Positions 1 to 29,736 of a stretch of 29,736 nt of DNA are shown here, one piece after another. This DNA comes from Candidatus Hydrogenedentota bacterium (GTDB taxonomy: Bacteria; Hydrogenedentota; Hydrogenedentia; Hydrogenedentales; JACPGD01). The notes beneath the pieces were generated by a model. The model saw nothing but the letters and a program-made list of their open reading frames with translations. It searched no databases and had not been told where the DNA came from. The stretch is taken from contig JACPGD010000517.1 in NCBI GenBank assembly GCA_016182645.1, positions 1 to 29,736 of the forward strand, written 5' to 3'. The translations under genes and the position numbers were made by a program. Positions within the stretch are counted from its first letter, which is position 1, and each line of letters begins with the position of its first letter.

Positions 1-823
1 CGACCGCGTGCTCCTGCTCCCCGCGGTCAGCGCCCTGTCCACCGGCGAAATCGCGGGCATGCAGCACATTGCGGAAGCGAGGGGGAGGATCATGGCCCTC
101 GGCACTCCGGGCCTCTTCGACGAACACGGCGCGCCCCGCGACACTCCACCCCTCGACGTCCTGTTTGCCGGCGATCCCTCTGGCGCGCACGCCGTGCTCG
201 ACTGGGACGACCCTGAGATGCTCCAGATCCTTGAGGACGCCTTCGCGGAAGCGGAGATTGGCCCCGCGGTACCGCTCCGCGAAAAAGGCCCCCACTTCCT
301 GGGCGAATGCTATCAATTCACCTACGGCCAGGCCGAAATCCTCGCACTCTTGGCCGGCCCCACGGCGGAAGACGAACAGCGCGTGCGGCTCTCACTGCCG
401 AAGGACGCCCACGTCTACGATGTGCAGACCCATCTGCCCGTGCTCAGTCCCAAACGCGTCTCGGCCCGCATCGCGCCGGGGACCGCCGCCGTATTTTCCA
501 TCCTCCCCTACGAGGTCGAGGGAGTCACCCTGCTCGCGCCCGGCACCGCCTACGCCGGGCGCCGTCTCGAATTCCGCGTCCACGTCGCGGTCCATTCCGG
601 CGCCGCCGGCGCACACCTTCTGCGCATCGACCTCAGCCCCGAGTTTGGCGAACCCCTCCTGCCCTACCGCCGCTTCGTCCCCTGCGCCGCCGGCCTCGGC
701 GGCGACTACCTCCCCCTGGCCCTGAACCTTCCCCCCGGCCGCTACGTCCTCACCGCAACAGACCTCCTCACCGGCCTCCAACAGAATGCCTACGTGTCGA
801 TCGGCCAAGCACCAGAAGGCTGA
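1..823 (+). CDS. hypothetical protein, 5'-truncated at window edge (C-terminal >=271 aa)
   Basis: An open frame (frame 2) runs in from position 2; the first in-window start-like codon is GTG at 8 and the stop TGA is at 821-823. Third-position GC matches neighbouring genes. No recognisable motif. Confidence 0.45.
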   Translation, partial: DRVLLLPAVSALSTGEIAGMQHIAEARGRIMALGTPGLFDEHGAPRDTPPLDVLFAGDPSGAHAVLDWDDPEMLQILEDAFAEAEIGPAVPLREKGPHFLGECYQFTYGQAEILALLAGPTAEDEQRVRLSLPKDAHVYDVQTHLPVLSPKRVSARIAPGTAAVFSILPYEVEGVTLLAPGTAYAGRRLEFRVHVAVHSGAAGAHLLRIDLSPEFGEPLLPYRRFVPCAAGLGGDYLPLALNLPPGRYVLTATDLLTGLQQNAYVSIGQAPEG

Positions 824-838
824 CACCCCCCGCATTCC

Positions 839-1000
839 CACCTTCCCCCGTTCTCATTCACACCTTCTCCCCGTTCCCACGTTCTCACCTTCCCACGTTC
901 TCACAATCCGCAATCCGCAATCCGCAATCCGCAATCCGCAATTCCCGGCCCCTTCTCATTCCTCCCATACTTCCCATTCTTCCCATCACTCCATCTTCCC
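839..1000. repeat. composite pyrimidine-rich short tandem repeat block: 16-bp unit x2 (875-904), heptamer CAATCCG x5 + CAATTCC (904-945), CTTCCCAT-like units (946-1000)
   Basis: Direct reading of the sequence. It lies outside the upstream CDS and fills the space where the 5' part of the sigma-factor gene would be. Confidence 0.9.
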
Positions 1001-1017
1001 CTCAAAAGAACTCCTTG

Positions 1018-1173
1018 CGGCACCTGTGCCTCATAGACCTCAACACCTCCGCCGAGATCGCCCGCCAACTCGGCCTCAAAGAGTCCCGCGTCCGCATGCG
1101 CCTCCAGCGCGGCCTCAAACTCCTCCAAAAATGCCTTGCCCGCCAAGGCATCGACAGCCTCACGCTGCGCTGA
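1018..1173 (+). pseudogene. 3' remnant of an ECF/sigma-70 family sigma factor gene (region 4 HTH only, ~52 codons)
   Basis: Frame-1 translation LCLIDLNTSAEIARQLGLKESRVRMRLQRGLKLLQKCLARQG* matches the sigma-70 region 4_2 pattern (L..EIA..LG....V..RL.RG...L). The upstream in-frame sequence is the repeat block and then overlaps another gene, so no region 2 is present. Stop TGA at 1171-1173. Confidence 0.55.
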
Positions 1174-1731
1174 GCCGGTATCACCCGAGGGCGACTTGGC
1201 ATTAGTCGCGCTGACTACCCTCCAACAGCTATTATGCATGAATTTGGGCTTGAACAGGCTTGATCTGAACGATTGCATGAATGGAGACGGAGAGATGCCA
1301 GTATTCACCTGACTCCTCATTTGGAAATAGATTGCTGTTCCTTTGTAATCCTAGGATGAAATCGTTAGGTTAAAACAGGGACAGACTACGAAATAACTTG
1401 ACTTGCTCCCCTGGTCAAGTGCGCCCGCCCATTGCGCCGGGGGAGTGTGCCAAACGTCAAGCCCGGGAAGTGGAGACGGGAAGGGCCGACTCGAAGTCCG
1501 AAACTCTCTTTCCCCATTCCCACCCCATGTGCTACTCTCCAAGGACAATCCCCCGCCCGGCGTTGTCGAGAACTGGGCGGAGTGGCTACGCATGGAAGAC
1601 GATCCCAATATGCTTGACCGCATCCGCCGTCAGACAAACACTGGGCGGCCCTGTGGCACAGGATCAATTGGAGAATCGGCTGGGCCGCTTCTTGCGGCCT
1701 GCGAAACGGGGCCGCAAGCCGAGAACGAGTC

Positions 1732-2322
1732 ATGAGACCGATGGGAAAGAAGGTAATTCGGAGTCTGTCCCGGATTTGCCCCTTGCTTGTGGGTTTCTCA
1801 CTGGCAGTAGGCGTCTTCTTCGCAGGTCACCATTTTTCGAGGGTTGGGTTGCCGAGGGTGGCATCAGAGATTCGCTTCGCTGATGGAACTGTCGCGCTTC
1901 TGACAACCACATTTAGCGGCACGCTCGAGCCTTTTATCGTATCTTTCTACGTGCAAGAGCCTGGAATGGCTTGGGTTTGGTACTACATTGACCATCAGGC
2001 CTTTTTAGGTTTCGCAAAGGCGTCTTTAGAGTCTACCGGGGACATCATTAGCATATCTGTTGACGGTGTTTCGCGGGCAAGATACGATGTCAGGAAGAGG
2101 GAACTTTACCGTGATGGAAAGCTTCGCAAACCTCTCATCTTGACCGATGGTTCTCCCTTTGAGCCGTATTCCCAACAAATGGTTGCACGCTCTGTGGAAA
2201 GTCGGGAGAATGACGCAGAGGCATCTGCTTTCTGCTTACTTCCGCGCAAGTACGGGCCCTCCCAAGAAGTCCAGGATCAAAATGGGAAACTAGGGACGCT
2301 ACCCATATTTCGGGGAAACTAG
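1732..2322 (+). CDS. hypothetical membrane-anchored protein (196 aa, N-terminal hydrophobic segment)
   Basis: ATG at 1732. The N-terminus ICPLLVGFSLAVGVFFAG is hydrophobic. Third-position GC is visibly lower than in surrounding genes. The stop TAG (2320-2322) lies inside a 30-bp tandem duplication. The ATG overlaps the stop of an upstream small ORF as ATGA. Confidence 0.55.
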   Translation: MRPMGKKVIRSLSRICPLLVGFSLAVGVFFAGHHFSRVGLPRVASEIRFADGTVALLTTTFSGTLEPFIVSFYVQEPGMAWVWYYIDHQAFLGFAKASLESTGDIISISVDGVSRARYDVRKRELYRDGKLRKPLILTDGSPFEPYSQQMVARSVESRENDAEASAFCLLPRKYGPSQEVQDQNGKLGTLPIFRGN

Positions 2323-2353
2323 GGGGAAACTAGGGACGCTACCCATATTTCGG
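2284..2353. repeat. tandem duplication of 30 bp (GGGAAACTAGGGACGCTACCCATATTTCGG) separated by an 11-bp partial unit
   Basis: Copy 1 is at 2284-2313 and copy 2 at 2325-2353. The unit GGAAACTAGG occurs 3 times. The duplication contains the stop codon and last 9 codons of the 1732-2322 CDS. Confidence 0.9.
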
Positions 2354-2417
2354 AAAGATGAAGCCCCAAATTGAACTCTGCTGTGGCCCGGTCCCCTTGA
2401 CCGTGCCACTCCCCCGA

Positions 2418-2610
2418 CCGTCAGGTCTCCTCCTCTTCTTGCCGCCGCCCCTTCCCCCTCTGCCATGGGCGCAGGGTGAGCGGAGAAGGCCGCCATGGTC
2501 ACCGGGCCGGTCCCACCAACCACCGCGTTGGTATCGAACTGCAGGGTGAGCAAAGAAGGCTGCCATGGTCACCGGAACGTGGCCCCAACCACCGCGTTGG
2601 TTTCGAACTC
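2418..2610. repeat. 18-nt motif CCGTCAGGTCTCCTCCTC (2418-2435) followed by a 70-bp unit repeated in tandem twice (2471-2540, 2541-2610; ~88% identity)
   Basis: Direct comparison of the two units (GCAGGGTGAGC..GCCATGGTCACCGG..CCAACCACCGCGTTGGT.TCGAACT). The 18-mer recurs exactly on the opposite strand at 7599-7616. Confidence 0.85.
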
Positions 2611-2750
2611 GGAGCCGGCGATCCGATCTCAAAAAACGCTAGAATTATTGGATATTTCCTGAATTATCTCTATTGTCCACTGAGTACCCCTTGTTTCGCA
2701 AAACCACTCCCCGCCCCGCTCCCGCCCTTTTCACACCTTCCGCATTCTCT

Positions 2751-2778
2751 TGGAGTCTGGAGTCTGGAGTCTGGAGTC
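2751..2778. repeat. heptanucleotide tandem repeat TGGAGTC x4
   Basis: Direct reading of the sequence. It is intergenic, 45 nt downstream of the 3' end of the minus-strand operon. Confidence 0.9.
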
Positions 2779-2823
2779 CGATGAGAACTTGCCATGGCCA
2801 GCACATTCCTTTCCTGTTGTTTC

Positions 2824-4266
2824 CTACTGCTTCATTCCTAATTGCTCCGGTTTGATGGGTGGGGAATAGCTGGGCATGCTGGCGTTGGGGGCGAGGACGT
2901 AGACGCGCGCATCGCCCAGCAGCGCGATGCAGGTGCGGCCCTTCCCCGCTAGGTCTTCGGTGAAGAGCACCTCCCGGAGCGGGGCATCGAACCGGAACTT
3001 GGCCGTGGGGGTATCGTCGAAGCCCTGCTCGCCATAGAGCCACACGGCGTATTCCTCCGCGGTGCGGCTACAGCCAAAATCGGTCCGCGTGTCCCCGTTG
3101 AAGTCGGCGAATACCAGGTGTTTCAAGGGGGCTTCGGAAGGCATCTCGAGGTACCACGACAAGGGCGCCTGGAGTGAAAGCGTGCTCGCGGCGCGCGGGT
3201 CGAAGCGCTCCTTTTCCGGCACGTACAAGTGCACGCGCAACAGGAGCGGCCAGGCGCCGCTGACCGCCGCGCGCGTCAAGGCGTTCACGGTGATGCTGGC
3301 TTCCGCCGGCGACCAGAGCAAGAGATCCGCATAACTGTCTCCATTGAAATCCGGCTGCCGCAATTGCCGCGTCACCAGCATGCCCGGGTACCGCCGGGCC
3401 GGGCCGGCGCGGAATTCCTGGGCGCCGGCATCACCCGTGGCCTGGGGCGCGCGAATCCGCACGAGCAGATCGCTGAACGCCGCATCGGCCGCGGCGTAGA
3501 GGGCACGTTCCTGGAGCAGGGCTTCTTCGCGCAAGGGAAACCAGGGCCAGGCCTCCGGCGGCATGGCGGCGGCCTCCACCATTTGGCGCGGCGTACCCAT
3601 GCGTCGTGCCACGCCTTCCGCCTCGAGCGGCTGGAGTTCCCCGGGCAACTCCGGCGCATTGGCCACCACGCTGTTGACCCGCATCTCCAACGATCCCGGT
3701 GGTCCGATCTGCGGCGGGTTCGAGGCCCGGCTGCTGAATGGTTCGCCATAGCGCGGCTGCTTCACGGCCGTGGCGGCGAGGGGGAAGTTATCGAGCAAAT
3801 CCCCGGCAGCGCTGCGCAGTTCGAGGGCCGTGTCCGTGGGCAGCGCCAGCGCGGGAACGTCCACGCGCGGCACCACCAGCACATGCAGAAACGGCTGGGT
3901 GGCCGCATTGGCGAACTGCGTGTGCAGGGAAAAAAGATCCGTGCCGTCCGGCGAGGAAGGGGTCGGCAGTCCATAGCGCACCAGGGCATCGCCCGCCACG
4001 CTGACGATCTCGCTGCGCCCGTCCCCGTTCAGATCCGCTATGTCCACCGCCGTCGTACCCGGGCGCAGATTCACCTCATAGGAGGAGTCGGGCCTGGAAT
4101 CCTGAAAGACTGTCAGGCGGAGTCCATCCAAGACGAACAATTCCGCGGGCCCCGCCGGTTCCACCTTCGCGGTGAAAAAGCGGGCTTCCGCACTGGGTAG
4201 GGGAAACTCCAACCGATCAAAGGCGTCCGCGGACAGCAACGCCAGGATGAGTGGCAGCAGCGTCAT
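2824..4266 (-). CDS. secreted FG-GAP/VCBS-like calcium-binding repeat protein (480 aa), fourth gene of the operon
   Basis: Internal ATG at 4266 gives a signal peptide MTLLPLILALLSADA. The longer ORF-track N-terminus is Arg-rich overlap junk. There are three D-x-N-G-D-x-x-x-D-[LIV] motifs (ADLNGDGRSEIVSV, PDFNGDSYADLLLW, ADFNGDTRTDFG). The start overlaps the upstream stop as ATGA (4263-4266). Confidence 0.75.
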   Translation of the reverse strand: MTLLPLILALLSADAFDRLEFPLPSAEARFFTAKVEPAGPAELFVLDGLRLTVFQDSRPDSSYEVNLRPGTTAVDIADLNGDGRSEIVSVAGDALVRYGLPTPSSPDGTDLFSLHTQFANAATQPFLHVLVVPRVDVPALALPTDTALELRSAAGDLLDNFPLAATAVKQPRYGEPFSSRASNPPQIGPPGSLEMRVNSVVANAPELPGELQPLEAEGVARRMGTPRQMVEAAAMPPEAWPWFPLREEALLQERALYAAADAAFSDLLVRIRAPQATGDAGAQEFRAGPARRYPGMLVTRQLRQPDFNGDSYADLLLWSPAEASITVNALTRAAVSGAWPLLLRVHLYVPEKERFDPRAASTLSLQAPLSWYLEMPSEAPLKHLVFADFNGDTRTDFGCSRTAEEYAVWLYGEQGFDDTPTAKFRFDAPLREVLFTEDLAGKGRTCIALLGDARVYVLAPNASMPSYSPPIKPEQLGMKQ

Positions 4267-5741
4267 GACGCCTCCTCCCGCGAGAAGTAGACCAGCGAAC
4301 CGGGCGTCTGTGCCTGCTGGGCCTGTTTGGGCTGGACCAGGAGATCGCCGCGGCCATCGTGGTTGATGTCGTACACCCGGATGTCCGCCGGCCCCGGCAC
4401 GCTCCAGGTCGTTTCGAGGGCGCCGCCCAGACGGCCTGGCGCACTCAGAAACAGCCGCACGCGTTCCGGCTCCTCTCGGACCACGACGTCTTTCCAGCCA
4501 TCGCCATTGAAGTCGCCGGTGAAATTGATCAATTCGCCCAGTTGATAGCGTTGAAACATAGGCCCGTTGAGATAGGGCGCCGCATCCAGATTGATGCGCA
4601 CCTGGCCTTCCACGGCGGGCGCCTTGGAGAACCCCCCGCTCTCTTGAGCATAAACACGCAGGACATGATCGAGCACGGAGCGGGTGAGTAGTTGCGCGAT
4701 CATCTCGCGCGGCCCGCCCTGGAACAGCGTGGCTGATTCCGAGACCAAGTCCTTGTCGCCGTCCCCGTCCACGTCCAGGAAGGAACAATGCGGGCGTAAG
4801 CGCTGGAAGGAAGGTTCGCGCACCACTTTGAACGTGGCGCCGCCATCGAGCGTGGCCCATGTTTCGTAGACCGGGAGCGGATACGCGGAGGCTTTGGATT
4901 CCTGCCACACGCCGCCGGCATAGTCGATCACATCGTCATTGTTCAAACGGCAGGGACGCAGGAAGGCTGGCATGGACGGCGTCGCCTGGGTCGAGCTCGC
5001 CGCGGGGTCCAGTTCCCAGGCCTGGCCGGCCGCCACGCTGTAGTCCGTTCGGACGTAGCCCCGGCTGGAGGCCGTTTCCAGGTCCTGGCTGAGGACGCTG
5101 ATCCGATTCGCTTGAAGGAAGAACCTGGCGGACATCTCCCGGGCCGGAAAGAGGAGACGGCGTCTGGGTGCCGGCCAGAGTTGCTGTTGTTCCTCTTGCA
5201 CCAAATCCAGCGGGGGCAGAATGCGCCAGACGGCACGTTCCGCATAAACTTCGCTCTCCTGGTTACGAGAGAAAACATGAATGCCCGCGGGATCGACGGC
5301 GATCAGTTCGGGGTCGCCGTTGCCATCGACGTCGTGGAGATACCGCTGCAAGCGCCGCTTTTCTTCCGAGAGGTCCGGCGGTTGAGCCGGCCAGGACAGG
5401 GGTTGGCCCACGACCGTTTCCCAGCCTCCCTGCGTCCATCGATAGATAGCCAGACTATTCTGGCTTCTCAGGTAGAGCGCACCCCTCCAGACATCAATGT
5501 CGGCGGGAGCGTCCGGTTGCGGCAGTGGCACGCGCCGTTCCGGGGGGAATCCGCCCGCCTCCTGGAACAGAACCATGCCGGCGAGCACCAGATCGTCGGC
5601 GCCATCTCGGTCGAGGTCGGCCTGGACAAAATTCGTGGCGGCTTCCGCGGTGAGGGGATCGACCACGCCGACGTAAACGGCGGGGATTTCCTGGGACGTG
5701 AAGCGCAGGGCGGCCAGACAAAGCAGGGGCAAGCACATCAT
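4263..5741 (-). CDS. secreted FG-GAP repeat (integrin-alpha-like beta-propeller) protein, 492 aa, third gene of the operon
   Basis: Start MMCLPLLCLAAL... (ATG at 5741) overlaps the permease stop as ATGA. Five spaced Ca-binding-type repeats are present (DLDRDGADDLVLAG, DVDGNGDPELIAVD, DVDGDGDKDLVSE, DFNGDGWKDVVV, DINHDGRGDLLV). Confidence 0.75.
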   Translation of the reverse strand: MMCLPLLCLAALRFTSQEIPAVYVGVVDPLTAEAATNFVQADLDRDGADDLVLAGMVLFQEAGGFPPERRVPLPQPDAPADIDVWRGALYLRSQNSLAIYRWTQGGWETVVGQPLSWPAQPPDLSEEKRRLQRYLHDVDGNGDPELIAVDPAGIHVFSRNQESEVYAERAVWRILPPLDLVQEEQQQLWPAPRRRLLFPAREMSARFFLQANRISVLSQDLETASSRGYVRTDYSVAAGQAWELDPAASSTQATPSMPAFLRPCRLNNDDVIDYAGGVWQESKASAYPLPVYETWATLDGGATFKVVREPSFQRLRPHCSFLDVDGDGDKDLVSESATLFQGGPREMIAQLLTRSVLDHVLRVYAQESGGFSKAPAVEGQVRINLDAAPYLNGPMFQRYQLGELINFTGDFNGDGWKDVVVREEPERVRLFLSAPGRLGGALETTWSVPGPADIRVYDINHDGRGDLLVQPKQAQQAQTPGSLVYFSREEAS

Positions 5742-6529
5742 GCGGAGAGGTTTCGGCGCTGAAGCGCAACAATGGCCAAGGCGGTACAGACGGCCATGAC
5801 GGCAAAGGAGGTGCCGAGGACATACCACACGCCGGGGAACCAATCCAGGGCAATGGCCTCACTGCGGCTGCTGAATACGGCCCAGGGCTTCTCGAGGTAC
5901 GTGGAAAAGACGAAGCGCTCGATGCCCAGGGGATATTTGACCAGGTCAATCAGAATCCATCCTCCGACCGCGCCGGAAGCCGCCGTCATGGGGCTCCTGA
6001 AGAAGGAGGAGAACATGAGCGCCAGCGCGACGCCCGCCCATTGCGGGGCCAGGCTCAACAGCAGTCCCAGGAGGTAGGCATTGCTCATCTCTTCCCGCGT
6101 GAAGAGCAATTCGCCGCCATAGGTAACGCCCATGAGTTCGCCGAGGAGCCACGCCAGCAGCCAACTACTCGCGCCAACTATCAAGGTCAACAGCAGGGCA
6201 TAGGTCATGCCATTGAGTAGTTTGGCCAGGACAAACTCGTGCCTGCGCACGGGCCGGATCAGGACTTGCCGGATCGTGCCGGACGCAAGTTCGGTGGACA
6301 CCAACCCCGCCGAATAAATCAGCAGCAGCAAGAACCCGAGGAAATTCAGGGCCACCGGCGTAATATAAGCGATGAAGCCGTAGTCGCTGACCTCGTCTTT
6401 GCTGATGGGGTAGAGGAGCGGGGCGCAGACGACCGCGATCAGGACAAGGACCGGCCCCATGGCCGAGTATTTGTAGTGGATCACCTTGTACATCTCGAAG
6501 AGATAGGCTTGAACAATGCGCCTGGTCAT
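5738..6529 (-). CDS. ABC-2 family transporter permease (263 aa, ~6 TM helices)
   Basis: Start MTRRIVQAYLFEMYKV at 6529 overlaps the ATPase stop as ATGA. It shows the multi-TM hydrophobic profile typical of ABC-2 (NosY/GldF-like) permeases. Confidence 0.8.
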   Translation of the reverse strand: MTRRIVQAYLFEMYKVIHYKYSAMGPVLVLIAVVCAPLLYPISKDEVSDYGFIAYITPVALNFLGFLLLLIYSAGLVSTELASGTIRQVLIRPVRRHEFVLAKLLNGMTYALLLTLIVGASSWLLAWLLGELMGVTYGGELLFTREEMSNAYLLGLLLSLAPQWAGVALALMFSSFFRSPMTAASGAVGGWILIDLVKYPLGIERFVFSTYLEKPWAVFSSRSEAIALDWFPGVWYVLGTSFAVMAVCTALAIVALQRRNLSA

Positions 6530-7446
6530 GAGGCCGCCCCTTTTTCGCTCTGGTTCATGACTTTCAGAAAATAGTCTTGAAGCGTTCGCCGGCGCGGCAT
6601 GATGGCCGAGACCTTGTATCCCCCCGTGACCAGGAATGCGGCCAGTTGGTGTACGTTTTCCTCGCGAAGGCGCACTTGAAGGCGCCCAGGTTTCGCCTCC
6701 ACCTTTTCCACCCAACTCTGCTCCGACAGGCGCTTGGCCGCGCCCTCACTGCCGTCGATCAGGACTTCGACCGAGGTCTGATCATAAGAGAGCAGCGCGT
6801 CCGTCCGTTCGCAGGCCACCAACTCGCCTTTATTCAGGATGGCCACGCGATCGCAGAGACTTTCTACTTCGTGCATCTGGTGGCTTGAGAAGACAATGGT
6901 CACCCGGGCGTCCTTGGCCAGGTACCGGAGCAATTGCAGGATGTCCTGGACCCCTTCCAAGTCCAGTCCGGCGGTCGGTTCGTCGAGCAAGAGCAACTCA
7001 GGCTCGGTCAACATGGCGTGGGCCAGTCCCAGGCGCTGGCGCATCCCTTGAGATAGTGCCCCCGCGCGGGCATTGCCCGCATGCAGCAGTCCCACCAAGT
7101 CCAGCAAGCGGTCCACATTGACATCATGCCCGGCCAGCCGCGCAAACAGCTTCAAGTTGCGGCGCACGCTCAAATAATCGTAAAAGACGGGCCGCTCCAC
7201 CAGCACGCCCATCCGGCGCGCAATAGACACGAAATTCCGCTGCAATTCCCGCCCGAATACGTTGATCTTTCCCTCGTCCGGCCGGACCAGCCCCGCCAGC
7301 ATGTAGAGCGTGGTGCTCTTTCCCGCGCCATTCGGCCCGAGCAGACCCAACACCTCGCCTTCCTCCACTTTCAGCGTCAAGTTCTTGACCGCAACCGTGG
7401 AACCATAGTGTTTCGTCAGGTTGTTTAGGGAAATACAGGTGGGCAT
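6526..7446 (-). CDS. ABC transporter ATP-binding protein (306 aa) with C-terminal extension
   Basis: Walker A GPNGAGKST, ABC signature LSQGMRQRL and Walker B LLLLDEP are all present. ATG at 7446 (MPTCISLNNLTKHYG). The longer ORF-track N-terminus only translates the heptamer repeats. Confidence 0.9.
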   Translation of the reverse strand: MPTCISLNNLTKHYGSTVAVKNLTLKVEEGEVLGLLGPNGAGKSTTLYMLAGLVRPDEGKINVFGRELQRNFVSIARRMGVLVERPVFYDYLSVRRNLKLFARLAGHDVNVDRLLDLVGLLHAGNARAGALSQGMRQRLGLAHAMLTEPELLLLDEPTAGLDLEGVQDILQLLRYLAKDARVTIVFSSHQMHEVESLCDRVAILNKGELVACERTDALLSYDQTSVEVLIDGSEGAAKRLSEQSWVEKVEAKPGRLQVRLREENVHQLAAFLVTGGYKVSAIMPRRRTLQDYFLKVMNQSEKGAAS

Positions 7447-7471
7447 GCGAAAATGGTAGCACGACGGGAGG

Positions 7472-7534
7472 GGGATTGGGAATTGGGAATTAGGAATTAG
7501 GAATGGGGAATGGGGAATGGGGAATGGGGAATGG
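7472..7534. repeat. heptanucleotide repeat array, 9 units (minus-strand sense: CCATTCC x5, TAATTCC x2, CAATTCC, CAATCCC)
   Basis: Direct reading of the sequence. It lies 26-90 nt upstream of the ABC ATPase start codon. The unit is related to the CAATCCG/CAATTCC array at 904-945. Confidence 0.9.
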
Positions 7535-7545
7535 GGGAGGAGGGA

Positions 7546-7616
7546 GGAGACCTGCGGTCGGGGCCGTGGCGCGGTCAGGAGACCACGCCATAGCGGGGGA
7601 GGAGGAGACCTGACGG
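7546..7616 (-). repeat. two direct copies of the motif CCG(T)CAGGTCTCCTCC.C..CCCCC plus a third GGAGACC core; degenerate copy of the 2418-2610 element
   Basis: The reverse complement of 7599-7616 equals 2418-2435 exactly (18/18). Downstream similarity continues (CCCCCGCTATGGCG vs CCCCCTCTGCCATGGGCG). A second copy is at 7546-7566. Confidence 0.7.
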
Positions 7617-7670
7617 AGAGCACGTATTTCCGTGTTTTTGTGCTTCGTCTCCCTTGAGCGCCAATAATGC

Positions 7671-7699
7671 TTGCTGATTGTGTTTCCGTGCGCTACAAT
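7671..7699 (+). promoter_or_regulatory. putative sigma-70-type promoter for the giant surface-protein gene (-35 TTGCTG, 17-nt spacer, -10 TACAAT)
   Basis: Hexamers read directly from the sequence in an AT-richer divergent intergenic region, about 110 nt upstream of the ATG at 7812. No experimental support. Confidence 0.3.
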
Positions 7700-7811
7700 G
7701 CGGAAGGTATGTACAGCATGCCAGCACGATGTCTGTAGTAGGTTTTCTGTATCGAATTTCTGAAACACGTGGCGGCCTGCAGGACGCTACGTATAGCGCA
7801 GGGGACGACCA

Positions 7812-10800
7812 ATGCAGCGCTTAGGGGTTTTCGCTTGGGCGGCGGGTGTAACGGGCGCCGTCATTGCCACCGTGGTGGTGGCCGCCGCGGTGTTCCAGCA
7901 AGAGGCGCTGCCGGCGCCGGATCGGCTGGACGGGGCTGGGGCACCATCGGAGACAGCGGTCCCAACGCCCGGGACGAAACCACTGCCGGCTGCGCTCCAG
8001 CGTAAGCTGAAGAAAGGCCCAAAACCCCACGATCAGCCGGCCGAAGCGCAGGAATTCTATGTGCAGCAACGTATGGGCGGCGCGGGGCCGCTGGACTATG
8101 CCTTGCTCGAGGCGGCCGCCGCGGAGGCGGAGAAACTGCCGTCGGCCAATGTATTCGCCGAGAAGGCCGCCGGGGACATTAGCGGTTGGGAGGAACTGGG
8201 TCCCGGCAACATTGGGGGACGTACGCGAAGCCTGCTGCTTGACCCCTTGAATCCGGACATTATGTACGCCGGCGGTGTGGCGGGCGGCGTCTGGAAATCC
8301 ACGGATGGCGGCGGCAACTGGGACCCGCTCAATGATTTGATGGACAACCTCGCCGTGACGACGCTGGCGTTTGAGCAGCAAGGGTCGCCCACCACCAATA
8401 CCGACGTGATATACGCGGGTACGGGCGAGGGCTATTTCAACGGCGATGCGGTGCAAGGCGCGGGGATCTTCAAGAGCAGCAACTCTGGCGCTACCTGGAC
8501 GAGGCTGGCCAGCACCAATAATGCAGACTTCTTTTTTGTGAACAAACTGGTGGCCAGCCCCAATAATCCGCAGGTACTGTACGCGGCGACGGCCACGGGC
8601 ATCTGGCGTACCAACAATGGGGGCCAAACCTGGACACCGGTCCTCCGCAATAATGGGGCGGGCGGAACGAGCGGCTCCGCGGTAAGGACTTTCGTTGGCT
8701 TCACCGACATCGAGATTCGTACCGACCTGACCACGGACACGTTGTTCGCAAGCAATGGAAGTTTCATCGCTCCGCCCAACTTCCCGGCGGACGGCATCTA
8801 TCGCTCTTTGGATGGCGGGGACTCCTGGTCTCGTGTTTTCACCCGGGCGGACATGGGCCGATCCGATCTGGCCATAGCACCGAGCAATCAAAATGTCATT
8901 TATGCCTTGACGGCGGACGCTCAAAATGGTGAGCGGTTGCTGAACGTGTTTCGGAGCATGGATGGCGGCACGACGTGGGCGCCGCGGATTTCAGGCACCT
9001 TTAACCGGCATAACGCGGACTGGCTGTTGCTCACGAATCCGCTCATTGCCAATCTGGGCCCGTGCTTCGGCGATTTCGACGGGGAATTCAACCAGGGCTG
9101 GTATGACAACATTATCGCCGTTGCGCCCCACAATCCCGACATCGTGTTTGCGGGCGGTATCGACCTGTTTCGGTCCGACAATGGCGGCGCCAACTGGGGC
9201 ATCATCAGCTACTGGTATGAGCCGATTGCCGGGACCGCCTTCGCGCACGCGGACCATCACGCACTCGTATTTCATCCGGCGTGGAATGGCGCCTCGAATC
9301 AGGTCCTTTTTAATGGCAGTGACGGTGGTGTCTATCGAACGAATAATGCGCTGGCCGCCGTGGCGTCCGGCGCCAATGATGGGGTGTGCAGCGATTCGAC
9401 AGAGGTGGTGTGGAACAGCTTGAACAACAGTTATGGCGTGACGCAGTTCTACCACGGACGGCCTTACCCAGCGCCCACGGAACGGTACTTTGGGGGTACG
9501 CAGGACAACGGCACGCTGCGCGGCGCGGACAATACGGGATTGAATGGCTGGAACGAAATCAACGGCGGTGACGGCGGCTATGTCAGCTTCCACCCGGGCA
9601 ACCCGAACATCCTCTTCGCCGAGAACACCGGCGCCAGTATGCAGCGTTCGGTGAATGGCGGCTCAACTTTTGATGATATTGTGTCGGGGGCGGGGCAAAT
9701 CAATTTTGATATCGACCCTGGCTTCATGTTCATCACTCCATTCCGCCATGACCCGAGCAATCCCGACCGGATCTGGTATGGCGGCTGGTTTGCCTGGCGC
9801 TCGAACAATGCCGCGAGCGCCTCCTCGGCAACCGCCGTGCGCTGGACCCAGGCCAGTGCAGTGACCCCCGGCGATGGGAGCATCTCGGCCTGGGGCATCG
9901 ATCCCAACAACAGTAACAAGGTCTACGTGGGTCTTTCAGACGGTGTTGTTGCGCGGACCACCAATGCCACAACATCCACCAGCGCCACCAACTGGGCGGA
10001 CATTACGCCACCCTTCACCGGGTTCGCCTACATCAGTTGGATCGAGGTGGATGGCAACGACACGACCGGCGGAACGGTGTATGTGACCAACTCGGTGTTC
10101 GGCTCCCAGCACGTTCTTAAGTCAAGCAACGGGGGCAATGCCTGGACGGACATCACCGGGAACCTGCCGGACATTCCCGTCCACTGCCTTGTCGTGCAAC
10201 CGGGGGCGGCAAGCAATTTGTTCATCGGGACCGACCTTGGCGTTTTTGTGTCGAAGATTGGCGGGGGGAATTGGACCCGCATGAACTCAAATGGTTTTGC
10301 GAACGTCGTGGTCGAGTCGCTCGAATTTCAGGACGCCGAAACCCTCTATGCCTTTACGCATGGGCGCGGGGCTTTCCGGGCGGCGGTACAGCCACCGGCC
10401 GGCGGCGAGGGTGAAGGGGAAGGCGAAGGCGAAGGCGAGGGAGAAGGCGAAGGTGAGGGGGAAGGGGAAGGCGAAGGGGAAACGGTGATCGTCGATGTGC
10501 TGACTGATGTGGCCGATGGCGACACGTCGTCGGTCCAGGCACTGGGTCTGAATCGCGGTCCCGATGGTAAGATCTCGCTGCGCGAAGCCCTCCTGGCCAC
10601 GAACAACACCGGTGGCCCGAATGTCATCACCTTCTCTGTCAATGGCGCTATCCGGCCGTCGACGCCCTTGCCGTTCCTCAGCGACCAGAGCGGCGGCACC
10701 CAAATTCAGGGGGGCAATACGATTACGCTTAATGGGATCTTGGCGCCCGCGGCCACGGACGGTCTCGTGCTGAGTTCGGGCGCTAACGCCGTCATTGGCT

Positions 10801-12434
10801 TGAGCATTATCGATTTCACGGGCAATGGCATCAGTATCCTGGGCGATCAGAACATTGTCCAGGGGTGTTTCATTGGCATCCGCCTGGATGGCTCGACCCT
10901 GCAAGGCAACGATCTGAATGGGATAGCCCTCTCGGGCGGCAGTGGCAACCTGATCGGCGGCAGTTCCACTCAGCAGCGCAACGTGATATCTGGCAATGGG
11001 CTAGGGATCCTGATCAATGTTGGCGCACAAGGCAATATCATTCAGTCGAACTTTGTGGGCACGACGGCCAGCGGGACGGCCTCGGCGGGCAACCTCTCGC
11101 ACGGTATACTGCTGGAGGAGGCGGGAACGTCCGACAATATAATCGGCGGAGTGGGCGTCGGGAACGTGGTGTCGGCCAATGGCGGTGAAGGCATTATCGT
11201 GAACGATGCCGGCACGGGCAACCAAATCCAGGGCAATTTCTGCGGAACCAACGTTACGGGCGCCGCGGGCCTGGGCAACACGGAGTCCGGCATACTCGTG
11301 GACAATACGACCGGATGCCTGATTGGTGGGGCCGTGGCGGGACAGGGCAACCTGGTGGGGGGCAATGGCTCCGACGGCATCGCCCTGGGAGGCGACGCTT
11401 GTGAGGGCAATGTAATCTCAGGCAACCGCGTGGGCGTCAATCTGGCAGGGACCGTGGCGATCCCGAATGCCAATGAGGGGATTGTGTTGTTCGGGGGGGC
11501 GCACAACAATACCATCGGCGGTTCCACCGCGGGCGCGGGCAACCTGGTTTCGGGAAATATCTTCAATGGCATCCTGCTGGCCAGCCGGACCACCGCCAAC
11601 CTGGTGCAGGGGAACATCGTGGGCTTGGGCGCGGACGGCACAACGCCTCTTGGCAATTTTGAAGACGGTATTGGCCTGGCCAATGGGGCGAGCAATAACC
11701 TGATCGGCGGCGAAGGCACGGGCGCGGCCAACGTGTCCAGCGCGAACAGGGGCGCCGGCGTGCACGTGAATGGATCGAACACATTGAACAACACCATCAG
11801 CCGCAACAGCATCTATAACAATGCCGGCCTGGGAATCCGGCTGAGCGAGGGCGGCAACGGCAACATGGGCGCGCCGGTCATTTCCGGGCTGGGCTCGGTG
11901 GATGGGACCGCGCCTCCCGATAGCACCGTCGAGATTTTCGTGGACGGCAGCGACGAGGGACGCATCTACCTGGACACGGTCACCGCCCAGAACGATGGTA
12001 CGTTCTCGAGCGACGAGCCGGTGGGCGCCTATGTCGGCATGTTCGTGACCGCCACGGCGCGCAATGCGGCAGGCAGCACCTCGATATTCAGCGTGCCGCT
12101 GTTGATTTCGGGAGTGGGCGAGGGTGAAGGCGAGGGCGAGGGCCGCGGCGACCACAGTGCCGACCTGAACAAGAATGGCCGCATTGAATTGTCCGAGTTG
12201 CTGCGCCTGGTGCAATTCTACAATTCAGGGATCTTTCATTGTCAGGGCGGTACGGAGGACGGCTACAATCCGGGTCCCGGCCCACAGAATTGCACCACGC
12301 ATGACAGCGATTACGCCGATCAAGACTGGCGCATCAACCTCTTCGAATTGCTCCGGCTTGTCCAGTTCTACAACAGCAACGCCTACTTCGAATGCACCGG
12401 TACGGAGGATGGCTACTGCCCCGGGCTGGGGTGA
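7812..12434 (+). CDS. giant modular cell-surface protein (1540 aa): N-terminal anchor, BNR/Asp-box (sortilin/GH74-like) beta-propeller, (GE)n linker, CSLREA motif + right-handed parallel beta-helix, second GE linker, duplicated dockerin-like Cys-containing C-terminal module
   Basis: - N-terminal hydrophobic anchor.
- At least 8 S/T-x-D/N-G-G-x-x-W BNR motifs (KSTDGGGNW, KSSNSGATW, RTNNGGQTW, RSLDGGDSW, RSMDGGTTW, RSDNGGANW, KSSNGGNAW).
- GEGEGE x12 at aa ~865-890.
- ISLREALLATNN then repeated N.I.GN....GI.L beta-helix rungs.
- Two C-terminal repeats (DLNKNGRIELSELLRLVQFYNS...C..GTEDGY.PG). Confidence 0.85.
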   Translation: MQRLGVFAWAAGVTGAVIATVVVAAAVFQQEALPAPDRLDGAGAPSETAVPTPGTKPLPAALQRKLKKGPKPHDQPAEAQEFYVQQRMGGAGPLDYALLEAAAAEAEKLPSANVFAEKAAGDISGWEELGPGNIGGRTRSLLLDPLNPDIMYAGGVAGGVWKSTDGGGNWDPLNDLMDNLAVTTLAFEQQGSPTTNTDVIYAGTGEGYFNGDAVQGAGIFKSSNSGATWTRLASTNNADFFFVNKLVASPNNPQVLYAATATGIWRTNNGGQTWTPVLRNNGAGGTSGSAVRTFVGFTDIEIRTDLTTDTLFASNGSFIAPPNFPADGIYRSLDGGDSWSRVFTRADMGRSDLAIAPSNQNVIYALTADAQNGERLLNVFRSMDGGTTWAPRISGTFNRHNADWLLLTNPLIANLGPCFGDFDGEFNQGWYDNIIAVAPHNPDIVFAGGIDLFRSDNGGANWGIISYWYEPIAGTAFAHADHHALVFHPAWNGASNQVLFNGSDGGVYRTNNALAAVASGANDGVCSDSTEVVWNSLNNSYGVTQFYHGRPYPAPTERYFGGTQDNGTLRGADNTGLNGWNEINGGDGGYVSFHPGNPNILFAENTGASMQRSVNGGSTFDDIVSGAGQINFDIDPGFMFITPFRHDPSNPDRIWYGGWFAWRSNNAASASSATAVRWTQASAVTPGDGSISAWGIDPNNSNKVYVGLSDGVVARTTNATTSTSATNWADITPPFTGFAYISWIEVDGNDTTGGTVYVTNSVFGSQHVLKSSNGGNAWTDITGNLPDIPVHCLVVQPGAASNLFIGTDLGVFVSKIGGGNWTRMNSNGFANVVVESLEFQDAETLYAFTHGRGAFRAAVQPPAGGEGEGEGEGEGEGEGEGEGEGEGEGETVIVDVLTDVADGDTSSVQALGLNRGPDGKISLREALLATNNTGGPNVITFSVNGAIRPSTPLPFLSDQSGGTQIQGGNTITLNGILAPAATDGLVLSSGANAVIGLSIIDFTGNGISILGDQNIVQGCFIGIRLDGSTLQGNDLNGIALSGGSGNLIGGSSTQQRNVISGNGLGILINVGAQGNIIQSNFVGTTASGTASAGNLSHGILLEEAGTSDNIIGGVGVGNVVSANGGEGIIVNDAGTGNQIQGNFCGTNVTGAAGLGNTESGILVDNTTGCLIGGAVAGQGNLVGGNGSDGIALGGDACEGNVISGNRVGVNLAGTVAIPNANEGIVLFGGAHNNTIGGSTAGAGNLVSGNIFNGILLASRTTANLVQGNIVGLGADGTTPLGNFEDGIGLANGASNNLIGGEGTGAANVSSANRGAGVHVNGSNTLNNTISRNSIYNNAGLGIRLSEGGNGNMGAPVISGLGSVDGTAPPDSTVEIFVDGSDEGRIYLDTVTAQNDGTFSSDEPVGAYVGMFVTATARNAAGSTSIFSVPLLISGVGEGEGEGEGRGDHSADLNKNGRIELSELLRLVQFYNSGIFHCQGGTEDGYNPGPGPQNCTTHDSDYADQDWRINLFELLRLVQFYNSNAYFECTGTEDGYCPGLG
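10404..10484 (+). repeat. in-frame imperfect hexanucleotide repeat (GGN GAR)x~13 encoding the Gly-Glu linker; shorter second tract at 12113-12142
   Basis: Direct reading of the sequence. The unit length of 6 keeps the frame if copy number changes. Confidence 0.85.
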
Positions 12435-12439
12435 ACAGC

Positions 12440-12458
12440 GCCCGCGGATGGCGCGGGC
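12440..12458. terminator. GC-rich hairpin (7-bp stem GCCCGCG/CGCGGGC, 5-nt loop) between convergent genes
   Basis: It lies 6 nt after the TGA at 12432-12434 and 40 nt before the convergent aminotransferase stop. There is no T-tract, so at best a bidirectional or non-canonical terminator. Confidence 0.3.
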
Positions 12459-12499
12459 ACGGACAGACACGGAGCAGTTGATTTGGCTGGGGTGGCCGG

Positions 12500-13843
12500 C
12501 TAGGCCGCCACGTACCGGTCGATGGCTTGGCGCAGCGTCGAGAAGATCCACGCGCGTTTCTTGTCGTCGCTCTCCAAAAGCGTGAAGCGGAAGCCCGCAT
12601 GCTCGCTCTGGAAGCCGGTCAAGGGCACGACCACCACGCCGGTGGCCCCCATCAGATAGTAGACGAAGCGCTTGTCGGGGGACACGTTCTTCACCAATTG
12701 CTCGATGCGTTCGCGCACGATCGCGTTCTCGATGGGCAGTGTCTGGTGTTGGTTGAGCACGCCGTCCTTGAACATGACGGTGAAGTAGAACGCGCCGCCC
12801 GGTTTGTTGGCGATGACCGCGCCGCAGCCGTCGAACGCCGTCATGGCTTCTTCCGCCCGCTGTTCAAAGATGCCCGCGCGCCGTTTGAGGTGGGCGGGGT
12901 AGCGACCATCCCCAAACACGCGGGGGATGGACATCTGCGGCAGGGTCGTCGAACAGACTTCGAGCCGCTTGGCTGCCAGGAGGCTTTCGACATAGGTGGC
13001 GAAATTGGCGTCGCGGCCTTTGTTCAGGATCTCGAGCCAGCCGCAACGTGAGCCGGGCCAGGGGTATTCCTTGCTGATGCCGCGCATGGCGAGGGCGGGA
13101 ACGTCTTGAATCCACTGGCTCATGTGGAGCCGGGGATATCCTTCATAGACGATGTGCGAGTAGATTTCGTCCGCGATCATGAACAAATTGTATTCCTGGG
13201 CGATCTTCACAATTTGGTCCAGGATTTCACGCGGATAGACAGCGCCGGTCGGGTTATCTGGGGAAAGCAGGAGGATGCCCGCAATCGAGTCGTTGTAGCG
13301 CACCTTATTGCGGATGTCTTCCACGTTGGGCATCCACCCGTTATAGGGATCGAGCTGATAGGTGACGTGGCTGTAACCGGAATGGGCGGCTTCAGCGGAA
13401 CTGTGGGTGCTGTAGGCCGGCGACGGCCCGAGGACCCGCGCCTCGCGCTTCAGGAACCCGTAGACCTTCGCGACAGCATCGCCAATCCCGTTGAAGAACA
13501 GGATGTCATCCGGGGTGATCTGTACGCCGCCGTCGCGGACGTTGACGTGCTCCGCCAGGAATTCCCGGGTGGCGATGACCCCGGCCGTGTCGCAGTACCC
13601 GTAGGAGGCCGGCTGGTTGAGCAGCTCATGCAGGATGTCACAGATCCAGGGGGCGAGCGTTTCGCCTTTTTCGATCGGGTCGCCGATGTTTTCCCAGGTG
13701 ATCTTCTGGCCGAGGGCGCGAATCGAGCGGGCCACGCCCACGATCTCTCGGATCTCGTAGTGCAGGTTTCCGGCGCCCTCGTGAACAATACTTCTTCTCA
13801 TTGCGACCCCAAGTCCGTTGGTTTGGTTATTACCCCTGCTCAT
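12500..13843 (-). CDS. class I/II PLP-dependent aminotransferase (alanine/aspartate aminotransferase-like), 447 aa
   Basis: Family pattern throughout (NIGDPIEKG, LLLSPDNPTG, YSHIVYEG) and the PLP-lysine context GISKEYPWPGSRCGW. Start taken at the internal ATG 13843; an alternative ATG lies ~42 nt downstream. Confidence 0.85.
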   Translation of the reverse strand: MSRGNNQTNGLGVAMRRSIVHEGAGNLHYEIREIVGVARSIRALGQKITWENIGDPIEKGETLAPWICDILHELLNQPASYGYCDTAGVIATREFLAEHVNVRDGGVQITPDDILFFNGIGDAVAKVYGFLKREARVLGPSPAYSTHSSAEAAHSGYSHVTYQLDPYNGWMPNVEDIRNKVRYNDSIAGILLLSPDNPTGAVYPREILDQIVKIAQEYNLFMIADEIYSHIVYEGYPRLHMSQWIQDVPALAMRGISKEYPWPGSRCGWLEILNKGRDANFATYVESLLAAKRLEVCSTTLPQMSIPRVFGDGRYPAHLKRRAGIFEQRAEEAMTAFDGCGAVIANKPGGAFYFTVMFKDGVLNQHQTLPIENAIVRERIEQLVKNVSPDKRFVYYLMGATGVVVVPLTGFQSEHAGFRFTLLESDDKKRAWIFSTLRQAIDRYVAA

Positions 13844-13995
13844 GCATACCGGAACACAAAAGATAGTTGCCGGAAGGCGCGGGAAAGCGGGTGAAGCCAC
13901 GGATCATAGGGGCTGAGGCGGCGGGAATTCAATTGTCCTGAGGGGAGGATGTGCGGAAGGGGAGTCGAAAAGCGCCGGAACGCCCGAGGGGGGAG

Positions 13996-14949
13996 TCAGA
14001 TACGCCGATCCGTGTAGACGCCCCCGCCGCGGCGGCGCGAGCTTTCCCGGAGCCGGGAGAGGGTGTCGAGCAGTTCGCGGAACGAAATGGACTGTGCAGG
14101 CTCGTGGCTTGTGACAAAGAAGCTGATATCGAGGACAGGGACGCTGAAGGGGCGGGGCGTGGTCCGGCTGCTTTGGGCGGCGGCGAGGGCGCTGCCCTTT
14201 CCGATAGAGTTATAGAATTCCGGCAGGTGCTCGCGCCAGAGCTTCGCTACTTTTTCGCAGTACTCATCAGCGGAACCCTTGGGCAGGATGACCAGAAAAT
14301 GCCCACCGCCCAGGTGACCCACTTTAAATGGTTCTGAATGAAACTGTTCCCCCAAGGCCTGCAGCGCGCGGGCCACGTGACGAATGGCCTTGGCGCGCTC
14401 TTCTTCTCCCACGATTCGGCCAAACTCAGTGGCGTGCAGGAGTTCCACATAGACCAGTTGGAAGGTCTGGCGGGTGTTAAGTGCCCGCTGGACTTCGAGT
14501 TTAACCCCTTTGGCGCTCAGCAGGCCCGTCATGGTGTCCAGATTGGAGGCGTGCGAATTTGTGGAAAGGAGGTTTTCGACGCGCTTCAGGAGCATCTCGA
14601 AGCGAAATGGTTTTGAGACATAGTCGTCCGCCCCCTGGGCCAGGCCATGGGAAATCTCTTCCTCATCGCTCATGGCCGAAAGCATGAGAATGGGCAGGCT
14701 GTAGAGCTGCTCATTGGCGCGGATGCGGCGGCACAACTCAAACCCGGAGATGCCGGGGAGCATGACGTCGAGAATGAGCAGATCAACGGGATTGGCCTCG
14801 ATTTCCGTCAGGACATACTCCGCCCGTGTCTGCGCCCTGCAGGTATGGCCAGAGGCGCGGAATTCCTGTACCATCCGGCTTGTGAGCCGTTCGTCGTCAT
14901 CCACTACGAGAATTGTCGCCACTGCGCCCGTTCGTCCCGCTTGTCTCAT
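13996..14949 (-). CDS. response regulator: REC receiver domain + degenerate GGDEF domain (GGGHF in place of GG[DE]EF)
   Basis: N-terminus ILVVDDDERL...LLILDVMLPGISGFEL has the phospho-acceptor Asp context. The C-terminal domain is diguanylate-cyclase-like, with signature HLGGGHFLVILP lacking the catalytic acidic residues. Confidence 0.85.
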   Translation of the reverse strand: MRQAGRTGAVATILVVDDDERLTSRMVQEFRASGHTCRAQTRAEYVLTEIEANPVDLLILDVMLPGISGFELCRRIRANEQLYSLPILMLSAMSDEEEISHGLAQGADDYVSKPFRFEMLLKRVENLLSTNSHASNLDTMTGLLSAKGVKLEVQRALNTRQTFQLVYVELLHATEFGRIVGEEERAKAIRHVARALQALGEQFHSEPFKVGHLGGGHFLVILPKGSADEYCEKVAKLWREHLPEFYNSIGKGSALAAAQSSRTTPRPFSVPVLDISFFVTSHEPAQSISFRELLDTLSRLRESSRRRGGGVYTDRRI

Positions 14950-15129
14950 CCCGTCCTTTATACAAGCTAAGCTGTTTTGTCACCTGGATATATAAACAGT
15001 ACCACGCCGCCCGCGCCACGTCAAACCTGACCTACTGCGTCCGACCTGCCTGCCCCGTCTGACTCCTCAGAATCGTCCGATCGGTTCGATCCGACCGCTC
15101 AGTCCGATATCCTCTCCCCCCTTCAGCGC

Positions 15130-16758
15130 CTAGGTTTCCCGGTGCGCGGCCGGGTCAACCTTAGTCTTCTCCGCGGGCGCGGGAGCGCCAGTGGTCTTAA
15201 AGACGGCCGTCTTTCCCTCGTCGTCGACCAGCTTGGCCAGGTATTCCGGCACCTCAATGCCGGCAATATCGCGCATCGTGTGGAGCATCGGCGGCAGGAC
15301 CTGCGCCATGCTGCTGAGGAATTGCGCCGTGCTCCCTTTCCCGTCGCCCGCCTGGCCATTGCCGTGCGCGCCGTTGTCCCAAACGACAACCTTGTCGAAT
15401 TTGATGTTGCTAATGGCCTTGGCGGACTGTTCGGCGAGATTGTCCAGGTGTTCGAGCATGAGCATCTGGAAGGCCTGGTTCGCGCCGCCGCACGCATCGA
15501 CAATCGCGCGCAGTCCTTCCGCCTTCTGGCGCAGCATCTCGTATTGACCGCGCGCCTGGGCTTCCAGCCGCGCAAAAATGGCGGAAGCCTCGCCCTCCGC
15601 CTCGATCCGGCGCTTCTGGGCTTCGGCTTCCGCCTCGACGATGGTACGCGCTTTTTGCGCCTTGGCGGGCGCCTCGAGTTCGGCCCGGCGCTCCATTTCG
15701 ACGCGCTCCGCGTCGGCCAGGGCAGCTTTCGCGAGCGCCTTATTGCGCGCTTCGAGCACGGCAGCCTTCGAGACCTCGGCCTGCGTCTCCGCGAGCTGGA
15801 ACGCTTCGGCTTCCTTCACCTTTAAGTTTGCGGTGGTCCCCGCAATGGCCGCCTTGGACAGGTTTTCCCCCTCGATCGCGCGCGCATTGGCAGAGGCGAC
15901 CGCAATACGCATCTCGCGTTCGGCCTCTTTCACTTGCGCGTCCCGTTGGAACGCCGCGGTTTGCTCGCCGATCTTCTGTTCCTTCTCGAGATCGGCAATA
16001 CTGACCGCCTGCTCCCGCTCCGCCTGGCGAATACCGACTTGCTTGTTCTTGTTCGCCTCGGCGACGCGCACTTCTTTCTCACGCACGTTTTCCGCCACGC
16101 GGATTTCGCCCAGTTTCTCCTGTTCAGCCACGTCAGCCCGCGCCTGTTGCACAGCCTCAGACGCGGCTTTCTTGCCGATGGCGTCGATGTAGCCGGACGC
16201 GTCGGTGATGTCCGTGATGTTCACGTTAATGAGCACGAGGCCGATCTTGCGCAGTTCCGGCTCGAGCGAAGCTTGCACCTTGTTCAGGAAATGATCGCGG
16301 TCGCGATTGATTTCCTCGATACGCATCGAAGCGATCACCTGACGCAACTGCCCAAAAATGATGTCCTCGGCCTGTTTCTTTATCTGCAACTGGGTCAGGC
16401 TGAGCAGGCGGATGGCCGCGTTGTTCATTGTGACGGGGTCGGTGCCAATCGCGACGGTGAAAACGCTGGGCACGTGGACGCGGATGTTTTCCATGGAGAG
16501 GGCGTCTTTGAGCGGCACCTCGATCTGAATGGGTTCCAAGCTGAGGAAAGCATAGTCCTGCAGCAAGGGGATGATGAACGCGGCGCCCCCGTGAATGCAG
16601 TGCGCGCTGTCGCCGCCGCCCACCTTGCCGTAGATCACCATGATGCTGTTGCTGGGACAGCGTTTGTAACGCCTCGCCAGCAGCATGATGAAGCTGAGCA
16701 CCACCATCACCGACACGATGATTACTGTCAGGACCCACGGTATCAACATGAGGGACAC
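15130..16758 (-). CDS. flotillin / SPFH (band-7) family membrane protein, YqiK/FloT-like, 542 aa
   Basis: N-terminal TM followed by an SPFH domain, then a long Ala/Glu/Lys/Arg-rich coiled-coil (EAEREMRIA...AEAEAQKRRIEAEGEA), typical of flotillins. Confidence 0.9.
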   Translation of the reverse strand: MSLMLIPWVLTVIIVSVMVVLSFIMLLARRYKRCPSNSIMVIYGKVGGGDSAHCIHGGAAFIIPLLQDYAFLSLEPIQIEVPLKDALSMENIRVHVPSVFTVAIGTDPVTMNNAAIRLLSLTQLQIKKQAEDIIFGQLRQVIASMRIEEINRDRDHFLNKVQASLEPELRKIGLVLINVNITDITDASGYIDAIGKKAASEAVQQARADVAEQEKLGEIRVAENVREKEVRVAEANKNKQVGIRQAEREQAVSIADLEKEQKIGEQTAAFQRDAQVKEAEREMRIAVASANARAIEGENLSKAAIAGTTANLKVKEAEAFQLAETQAEVSKAAVLEARNKALAKAALADAERVEMERRAELEAPAKAQKARTIVEAEAEAQKRRIEAEGEASAIFARLEAQARGQYEMLRQKAEGLRAIVDACGGANQAFQMLMLEHLDNLAEQSAKAISNIKFDKVVVWDNGAHGNGQAGDGKGSTAQFLSSMAQVLPPMLHTMRDIAGIEVPEYLAKLVDDEGKTAVFKTTGAPAPAEKTKVDPAAHRET

Positions 16759-16761
16759 TCC

Positions 16762-17385
16762 TTATTCTTGCGCCTTGACTTCCACGGTGCTTGGGGTGAC
16801 CAGCGCTACAATTTCCACATCGTGGCCCGTCGGGATGGCCGGGCCGCGGGTAATCGCCTCGAGTTCCATGCTGCGGTGCTGCACGGTGACCGTGACCTTG
16901 CCCGCGCCTTGCTGTTGGCCCGGAATGGCGAGATAGCAGGTCGCGGGGAGCCCCACTACATTTTGGAGCTGGACCGTCCCTTCGTCCTGGAGCGAGAGCA
17001 GCAACTGCATGAGCCAGGCCACCACCAGCATCGCCGTCATGCCCGCCGCCACGGCGCACACGAACACGAAGAACAGTGGAAGATTTCCAGCCGCCGCGAT
17101 ATTGCCACCCAATCCGAAGAAGGTGATGGCCGCCACGACGGAGCGGAAGCTGATGATATTGAAGGCCTGGGACGACTCTTGATAGCCATGGCCAACCGAG
17201 GCGTGCGCGGCATCGGCGTCGCCCAGGTGCACCCCGTCGAGCGGGATGGCGCCATGGATGGCATCGAAGGCAGATTCATGGCCGGAATCCCAGCCGAACA
17301 AGGAAAGCAGGAGCAGGAGGAGGAGTATGGCGCCGCCCCCCACCGCGCACAACGTGAAAACCAATATCATGGCCTGACCCTCCAT
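16762..17385 (-). CDS. NfeD-like membrane protein (YqiJ-like) with C-terminal OB-fold, partner of flotillin
   Basis: Hydrophobic TM segments followed by a beta-rich C-terminus (GKVTVTVQHRSMELEAITRG...EIVALVTPSTVEVK). The stop is 3 nt upstream of the flotillin start; this pairing is conserved. Confidence 0.8.
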   Translation of the reverse strand: MEGQAMILVFTLCAVGGGAILLLLLLLSLFGWDSGHESAFDAIHGAIPLDGVHLGDADAAHASVGHGYQESSQAFNIISFRSVVAAITFFGLGGNIAAAGNLPLFFVFVCAVAAGMTAMLVVAWLMQLLLSLQDEGTVQLQNVVGLPATCYLAIPGQQQGAGKVTVTVQHRSMELEAITRGPAIPTGHDVEIVALVTPSTVEVKAQE

Positions 17386-17593
17386 AGCCGGGGCACTTGC
17401 CCCCGCCGTCCGGCTTGGTTTCCCATTATACCCCTGAGACCCCTTTCTTATTCACCTGGATTCACGGGAATGCGCTATTGCAAAAGAAAGCGGGGATCTT
17501 TAGGATGACGTTCAGGAGCAGCCAACGTGCCGGGCGCGGCTGGAGGTCAGCCGCCGTGTTGGCATGAATGGAAAGCGCAGAAGGGGAAAGACC

Positions 17594-17893
17594 ATGGCCA
17601 AGAAGCATACGATGCAGGCTGTTCTTGAACTGGCGGGAAAGTTTATCGTCAAACAAGACGGCGATTGGGACCACGACTCGTGGGAAGGCTTTGTGGGCGA
17701 CGTGGCCGAACTGGGCGTAACGGTTGATGATGACCTGCGCCGCAACCTCGGGAACGTGCTCGAGGCGGGCAAGTGCCTGTATGCGGCGGGGGATTCGTCC
17801 AAGAAAGCCAAGCCGCCCAAGAAGGAGAAGGCCGCTAAGGGCGAAGGCAAAGTGAAGAACAAGACCAAGGTGGCCACAAACCCGGAAACCTGA
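17594..17893 (+). CDS. small hypothetical protein (99 aa): acidic Asp/Trp-rich N-half, Lys-rich C-terminal tail
   Basis: ATG at 17594 is preceded by a purine-rich GAAAGGGGAAAG. Sequence MAKKHTMQAVLELAGKFIVKQDGDWDHDSWEGF...KKAKPPKKEKAAKGEGKVKNKTK. No family recognised. Confidence 0.5.
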   Translation: MAKKHTMQAVLELAGKFIVKQDGDWDHDSWEGFVGDVAELGVTVDDDLRRNLGNVLEAGKCLYAAGDSSKKAKPPKKEKAAKGEGKVKNKTKVATNPET

Positions 17894-17913
17894 CAAGATA
17901 GGCGACGGCTCGT

Positions 17914-17929
17914 GGGGCTCCGCGGCCCC
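17914..17929 (+). terminator. weak hairpin GGGGC-TCCGCG-GCCCC 21 nt after the small gene's stop
   Basis: Inverted repeat read directly from the sequence. No following T-tract, hence the low confidence. Confidence 0.2.
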
Positions 17930-17978
17930 ATGGGCCAAGCAGTAGATTTCTTGTCCGGGTTGAGATAGACTGAAACTA

Positions 17979-18269
17979 GTGATTTATGAGTGGGACCTAC
18001 AGAAGGCAAAGACAAACGTCCTTCTACATGAGGTTTCTTTCCCGGAAGCAACTAGTGTCTTTCTTGACCCACTAGCTTTGACATTTCCCGATCCTCGCCA
18101 CTCAAACTGGGAGGAGCGTGAGATCACGCTTGGTCAATCTGAGCGGCATCGGCTTCTGTTTGTGTCCCATTGTCGGCGATTGGATCGCGTCAGAATCATT
18201 AGTGCGCGCAAAGCAACGAAGAGAGAGCGCAGGCAGTATGAAGAAGGGTTCGGCGAAGAGAATCAATGA
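17979..18269 (+). CDS. brnT: BrnT-family ribonuclease toxin (DUF497)
   Basis: GTG start. MIYEWDLQKAKTNVLLHEVSFPEATSVFLDPLALTFPDPRHS..RIISARKATKRERRQY matches the BrnT signature (IFEWD..KA..N..KHGVSFEEA..VF.DP......D..HS...R...IG......L.VV.T.R....RIISARKAT..E...Y). Confidence 0.85.
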   Translation: MIYEWDLQKAKTNVLLHEVSFPEATSVFLDPLALTFPDPRHSNWEEREITLGQSERHRLLFVSHCRRLDRVRIISARKATKRERRQYEEGFGEENQ

Positions 18270-18531
18270 CGATTTAGAGCCTGAGTACGATCTCACGCAA
18301 CTCAAAGGTGGCGTACGAGGCAAGTATTACCGGCAGGCCATTGCGGGAACAAACCTCGTGCTGATTGAACCGGAACTGATGAAGGTTTTTCCAGACACCG
18401 AAGCTATCAATAGGGCGCTTCGTTTGTTGGCGGACACGGCTGCCGCCGCCGTAGACGCGCGCAAGCCTCAACCTACCCCCCACCGGCGCGGCGTACCGCG
18501 CGAGAGCGGTAGATCCGATTCGAGCGCGTAG
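18238..18531 (+). CDS. brnA: BrnA-family antitoxin
   Basis: MKKGSAKRINDDLEPEYDLTQLKGGVRGKY...GTNLVLIEPELMKVFPDTEAINRALRLL matches the BrnA pattern (..EYD.S.LKGGVRGKY......GTNLV.L.PD...VFPDS..VN.ALR.L). It overlaps brnT by 32 nt. Confidence 0.8.
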   Translation: MKKGSAKRINDDLEPEYDLTQLKGGVRGKYYRQAIAGTNLVLIEPELMKVFPDTEAINRALRLLADTAAAAVDARKPQPTPHRRGVPRESGRSDSSA

Positions 18532-18582
18532 CTATTCTCTATCCCCAGGTTTCTCGTAGTTTTAGCGAGATCGAAGCAGGGT

Positions 18583-19479
18583 CTATTCGTTCTGGAATTC
18601 TTCCGCCGCCGGTACGAGTGGCTGCAGACTGGCCAATTCAATCCCGCCTACTTGGGCGCTCTGCGTACTCCAGAATTTTTGCCATTCTTCGACGGTCAGC
18701 GGCGCCTTTTCGGGGAACTGCCCGGCCCAGAGTGCTTCCAATGCTTTCTTGCTGGCGTTGGCCACACGCTGGTCGACATTGGAGAGGAGCGCGATCAGCG
18801 CCGGGGTGGTGTCGCGCGCGCCCAGGTTGGCCAAGGCATACGCCGCTTGAATCTTGACCTCGTCCATCGCGTCCGCCAGGCCACGCGCGACCTCCGCGAC
18901 ACTGTCGCTGTCATGGATGTTGCCGAGCAGTTCAATGGCCTTCGCGCGCGTGCCGAAGTACGGGTTTGTGAGGCCGCTCCGCAGCGTCTTGCGGGCCTGA
19001 TCCGGGTTGATGCGAACGAGCACTTCCAGCACGGCGGGCGTTAGGTGGTGGGAGAACTCCGGGAGCATATACATCAGGAAGCCGAAGACGTTGAACTCTT
19101 TCTGAAGGGCGACCAACCGATCGCGTGCGCTTGCATAGTTCTCGCTTTGAGGGTTCTTGAGCTTGTACACCAGATCGAGGACGAGGCGGCGCTGCTCGGT
19201 AGTGAGGCCGGTCTTTTGCGTCAATTCGGCCTGAATGGCCGCTTCCTGCGCCTTGATCTCTTCCAGGTTCAAGGAGCCGTCGCGCTCATTCGGGACAATC
19301 GTCTGGATCTCCACCTTCTGGTAGATGAGCGTGTGATCGCCGACTTTCACTTCGTAGTTGCCGTCGGGCAACTGCTTTACCTTGCCCTTGACTTCGACGC
19401 CGGTGGTCAGCGTGAGCGTGTCACCCGCGGCAACCAGGCAACTTAGTACCAAGAGCAAAGATACCCAGATTCTCACCAT
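18583..19479 (-). CDS. secreted (possibly lipo-)protein with PBS-lyase-type HEAT repeats, 298 aa
   Basis: ATG at 19479 is preceded by GAGGAG 7 nt upstream. Signal peptide MVRIWVSLLLVLSCLVAAG. HEAT-like repeats appear in the C-terminal half (AKAIELLGNIHDSDSVAEVARGLAD..EVKIQAAYALANLGARDTTPALIALLSNVDQRVANASKKAL). Confidence 0.8.
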   Translation of the reverse strand: MVRIWVSLLLVLSCLVAAGDTLTLTTGVEVKGKVKQLPDGNYEVKVGDHTLIYQKVEIQTIVPNERDGSLNLEEIKAQEAAIQAELTQKTGLTTEQRRLVLDLVYKLKNPQSENYASARDRLVALQKEFNVFGFLMYMLPEFSHHLTPAVLEVLVRINPDQARKTLRSGLTNPYFGTRAKAIELLGNIHDSDSVAEVARGLADAMDEVKIQAAYALANLGARDTTPALIALLSNVDQRVANASKKALEALWAGQFPEKAPLTVEEWQKFWSTQSAQVGGIELASLQPLVPAAEEFQNE

Positions 19480-19521
19480 ATCCACTCCTCGCTGCATGCT
19501 TCTTCGGCGTCATCCGCGCCG

Positions 19522-19549
19522 GACCTGTTGGACAGGTCTGACAGACCTG
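19522..19549. promoter_or_regulatory. 17-bp perfect palindrome CAGGTCTGaCAGACCTG (19533-19549) plus a third half-site GACCTG at 19522-19527
   Basis: Direct reading of the sequence. It sits in the 91-nt gap between the GspK-like gene stop (19571) and the HEAT gene start (19479). It shares the CAGGTCT core with the repeats at 2418-2435 and 7546-7616. Confidence 0.3.
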
Positions 19550-19570
19550 AATGGCCAGCGATTCAAGAGG

Positions 19571-21925
19571 TCAACTTGCTTCCGTGGCCGGGTGCTCGAA
19601 ATAAAATGCCATGCGCGTTAACTGAACATTGGTCGTGTCCCGGATCTGGAGGAACCGTTGCACCCGTGGGTCATAGAGGAGGCTCAGGCCGGCGCCACTG
19701 CCCGTACCGGGCACGAACATCCCCAGGTCCGCCGCGACGACCCCGCCGCGAATCGACATCCTGCCCAAGGTGTTCGAATTGTGCCGCGTAAAGCTGCGGC
19801 AAATGTTAAAGATCGAGTTGTTGCTGTACAGGAGTCCGTCGAATTTCCAGTCCCTTCCGCTGGAGGGCCGGGTCATTTCATCGTCGTACCAGATTTGGCG
19901 CAACGCGGACTCAGACATCCAGTTGCCCTCGGGGCTGGTATAGTGATACACGGCCCGGTCAAGAATGTCTGAACGTCCGATAGATGCCAGGTAGGTCGAG
20001 AGTGTCTTGACGCCGCTCTCGCTATAGCGGACCGAGTGTTCGTCCGCGGAATCATAGACGTAGATGTTGTTCGGCTGACTCTCGCGCAGGCCGTAGAAGC
20101 GCGGCACATAGCTGCTGTCCGCGATGGCCTTCTCGAGTTCCATGTTGTTGAACAGCATCAACTCGGAGGTGGTAAAGCTGAATTGCTGCCCAGGACGCCC
20201 GCTCACGGTCTGGCCCGCGTCCACGGAATAAGGGTCAAAATAGCCCCATTTCAAGGTTTCCGTCTTACTGCCGACGGTGACGTTATTCGTGCGGTTCTTG
20301 TCCCGCGCGTGGATACTGTACTGTGACCAGGTAGGATATTTTGCGTTGTTTTGCGAACTGTGGTTGACCCCCCGGACCGTCAGATAGTCGCCCATCATGA
20401 CGCTGCCGCCGGCTTCCAGCGCGAAGGCGTTCTCTTTGTAGGTGCCCGTGGCGGCATCAAAATCGTATTTTCCAAACATCCCAGGATCGTCGGCATAGGT
20501 GACATCGCCCACGATGTAGACATTGCCGCGGACCAGCAACCGGCCATCGCCTTTGATCGGTCCCTTGATAACCAAGTCACCATCCACGGCAACAGTATTG
20601 TCAATCTGGATCGGATCAGAACTATTGCCGACGAGAATCAAGTTGCCCTCGTAGCGGCCCGTGGTGCTCAAGGCATTGAGCGCGTCGGCCGTCGACACGT
20701 TGGGCAAAGTGGTTTCGGCGTAGCTCGTGCCCGAAGGGACCCCATAGGCGATGCCCCCGGTCACGGAGCCGGCGGGCGGCGGGGTTGTACTGGCGTTTTC
20801 AAACGTTACGACGCCATCCGCGGTATTAAACACGCGATCAAACTCATCATCGTCCACCATGCGGTTGCCATTGTCATCCCCGTAGGGCGCTGGAAATGAA
20901 TCCGGCAGGTCTCCATCGGTCTGGAGGTTCGAGTCCAGGGGATAGTCGCGGTACAGATTTGCAAAGGGTTCGAGTTTGCCGCTGCTATCCAAGCCCGCGT
21001 TTTGCAGGGCAACCTCTGACATGCCGCCGGTCGCATTCTGCGTAATCTTGCCGTTCTCGTCGCTGAAATCGTAGCCGCGCAAGGAGGAAGAGGCGAGTTC
21101 CGCATCGCTGTAGAGGGCGCCGTTGTCTTTGTATACCTGGCCCCGGGTATATAAGGTGCCAGCAACCTTGGAATCCACCTCGGCCGTGGTGCGGATCATC
21201 AGCGATTCGAGCGCGGCCACCTTGACACGGTCAAAGGTGTTGTACAGGGAGGGGTCCGTGTTCAATTGCTGATCCACGGACAGCACGCGCAGGTGACACA
21301 TAATGCAGTTGATGTTATTGGCCAGAATAGGATATTGCGGCCCAGTGAAGGGTTCACCCCCGATATCCAGGATTTGGACGGCCGTCTTGGTCTGGCCTTC
21401 ACAACTTGCCATGGCCCGAATGGTCAAGCGGCTGGCGAACACAGTGTCGAACCGGGCCACGTGGACAGCGTCGATGGTTGCCACAACACGCTCGCTGTCG
21501 GGATCGCGGAACTCGACGGGCTCGCTCAGCATGGCCCAACCCCGCTGGTCGTACCCCGAGGCGTAGGTCTGCAGGATGCCATCTCCATTTCCGTCTTCAC
21601 CGGCATCCTTGGCGCCATTGAAATTCAGGTCCTCATTCACCGGGACGGCGAGGTCCGAGTCCAGGAATTGTTTATAGGAGGCCACGTTGCCTGTGGTATT
21701 GCCATTGCCGGCAAGGTAGTCGTTCCACAGGCGCACCACCCCCAAGTCGATCCCTGCTTGCGCAGCTTCTTCCAGGACAATGGTGTTGTAGGCGTGGTCG
21801 GTTTCCTTTTTCGCCGCATGTACCCGCAGCATCACCACACCCATCGAGCCGAGGATGACTATGATTGCCATCATCGCAAAAATGAGAGCCATGCCCTGCT
21901 GATTACGCAAACGTGATCGACTCAT
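19571..21925 (-). CDS. large GspK-like minor pseudopilin / prepilin-type protein lacking Glu+5 (784 aa)
   Basis: ATG at 21925 is preceded by AAGGAGG 6 nt upstream. N-terminus MSRSRLRNQQG|MALIFAMMAIIVILGSMGV is a prepilin-like hydrophobic helix with Phe, not Glu, at +5 (the GspK hallmark). The ~750-aa beta-rich remainder has Asp/Gly/Asn-rich loops (NGNGDGILQ, GDDNGNRMVDDDEFD). It is the last gene after two pseudopilin genes. Confidence 0.7.
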   Translation of the reverse strand: MSRSRLRNQQGMALIFAMMAIIVILGSMGVVMLRVHAAKKETDHAYNTIVLEEAAQAGIDLGVVRLWNDYLAGNGNTTGNVASYKQFLDSDLAVPVNEDLNFNGAKDAGEDGNGDGILQTYASGYDQRGWAMLSEPVEFRDPDSERVVATIDAVHVARFDTVFASRLTIRAMASCEGQTKTAVQILDIGGEPFTGPQYPILANNINCIMCHLRVLSVDQQLNTDPSLYNTFDRVKVAALESLMIRTTAEVDSKVAGTLYTRGQVYKDNGALYSDAELASSSLRGYDFSDENGKITQNATGGMSEVALQNAGLDSSGKLEPFANLYRDYPLDSNLQTDGDLPDSFPAPYGDDNGNRMVDDDEFDRVFNTADGVVTFENASTTPPPAGSVTGGIAYGVPSGTSYAETTLPNVSTADALNALSTTGRYEGNLILVGNSSDPIQIDNTVAVDGDLVIKGPIKGDGRLLVRGNVYIVGDVTYADDPGMFGKYDFDAATGTYKENAFALEAGGSVMMGDYLTVRGVNHSSQNNAKYPTWSQYSIHARDKNRTNNVTVGSKTETLKWGYFDPYSVDAGQTVSGRPGQQFSFTTSELMLFNNMELEKAIADSSYVPRFYGLRESQPNNIYVYDSADEHSVRYSESGVKTLSTYLASIGRSDILDRAVYHYTSPEGNWMSESALRQIWYDDEMTRPSSGRDWKFDGLLYSNNSIFNICRSFTRHNSNTLGRMSIRGGVVAADLGMFVPGTGSGAGLSLLYDPRVQRFLQIRDTTNVQLTRMAFYFEHPATEAS

Positions 21926-21974
21926 AAGCGCCTCCTTGCGGAGCAGTCGCGCGTGACCCGCGGCTGTCATCCGG

Positions 21975-22643
21975 CTAATTCTGCAAATGAAGGGTGGTCT
22001 CCGATTCTGCCCGCACCACGTGCTCGTTATTCGGCCCATATCCCTTCGACGATTCCACGCGCACATAGAACGTCGTGAAATAATTGTTGTCGCTGGCGTT
22101 CGGCCGCAATTGGAAAGTCAGGGCGCTGATATCGTTGACGCCGCCGGTCACCTTGGTTTCCCCCGACTGCTCCCGCACGATCCGGCGTGTCAATATGCCG
22201 TCGCCATTGGCGTCTTCGCCCTCGTCCAGTTTGCCGTTTATCGGTGCATCATTCAGCCCGTCCTCATTCTCGTAGCGGTACACGATCGGGTCCGAGACGG
22301 TAATCATTGTGGCGTCGTTCGTGGGGACCGGGAGGACGAAGCTCACGGACAGACCGTCCCCTGAGACCGTTACGGGTATAGCGCCCGGCGGGACAAAGTT
22401 CGGATCCATTTGCGCCAGCGTCTTGTCGGTGTATGCGGAGCGGATCTCGCTGGCGATGGCCATCATGACGTCACGCACGTTGGCCTGCACTTCGCCCTTC
22501 GCCTGGGTCAGCGAGGTGGCTTCGGTCGAGCCTTGCAGCACCACGAAACTGAGGGCGCCGACAATCGCGAGGATGGCGATCGCAAACGTGATTTCGAGCA
22601 GGCTATACCCTTGTGTCGCCATGGCAGTGGTCCCCTTATTCAT
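21975..22643 (-). CDS. type II secretion/type IV pilus minor pseudopilin (GspJ-like position), 222 aa
   Basis: N-terminus MNKGTTAMATQG|YSLLEITFAIAILAIVGALSFV has the canonical prepilin cleavage/methylation site with Glu+5. An alternative start ATG at 22622 has AAGGGGA 7 nt upstream. M1 overlaps the upstream stop by 8 nt. Confidence 0.8.
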   Translation of the reverse strand: MNKGTTAMATQGYSLLEITFAIAILAIVGALSFVVLQGSTEATSLTQAKGEVQANVRDVMMAIASEIRSAYTDKTLAQMDPNFVPPGAIPVTVSGDGLSVSFVLPVPTNDATMITVSDPIVYRYENEDGLNDAPINGKLDEGEDANGDGILTRRIVREQSGETKVTGGVNDISALTFQLRPNASDNNYFTTFYVRVESSKGYGPNNEHVVRAESETTLHLQN

Positions 22644-23154
22644 TGTTCACCACCGTGACGAGTTCCGCCTGCATGGGGCGGCCGCGCCTATCCAGCCAGG
22701 CAGACCGGACAACAACCTGCACGGGCACGTCATTGCCGCCTGCGGCGTCGCCCGCCATATTCAAGACCAGCACTTCGAGGGTGTGGTTGCGCAGCTCTTC
22801 ATGTCCACTCGACGATACCAGGTAGTCCGTCCAGCCGCTGCTGTTATTCTGATTGACCCAGGTCAGCAGATCGGCCGGGAAATTGTCCTTGAAGTCGTCG
22901 CGCCGATCGCGCAGCGCACTGATCACCGCCCGGCAGGATTGCAGCCCTTCAATGCGCTGTTCCTGCATGTCCATGGAAAGATAGAAAGACATCAACGCCT
23001 GCGCGGTGACGCCGATGACCGCCGCAAAGATGGCCACGGCGAGCACCACCTCGAGGAGGGTCATCCCCGCAGTCGCTTCGCCGCCCGCTCCGCGCGTTCG
23101 GGCATGCAGCCATTTCGCCACTGCGGGTTTTGAATTCACCACCGGTCTCGACAT
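22636..23154 (-). CDS. type II secretion/type IV pilus pseudopilin (GspH/I-like position), 172 aa
   Basis: ...GGEATAG|MTLLEVVLAVAIFAAVIGV is a prepilin site with Glu+5. Start chosen at ATG 23154 (AAGGA ~10 nt upstream), giving an unusually long 30-aa leader; the true start is uncertain. Confidence 0.7.
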   Translation of the reverse strand: MSRPVVNSKPAVAKWLHARTRGAGGEATAGMTLLEVVLAVAIFAAVIGVTAQALMSFYLSMDMQEQRIEGLQSCRAVISALRDRRDDFKDNFPADLLTWVNQNNSSGWTDYLVSSSGHEELRNHTLEVLVLNMAGDAAGGNDVPVQVVVRSAWLDRRGRPMQAELVTVVNNE

Positions 23155-23381
23155 CCAGACATCCTTTCCGGCCTTTCGGCCACCCTGCCCTGCCTGAATA
23201 CGGAACCAGACCATTCTGCCATGAAGTCAAGAATAAAGCAAGTGGCACGAGTAGGCCCGATCTATAACAAATGCTTATAAAACAATGACTTACAAGACAT
23301 TTTCTGCGAGACTCCGGGAGATCGGGTCACACGATAATCAGGCCCGCCGGCCGAACTCCGGCTTTCCCGTGAGCTGGGACG

Positions 23382-24650
23382 TCAGACCTTGGCCCATTCG
23401 GCGCCGGCCGAGGCGCCCGAAGAATACAGCCGGCCTTCGATACCTGTGGCTAACTGATAGTCCTCCATCAGCCGTATTGAAAACTGCTTGATATGTTCGG
23501 TTTGCACCAGGTGCACCGCGCACCCGCCGAAGCCGGCGCCGGTCATGCGGCTGCCGTAACAGCCCGGCAACAAGCGGGCAATAGCCGTCATCGCGTCCAA
23601 CTCGGGACTGGTCACCTCGTAGTCTTCGCGCAGGCTGTGGTCGGAGGCATTCATCAGGGCGCCGAAGCCGGGCGCGTCGCCGTCGCGCAGCCGGGCGCAC
23701 GCTTCGAGCGTACGGCCGTTTTCGGAAATCACATGCCGCGCACGCCGAAACGCGACGGTGTCGAGTCGGTCGCGCGCCTCTTCCAACGCGGCCAGCGAAA
23801 AGTCGCGCAGGTGCGTACCCTTGTTGTGATCAGTCTCCCCATTGTGGCCGGTCTCCCTGTTGTGGCCGGTCTCCTGACCGCGCCACGGCGCCGACTGTGG
23901 GTCTCCTCCTCCACCGCGCTTTCCCAGCATCTCGCACAGCCCCGCCACGGCGCGTTCGCACTCCGCCACGCGCTCGTTGTATTTCGATCCGGACAGCCGC
24001 CGCGCGCAGCACGTGTCCGTGATGACCAACGCTGCGTCCGCGAAATTGATGGCCACATGCTCCAGCGCCAGCGACCGGCAATCGAGGAACAGCGCGTGCC
24101 CGGCCCGGCAGCAGCGGGAGGCAAATTGGTCCATGATGCCGCTGCTGATACCGAGGAACTCGTTTTCCACGCGCTGGCCCAAGCGGGCCGCTTCCCCGTC
24201 ATCGAGTGTGAATCCGTATAATCCCTCAAAAAGCTTGAGCACGGCCATTTCCACCGCCGCCGAACTGCTCAGCCCCGCGCCCACGGGCACATCGCCGGTG
24301 ATATACAGATCGGCGCCCTGCGGCAGCCTGTACCCGCCCTGGGTCAATTGCTGGGCGACGCCCGCAATATAGTCCATCCACGGATGTGCCGCCTCGCGCG
24401 TCAAGCCATCCAGGGGAAGATCGGCGCCGTCATTGAACTGCTCCGCGAAAGCGCGCACGCGGTTGTCCGTCCGCGCCTGTCCCGCAATCATTACTTCCAG
24501 ATCCAGTGCCATTGGCAAGACAAAGCCGTGGTTGTAATCGGTATGCTCGCCAATCAGGTTAACGCGTCCCGGCGCCCGTGCCACGATGCTGGCGGGGCCC
24601 CCAAACCGCCGGGCAAACCCGGCCCGGACTGTTTCGAGAGCGATACTCAT
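23382..24650 (-). CDS. galK: galactokinase
   Basis: N-terminal signature PGRVNLIGEHTDYNHGFVLP, the GHMP kinase ATP motif (PVGAGLSSSAA) and the C-terminal GAGFGGC motif. 422 aa including a ~25-aa low-complexity insertion. Confidence 0.92.
   Translation of the reverse strand: MSIALETVRAGFARRFGGPASIVARAPGRVNLIGEHTDYNHGFVLPMALDLEVMIAGQARTDNRVRAFAEQFNDGADLPLDGLTREAAHPWMDYIAGVAQQLTQGGYRLPQGADLYITGDVPVGAGLSSSAAVEMAVLKLFEGLYGFTLDDGEAARLGQRVENEFLGISSGIMDQFASRCCRAGHALFLDCRSLALEHVAINFADAALVITDTCCARRLSGSKYNERVAECERAVAGLCEMLGKRGGGGDPQSAPWRGQETGHNRETGHNGETDHNKGTHLRDFSLAALEEARDRLDTVAFRRARHVISENGRTLEACARLRDGDAPGFGALMNASDHSLREDYEVTSPELDAMTAIARLLPGCYGSRMTGAGFGGCAVHLVQTEHIKQFSIRLMEDYQLATGIEGRLYSSGASAGAEWAKV
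23820..23886 (-). repeat. in-frame 18-bp tandem repeat x3 inside galK encoding ETGHNR-ETGHNG-ETDHNK
   Basis: Plus-strand units GTCTCCCCATTGTGGCCG / GTCTCCCTGTTGTGGCCG / GTCTCC... The insertion follows a Gly-rich stretch (GKRGGGGDPQSAPWRGQ) not expected in canonical GalK. Confidence 0.7.
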
Positions 24651-24749
24651 GCGGACGCACGCCTGATAAACATCGCCGCATGATGAAGCGAAGCCTGCTC
24701 CCAGTCAACCTCTTCCATCCTTGCGCCTTTCTGCTTCATACTTCCTGCC

Positions 24750-25076
24750 ATGGAAATGATTCGCATCGCTAAGACGTCCGACTTCGCCACCCAGCCCCTC
24801 CGCACCTATCGTATTCTCGGCCGGAGCGTCGGGGTTTTCCGCGAAAGCGGCGGCGGATTCCGCGCCATGGAAATGGCGTGCAAGCACCAAGGGGCCGACC
24901 TCAGCGGCGGCCGCCTGAAAGACAACATCATTACCTGCCCCTGGCACGGCTGGAAATACGACTTGAGCACCGGCGAGTGCACCTGGGGCGCCCCGGTTCA
25001 TCTCCGTCCGTACGCCTGCGAAGTCCGCGGCGAGGACATCTACATCTCCCTGCGTCCCGTGGAAGTCGATGAGTAG
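24750..25076 (+). CDS. small Rieske [2Fe-2S] domain protein (NirD/ferredoxin-subunit-like), 108 aa
   Basis: Rieske ligand boxes C-K-H (MACKHQGADLSGG) and C-P-W-H (ITCPWHGWKYD) with the expected spacing. Confidence 0.85.
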   Translation: MEMIRIAKTSDFATQPLRTYRILGRSVGVFRESGGGFRAMEMACKHQGADLSGGRLKDNIITCPWHGWKYDLSTGECTWGAPVHLRPYACEVRGEDIYISLRPVEVDE

Positions 25077-25110
25077 TCCGGCGCGCGTCGAGCGCCCGAC
25101 TCTCCACGGG

Positions 25111-25875
25111 CTATCCAAACATCTGGAATATCACCAGGTCCAATTCGATAAACAAGTGCGCCAGGAATGGGAGCAGCACATTGCCGCGGCGCATGGCCCA
25201 GCGGGTCAGGAAGATAGAAAAGAGCACCATGCCGATGGCCTCCCATCCAGGCTTCTGCAGGTGGTAGACGCCTTCAAACACGGGGAGAAGGAACCAGCCA
25301 TAGCGCGGCCAGGTCATGGATACGCGATCCAGCAGCACGTATCGGTGCATGAACTCCCACCCCGGAAGCCAGGACACGATCCACGCCAACTGCGCGAATA
25401 AGAAGGCGCTGCGCTGCGCCGCGGGGACATTGCCCAAGTATAGATCGCGGAACTCTGGCATGAATGGAATGAACAGCATGATGAGCATGCCGACCCCGGC
25501 GATCACCAGGAGCATCATTACATCATGTATTTTCCACCGCTTGAAGGACAGCGCACTCCACACCATGTTCGGCAGCGCAAACAGGAAGGGCGCCAGGAAC
25601 CAGGTGAAGAACTTAAACCAGTCAAAATTGCGCATCGCGCCTTCGTAGAGGAAACTGAAGGCGCCTTTGGGCAGGCCCAAGCCTTGCAGGAACTGACGCG
25701 CCTCACGCGGTCCCCAGTCGAATTGCGACCAGTCCGTCCCCCAGCGTACGTGGAGCGTTGCCAGCGCGTCCACGGTCAGTACGGCGGCCACGTACAAGAC
25801 AACCAGCCACGTCAGCCAGCGGCTAGTGCGCATGCGCTCGCGCAGGCGTATCTGGACGGCAAGATCATCGGGCAA
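25111..25875 (-). CDS. polytopic integral membrane protein, function unknown (~254 aa)
   Basis: Multiple hydrophobic helices rich in Trp/Phe (WLTWLVVLYVAAVL, FFTWFLAPFLFALP, LLVIAGVGMLIMLFIPF, LFAQLAWIVSWLPGW). M1 overlaps the nth stop by 11 nt; an alternative start is at M15. Confidence 0.6.
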   Translation of the reverse strand: MPDDLAVQIRLRERMRTSRWLTWLVVLYVAAVLTVDALATLHVRWGTDWSQFDWGPREARQFLQGLGLPKGAFSFLYEGAMRNFDWFKFFTWFLAPFLFALPNMVWSALSFKRWKIHDVMMLLVIAGVGMLIMLFIPFMPEFRDLYLGNVPAAQRSAFLFAQLAWIVSWLPGWEFMHRYVLLDRVSMTWPRYGWFLLPVFEGVYHLQKPGWEAIGMVLFSIFLTRWAMRRGNVLLPFLAHLFIELDLVIFQMFG

Positions 25876-26542
25876 CTTTTTTCCCCTCGGCGGAGTGGGG
25901 GAACGGACACAGGTCGTTGACGGGACATTGCGAGCATTTGGGACCGCGGGCTACACAGATCGCGCGGCCATGGAACACCATCAGATGTGAGAACTGCGTC
26001 CAGAGCTTCTCCGGCCAGACTTTCATGAGGTCCTGCTCGATCTTCACGGCGTCCGGCTGGCGCGTAAACCCGAGCCGGTTGGAAACGCGCGTGCAGTGCG
26101 TATCCACGATAACTGCCGGCACACCAAAGCACTCGCCCAGCACCACGTTTGCTGTCTTGCGGCCCACGCCCGGCAGCGCCACCAATTCTTCCATCGTCCC
26201 CGGCACCCGGCCCTCGTGTTTCTCGACCAACTGGCGGCACGCGCCCACAATACTCTTTGCTTTCGCGCGAAAAAATCCGCACGGTTTGATGTCGCTCTCC
26301 AATTCCGAGAGCGGGACCGTCAGGAAATCCGCCGGTTTCCGGTATTTCTTGAACAGGTCCTTCGCCACGATATTCACGCGCGCGTCGGTCGATTGCGCGG
26401 CGAGTATGGTCATAATCAAGAGTGTGAACGCATCCTTGTAGTCCAGGGTGCAGTGCGCATTCGGATAATACGCCGCGAGCCGTGCATAGACCTCCTTCGC
26501 CCGTTCTTGCGCCGCAGCGCGCCCCCGTTTCACTTGCGCCAT
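25865..26542 (-). CDS. nth: endonuclease III (DNA glycosylase/AP lyase)
   Basis: HhH-GPD motif LVALPGVGRKTANVVL, the catalytic Lys/Asp context, and the C-terminal 4Fe-4S cluster loop C-x6-C-x2-C-x5-C (CVARGPKCSQCPVNDLC). The start MAQVKRGRAAAQERAKEVYARL aligns with E. coli Nth residue 1. Confidence 0.9.
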   Translation of the reverse strand: MAQVKRGRAAAQERAKEVYARLAAYYPNAHCTLDYKDAFTLLIMTILAAQSTDARVNIVAKDLFKKYRKPADFLTVPLSELESDIKPCGFFRAKAKSIVGACRQLVEKHEGRVPGTMEELVALPGVGRKTANVVLGECFGVPAVIVDTHCTRVSNRLGFTRQPDAVKIEQDLMKVWPEKLWTQFSHLMVFHGRAICVARGPKCSQCPVNDLCPFPHSAEGKKVAR

Positions 26543-28254
26543 GCGAGCAATTCCTTCGTGCTCAGCGTGTTCAGCACGTCTTTTGCCTCCAGCCATCCCT
26601 TGCGCGCCATGCTGACGCCGTAGCGCACATTGTCCAGCCCGTTCACGCTGTGCGCGTCCGGGCCAATCGAGAACATGACGCCTTTCTCGCGCCCGCGGAT
26701 CACCTGCCGCCAATCCAGATCGAGCCTGCGGCAGTCTGCGTTGATTTCGATGGCCACCTGGTTCGCCAGGCAGGCGTCAAAGACCTTGTTCATGTCCAAC
26801 GTCAACCCCGCGCGCGCCAGCAGCAGCCGCCCCGTGGCATGGCCCAGAATCGTGATGTAGGGGTTTTCGATGGCCCGCACCACGCGCGCCGTCGCTTCTT
26901 TCTCCGGCATGTCCAGCTTGTTGTGCACAGAGGCAACGATCACATCGAAAGTTTTCAGCACGTCCTCATCGTAGTCGAGGTCCCCATTGATGCGGATGTC
27001 CGACTCGATCCCCTTGAGAATGCGGAAGCCGCGCGCTTTCTTATTCAAGCGGTCGATTTCTTCGTGCTGCTTCCGGACACGCTCCGGCCGCAGCCCGCCG
27101 GCATAGGCGGCCGTCTGGCTGTGGTCCGTGATCACGAGGTATTCATAGCCAAGCTTCCGCGCCGCCAGGGCCATCTTTTCCAGCGTGTCCTTTCCGTCGC
27201 TGTACGTGCTGTGGCAGTGGATCAGCCCGCGCAAGTCGGACAACTCCACCAGTTTTGGCAGCCGTTCCGCCTGGCACTCGCCGTAATCTTCCCGCAACTC
27301 CGGGGGGATGCAGGGTAGTCCCAGTTCCTTGTAGATGTCCGTCTCGAACCCGCAGGCCAGGCTCTGGTCGTGCTCATCAAACAGCCCATATTCGTTCAGC
27401 TTCAGCCCGCGCTCCCGCGCGCGCTGGCGGAGCGCCACGTTGTGGTCCTTGCTCCCCGTGAAATGCAAGAGCGCAAACGGAAACTGCACCTGGTCCACCA
27501 CGCGCAGGTCCGCCGCAATCCCGCTGTCCAGCACCACGCTCGCCTTTGTCTCGCCTTGCCCGGTCACCTGCTTCACGTCCGGCGCGCTCACGAACCACTT
27601 CATCACCTCGGCGGGCCGTTCGCTCGAGGCCACCAGGTCCACGTCCTTGATCACTTCCTTCCCGCGCCGGACACTCCCGGCAATCTCGACGCTCGTGACC
27701 GCCTCGCATTCGCGCAGGTGATGCAGCAGTTCCTCGGCGGCGTATTCTGCCTTATTCAGCAGGTGTTGGCCGGTGTGCTCCCGCGCAAAGCCAATCCCTT
27801 CCAGGATCTTGTCCTGGAGTTTCTCGCTGAACCCCTTGAGCGACAATAACTGCCCGCTCTGACAGGCCTCCTCGAGCTTCGCCAGCGAATCGATCCCCAG
27901 TTCCTCATACACCTGCTTGATGCGTTTCGGCCCGAGACTCGGAATGCCGAACAATTCGTACAGCGAGACCGGAAACTTCGCCCGCAATTCCTCGAGGAAC
28001 CCCAGTTTCCCGGTGGTGACCAACTCCTCGATCTTCTGTTCCAGCGCCTCGCCAACCCCCTTCAGCTCGCGCAACCGCTTCTCGCGCACCATATCCTCGA
28101 TATCGGCGTCGAGTTGCTCGATCACCCGGGCGCCATTGGTGTACGAGCGCACCTTGAACGGGTTCTCCCCGCACAATTCCATCAGCAGTGCGATCTCATT
28201 CAGGGCGGCAGCCACTTCTTTCTTGTTCACCGCGGTCCTTTCAGGGGATGCCAT
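26530..28254 (-). CDS. polX: family X DNA polymerase (Pol beta-like) with C-terminal PHP phosphoesterase domain
   Basis: N-terminal HhH region (NKKEVAAALNEIALLMELCGENPFKVRSY) and the Pol X nucleotidyltransferase motif (GSVRRGKEVIKDVDLV). The C-terminus has PHP His/Asp motifs (IHCHSTYSDG, ITDHS, SVHNKL, GHATGR). Confidence 0.9.
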   Translation of the reverse strand: MASPERTAVNKKEVAAALNEIALLMELCGENPFKVRSYTNGARVIEQLDADIEDMVREKRLRELKGVGEALEQKIEELVTTGKLGFLEELRAKFPVSLYELFGIPSLGPKRIKQVYEELGIDSLAKLEEACQSGQLLSLKGFSEKLQDKILEGIGFAREHTGQHLLNKAEYAAEELLHHLRECEAVTSVEIAGSVRRGKEVIKDVDLVASSERPAEVMKWFVSAPDVKQVTGQGETKASVVLDSGIAADLRVVDQVQFPFALLHFTGSKDHNVALRQRARERGLKLNEYGLFDEHDQSLACGFETDIYKELGLPCIPPELREDYGECQAERLPKLVELSDLRGLIHCHSTYSDGKDTLEKMALAARKLGYEYLVITDHSQTAAYAGGLRPERVRKQHEEIDRLNKKARGFRILKGIESDIRINGDLDYDEDVLKTFDVIVASVHNKLDMPEKEATARVVRAIENPYITILGHATGRLLLARAGLTLDMNKVFDACLANQVAIEINADCRRLDLDWRQVIRGREKGVMFSIGPDAHSVNGLDNVRYGVSMARKGWLEAKDVLNTLSTKELLAWRK

Positions 28255-28431
28255 GGCACGGCTGATTGCCGCGCCGAAGATTCTTGTTGTCCATTATGCC
28301 CCGTCCTCGCCGCGGCATTCACCTCGCTGCCGTCTCATGCTGGTGTGGACGTCAGATTGCCCGTCATCTCACCGAACCTGTACATTGTGGGCGGGGTATC
28401 GTACCGGGTAGTTGCATGAGGTGGGGTAGCA

Positions 28432-29433
28432 GTGGCCAAGATTCAAAAATATCTGATTCTCTTCTTTGCAGTGATCATCCTTGCTGTTCTTGGCGTGGTG
28501 GGGTTCGCCTACCGCATGGGGACGCAATTGAGCGCGCCCGCCAACGTGGCCATCGGCAATCTTCCCAGCGATCTTGCCGGCGAATCTGTGCATATTCCAA
28601 GCACATCCGGATCGCGGCTTGCGGCGTGGGTACTGCCCGGTGAGGCGAAGCGGGGAGTTGTAGTGCTGATGCATGGCGTTCGAGCCAGCCGCCGCAGCAT
28701 GCTGGATCGGGCACGATTTCTATCAACCGCAGGTTTTAGCGTGGTCCTATTTGGGTTCCAAGCCCATGACGAGAGCCCGGGCGAATTCATCAGCTTCGGA
28801 TTTCTCGAGAGCCGCGATGCAATAGCGGCGGTTCAATTCGCACACACGCGTTTTCCCGGTGAGAAGATCGGAGTCATTGGTGTTTCTCTTGGGGGAGCGG
28901 CCGCATTACTTGCGCAACCGCCACTCGATGTGGAGGCGGCCATACTGGAGTCCGTGTATCCCAGCATTGAGGAAGCCATTGCTGACAGGCTACAGATTCG
29001 GCTTGGCGCACCAGGCGCATGGCTGACGCCCCTGTTCATCGCGCAATTGAACCTCCGCCGCGGCATTCCGAGCAGCGAACTTCGGCCCATCGAGCGCGTG
29101 AAAGATCTGCACGCCGCGAAGCTCTTCATTGTTGGCGAAAAAGACAGGCACACAACGCTCGCGGAATCCCGACGCCTGTTTGAAGCGGCCACCGAGCCGA
29201 AGGCGCTCTGGGTGATTTAAGGCGCAGCCCACGAGGACTTCTACGCTCGGCTGAGGGAAGTCTACAAGGAAAGAGTCCAGACATTTCTTGATGCACACTT
29301 AAACAGCGGGCCTATTCTCCAAATGCCCTCGCCACCTGATTCAGGAAGAGCATCGCTTAGAGGAGCAAAAGAACCAGATACGCGGCAGGACACAACAGAC
29401 CCACAGCGTGGGTTGGCAGTACTCAGCCTATGA
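28432..29433 (+). pseudogene. membrane-anchored alpha/beta hydrolase interrupted by an in-frame TAA (29218-29220) between the catalytic Asp and His
   Basis: GTG start with GAGGTGGGG upstream. N-terminal TM. Nucleophile elbow GVSLGGA and acid residue in FIVGEKDRH. The ORF ends ...KALWVI*, but the same frame continues GAAHEDFYARLREVYKERVQTFLDAHL... to TGA 29431-29433, supplying the missing G-x-x-H-x-D catalytic His. Confidence 0.7.
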
Positions 29434-29600
29434 ACCCAAAACTCTCAAACCACGTGGACCAAAGATTGGGGGCTTGACTCGACGATTACTCGTTATCCCG
29501 GAGGTTATGAGTCAATCACGCTGACGGAGGCACGTGAAGCTGTCAGAACGGCCAGAAAAGTACGGACCGTCGTTCGCCGAATGTTCAACAGCAGCGCAAT

Positions 29601-29736
29601 CTAAACTCTGCCGACCTCACCAAGCAGGGTTGCAAGGAAATCCGCCGCCAACTGATACACTCCTGGCGACGTTGATTCGCGCGGGCCGGCCACGTTGAGC
29701 ACGCGCACGCGATTGTCCTTCAGCCACGCGACCACC
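29601..29736 (-). CDS. 3' end of a minus-strand gene running off the window (C-terminal 45 codons), unknown function
   Basis: An open frame enters from the right edge, ...[44 protein letters not shown], with stop TAG at 29601-29603. Too short to assign a family. Confidence 0.3.

Follow-up and report, generated by a model that had tools for sequence, protein, structure and literature searches.

Heptanucleotide microsatellite arrays of the NGGANTN type in non-coding DNA of a Candidatus Hydrogenedentes contig

Heptamer microsatellites are the commonest class of long simple sequence repeats (LSSRs) in bacteria, yet neither their function nor the mechanism of their origin has been established. In the accounts of Mrazek et al. 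(2007) given by later studies, prokaryotic LSSRs have units of 5–11 nt, with heptanucleotides the most abundant long-SSR class (PMC4679880, PMC4692102), and an origin by polymerase slippage was proposed for them (PMC4679880). The closest described arrays are the G-rich heptamers of Xanthomonas, GGGAATC/(GGGANTN)n, and Nostoc, GGGGA(C/T)T (Rehm et al., 2015; PMC4692102); these are intergenic, occupy about 90–190 sites per genome, differ in length among close relatives, and are without known function, although oligonucleotides of GGGAATC and GGGGATT repeats formed G-quadruplexes in vitro; phase variation was judged unlikely, and the authors found no regulatory role (PMC4692102). Other heptamers include the TAACTGA direct repeats of marine Beggiatoaceae, Cyanobacteria, and Bacteroidetes (PMC4679880) and, in the account given in PMC4692102, the tandem heptanucleotides (STRR) of Calothrix. 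An expression effect has been described for the phase-variable (ATCTTTC)n repeat upstream of hmw1A/hmw2A in Haemophilus influenzae, where copy number can tune expression and the repeat is transcribed in the 5′UTR, forming a long hairpin cleaved by RNase III (PMC12721329).

The window analyzed here is the whole contig of a Candidatus Hydrogenedentes MAG (29.7 kb, G+C ∼61%), and all in-genome results cover this one contig. Three heptamer arrays noted in a preliminary description were recovered by TRF at the same places, each with period 7 and with 100, 100, and 91% matches, respectively. Array 1 (904–945; TRF 904–942, 5.6 copies) reads (CAATCCG)x5 on the plus strand, followed by a variant sixth unit, CAATTCC (939–945); on the minus strand it is GGAATTG followed by (CGGATTG)x5, which fits NGGANTN but is devoid of G3 tracts (G4Hunter −0.6). 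Array 2 (2751–2778, 4.0 copies) consists of (TGGAGTC)x4 and fits NGGANTN on the plus strand. Array 3 (7470–7536, plus strand, TRF unit GGGGAAT, 9.6 copies) runs through GGGGATT, GGGAATT x2, AGGAATT, AGGAATG, and GGGAATG x4 (+GGGG); the minus-strand reading of 7472–7534, CCATTCC x5, TAATTCC x2, CAATTCC, and CAATCCC, matches the original unit list exactly. Arrays 1 and 3 are in mutually inverted orientation, and the CAATYCC unit said to be common to them is indeed present in their edge units, but not in the main units (CAATCCG versus CCATTCC). All three arrays are intergenic in the sense of lying in non-coding DNA; site 1, however, is flanked by a gene and a truncated sigma-factor fragment rather than by two intact genes.

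The three arrays are real and are not expected by chance. A regular-expression census found perfect period-7 arrays of at least three copies at these three sites only, and the sole other perfect arrays of period 4–12 in the contig were GCCGG x3 and one coding hexamer. The pattern (RSGRATK)x4 matched arrays 1 and 3 only, with nine matches in the contig versus 0.00 expected from 100 shuffles, and two or more consecutive NGGANTN units were found, on both strands of the whole window, in the three arrays alone. Heptamer sites number three in the 29.7 kb analyzed here; unrelated metagenome loci totaling 562 kb contained one, and 105 kb of Hydrogenedentes relatives contained none.

All three arrays share the core GGANT, so that array 2 is related to the others as well. 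GGANT has a probability of 0.05 in a random heptamer, and its occurrence in arrays 1 and 2 has p ∼0.003 given that array 3 had pointed to the family; viewed post hoc, the core is of marginal significance, with some 4-of-5 core arising in 6.6% of random three-unit trials. Outside the core the arrays diverge, their units differing at 3–4 of 7 positions between arrays, whereas arrays 1 and 2 are internally perfect, apart from the variant sixth unit of array 1, and in array 3 each unit is at most one mutation away from its neighbor (distances 1, 0, 1, 1, 1, 0, 0, 0). Perfect identity inside arrays combined with divergence from one array to the next is characteristic of slippage and not of selection for a single binding specificity. 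Comparison of the array flanks revealed no significant similarity, an 8-mer being the only shared element.

These properties place the arrays among the heptamer microsatellites already known from bacteria, a class without established function. As in LSSRs generally, the units are heptanucleotides in high-G+C DNA outside coding sequence (PMC4679880, PMC4692102), all three arrays are perfect or near-perfect head-to-tail iterations by TRF, and they are longer than chance would produce, as the shuffles and the metagenome background show; nothing in the available accounts contradicts this assignment, LSSRs being a sequence class and not a functional system. The TAACTGA and STRR repeats, in the same accounts, are likewise intergenic tandem heptamers, patchy across phyla, often near start codons, and of no known function, but their unit sequences differ from those found here (PMC4679880, PMC4692102). 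The likeness to the Xanthomonas and Nostoc heptamers extends to the unit itself, in that all three arrays are intergenic, have period 7, and fit NGGANTN, with neither presence nor length conserved among relatives; array 3 fits GGGANTN/GGGGAYT, its GGGAATG and GGGAATT units being one base from GGGAATC and its first unit, GGGGATT, being the Nostoc unit, whereas arrays 1 (CGGATTG) and 2 (TGGAGTC) fit only NGGANTN, and only array 3 has four or more G-tracts and a G-quadruplex motif (PMC4692102). Array 3 also occupies the position and strand preferred in that class (26 nt from the start codon, non-coding strand), although few arrays of that study are flanked by divergent genes as array 3 is. Arrays 1 and 2 have the strand and position seen less often there: array 2 is 46 nt downstream of a gene but on the non-coding strand, and array 1 is 81 nt away (PMC4692102). 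A further difference is that no convergent inverted pair, as known from that class, is found among the three arrays (PMC4692102). The host phylum differs too, and GGGANTN-type repeats are thereby extended to the candidate phylum Hydrogenedentota (PMC4692102).

Arrays 3 and 2 lie at the two ends of a four-gene minus-strand operon (2824–7446) comprising an ABC ATPase (6526–7446), an ABC-2 permease (5738–6529), and two FG-GAP/VCBS proteins (4263–5741 and 2824–4266), assigned by Pfam as an ABC-2 exporter plus two FG-GAP/VCBS proteins. Array 3 is located in the divergent intergenic region between the ABC ATPase gene and the gene of a 1540-aa protein, with its G-rich strand being the non-coding strand relative to the ATPase gene; the distance of 26 nt previously given between array and ATPase start is correct when counted to the A of the ATG (7446). 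Array 2 lies 46 nt beyond the stop codon (2824) of the last operon gene, its G-rich strand again being the non-coding strand, and array 1 starts 81 nt after a stop codon at 823; neither array adjoins a start codon. The gene ends used for these distances agree with NCBI protein records MBI2435610.1, MBI2435608.1, and MBI2435607.1. A putative extended −10 element, TGcTACCAT (7453–7461, minus strand), was recognized by comparison with relatives 6 nt upstream of the ATPase ATG, and array 3 begins 10 nt upstream of its TG. Placement of this box 6–7 nt before the ATG suggests that the operon mRNA is probably leaderless. A generic sigma-70 scan near the arrays did not pick up this element and, like a terminator scan of the same regions, yielded nothing useful; Rfam and tRNA scans of the window gave no match. 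Hairpin, terminator, or cruciform formation was considered and rejected, as the array 2 region folds worse than shuffled sequences (z = +3.0) and the array 1 and 3 regions are not significant. Also set aside was a suspected transposase-tail remnant at about 1590–1735, between arrays 1 and 2, which had no NCBIfam match.

The operon is kept in relatives that are without the arrays. Eleven orthologous loci share the extended −10 pattern TGnTAnnnT at 6–7 nt from the ATG, and none of these 11 operons carries a heptamer array; by this sequence comparison the arrays do not appear as conserved regulatory sites. In one relative, L193, the orthologous operon is preceded by another type of long SSR, (ACGAGC)x17, a possible hint that variability is selected for at this place and that the repeats are not neutral. 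Each operon protein stays alone in its cluster when about 15 billion sequences are grouped at 90% identity, the closest relative of the ATPase being 79% identical; a metagenome scan with the ATPase retrieved only two short relatives (68 and 59% identity) and unrelated ABC genes, and exact protein search found no strain variants on record.

The arrays are thus probably best read as long heptanucleotide SSRs with NGGANTN-fitting units that were generated by slippage in place, in non-coding DNA of the Hydrogenedentes lineage, and not as conserved regulatory sites. Replication slippage would have grown each of the three arrays where it now lies, and we infer both this origin and length polymorphism within the population, which would make the arrays probable hotspots of length variation and assembly error. 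Among the three roles offered in the preliminary description, contingency loci acting through promoter spacing, protein-binding iterons, and a lineage-specific SSR family, the last is the best supported, since the arrays are absent from the 11 orthologous loci and the 105 kb of relatives, and are internally perfect yet mutually different, with a one-step unit series in array 3; it has to be qualified in that the unit type is also seen in Xanthomonas and Nostoc (PMC4692102) and in many other phyla. Array 3 sits just upstream of the extended −10 promoter in the divergent region, and by sequence its tract is G-quadruplex- and i-motif-capable; as it lies outside the −35/−10 spacer and the 5′UTR, any effect on expression would have to be exerted through DNA structure or through displacement of the upstream DNA by multiples of 7 bp. 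On the sequence evidence, a role as a contingency locus or through G-quadruplex formation is no more than possible, and nothing here demonstrates a genetic switch or a regulatory function.

A structural role, in which a G-quadruplex and a C-strand i-motif formed in array 3 on promoter unwinding modulate or insulate the flanking genes, is unlikely overall, although array 3 itself is a strong G-quadruplex candidate beside a promoter. The perfect half of the array forms a canonical motif, G4-AAT-G4-AAT-G4-AAT-G4... (7505–7544, plus strand), with 3-nt loops, at least four G3+ tracts at the sequence level, and a G4Hunter score of 2.56, the top signal of the contig, and by its sequence array 3 is a putative G-quadruplex/i-motif-forming tract. 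Its position and strand are those favored by the published G-quadruplex heptamers, and closely similar oligonucleotides (GGGAATC and GGGGATT repeats) formed G-quadruplexes in vitro (PMC4692102). The sole other site of a canonical motif, GGGCGGGAGCGGGGCGGGG (2709–2727, minus strand), is at the other end of the operon, on its coding strand and 24 nt beyond array 2. Nevertheless, the contig shows no enrichment of G-quadruplex motifs (3 observed versus 5.7 ± 2.3 in composition-matched shuffles), and the array is missing from all 11 orthologous promoters. Arrays 1 and 2 contain GG and not GGG, excluding a three-tetrad G-quadruplex, so G-quadruplex formation cannot explain the family, and for the described class no regulatory role was found (PMC4692102).

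It is likewise doubtful that array 3 is a contingency locus, in which slippage would heritably and reversibly change expression of the ABC-2/FG-GAP operon or of the divergent 1540-aa gene, on the model of the hmw1A (ATCTTTC)n repeat. Heptamer SSRs can drive phase variation, and array 3 resembles the hmw repeat as a 7-nt tandem repeat upstream of a gene (PMC12721329). It lies in a region of divergent promoters, 26 nt from a start codon, and the perfect repeats of its distal half make it prone to slippage. Contingency loci are associated with genes for surface structures, host interaction, or restriction-modification, and this operon encodes, besides the ABC-2 exporter, FG-GAP/VCBS proteins that may be exported; the unrelated 17-copy hexamer of L193 likewise precedes the orthologous operon. 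The geometry, however, is against promoter spacing as originally proposed: because array 3 begins on the far side of the conserved extended −10 box, gaining or losing units leaves both the −35/−10 spacer and the 5′UTR unchanged. Array 3 thus lies in none of the three places expected of such a locus (within an ORF, in the −35/−10 spacer, or in the 5′UTR), and neither array 1 nor array 2 is found at the start of a gene. Unlike the hmw repeat (PMC12721329), array 3 precedes the −10 element of what is probably a leaderless mRNA, and it is not predicted to form a hairpin; phase variation was moreover judged unlikely for the Xanthomonas and Nostoc class (PMC4692102).

Slippage as the preferred reading may be set against a broader pattern. 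A genome scan with (RGGAATK)x4, which samples the family and is not a census of the Hydrogenedentes lineage, retrieved at least 119 stretches across many phyla; those listed included Cyanobacteria, Bacteroidota, Clostridia, Acidobacteriota, Chloroflexota, Armatimonadota, Verrucomicrobiota, Planctomycetota, and others, with no Hydrogenedentes match among them. Among the matches listed, 127 perfect arrays had period 7 versus 16 with other periods, and 86% of 132 arrays were outside crude ORFs versus 24% of random positions. By the same crude census, 85 of 113 arrays among these listed matches had the polarity of array 3, abutting a gene that lies 5′ on the G-rich strand, often a few bases from its stop codon, and the listed inverted pairs were convergent in 12 cases versus 0. 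Arrays of this kind thus recur across many phyla, for the most part in intergenic DNA and next to a gene with one orientation favored, and the census suggests a distribution of the family, and of its polarity toward gene ends, far wider than Xanthomonas and Nostoc. A tentative and rather improbable extension would be that NGGANTN arrays constitute one cross-phylum polar family in which the Hydrogenedentes arrays are working members, array 3 being a length-variable, supercoiling-sensitive element of a leaderless promoter. If so, neutral slippage alone would not account for the polarity, which would call for a directional process or function linked to transcription or to the ends of genes, for example G-quadruplex or Shine–Dalgarno-like tracts acting on transcript ends or on DNA behind RNA polymerase.

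Array 3 adjoins a copy (7537–7616, plus strand) of a dispersed repeat containing GGAGACC, with further copies at 2405–2440 and 23830–23925; inverted 18-nt copies of it bracket the operon. This repeat is neighboring context and not part of the heptamer arrays. Its adjacency to array 3, the bracketing copies, and the mutual inversion of arrays 1 and 3 might point to a mobile or dispersed (MITE/REP-like) element that was copied to three places, but this is very unlikely: the flanks of the arrays are not significantly similar, the copy at 23830–23925 has no heptamer array, no GGAGACC repeat is near array 1, and the units differ between arrays.

The omega repressor of plasmid pSM19035 is a ribbon-helix-helix protein that binds 7-bp heptads. 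Least probable of all, by analogy with it, is that the arrays are iterons serving as contiguous sites for a DNA-binding protein, since, although direct 7-bp units with a common GGANT adjoin one another beside a promoter, the units differ at 3–4 positions and are perfect within arrays and not between them, the arrays are not conserved in relatives, no single heptad sequence is present at all sites, and Pfam on selected larger ORFs showed chromosomal housekeeping genes with no plasmid or partition function and no regulator of the omega type. GANTC methylation sites, present once per unit in array 2, are absent from arrays 1 and 3 and were therefore rejected as a common explanation. Array 1, finally, is embedded in a compound low-complexity tract (826–1000, plus strand) that is 77% pyrimidine, contains a degenerate 16-nt repeat (835–904) and a 9-nt repeat (952–986), and ranks among the two 150-nt stretches with the strongest purine/pyrimidine skew in the contig.

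The three arrays are heptanucleotide simple-sequence repeats (SSRs) of an already described kind. Tandem Repeats Finder (TRF) confirmed each array that the preliminary description had claimed: array 1 (904-942, unit CAATCCG, 5.6 copies, 100% matches, continued to 945 by the variant CAATTCC), array 2 (2751-2778, unit TGGAGTC, 4.0 copies, 100% matches), and array 3 (7470-7536, unit GGGGAAT, 9.6 copies, 91% matches). In a regex census of the contig, these were the only perfect period-7 arrays of ≥3 copies, and perfect arrays of period 4-12 were otherwise limited to GCCGG x3 and one coding hexamer; a degenerate four-unit pattern matched nine times, with zero matches expected from shuffles. Heptamer sites occurred once in 562 kb of metagenome loci from unrelated bacteria and were absent from 105 kb from relatives of the window organism, so that the local excess, three sites in 29.7 kb, is real. 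The sole control site lies in the unrelated metagenome contig L138 (2093-2190), where (TAGACAT)x6 is followed directly by (TAGACTT)x8.

The CAATYCC unit by which arrays 1 and 3 had been linked held for the edge units and failed for the remaining ones; read on the G-richer strand, RSGRATK fits all fifteen units of these two arrays, which are indeed mutually inverted and occupy the contig's two most purine/pyrimidine-skewed 150-nt stretches. The broader N-G-G-A-N-T-N accommodates all three arrays (CGGATTG, TGGAGTC, and GGGAATG/AGGAATT). A random heptamer contains GGANT, in any rotation or on either strand, with a probability of 0.05. Given that array 3 had already led to the published consensus, the agreement of the other two arrays with it has p ∼0.003; if any common core is admitted post hoc, the value is only 0.066. 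A relationship of the three arrays through NGGANTN is thus likely rather than proven.

Heptamers of this kind are known from Xanthomonas (GGGAATC and heterogeneous (GGGANTN)n repeats) and Nostoc (GGGGA(C/T)T repeats), in which 89-186 G-rich repeats per genome are mostly intergenic, frequently form convergent inverted pairs, differ in length among close relatives, and form G-quadruplexes (G4) in vitro (Rehm et al., 2015, PMC4692102). Array 3 agrees with this class in its unit, in the number of its G-tracts, and in where and on which strand it lies, whereas arrays 1 and 2 share only the relaxed consensus. Of the roles first proposed, a lineage-specific SSR family is the best supported: the arrays are specific to the lineage of the window, but the kind of unit had already been described in Xanthomonas and Nostoc. 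Heptamer repeats of the NGGANTN kind are newly seen here in Hydrogenedentota.

A genome scan with (RGGAATK)x4, using one genome per species, recovered at least 119 stretches (loci L015-L133). Cyanobacteria contributed most to the matches listed, which also included Bacteroidota, Clostridia, Negativicutes, Acidobacteriota, Chloroflexota, Armatimonadota, Verrucomicrobiota, Planctomycetota, Patescibacteria, and further groups; no Hydrogenedentes genome was among them. Perfect arrays of period 7 far outnumbered those of other periods between 4 and 12 (127 vs. 16, in 80 of the 119 loci), and TRF detected 230 period-7 arrays in the fetched loci, 103 of them seed-type, with a median of 5.7 and a maximum of 29 copies per seed-type array. 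Arrays lay outside crude ORFs in 114 of 132 cases (86%, vs. 24% of random positions), 85 of 113 abutted a gene that was 5′ to the array with respect to the G-rich strand, and 36 of these preceded a gene start, on its non-coding strand, at a median of 48 nt; inverted partners within 300 nt were convergent in 12 cases and divergent in none. With gene calls that are crude (greedy longest-ORF) and loci chosen by the RGGAATK pattern itself, the census reproduces the published positional rule across a much wider taxonomic sample. Array 3 obeys this rule, and arrays 1 and 2 belong to minority classes. The recurrence of NGGANTN heptamers across phyla, with polarity fixed relative to gene ends, poses a wider question than the local one. 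Other heptamers in the scan loci, including GGGAGTC, AGGAGTT, and GGAGTGA, resemble array 2.

An effect of array 3 based on G4 formation is plausible rather than proven. The perfect half of this array forms a canonical G4 motif, G4-AAT-G4-AAT-G4-AAT-G4 (7505-7544), with the highest G4Hunter value in the contig (2.56), and the sole other canonical site lies just past array 2 (2709-2727, − strand). No G3 tracts occur in array 1 or array 2, and the contig as a whole is not enriched in G4 sites (3 observed vs. 5.7 ± 2.3 in composition-matched shuffles); within the window, the capacity is thus a trait of array 3 only and does not extend to the family.

Array 3 begins 26 nt upstream of the ATG of an ABC ATPase gene, within a 365-nt divergent intergenic region whose other neighbor encodes a 1540-aa protein (start at 7812). 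The ATPase (6526-7446, − strand), 100% identical to MBI2435610.1, is the first gene of a four-gene operon with an ABC-2 permease (5738-6529, − strand) and two FG-GAP/VCBS proteins (4263-5741 and 2824-4266, − strand), with coordinates in exact agreement with NCBI protein records. Array 2 lies 46 nt past the stop codon of the final operon gene, and array 1 follows the stop of an unassigned gene (end at 823) by 81 nt. A distance of 76 nt separates array 1 from a 50-aa frame downstream (1021-1173, + strand), a truncated pseudogene whose sole match is to region 4 of ECF-type sigma-70 factors, with no region 2 upstream. Genes are few between 824 and 2823, a stretch of lower G+C (55-58%) that is rich in other repeats, such as a 30-nt direct repeat (2281-2354, GGGAAACTAGGGACGCTACCCATATTTCGG, two copies with a partial copy between) and a 70-nt tandem duplication (2471-2610, GCAGGGTGAGC...CCAACCACCGCGTTGGTNTCGAACT). 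Elsewhere on the contig, the genes are ordinary chromosomal ones, encoding an aminotransferase, a response regulator, galactokinase, endonuclease III, and DNA polymerase X. The 1540-aa gene (7812-12434) has Sortilin-Vps10 and beta-helix matches and contains in-frame hexamer/dodecamer arrays (GGCGAA/GAAGGGGAAGGC, 10404-10481 and 12116-12143), which would encode Gly/Glu-rich linkers.

The orthologous operon was obtained from eleven other lineages (ATPase identity 64-79%; promoter sites compared include the relatives' loci L001, L002, L004, L192-L194, L196-L198, and L200), with the four-gene order kept wherever the contig was long enough. All 11 lineages and the window contain TGnTAnnnT 6-7 nt before the ATPase ATG (7453-7461, − strand, cgTGcTACCATtttcgcATG in the window), and no other upstream element is conserved among them. 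TGnTAnnnT, which a generic sigma-70 scan of the window did not call, is probably an extended −10 promoter whose transcription start would coincide with the start codon or adjoin it; this arrangement suggests a leaderless mRNA for the operon, conserved in Hydrogenedentota. A heptamer array was present at the ATPase promoter in none of the 11 orthologous lineages.

This geometry does not support a role as contingency loci, in which copy number would alter promoter spacing. Array 3 starts upstream of the extended −10 box, 10 nt from its TG, and thus occupies the −35/UP position, which such a promoter does not strictly need, and units gained or lost within the array would not displace the one nearest the promoter. 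Likewise unsuited is the Haemophilus hmw1A model, in which the heptamers belong to a structured 5′UTR (PMC12721329), whereas array 3 is upstream of the −10 box. For the Xanthomonas and Nostoc repeats, no function was identified and phase variation was thought unlikely (PMC4692102). One relative, L193 (GCA_024449895.1), carries a perfect array of an unrelated unit, (ACGAGC)x17 (9785-9886), at ∼115 nt before the ATPase gene, and (CCACACCGT)x3 (9535-9561) in the same long divergent spacer; the hexamer array may be a mere consequence of available non-coding space, and a small probability is kept for selection for variability at this promoter.

The arrays are most likely products of slippage and would have grown in place. 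In array 3, the succession of units is GGGGATT, GGGAATT, GGGAATT, AGGAATT, AGGAATG, and four times GGGAATG, with adjacent units 0 or 1 base apart throughout, a series of the kind produced when point mutations arise and are then duplicated locally. Within arrays 1 and 2 the repeats are perfect, yet the two arrays are unlike one another at several positions; no significant similarity connects the flanks of the three, and no hairpin is predicted at them (z = +3.0 around array 2, non-significant at the other two). Together, these features favor slippage in place over dispersal by a mobile element. They also argue against protein-binding iterons recognized by a single sequence-specific protein. According to Mrazek et al. 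(2007), as summarized in PMC4692102 and MacGregor (2015, PMC4679880), heptanucleotides are the most abundant long SSRs in most genomes, and the polymerase was proposed to hold ∼7 nt of DNA, favoring slippage by 7-nt units.

A separate dispersed repeat (GGTCTCC/GGAGACC), with core GCCGTGGCGCGGTCAGGAGACC and flanking GGAGGAGACC motifs, is present in three copies (7537-7616, 2405-2440, and 23830-23925), the first of which directly adjoins array 3; two 18-nt pieces in perfect inverted orientation (2418-2435 and 7599-7616) flank the ABC/FG-GAP operon. The third copy encodes an in-frame insertion of ∼35 aa (GKRGGGGDPQSAPWRGQETGHNRETGHNGETDHNKGT) in galK (23382-24650, − strand), a galactokinase with Pfam GalKase_gal_bdg and GHMP kinase domains, and that copy includes an 18-nt tandem repeat (23833-23874).

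Follow-up and report, generated by a model that had tools for sequence, protein, structure and literature searches.

The question raised by this locus is why two inverted copies of a short repeat lie on either side of a four-gene operon in a contig of a Candidatus Hydrogenedentota bacterium, the whole stretch that was analysed (29,736 nucleotides) being called the window hereafter. As possible answers the preliminary description had offered a MITE/REP-like element pair marking a mobilised cassette, operator sites for one regulator, and cis-acting RNA elements. REPs (repetitive extragenic palindromes) are common selfish or domesticated repeats of bacteria that are spread by a RAYT transposase. 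The sequence statements of that description all hold, including the recurrence of the 18-mer CCGTCAGGTCTCCTCCTC, exact at 2418-2435 (plus strand) and 7599-7616 (minus strand), the GGAGACC cores (7546-7552, 7578-7584 and 7604-7610), a 70-nt tandem, a heptamer array and the operon. The search of the window yielded no further match to the 18-mer at up to three mismatches, and two matches were obtained in none of 100 dinucleotide shuffles. The adjacent sequence that had been regarded as related (CCCCCTCTGCCATGGGCG versus CCCCCGCTATGGCG) is no real extension of the repeat, its right side being the start of the next unit's hairpin. The features of the window are as follows:

2380-2430, with a tail to 2435, plus strand: full unit of the candidate REP, left copy.
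2471-2610: tandem of two 70-nt blocks, 91-96% identical.
2824-7446, minus strand: four-gene operon (by Pfam an ABC ATPase, an ABC-2 permease and two FG-GAP/VCBS proteins).
7470-7536: heptamer array, GGGGAAT x9.6.
7470-7545, minus strand: pyrimidine-rich tail plus heptamer array, reading (ATTCCCC)n on the strand of the right unit and lying directly 3' of it.
7546-7594, minus strand: full unit, right copy.
7599-7616, minus strand: solo module 2 with tail, CCGTCAGGTCTCCTCCTC, adjoining the right full unit.
23823-23918, plus strand: in-frame insertion of 96 nt (32 amino acids) in the galactokinase coding sequence (23382-24650, minus strand).
23859-23906, plus strand: third full unit, inside the galactokinase coding sequence.

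The 18-mer CCGTCAGGTCTCCTCCTC represents just the 3' module of a longer unit, about 50 nt in length and composed of two modules, whose consensus is G[T/C]TGTGGCGYGGTC-TCCT-GACCGCGCCAC, N5, CGACCGNAGGTCTCC. This unit is built of a GC-rich imperfect hairpin (hairpin 1, an 11-bp stem with a 4-nt loop) whose feet are GTGG...CCAC and whose apex, GGTC-TCCN-GACC, is conserved; on its 3' side lies the conserved module CGACCGNAGGTCTCC. The stem opens with GTGG (in the right copy ATGG, and in some of the copies that flank RAYT genes CTGG or GTGC), which is preceded by a conserved GTT or GCT and pairs with CCAC as a 'double foot', and the canonical unpaired 5' GTAG guide tetranucleotide is absent from the unit. 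Units folded as DNA gave z values from -2.4 to -4.6. In an alignment fitted to the model, 95.9% of the hairpin 1 cells are paired (96.5% across all 15 pairs of the unit), and compensatory changes, likewise counted on the fitted alignment, affect six of the eleven pairs of hairpin 1, a result matched by none of 500 shuffles. The copies flanking RAYT genes provide GCG/CGC to CAT/ATG and G..C to C..G as such compensatory changes.

A covariance model (CM R1) derived from 29 units, all of them from other genomes and with the window excluded, found exactly three full-length matches in the window, which correspond to two intergenic copies and one intragenic copy in 29.7 kb: the right copy (65.9 bits, E 2.6e-15; fold z -3.36), the copy in the galactokinase gene (60.8 bits) and the left copy (49.9 bits, E 3.3e-11; DNA fold z -4.56), the next best match scoring 12.6 bits. 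In the left unit hairpin 1 is degenerate (GTGGCCCGGTC-CCCTT-GACCGTGCCAC); after it come the spacer tcccc, module 2 (CGACCGTCAGGTCTCC) and the tail TCCTC, and the left 18-mer (2418-2435) is the 3' end of this full unit. The right unit reads GCTATGGCGTGGTC-TCCT-GACCGCGCCAC, ggccc, CGACCGCAGGTCTCC, is 81% identical over 58 nt to 23868-23925, and occupies the divergent intergenic region between the start of the ABC ATPase gene (7446, minus strand) and that of a gene for 1540 amino acids (7812, plus strand). The adjacent solo module comes without a hairpin 1. Sub-units duplicated in tandem also occur in other copies of the family (L113, L077, L102). The left unit and the right solo module have in common a private GTCA loop variant, not seen in about 70 other copies, which makes the two 18-mers more alike than random members of the family would need to be. 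No inverted doublet of the REPIN/BIME kind is present in the window, where the nearest inverted pair is 5.1 kb apart, and tblastn revealed no RAYT gene there.

That the 18-mer is a 3' module only, and that a third full unit sits in the galactokinase coding sequence, had both escaped the preliminary description. The galactokinase insertion consists of about 2.3 tandem 18-nt units of the 5' half (TRF reports a period of 18 at 23833-23874) and then the full unit, and it encodes RGGGGDPQSAPWRGQETGHNRETGHNGETDHN. The 32 inserted residues are missing in 11 homologues of about 388 amino acids. The consensus unit is open in five of the six reading frames. No clear target-site duplication could be read from the sequence at this insertion, only a 3-nt CTT ambiguity.

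The 70-nt tandem was ruled out as a unit by its score with CM R1 (5.8 bits), was found nowhere else in the window or in roughly 1 Mb of loci, and shows no excess fold stability (z +0.74). The heptamer array may be a slippage expansion of the C/T-rich tail found 3' of the unit in several copies from Hydrogenedentales, as in tccccattccctc at locus L001; heptamer arrays are not significantly nearer to units in general (6 of 48 within 200 nt, against 7.3% of the sequence).

Between the copies lies the operon, in which the ABC ATPase gene occupies 6526-7446 and the genes for the ABC-2 permease and the two FG-GAP/VCBS proteins lie within 2824-5843, all on the minus strand. The proposal of a mobilised cassette takes the inverted units as the ends of a composite, giant REPIN-like element that moves the 5.2-kb ABC/FG-GAP segment as a whole. 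In its favour, the plus and minus units face each other, the relative orientation also seen in REPIN doublets and around RAYT genes; the private 18-nt variant is common to the left unit and the right solo module; and the neighbours of the operon differ between genomes. Nevertheless, similarity among the three window copies ends at the unit borders, with no terminal inverted repeats beyond the hairpin and no long terminal repeats; the solo module carrying the common variant is hairpin-less and lies outside the right full unit; G+C content is unchanged at the borders; and among three units in 29.7 kb there is an even chance that two neighbours are inverted. Cargo of kilobase size is not known to be moved by REP/RAYT systems. 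The operon is kept in the same gene order, but with different neighbours and with no unit within 7 kb, in three genomes (L127, L128 and L129) that are distant relatives at 41-42% identity. Relatives of the FG-GAP protein looked for in a metagenome scan gave distant, repeat-level matches only, and NCBIfam gave nothing for the reading frames to the left of the left unit. The four-gene operon is not part of the repeat element, and we regard the moving cassette as very improbable.

The second proposal holds that the GGAGACC repeats are operators of one regulator, or else that a leader RNA with CCUCC tracts sequesters the Shine-Dalgarno sequence. In favour of a regulatory role we counted that the hairpin is stable, that the right-hand copies are situated between the divergent starts at 7446 and 7812 and probably fall within the promoter region or 5' leader of the ABC operon, and that effects of REPs on termination, translation and the stability of mRNA have been reported (PMC6006769). 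Against this, the unit also occurs within the galactokinase coding sequence, has unrelated genes as neighbours in at least 45 assemblies and at least 7 phyla, flanks RAYT genes in both orientations, and is missing from the three homologous operons, while the left copy is 394 nt beyond the stop codon of the operon. No sigma-70-like promoter was matched in 7380-7830, Rfam gave no match at the gathering score in the whole window, a relaxed Rfam search of 2250-2850 and 7400-7830 gave nothing relevant at E<=1, and a tRNA search found none. Operator sites are thus contradicted by copies inside a gene and beside unrelated ones, and an RNA element dedicated to the operon is left unsupported by an intragenic copy, by units in both orientations and by the lack of an Rfam family. 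We consider regulatory sites unlikely, a side effect of the hairpin on the operon leader being still conceivable. The positions of the units on both sides of the operon look incidental, because REPs accumulate in intergenic regions, and do not define or regulate the operon.

Examination of other genomes showed how widely the unit is dispersed. The core 19-mer GGTCTCCTGACCGCGCCAC was found in at least 112 stretches from 45 assemblies of at least 7 phyla, versus about 4 expected by chance (596 Gb x 2 strands / 4^19), and its flanks are conserved too. The hosts of the 19-mer are Hydrogenedentota, Chloroflexota, Planctomycetota, Verrucomicrobiota, Syntrophobacteraceae, Nitrospiraceae and Terriglobia, and in other genomes the loci sampled per assembly number from 9 to 37 or more. 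The unit is dispersed, mostly intergenic and in both orientations, and REPIN-like inverted doublets exist outside the window (L016, L027, L028, L065, L070, L024 and L115). Viral contigs contained no match to the 18-mer or the core. Literature searches with strings of the repeat sequence, and for REPs together with these phyla, returned no description of this repeat family, and its sequence is absent from the supplements of two REP surveys (PMC6006769, PMC3733652).

The gene consistently associated with the unit encodes a RAYT. At L012 (7443-7988) a protein of 181 amino acids is recognised by the NCBIfam model NF047646, REP-associated tyrosine transposase (93.8 bits, cutoff 80; E 8.5e-27), and not by Pfam; its best match in the PDB is 4ER8, TnpA-REP, and the motifs HUH, WQ and Y-x-H-x-N-P do not vary among 10 homologues. 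Units adjoin the RAYT gene at five loci, retrieved through the protein rather than the repeat and all in genomes other than the source: at L113, L116 and L117 a plus unit is upstream and a minus unit downstream, at L115 a plus/minus doublet is on each side, and at L012 a unit is on one flank, the other flank extending beyond the stored locus. Units on both sides of the gene at four of the five loci, mostly as an inverted pair, constitute the REPtron arrangement. In 45 kb of control loci the best match of the covariance model had E 0.16. Among the 112 loci a single RAYT was found by motif regex, and clustering of the reading frames around them identified neither a recurrent neighbouring gene nor a recurrent DDE transposase.

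These data bear on the first proposal, in which MITE and REP had been named together. A classical MITE would be mobilised by a DDE enzyme and would show terminal inverted repeats flanked by target-site duplications. Like such elements, the copies are short, dispersed and non-coding, and in one Chloroflexota MAG a longer palindrome, of about 90 nt, has the hairpin at its centre; but no terminal inverted repeats extend past the hairpin in the window copies, the galactokinase insertion has no clear target-site duplication, and the associated enzyme is of the Y1/HUH type and not a DDE transposase. We judge this origin extremely unlikely. The REP part of that proposal stands, the unit being a GC-rich imperfect palindrome that is dispersed, mostly intergenic and flanks RAYT genes. 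Taking together the hairpin unit, its dispersal, the flanking of RAYT genes and the operon homologues free of units, the element is therefore a REP, and we conclude with good confidence that the repeats of the window are copies of a REP family belonging to a REP/RAYT system.

By analogy with E. coli TnpA-REP and IS200/IS605, a single-copy HUH/Y1 enzyme, the RAYT, encoded elsewhere in the genome, would bind the hairpin in single-stranded DNA and, as E. coli TnpA-REP (4ER8) and IS608 suggest, would cut and rejoin beside it. This action would seed new copies and tandem duplications of sub-units in intergenic DNA, and occasionally a copy would enter a gene in frame, at a protein loop that tolerates it. 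We infer catalysis by the RAYT and a RAYT gene in the source genome; the link for the source organism comes from other MAGs of Hydrogenedentota.

The REP core (19-mer, GTT foot and module 2) and the RAYT are common to Hydrogenedentota, Planctomycetota, Chloroflexota, Verrucomicrobiota, Acidobacteriota, Nitrospirota and Desulfobacterota. Tentatively, and with somewhat less than even confidence, we suggest that the REP/RAYT pair is a lineage spreading horizontally. If true, this would conflict with the common view that REPs are species-specific and that REPIN-RAYT systems are inherited vertically. In the same reading, the second module, being conserved, might act as a mimic of the cleavage or target site of the enzyme. 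Reading the repeats as REPs removes a false lead, since inverted repeats define here neither a mobile cassette nor a regulon, and accounts for three oddities of the window, namely the two intergenic repeats and an unannotated insertion of 32 residues in galactokinase. The family is a compact and easily modelled REP, conserved in many uncultured phyla and accompanied by a well-conserved RAYT of 181 amino acids, and is suited to studying how RAYTs recognise REPs and whether REP/RAYT pairs move between phyla. For annotation, its units yield spurious small reading frames and apparent insertions in MAG proteins (with peptides such as GDRPQ, WRGQET and RRPATT).

The family itself is new and its kind is already known, its unusual trait being the conservation of sequence across phyla. 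In common with the REP/BIME/REPIN-RAYT systems of E. coli (4ER8) and Pseudomonas fluorescens, it has an imperfect, GC-rich hairpin some 26 nt long that is dispersed mainly between genes, with units that are single, in inverted doublets or in clusters, and RAYT genes with HUH, WQ and Y..NP motifs that are flanked by units, mostly inverted. It differs from these in that GTGG/CCAC is the base of the stem in place of an unpaired 5' GTAG, in the extra conserved 3' module CGACCGNAGGTCTCC, which repeats the GGTCTCC of the apex, and in a core present in at least seven phyla with RAYTs that are 59-70% identical across them, whereas REPs are usually described as species-specific (PMC6006769). Another near relation is with the 'double-foot' REPs of TnpA-Y1 subclass 2.4, with 5' GT[AG]G and the complement C[TC]AC at the hairpin ends (Quentin et al. 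2018, PMC6006769). The hairpin ends of the unit look similar to these, and occurrence in various phyla and tolerated in-frame insertions in genes are common to both. The enzymes differ in their motifs (HUH motif THMH here against NH[IFV]H; Y motif Y[LI]HxNP here against YIxNNP), and the REP sequence described here is not in the supplementary tables of that survey. The class 3 TnpA-Y1 loci of Planctomycetes and Acidobacteria (PMC6006769) overlap in host phyla and likewise reach high copy numbers in some genomes, and module 2, as read off the sequences alone, resembles their 'CnGA-foot' in starting with CCGA or GCGA followed by a small hairpin; the RAYT, however, is of the class 2 type with Y..NP and WQ, unlike the YV..EQ and W[TA] of class 3. 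Finally, the galactokinase insertion resembles intragenic REPs and Rickettsia palindromic elements, which insert in frame as palindromes into known genes and add 20-30 or more residues with the frame kept (Di Nocera et al. 2013, PMC3733652). Their sequences are unrelated to ours, the peptides listed for Opitutus terrae and R. baltica do not match, and the RPE-1 elements are longer palindromic insertions.

The exact 18-mer CCGTCAGGTCTCCTCCTC noted in the preliminary description was verified at both 2418-2435 (plus strand) and 7599-7616 (minus strand), with no further match in the window at up to three mismatches, and two matches were found in none of 100 dinucleotide-preserving shuffles. Likewise present were the three GGAGACC cores (within 7546-7610), the tandem of two 70-nt units (2471-2610), the heptamer array (9.6 copies of GGGGAAT, 7470-7536) and, on the minus strand between the 18-mer copies, the operon encoding an ABC ATPase, an ABC-2 permease and two FG-GAP/VCBS proteins. 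Scanning the window with a covariance model built from 29 units, none of them from the window, yielded exactly three full-length matches (next-best, 12.6 bits). In the unit (consensus G[T/C]TGTGGC[GY/C]GGTC-TCCT-GACCGCGCCAC, N5, CGACCG[A/C]AGGTCTCC), a hairpin whose stem measures 11 bp precedes a second module (module 2), which contains a 4-bp mini-hairpin and repeats the apex GGTCTCC.

Features of the window
2380-2430, plus strand: full unit (left), 49.9 bits
2824-5843, minus strand: two FG-GAP/VCBS proteins, between the repeat copies
6526-7446, minus strand: ABC ATPase, between the repeat copies
7546-7594, minus strand: full unit (right), 65.9 bits
23823-23918: repeat insertion in the galactokinase gene galK, 96 nt, in frame, from homologue alignment
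23859-23906, plus strand: full unit (in galK), 60.8 bits

Because these matches place full units at or beside the 18-mers, the left 18-mer is the 3' module and tail of a complete, somewhat degenerate unit, and the right one is a solo module 2 abutting a complete unit. All three copies form the predicted hairpin as single-stranded DNA (fold z from -2.4 to -4.6) and share no similarity beyond the unit borders; a repeat finder paired 7527-7584 with 23868-23925 (58 nt, 81%). Of about 70 copies sampled, none outside the window has the module-2 loop variant GTCA (GAA in 40, GCA in 12); the left unit and right solo module are apparently sister copies because both carry it.

The third unit lies inside the galactokinase coding sequence (23382-24650, minus strand; Pfam GalKase_gal_bdg, GHMP_kinases_N and GHMP_kinases_C). 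Alignment of the 422-residue product with 11 homologues of 385-405 residues revealed a 32-residue insertion, RGGGGDPQSAPWRGQETGHNRETGHNGETDHN, between the GHMP N- and C-terminal domains and absent in all 11. The enzyme is probably still functional because its catalytic motifs are intact. Five of the six reading frames of the consensus unit are open, which makes it possible for such in-frame insertions to survive. REPs lying in frame within genes have been described in Opitutus terrae and Rickettsia (PMC3733652).

When one genome per species was scanned with the 19-mer GGTCTCCTGACCGCGCCAC, common to two window copies, at least 112 stretches in at least 45 assemblies were recovered, where our own calculation gave about four by chance, and their flanks were also conserved across genomes. 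Among the matches listed were five Hydrogenedentota MAGs, many Chloroflexota (one MAG giving at least 37 loci), Planctomycetota, Verrucomicrobiota, Syntrophobacteraceae, Nitrospiraceae and Terriglobia. Several genomes carry REPIN-type inverted doublets. In 81 model matches from 39 sources, paired cells amounted to 96.5% over all 15 pairs and 95.9% for hairpin 1 in an alignment fitted to the model and hence biased toward structure, and slid controls brought the paired share down to 23-43%. Compensatory changes affected six of 11 hairpin-1 pairs, which none of 500 shuffles reached. The unit is thus conserved in structure and not in sequence alone.

Clustering of ORFs around the 112 loci listed gave no recurrent neighbour gene. 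A search for the HUH...Y motif led to a 181-residue ORF (7443-7988 of locus L012, a Hydrogenedentales MAG) separated from a unit by 38 nt. The ORF had no Pfam match; in NCBIfam it matched NF047646, 'REP-associated tyrosine transposase' (RAYT), at 93.8 bits (cutoff 80; E 8.5e-27), and its closest solved structure was E. coli TnpA-REP (4ER8, E 3.5e-6). Its 1080 homologues, many named RayT in their source, include proteins 59-70% identical in Pirellulales, Gemmataceae, Symmachiella and Terriglobia, and the motifs PTH[ML]H, WQ and Y-x-H-x-N-P are invariant. Four homologue loci were then chosen by protein identity alone; the gene spans 2501-3046 (plus strand) in L113, L115 and L116 and ends at 3049 in L117.

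Units flanking RAYT genes
L113: upstream unit 2335-2383 (plus); downstream unit 3050-3098 (minus)
L115: upstream doublet 2178-2226 (plus)/2283-2331 (minus); downstream doublet 3137-3185 (plus)/3255-3303 (minus)
L116: upstream unit 2306-2355 (plus); downstream unit 3065-3114 (minus)
L117: upstream unit 2412-2460 (plus); downstream unit 3076-3124 (minus)

The one flank visible in L012 follows the same pattern, the stored locus ending before the other. A RAYT flanked by units is the REPtron arrangement, which defines REP/RAYT systems (PMC6006769, PMC3116915). In these RAYT-adjacent copies the stem varies, with clear compensatory changes in its two strands, around a constant GGTC-TCCN-GACC apex, GTT foot and module 2.

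Stem variants in RAYT-adjacent copies
GTGGCGCGGTC/GACCGCGCCAC
GTGGCATGGTC/GACCATGCCAC
CTGGCATGGTC/GACCATGCCAG
GTGCGCGGGTC/GACCCCGCAC

By analogy with the biochemistry of E. coli TnpA-REP and IS200/IS605, the RAYT would bind the hairpin in single-stranded DNA, cut beside it and rejoin the ends, whereby units would spread; module 2 may be a putative cleavage or target partner. Units or sub-units are also duplicated in tandem, with periods of 18 nt (galK), 24 nt (L113), 45 nt (L102) and 51 nt (L077). The arrays in L113, L102 and L077 point to slippage during replication or to a RAYT acting several times at the same site.

Tandem arrays in other genomes
L113 2384-2480: module 2, 24-nt period, four copies, beside the RAYT gene
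L102 6308-6420: 45-nt units, three copies
L077 6592-6742: whole 51-nt units, three copies

In the Chloroflexota MAG Go_Eff_bin_125 (L004-L110) a longer palindrome, about 90 nt in length and with AT-rich arms of its own (…taacttagcgatttGCTGTGGCC…CCACccaacttatttttagacg…), carries the conserved hairpin at its apex, so that a lineage-specific, MITE-like element reuses the core hairpin. Two Chloroflexota MAG loci (L029, 2744-4589, and L015) hold two ORFs, one reverse-transcriptase-like and the other small and four-helix-bundle-like, which, judging by sequence, look like a diversity-generating retroelement; those of L029 lie a few hundred bases from a unit.

Period-7 arrays fill intergenic regions of the window (CAATCCG, 904-942; TGGAGTC, 2751-2778; GGGGAAT, 7470-7536) and are common in all REP-bearing genomes sampled (48 with at least three copies in about 0.9 Mb, one with 36; L007, L015, L061, L092 and others), being reminiscent of cyanobacterial STRR repeats. 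Their proximity to units did not significantly exceed expectation: 6 of the 48 lay no more than 200 nt from a unit, versus 7.3% of the sequence. A pyrimidine-rich tail follows the unit in several Hydrogenedentales copies (window 7470-7545; L001, where it is tccccattccctc; L012, L098, L081). Such a tail, expanded by slippage, may have given rise to the (ATTCCCC)n array directly 3' of the right unit.

The inverted units could be read as a split doublet, or as the ends of a cassette around the operon. Neither reading fits the solo module with GTCA, located outside the right full unit and lacking a hairpin; moreover, with three units in 29.7 kb, opposite-facing neighbours are expected half the time. 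The four-gene operon is kept as a block in three other genomes (L127-L129; FG-GAP protein 41-42% identical), with upstream neighbours common to two of them and in all unlike those of the window, and these homologues lack the unit (best covariance-model E 0.16 in 45 kb). G+C shows no shift at the unit positions in the window. Of the suggested MITE/REP-like element pair marking a mobilised cassette, the REP-like part stands, given the RAYT-flanking hairpin units, and the cassette is not supported. An operon-specific operator is ruled out by the unit in galK and by units beside unrelated genes in at least seven phyla; as for a cis-acting operon RNA, no Rfam family matched and nothing points to a dedicated role. 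That no sigma-70-like promoter was found in 7380-7830 also speaks against a link to the operon. The element is REP-like, and not cassette, operator or operon RNA. The right unit is probably situated in the leader or promoter of the ABC operon, where the transcript could be affected by its hairpin as a side effect.

Other features near the left unit were also recorded. Neither the rest of the window nor about 1 Mb of related loci contains a further copy of the 2471-2610 tandem (blocks 91-96% identical), which shows no excess fold stability (z +0.74) and is ruled out as a REP unit. The 30-mer GGGAAACTAGGGACGCTACCCATATTTCGG occurs in two direct copies with a partial copy between them (2284-2354), at the end of an ORF (1732-2322) without family match. 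Segment 1200-2600, adjoining the left unit on its left, has a G+C of 0.53-0.57 versus about 0.60-0.69 in most surrounding sequence, and its ORFs matched no Pfam or NCBIfam family. Within 824-1173 there is an orphan fragment of sigma-70 region 4 (about 1000-1173, plus strand; Pfam Sigma70_r4_2, 24.8 bits, just under the 25.7-bit cut-off) with 150 nt of tandem arrays (16-mer, CAATCCG, 9-mers; 835-986) in front of it instead of regions 2 and 3, which suggests a truncated ECF sigma gene.

Among known kinds of element, the REP/REPIN-RAYT system comes nearest. The sequence of this REP is absent from the supplements of two REP surveys (PMC6006769, PMC3733652), and a literature search found no paper carrying its sequence strings. 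For the window alone, finding a REP is ordinary. In its GTGG...CCAC stem ends the unit is similar to the 'double-foot' REPs described for TnpA-Y1 subclass 2.4 (PMC6006769). It lacks the unpaired GTAG of canonical REPs and, unlike these, has a conserved second module. REPs are described as species-specific (PMC6006769), whereas the sequence of this unit is conserved across phyla, and because of this conservation the family is of some interest.

Follow-up and report, generated by a model that had tools for sequence, protein, structure and literature searches.

We lean, with some reserve, towards the view that four adjacent genes of a Candidatus Hydrogenedentes MAG, encoding an ABC ATPase (g1), an ABC-2 type permease (g2) and two FG-GAP proteins (g3 and g4), form a translationally coupled operon for an envelope ABC machine of four subunits, two of them periplasmic propellers. 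The contig that carries them was analysed as a window, i.e. the whole stretch of 29,736 nucleotides, and among 27 related loci the cassette is intact, with its gene order kept, in every case where the contig extends far enough.

Operon layout and conservation of the junctions

The genes run on the minus strand from 7446 to 6526, 6529 to 5738, 5741 to 4263 and 4266 to 2824, and are linked by three ATGA overlaps. All four frames, starts and stops agree with the original prediction, and the chaining that it described can be read directly on the minus strand, where the three junctions are ...CCTCATGACC, ...CCGCATGATG and ...CGTCATGACG, with ATGA in each. The features of the region are these:

7447..7811, minus strand: upstream intergenic sequence, presumed promoter and leader; its belonging to the system is uncertain
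6526..7446, minus strand: g1, ABC ATPase with a C-terminal DrrA/NosF-type extension, 306 aa
6526..6529, minus strand: g1/g2 ATGA stop-start overlap; 4-nt ATGA in 22/25 related junctions
5738..6529, minus strand: g2, ABC-2 type permease with about six hydrophobic segments, 263 aa
5738..5741, minus strand: g2/g3 ATGA stop-start overlap; ATGA or GTGA in 22/23 related junctions
4263..5741, minus strand: g3, predicted exported FG-GAP protein A with five Ca-loop motifs, 492 aa
4263..4266, minus strand: g3/g4 ATGA stop-start overlap with GGAGG ahead; ATGA or GTGA in 19/20 related junctions
2824..4266, minus strand: g4, predicted exported FG-GAP protein B with three Ca-loop motifs, 480 aa

How much weight can such overlaps bear? 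ATGA occurs 86 times on the plus strand and 111 times on the minus strand over the whole window, and a lone ATGA overlap is commonplace; what goes beyond chance is the conservation of the junctions across relatives. Among the 27 related loci, 4-nt overlaps are found at 63 of 68 junctions (57 ATGA and 6 GTGA), at a protein identity for g3 and g4 of just 26-42%, and an AGGA-like purine run recurs in relatives 8-10 nt upstream of the g3/g4 junction. Judged by these overlaps, the best reading of the four genes is a single operon with predicted translational coupling.

The internal start codons chosen in the original prediction appear to be right, because tblastn alignments of homologues open at query residue 1: almost every locus shows this for g1 and g2, and several do for g3 and g4; the longer upstream extensions offered by the ORF finder are translated heptamer repeat or out-of-context sequence. 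The heptamer in question, GGGGAAT, stands in 9.6 tandem copies at 7470-7536, inside the upstream intergenic region, and no match to a sigma-70 consensus was found upstream of g1 (7447-7811). Terminator-like sites are no more frequent than chance would have it, with 6 counted where shuffled sequence leads one to expect 4.8, and a search of Rfam families over positions 2300-8000 gave no match at E<=1.

An ABC-2 type core

The product of g1 carries the full set of ATPase motifs, namely Walker A (GPNGAGKS), signature (LSQG), Walker B (LLLLDE) and H-loop (SH), and matches Pfam ABC_tran at 114.5 bits (cut-off 25, E=7e-33), which bears out its earlier assignment as an ABC ATPase. Residues 221-296 weakly match Pfam DrrA1-3_C. 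Its closest solved relatives are the nucleotide-binding domains of ABCA3/4/7/1, NosF and Rv1218c, and every equivalog and subfamily score in NCBIfam lies under its cut-off. The earlier identification of g2 as an ABC-2 permease likewise stands on curated Pfam cut-offs (ABC2_membrane_2 at 49.0 bits, cut-off 27.2; ABC2_membrane_4 at 40.3 bits, cut-off 27). With about six hydrophobic segments in its hydropathy profile, g2 together with g1 provides the two parts that define an ABC-2 type (type V) ABC transporter, i.e. an ATPase with these motifs and a separate permease of about six helices. In NCBIfam the permease gives only a match to PmtD at E=0.024, and a search of the PDB with its family profile returned no chain at E<=1, NosY entries included. 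The most conserved segment of g2 is predicted periplasmic loop 1, as placed by a topology whose loops and sidedness are derived from hydropathy (mean column identity 0.78 versus 0.62 overall). Identity to the window proteins among related loci is 59-70% for g1 and 41-56% for g2.

Two predicted exported FG-GAP proteins

Profile searches place both g3 and g4 above curated Pfam cut-offs for FG-GAP and FG-GAP_3 (26.9 and 22.1 bits), with scores of 64.4 and 37.3 bits for g3 and of 35.7 and 31.4 bits for g4, as their original assignment to this family had proposed. The loose Ca-loop pattern D-x-[DN]-x-[DN]-x(3,4)-[DE]-hydrophobic finds five loops in g3 (positions 42, 137, 323, 410 and 458) and three in g4 (positions 78, 306 and 388), so that above-threshold Pfam scores and DxDxDG-type loops, the two marks of an FG-GAP / VCBS repeat protein, coincide in each. 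The loop counts first put forward were thus correct; the strict motif that went with them fits four of the eight loops and was therefore written too tightly.

Structure models of both proteins are confident and beta-rich, and their structural neighbours include such FG-GAP propellers as the PVL and PLL lectins and a rhamnose-glucuronate lyase. Against the PDB, the g3 and g4 profiles match only Ca-loop stretches of about 30-80 residues in UmbA-type esterases, PL11 lyases and integrins, and such matches do not speak for a common function. The two proteins are partial paralogues: direct BLASTP finds likeness in the loop motifs only, and profile comparison reveals a homologous C-terminal module common to both. 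Their identity to the window proteins among related loci is 26-40% for g3 and 27-42% for g4; an exact-sequence look-up of g3 returned no record.

N-termini in the two families are short hydrophobic stretches resembling signal peptides, and longer g4 homologues have classic basic n-regions, which is consistent with export of both proteins and a probable periplasmic location. Predictions place Hydrogenedentota among the Gram-negative bacteria, and >94% of their genomes have LPS biosynthesis (PMC11406978), and a periplasm is therefore expected.

Synteny and taxonomic distribution

The 27 related loci comprise 10 independent ones found through g3 or g4, and 17 metagenome loci found through the permease. 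In 10 of the first 10 the cassette is complete and in the same order; among the 17, where 13 contigs extend to g3 and 10 to g4, it is intact wherever this could be tested. Linkage of the FG-GAP pair to the ABC-2 genes was thus seen in all testable loci, with none unlinked, and this complete synteny favours the earlier suggestion that the pair are dedicated partners of the transporter. Loci with a taxonomic label are almost all from Hydrogenedentota, to which the cassette is essentially confined as seen so far, so that Planctomycetota and Verrucomicrobiota, the taxa originally proposed, proved to be the wrong place to look.

Three records call for separate comment. A scan of genome contigs with DFNGDG, a generic pattern, gave at least six loci; one match (L014) was discarded, since this FG-GAP protein of 634 aa is unrelated, lies beside genes for an acyl-CoA carboxyltransferase and a peptidase, and has no ABC genes around it. 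Another match, labelled 'uncultured Nitrospiraceae' (L013), belongs to a co-assembly bin, on a contig of 8.9 kb with flanks unlike those of the other loci compared. An apparent permease-g3 fusion of 775 aa (P0171), whose permease part runs out of frame shortly ahead of the usual overlap and so lacks its last transmembrane helix, was not accepted as a fusion and looks like an assembly frameshift.

The genes that flank the cassette vary from locus to locus, and the conserved unit is therefore the four genes alone. The giant beta-helix/Sortilin protein encoded divergently in the window, with which the transporter had been suspected of acting, does not belong to this unit: neither it nor seven other window neighbours gave a tblastn match in the flanks of the first 14 loci. 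Among the genes next to the cassette are housekeeping ones, cmk and recJ for example, and in the loci examined no toxin, bacteriocin or secretion genes lie near it and no glycan-synthesis genes are conserved around it.

A proposed mechanism and its rivals

We infer a physical complex, together with its stoichiometry, transport direction and substrate class, along the following lines. G1 and G2 would form the usual 2+2 inner-membrane core of an ATPase and an ABC-2, type V fold permease. G3 and G4, each with a signal-like segment at its N-terminus, would leave by Sec, fold into Ca2+-loop domains of the FG-GAP beta-propeller type and work with the transporter as its dedicated periplasmic partners. 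In the periplasm, the propellers might dock on conserved loops that G2 exposes there, for which 45-57, 130-150 and 198-235 are candidates, and receive a substrate (amphipathic, lipid-linked or glycan) as it is pushed out of the inner membrane; or ATP hydrolysis might drive their conformation, in a mechanotransduction of the NosDFY type.

Could the four genes simply serve one pathway, without a stable complex? The ABC-2 exporter would then carry an envelope precursor, such as a glycan or a lipid, through the inner membrane, and G3 and G4 would act downstream as free periplasmic or surface proteins that bind or process carbohydrate in a Ca2+-dependent, lectin-like or lyase-like manner. Synteny and coupling suit co-function as well as they suit complex formation, and the PVL and PLL lectins and the rhamnose-glucuronate lyase among the structural neighbours fit this idea, as do the PL11 lyase profile matches (YesW, YesX), although these span just the Ca loops of about 30 residues. 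Yet g3 and g4 match no catalytic family beyond generic Ca loops, conserved glycan-synthesis genes are missing from the neighbourhood, and the 4-nt overlaps, almost unchanged at all three junctions in spite of deep divergence, point to selection on relative dosage, as is more typical for subunits; we consider such a loose pathway somewhat unlikely.

The remaining two accounts fare worse. In one, a pump of the lantibiotic- or peptide-immunity type would expel a membrane-active compound, with the FG-GAP pair as periplasmic inhibitor or immunity proteins, XAC2610- or PliI-like. Scores of this kind go back to generic ABC or FG-GAP-loop similarity and fall far under the curated cut-offs (184.9 versus 309.75 for g1 against galliderm_ABC, on which a lantibiotic-immunity pump was rejected; 19.4 versus 35). 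The neighbours are of the cmk and recJ kind, with no toxin, bacteriocin or secretion genes close by, and the family has many diverse members of uniform length, which suggests vertical inheritance as a core function; self-protection is accordingly very improbable. The other, already raised as an option in the original prediction, treats the FG-GAP proteins as cargo that the transporter exports or helps to assemble on the cell surface. Tight genetic linkage is all that speaks for it. Each of G3 and G4, however, has its own Sec-type hydrophobic N-terminus, and we know of no ABC-2 exporter that translocates folded proteins of ~50 kDa, so that cargo is unlikely on both counts; the ABC-2 permease is small, with six helices, the cassette has no C39 peptidase, membrane-fusion or outer-membrane partner, and the giant neighbour suggested as co-substrate is not conserved. 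We regard this account as the most improbable of all. A four-subunit envelope machine is the reading that we retain.

Significance

Only a few ABC-2 transporters use dedicated periplasmic partners (NosDFY, GldAFG, Ped), and their mechanisms are instructive; a pair of FG-GAP propeller-like proteins would add a new type of partner. The cassette is kept as an indivisible unit over a large and diverse set of Hydrogenedentota, with at least 100 cassettes available to align, and it is therefore likely to represent a lineage-defining envelope function. To our knowledge, Hydrogenedentota have no cultured, genetically tractable members. The cassette, four small genes with no further conserved parts, lends itself by its compactness to heterologous expression and cryo-EM; its practical significance is limited pending the substrate.

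Comparison with known systems

Neither the permease nor the FG-GAP pair has a curated family, solved structure or paper in Pfam, NCBIfam, the PDB or the literature searched, where queries on FG-GAP with ABC-2, or on Hydrogenedentota with FG-GAP or VCBS, returned nothing relevant; these searches are in line with the original remark that no FG-GAP-linked ABC system had a name. For g3 and g4 on their own, the closest known propellers are of the FG-GAP / VCBS type (integrin alpha head, TcB/YenB propeller, PVL lectin).

A DrrAB-type pump was rejected on the score of g1 against drrA (217.6, cut-off 312.45). GldAFG, of Bacteroidota gliding motility, is likewise an operon for an ABC-2 core and a large accessory protein that lies outside the cytoplasm, and g1 matches GldA at E=5e-54; yet the cut-off for GldA is 402.6 bits and g1 reaches 183.8, the matches of g2, g3 and g4 include neither a GldF nor a GldG model, the cassette has no GldG-type accessory protein, and the phylum is another one. 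The PedA1A2BC / PQQ-ADH-associated ABC system of Pseudomonas putida was also set aside, with g1 scoring 162.5 against TIGR03864 (cut-off 302.25) and no PedC-type match for g2 in NCBIfam. The Ped propeller is of the YVTN type, unlike the FG-GAP type here, and Ped has one propeller protein plus a substrate-binding protein, whereas the cassette has two propeller proteins, no gene for a substrate-binding protein and no ped or PQQ context.

NosDFY (NosF ATPase, NosY ABC-2 permease and NosD periplasmic partner) serves copper delivery to nitrous oxide reductase. Each of the two systems joins an ABC-2 core to an all-beta periplasmic protein encoded alongside it as a dedicated partner; the nearest solved relatives of g1 include NosF (E=7e-47), and some g2 homologues bear the NosY COG name in JGI. 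Membership was nevertheless rejected, as no NosD-type Pfam match occurs in the four proteins and the permease profile does not detect NosY at E<=1; two FG-GAP propeller-type proteins take the place of the NosD beta-helix as partner, and the cassette has no nosZ or nosL context. In the 7O0Y-series structures of NosDFY, ATP hydrolysis reportedly drives the periplasmic partner, not bulk export, and by analogy a similar driving of the partner is plausible here. Taken furthest, though we think it unlikely, the cassette would represent a Hydrogenedentota-specific, vertically inherited mechanotransducing class, in which an ABC-2 motor powers heterodimeric, paralogous periplasmic FG-GAP propellers for a core envelope task such as moving lipid or glycan between membranes. 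If so, it would be a functional peer of Lol, Lpt or NosDFY, made from different parts.

The four-gene cassette and its conservation

Four minus-strand genes (g1 to g4), proposed from sequence alone to be chained by ATGA overlaps, lie in the window exactly in the predicted frames:

7446-6526, minus strand: g1, ABC ATPase, 306 aa, ATG start, TGA stop
6529-5738, minus strand: g2, ABC-2 permease, 263 aa, ATG start, TGA stop
5741-4263, minus strand: g3, FG-GAP protein, 492 aa, ATG start, TGA stop
4266-2824, minus strand: g4, FG-GAP protein, 480 aa, ATG start

The minus strand reads ATGA at all three junctions (g1/g2, g2/g3 and g3/g4), as had been claimed. A mechanical ORF list permits upstream extensions of all four genes; the internal ATG codons originally chosen are nevertheless the right starts, because the alignments of relatives begin at residue 1 of the proposed proteins and the g1 extension is only a translated heptamer tandem repeat.

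How widely is this arrangement kept? All neighbourhoods of g3 and g4 homologues, fetched down to 27-30% identity, display the order ABC_tran (~299 aa), ABC-2 (~263 aa), FG-GAP (~500 aa) and FG-GAP (~470 aa) on one strand, in surroundings that differ among relatives (amtB/glnB, cmk-recJ, murC-ftsQ, rnf and others). An independent test, a metagenome scan seeded with the permease and not with the FG-GAP genes, gave 17 loci, among which g3 follows g2 in 13 of 13 and g4 follows g3 in 10 of 10 where the contig is long enough. The synteny of ABC and FG-GAP genes thus holds wherever contigs reach, and the original prediction of a dedicated ABC and FG-GAP module stands. Across the 27 related loci compared, 57 of the 68 junctions are ATGA and six are GTGA, the other five being two 8-nt overlaps, a 10-nt overlap, a 1-nt overlap and a 28-nt gap. 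Since the 4-nt overlap recurs at 63 of 68 junctions despite low identities to the window proteins (59-70% for g1, 41-56% for g2, 26-40% for g3 and 27-42% for g4), it is selection, not recent shared ancestry, that keeps it in place. In four relatives (loci L003, L004, L006 and L007) cytidylate kinase and recJ stand immediately upstream of the cassette, a partial synteny absent from the window; further upstream, L006 and L007 carry a ~675-aa protein, and another locus, L008, has a 685-aa protein upstream of the cassette, both without a Pfam match.

The cassette is widespread among Hydrogenedentota. Exact matches to the window's g2, g3 and g4 proteins are on record from a 29,736-bp contig of a Candidatus Hydrogenedentes MAG. 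All homologues with a named source come from Hydrogenedentes or Hydrogenedentota, not from Planctomycetota or Verrucomicrobiota as had been suggested, and among the matches listed four of the five genome-collection loci with the cassette are titled Hydrogenedentota or Hydrogenedentales. The fifth (L013, CAYVOE010000206.1) is a short co-assembly contig of 8.9 kb, in a bin titled 'uncultured Nitrospiraceae bacterium', with a complete cassette (65% identity to the window for g1, 45% for g2) and flanks that match none of the other loci compared; it represents either mis-binning or the sole sign of the cassette outside Hydrogenedentota.

The ATPase and the permease

Profile searches uphold the ABC assignments: g1 matches Pfam ABC_tran (E=7e-33), and g2 matches ABC2_membrane_2 (49 bits, cut-off 27.2) and ABC2_membrane_4 (40.3 bits, cut-off 27). 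With Walker A, signature, Walker B and H-loop motifs all present, g1 is predicted to be a catalytically competent ABC ATPase. Its nearest NCBIfam models are the DrrA, lantibiotic-protection, GldA, RbbA, PQQ-ABC and NodI ATPases, every score lying far under the curated cut-off, and an NCBIfam search of g2, g3 and g4 gave nothing meaningful. The solved structures closest to g1 (the nucleotide-binding domains of ABCA3/4/7/1, NosF and Rv1218c) all pair with membrane domains of the ABC-2 type. A profile of the g2 family, built from 22 permease homologues, matched no PDB chain at E<=1; the most conserved segment of g2 is its predicted periplasmic loop 1, in a topology derived from hydropathy. One 775-aa protein of the representative library (P0171) was considered as a natural permease-g3 fusion and rejected, since out-of-frame sequence immediately ahead of the customary ATGA overlap has cost the permease part its last TM helix; an assembly frameshift is the most likely explanation.

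The FG-GAP proteins

The FG-GAP assignment of g3 and g4 is likewise secure, both exceeding the Pfam cut-offs for FG-GAP_3 (26.9 bits) and FG-GAP (22.1 bits), with 64.4 and 37.3 bits for g3 and 35.7 and 31.4 bits for g4. The predicted counts of calcium-binding loops, five in g3 and three in g4, were recovered once the pattern first proposed had been relaxed slightly. Confident AlphaFold2 models (pLDDT 83.7 and pTM 0.83 for g3; pLDDT 85.0 and pTM 0.81 for g4) render both proteins as almost all beta. By direct BLASTP the two have the loop motifs alone in common; profile-profile comparison reveals homology over the C-terminal ~145 residues (E=4e-16), a region in which an inserted helix separates the first of three FG-GAP loops from the other two. 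At least in part, then, g3 and g4 are paralogues of ancient origin. When the g3 profile was used for an exhaustive HMMER search, at least ~135 full-length sequences came up, each representing a 50%-identity cluster; nearly all are 480-520 aa long, and generic giant VCBS proteins rank below them. The g3 family is large and uniform.

A short hydrophobic segment opens the proteins of both families. Where g4 homologues extend further at the N-terminus, it takes the form of a classic signal peptide with a basic n-region, and in many g4-family members its last position is a small residue, after which come L and F-D-V (SAL/FDV or GAL/FDV, for example); in the g3 family an 'LGALxF' segment is conserved. 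From these signal-like N-termini we infer export of g3 and g4 to the periplasm. The phylum is predicted to be Gram-negative (PMC11406978).

Surroundings in the window

7812-12434, plus strand: divergent giant neighbour, 1540 aa, Sortilin/BNR-type and right-handed beta-helix family matches
7470-7536: GGGGAAT x9.6, 24 nt upstream of the g1 start
2751-2778: TGGAGTC x4, 46 nt downstream of the g4 stop
904-942: CAATCCG x5.6, farther downstream of g4
835-904 and 952-986: further heptamer-repeat stretches
19571-22066, 21975-22643 and 22636-23214, minus strand: consecutive ORFs of 831, 222 and 192 aa

The giant neighbour contains long (Gly-Glu)n linkers (GGCGAA repeat at 10404-10481) and a C-terminal duplicated 'ELLRLVQFYNS...C...GTEDGY.PG' module. 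It does not reappear in the flanks of the first 14 loci fetched, and nor do seven other window genes; the functional link with the cassette once envisaged for it is not borne out. On either side of the operon, intergenic DNA carries perfect or near-perfect heptamer tandem repeats, which look like the STRR sequences (short tandemly repeated heptamers) known from cyanobacteria. Between 2300 and 8000 there is no Rfam match and no convincing promoter match, and terminators are not in excess. The three ORFs at 19571-23214, none with a Pfam match, may form another uncharacterised operon; the 222- and 192-aa ORFs overlap by 8 nt, the 222-aa ORF, if counted from its first listed start codon, also shares 92 nt with the 831-aa ORF, and the run adjoins a HEAT-repeat protein. 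The remainder comprises ordinary chromosomal genes (aminotransferase, response regulator, SPFH protein, galactokinase, endonuclease III, PolX).

Possible function and relation to known systems

What might the four proteins do? The competent ATPase, the small permease with its conserved loop, the two propeller-type proteins with their predicted export and the dosage-preserving overlaps, which persist at each of the three junctions despite deep divergence, together point to synthesis in fixed proportion and joint action. We lean, by a little, towards a four-subunit envelope machine, in which the ABC-2 core would extrude a lipid-linked, glycan or amphipathic substrate and the propellers would receive it; alternatively, the core might move the propellers in the NosDFY manner.

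A pathway operon whose products form no stable complex is a rather unlikely reading. An immunity module, hinted at solely by sub-threshold matches to models of lantibiotic protection, XAC2610 and PliI, is hard to square with the housekeeping contexts and strikes us as very improbable. Hardly probable at all is the idea, part of the original prediction, that the propellers are cargo of the transporter, as g3 and g4 carry signal-like N-termini of their own and the type of transporter also speaks against it.

The finding of the cassette is solid and clean. Its architecture follows the same logic as NosDFY, GldAFG and PedA1A2BC; the Ped system, too, has a beta-propeller protein, of unknown function, within an ABC operon (PMC6839425). 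Membership in each was tested and none was found: the cassette proteins give no NosD or NosY, no GldF or GldG and no PedC match, and equivalog scores fall far under the cut-offs. Our literature search found no paper linking FG-GAP proteins with an ABC-2 transporter. The cassette is a so far uncharacterised ABC-2 transporter with lineage-specific predicted periplasmic partners, set apart from the known systems by its class of propeller and its missing substrate-binding protein.

Follow-up and report, generated by a model that had tools for sequence, protein, structure and literature searches.

The locus raises the question of why an in-frame stop codon stands between the catalytic histidine of an alpha/beta-hydrolase gene and the other two residues of its triad. 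The window, that is, the whole stretch of DNA that was analysed, is an entire contig of 29,736 bp from a Candidatus Hydrogenedentes MAG, with the gene about 500 bp away from its end (Table 1). According to a preliminary description of the sequence, a TAA directly follows the residues ...EPKALWVI, the serine and aspartate codons precede it, the histidine codon comes after it, and the same frame runs on to a TGA. Direct reading of the sequence bore out all of these statements: the 262-aa product ends in ...EPKALWVI, and behind the TAA the frame reads GAAHEDFYARLREVYKERVQTFLDAHLNSGPILQ... for 70 further codons, the first part of which aligns colinearly with the family C-terminus.

Table 1. Coordinates of the hydrolase locus and of its neighbouring genes.
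Feature	Position	Strand	Remarks
Truncated alpha/beta-hydrolase ORF	28432..29220	+	GTG start, 262 aa, then TAA
Nucleophile Ser152 in GVSLGG (G-x-S-x-G elbow)	codon 28885-28887	+	5' of stop
Acid Asp238 in GEKDRH, after strand beta7	codon 29143-29145	+	5' of stop
Premature in-frame TAA, followed by G	29218..29220	+	family alignment position 263
Untranslated C-terminus remnant, 29 codons, GAAHEDFYARLREVYKERVQTFLDAHLNS	29221..29307	+	colinear profile match
Catalytic His267 (CAC)	29230-29232	+	fourth codon 3' of TAA
Open non-homologous tail of the old frame	29308..29433	+	ends at TGA 29431-29433
PolX gene	26530..28254		divergent, upstream of hydrolase
Endonuclease III-like gene			divergent, upstream of hydrolase
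cpYpsA gene	29601 onward		convergent, downstream; complete in contig L001

Besides the serine and the aspartate, the truncated ORF contains an N-terminal membrane helix (residues 2-33) and the HG oxyanion motif (LMHGVR). When the parts before and behind the stop were joined, the sequence reached 44.7 bits with Pfam Hydrolase_4 (PF12146), for which the cut-off is 27, and matched Abhydrolase_6 and Abhydrolase_1 more weakly. The gene is best explained as coding for a membrane-anchored alpha/beta-fold serine hydrolase, belonging to the 'FrsA/DUF1100-like' clade of Hydrolase_4. This family membership holds by descent, the 262-aa product being an incomplete member without the histidine and without the C-terminal helix.

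A database search returned 1,067 homologues, the best of which, two near-identical copies aside, were 49-58% identical over the whole catalytic domain. Most are unnamed or designated 'FrsA (DUF1100 family)' or 'alpha/beta fold hydrolase'; Acidobacteriota/Pyrinomonadaceae MAGs are the source of several. In an alignment of the best 119 of these 1,067 homologues, all proteins (266-327 aa) run uninterrupted through the stop position; what the shorter ones lack is N-terminal, not C-terminal, sequence, and for most homologues the last residue falls at query positions 291-308. Neither Ser152 nor Asp238 varies (119/119), and His267, in the family context W-V-[VI]-x-G-A-x-H-x-D-L, is present in 118. 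The FrsA/DUF1100-annotated hydrolases (PF12146, PF12697, PF00561), mostly from Acidobacteriota/Pyrinomonadaceae metagenomes, have in common with the window gene the N-terminal hydrophobic helix, the HG motif, the G-x-S-x-G elbow, the aspartate and the histidine (the latter present in the window in DNA only), and their C-terminus is colinear with the frame behind the stop. In contrast to the window gene, which has TAA at position 263, every one of these 119 relatives is intact, so that here an in-frame stop cuts short a domain that all relatives have conserved, while homology continues behind it.

The continuation of homology was quantified with a family profile built solely from the 119 homologues, which scored 378.6 bits for the N-terminal fragment and 410.2 bits (+31.6) for the joined sequence. 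The 29 residues encoded behind the stop fell on profile positions 259-287, straight after position 257, with the stop itself at 258, and on their own they reached 12.9 bits, whereas none of 200 shuffles exceeded -1.1. On account of this colinear match and of the comparison with shuffles, the post-stop codons are taken as the gene's own former C-terminus. The residues A265, H267, D269, Y278, F285 and L290 are retained, and neither a second stop nor a frameshift, i.e. no further decay, was found in the ORF. A read-through product would comprise 333 aa, with homology only to about residue 292; the last ~41 aa are non-homologous, and their DNA probably represents the ancestral C-terminal tail or plain intergenic sequence.

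A genuinely split arrangement of two genes, in which the histidine fragment is made as a separate polypeptide, had been put forward in the preliminary description as the case that would speak against an interrupted gene. A close orthologue, described below, does end at the same position, as this arrangement would have it, but no ATG, GTG or TTG occurs in frame from the stop up to 29323, which is already beyond the homologous part and well behind the histidine. The 29-aa piece, devoid of a start, has no route to expression, and no homologue is split, making this arrangement barely conceivable.

The position of the stop within the fold was examined by modelling the read-through sequence with AlphaFold2, the homologue alignment serving as input (mean pLDDT, 89.4; pTM, 0.84). 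The model has a canonical alpha/beta core whose last strand spans residues 257-261 (ALWVI), with the stop two residues later, the histidine in the next loop, and a terminal helix (residues 270-290), encoded after the stop, that packs on the sheet. The pLDDT drops under 70 at about residue 291 and under 50 at residue 319, the tail (~293-333) being predicted as disordered. Since the stop falls just after the last beta-strand, the 262-aa product is devoid of the histidine loop and of the terminal helix. From what is known of Ser-His-Asp triads, we infer that its hydrolase activity is lost, and the product is probably unstable. The best solved relative by sequence profile was the Pyrococcus furiosus esterase Pf2001 (E 2.9e-26), which was also the best fold match (5G59; Foldseek E 4.9e-20; TM 0.84 on target). 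Pf2001 (PDB 5G59, 5G5C, 5G5M, 5LCN) has an alpha/beta-hydrolase core plus cap, like the modelled fold, but is an intact enzyme, unlike the product of the window gene, and at 22% identity neither its substrate nor its biological role can be carried over.

The locus has probably undergone a lineage-specific nonsense mutation that made the hydrolase gene either a pseudogene or a truncated allele without function, most likely an ordinary inactivation of an already known kind and not a recoding signal. In such a scenario, an ancestral intact gene of the Hydrogenedentes lineage would have acquired a single-base nonsense mutation, most probably from GAA (Glu263) to TAA. Translation would then end just past the last beta-strand, with loss of the loop carrying His267 and of the terminal helix, giving a product unable to form the Ser-His-Asp triad. 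The event would have been recent enough for the downstream frame to be still open and recognisably homologous. Ordinary nonsense pseudogenes likewise have one premature stop, a family-typical frame, a homologous open frame downstream and a lineage-specific distribution. Unlike them, the window ORF is annotated as a normal protein, and the strain differences in its N-terminal part are synonymous-biased. Indeed, the 262-aa ORF bears the NCBI annotation 'alpha/beta fold hydrolase' (MBI2435627.1), and both this entry and MBI3117573.1 present it without a pseudogene flag (PGAP).

The step from GAA to TAA had already been proposed in the preliminary description, and it stood as the likeliest single step, whereas the conserved motif I-E-G-A-G-H-x-D invoked for it did not. 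The stop column is variable among the 119 homologues (E42 N26 S12 D12 A9 P8 G4 Q2 K2 R1 T1), and GAA is favoured because Glu is the commonest residue in this column and also the commonest that lies one mutation from TAA. Other one-step ancestors would be TCA (Ser, 12/119), CAA (Gln) and AAA (Lys). The comparison of orthologues at this codon, suggested in the same description, thus pointed to Glu in 42 of 119 sequences of a variable column, with TAA in the close orthologue. No orthologue between 58% and 99% identity was found in the collections searched, and for this reason a GAA ancestor is not directly demonstrable. Scans of genome and metagenome contigs gave only 40-53% identical homologues, the protein cluster at 90% has two members only, both of them from Hydrogenedentes MAGs at NCBI, and exact look-ups of the window protein gave no further contig.

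A different account of the TAA, also considered in the preliminary description, is an error of sequencing or assembly, with a sense codon in the real genome. The metagenomic assembly of the contig and the closeness of the gene to its end are in line with such an error. However, the identical TAA is carried by a second contig of the same species, JACPUG010000112.1 (GCA_016192355.1; 5,539 bp; L001 in Table 1), whose positions 1-4452 align without gaps to 25285..29736 of the window with 99.08% identity and 41 substitutions over 4,452 bp. The presence of the same TAA in another assembly that differs at 41 other sites makes a random consensus error unlikely, with the qualification that the samples are perhaps not independent. 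Moreover, the other ORFs of the window all look unbroken, and substitution errors are rare in the consensus of short-read assemblies.

Readthrough of the TAA, programmed or leaky, or its reassignment, would restore a full-length hydrolase of ~292-333 aa containing His267, and had been listed as a possibility in the preliminary description. The 70 open codons downstream with their retained family residues, the constrained appearance of the N-terminal part and the occurrence of the stop in both strains are what such a reading would predict. Nevertheless, stop usage in the window speaks against it. The 19 coding-like ORFs end in TGA (10), TAG (6) or TAA (3). A G also comes directly behind the TAA of the other two ORFs that end in this codon (16762..17385 and 22636..23214), and the ~8,300 codons of the 18 other ORFs are free of in-frame TAA. 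TAA is a normal stop in the 30 kb of genome covered by the window, in which no tRNA gene was found either, and an alternative code with TAA as a sense codon, or a suppressor, was rejected on these grounds. A recoding RNA element was likewise rejected, as the 121-nt region surrounding and following the stop showed no stable structure (z = 0.22 vs shuffles) and no Rfam match was found near the stop at E <= 1. The stop is neither of the recodable types (UGA/UAG) nor in a weak termination context, TAA-G being the context at two genuine gene ends, and it is not conserved across diverged orthologues: it is absent in 119/119 and present only in two 99%-identical genomes. UAA is the bacterial stop codon that is terminated most efficiently and is least prone to readthrough, and we know of no bacterial genetic code that reassigns it. 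At the level of titles and abstracts, the literature retrieved for Hydrogenedentes with 'stop codon' contained neither term, a weak negative. Taken with the lower conservation of the post-stop part described below, readthrough has a very small probability.

Only at one place in the window, 15130-17385 on the minus strand, does a TAA separate two long ORFs of the same frame; here a 207-aa ORF (16762..17385) ends in TAA and is followed, after one codon and in the same frame, by the GTG of a 542-aa SPFH/flotillin-like ORF (15130..16758). The possibility of one TAA-interrupted gene was rejected in favour of two adjacent genes, as the second ORF has its SPFH/flotillin-like domain beginning at residue 36; the upstream 207-aa ORF has no Pfam match. 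The TAA between these adjacent ORFs therefore acts as a true terminator.

The comparison of the two strains bears on a third alternative, namely that the 262-aa protein, membrane-anchored and of alpha/beta fold but without the histidine, is maintained by selection in a non-catalytic or altered role, the stop being old. Both strains carry the stop, and the 262-codon ORF shows seven differences between them, all at third positions, of which six are synonymous and one is conservative (E168D). In the neighbouring PolX gene, 18 synonymous and 6 non-synonymous differences were found. Under neutrality, at least six synonymous changes out of seven have P = 0.002-0.004, and the 6:1 ratio, taken at face value, hints that the truncated ORF may still be constrained. 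In the tail (29308..29433), the two strain differences are both first-position and non-synonymous.

The differences are, however, unevenly distributed along the alignment. None was found in 25285-26208, 26 in 26209-27637, none in 27638-28712, seven in 28713-28983, none in 28984-29394 and eight in 29395-29506, so that clusters of 1.8-7% divergence alternate with difference-free gaps of 924, 1,075 and 411 bp (uniform-permutation p <= 0.0005). This clustering suggests recombination between strains or consensus assemblies in which strains are mixed. The synonymous-biased cluster, 271 bp long, may have been imported as a tract from a lineage whose gene is intact, or may again reflect a strain-mixed consensus, and this mosaic pattern explains the bias equally well as constraint on the ORF does. 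The TAA itself sits inside the 411-bp tract without strain differences. Because of the mosaic and of this location, the two-strain bias was not taken as proof of purifying selection.

Conservation relative to the family was also compared on both sides of the stop. Behind the stop, 9 of 15 positions (0.60) carry the residue of the family consensus vs 0.72 for the N-terminal part, whereas among the homologues the corresponding values are 0.90 and 0.85, placing the window protein in the lowest 2.5%. Similarly, at columns conserved in at least 90% of the homologues, deviations occur at 4 of 10 after the stop vs 11 of 100 ahead of it (Fisher p = 0.03). These small numbers, obtained with a lone divergent Hydrogenedentes member, hint at relaxed constraint behind the stop, which argues against functional readthrough. 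The same divergence suggests that the stop is not brand new. Of the 'fresh pseudogene' of the preliminary description, the nonsense mutation and the pseudogene agree with the uninterrupted frames of all 119 homologues and the histidine of 118, and 'fresh' has become uncertain, for a mutation sampled in two near-identical genomes only.

An intact N-terminal ORF next to a post-stop segment that diverged beyond expectation would also fit a selected truncated protein, and so could the deviation of the window protein at 15 of 110 highly conserved columns (including D108G and G113D; homologue mean, 2.7) if it meant an altered function. Such deviations are nevertheless expected when a lone Hydrogenedentes member is set against a clade of other phyla at <=58% identity, and the numbers are small (7 differences, 15 columns). 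In addition, the terminal helix of the fold is lost along with the histidine, none of the 119 relatives ends at this position, and the synonymous bias is limited to one cluster, as in an imported segment. A selected truncated protein is thus unlikely. Selection on the TAA allele in a wider sense, retaining either a non-hydrolytic protein without the histidine or a small regulated supply of enzyme through low-level UAA readthrough, is quite improbable and rests on the synonymous-biased 6:1 strain differences in the N-terminal ORF. If true, selection of the truncated allele or of readthrough would be a modest curiosity regarding the tolerance of the alpha/beta-hydrolase fold or the fidelity of bacterial termination, and would address no long-standing question.

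The database entry deserves a flag as a probable pseudogene and should be left out of metabolic and enzyme-mining inference for this MAG; beyond annotation, the importance of the finding is small. The hydrolase gene stands alone (monocistronic), with PolX divergent on one side and cpYpsA convergent on the other, and no polar effect is expected.

Several other features of the contig were recorded. The hydrolase ORF has a GC3 of 0.62, the lowest of the 19 contig ORFs (others, 0.70-0.83), which, together with its nearest relatives being in other phyla (Acidobacteriota, <=58%), is compatible with horizontal acquisition. No promoter-like site was found in the region, and a single weak terminator-like site was predicted, on the minus strand; shuffled sequences gave as many. 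The stretch 29395-29506, with 8 differences in 112 bp, is the most variable between the two strains; it comprises non-homologous tail and spacer before the cpYpsA gene, and a weak terminator-like hairpin lies within it on the minus strand (29413-29399).

At 2824-5843 on the minus strand, two FG-GAP/VCBS-repeat ORFs (4263..5843 and 2824..4908) lie in different frames and overlap by 646 nt if each is taken from its longest start. Two adjacent genes are probable here, the second with a later start, although the ORFs may represent one large frameshifted gene. Finally, a 1,540-aa ORF on the plus strand (7812-12434) gave only weak matches, to Sortilin-Vps10 (BNR-like) and right-handed beta-helix families, and encodes a large protein of secreted or surface type.
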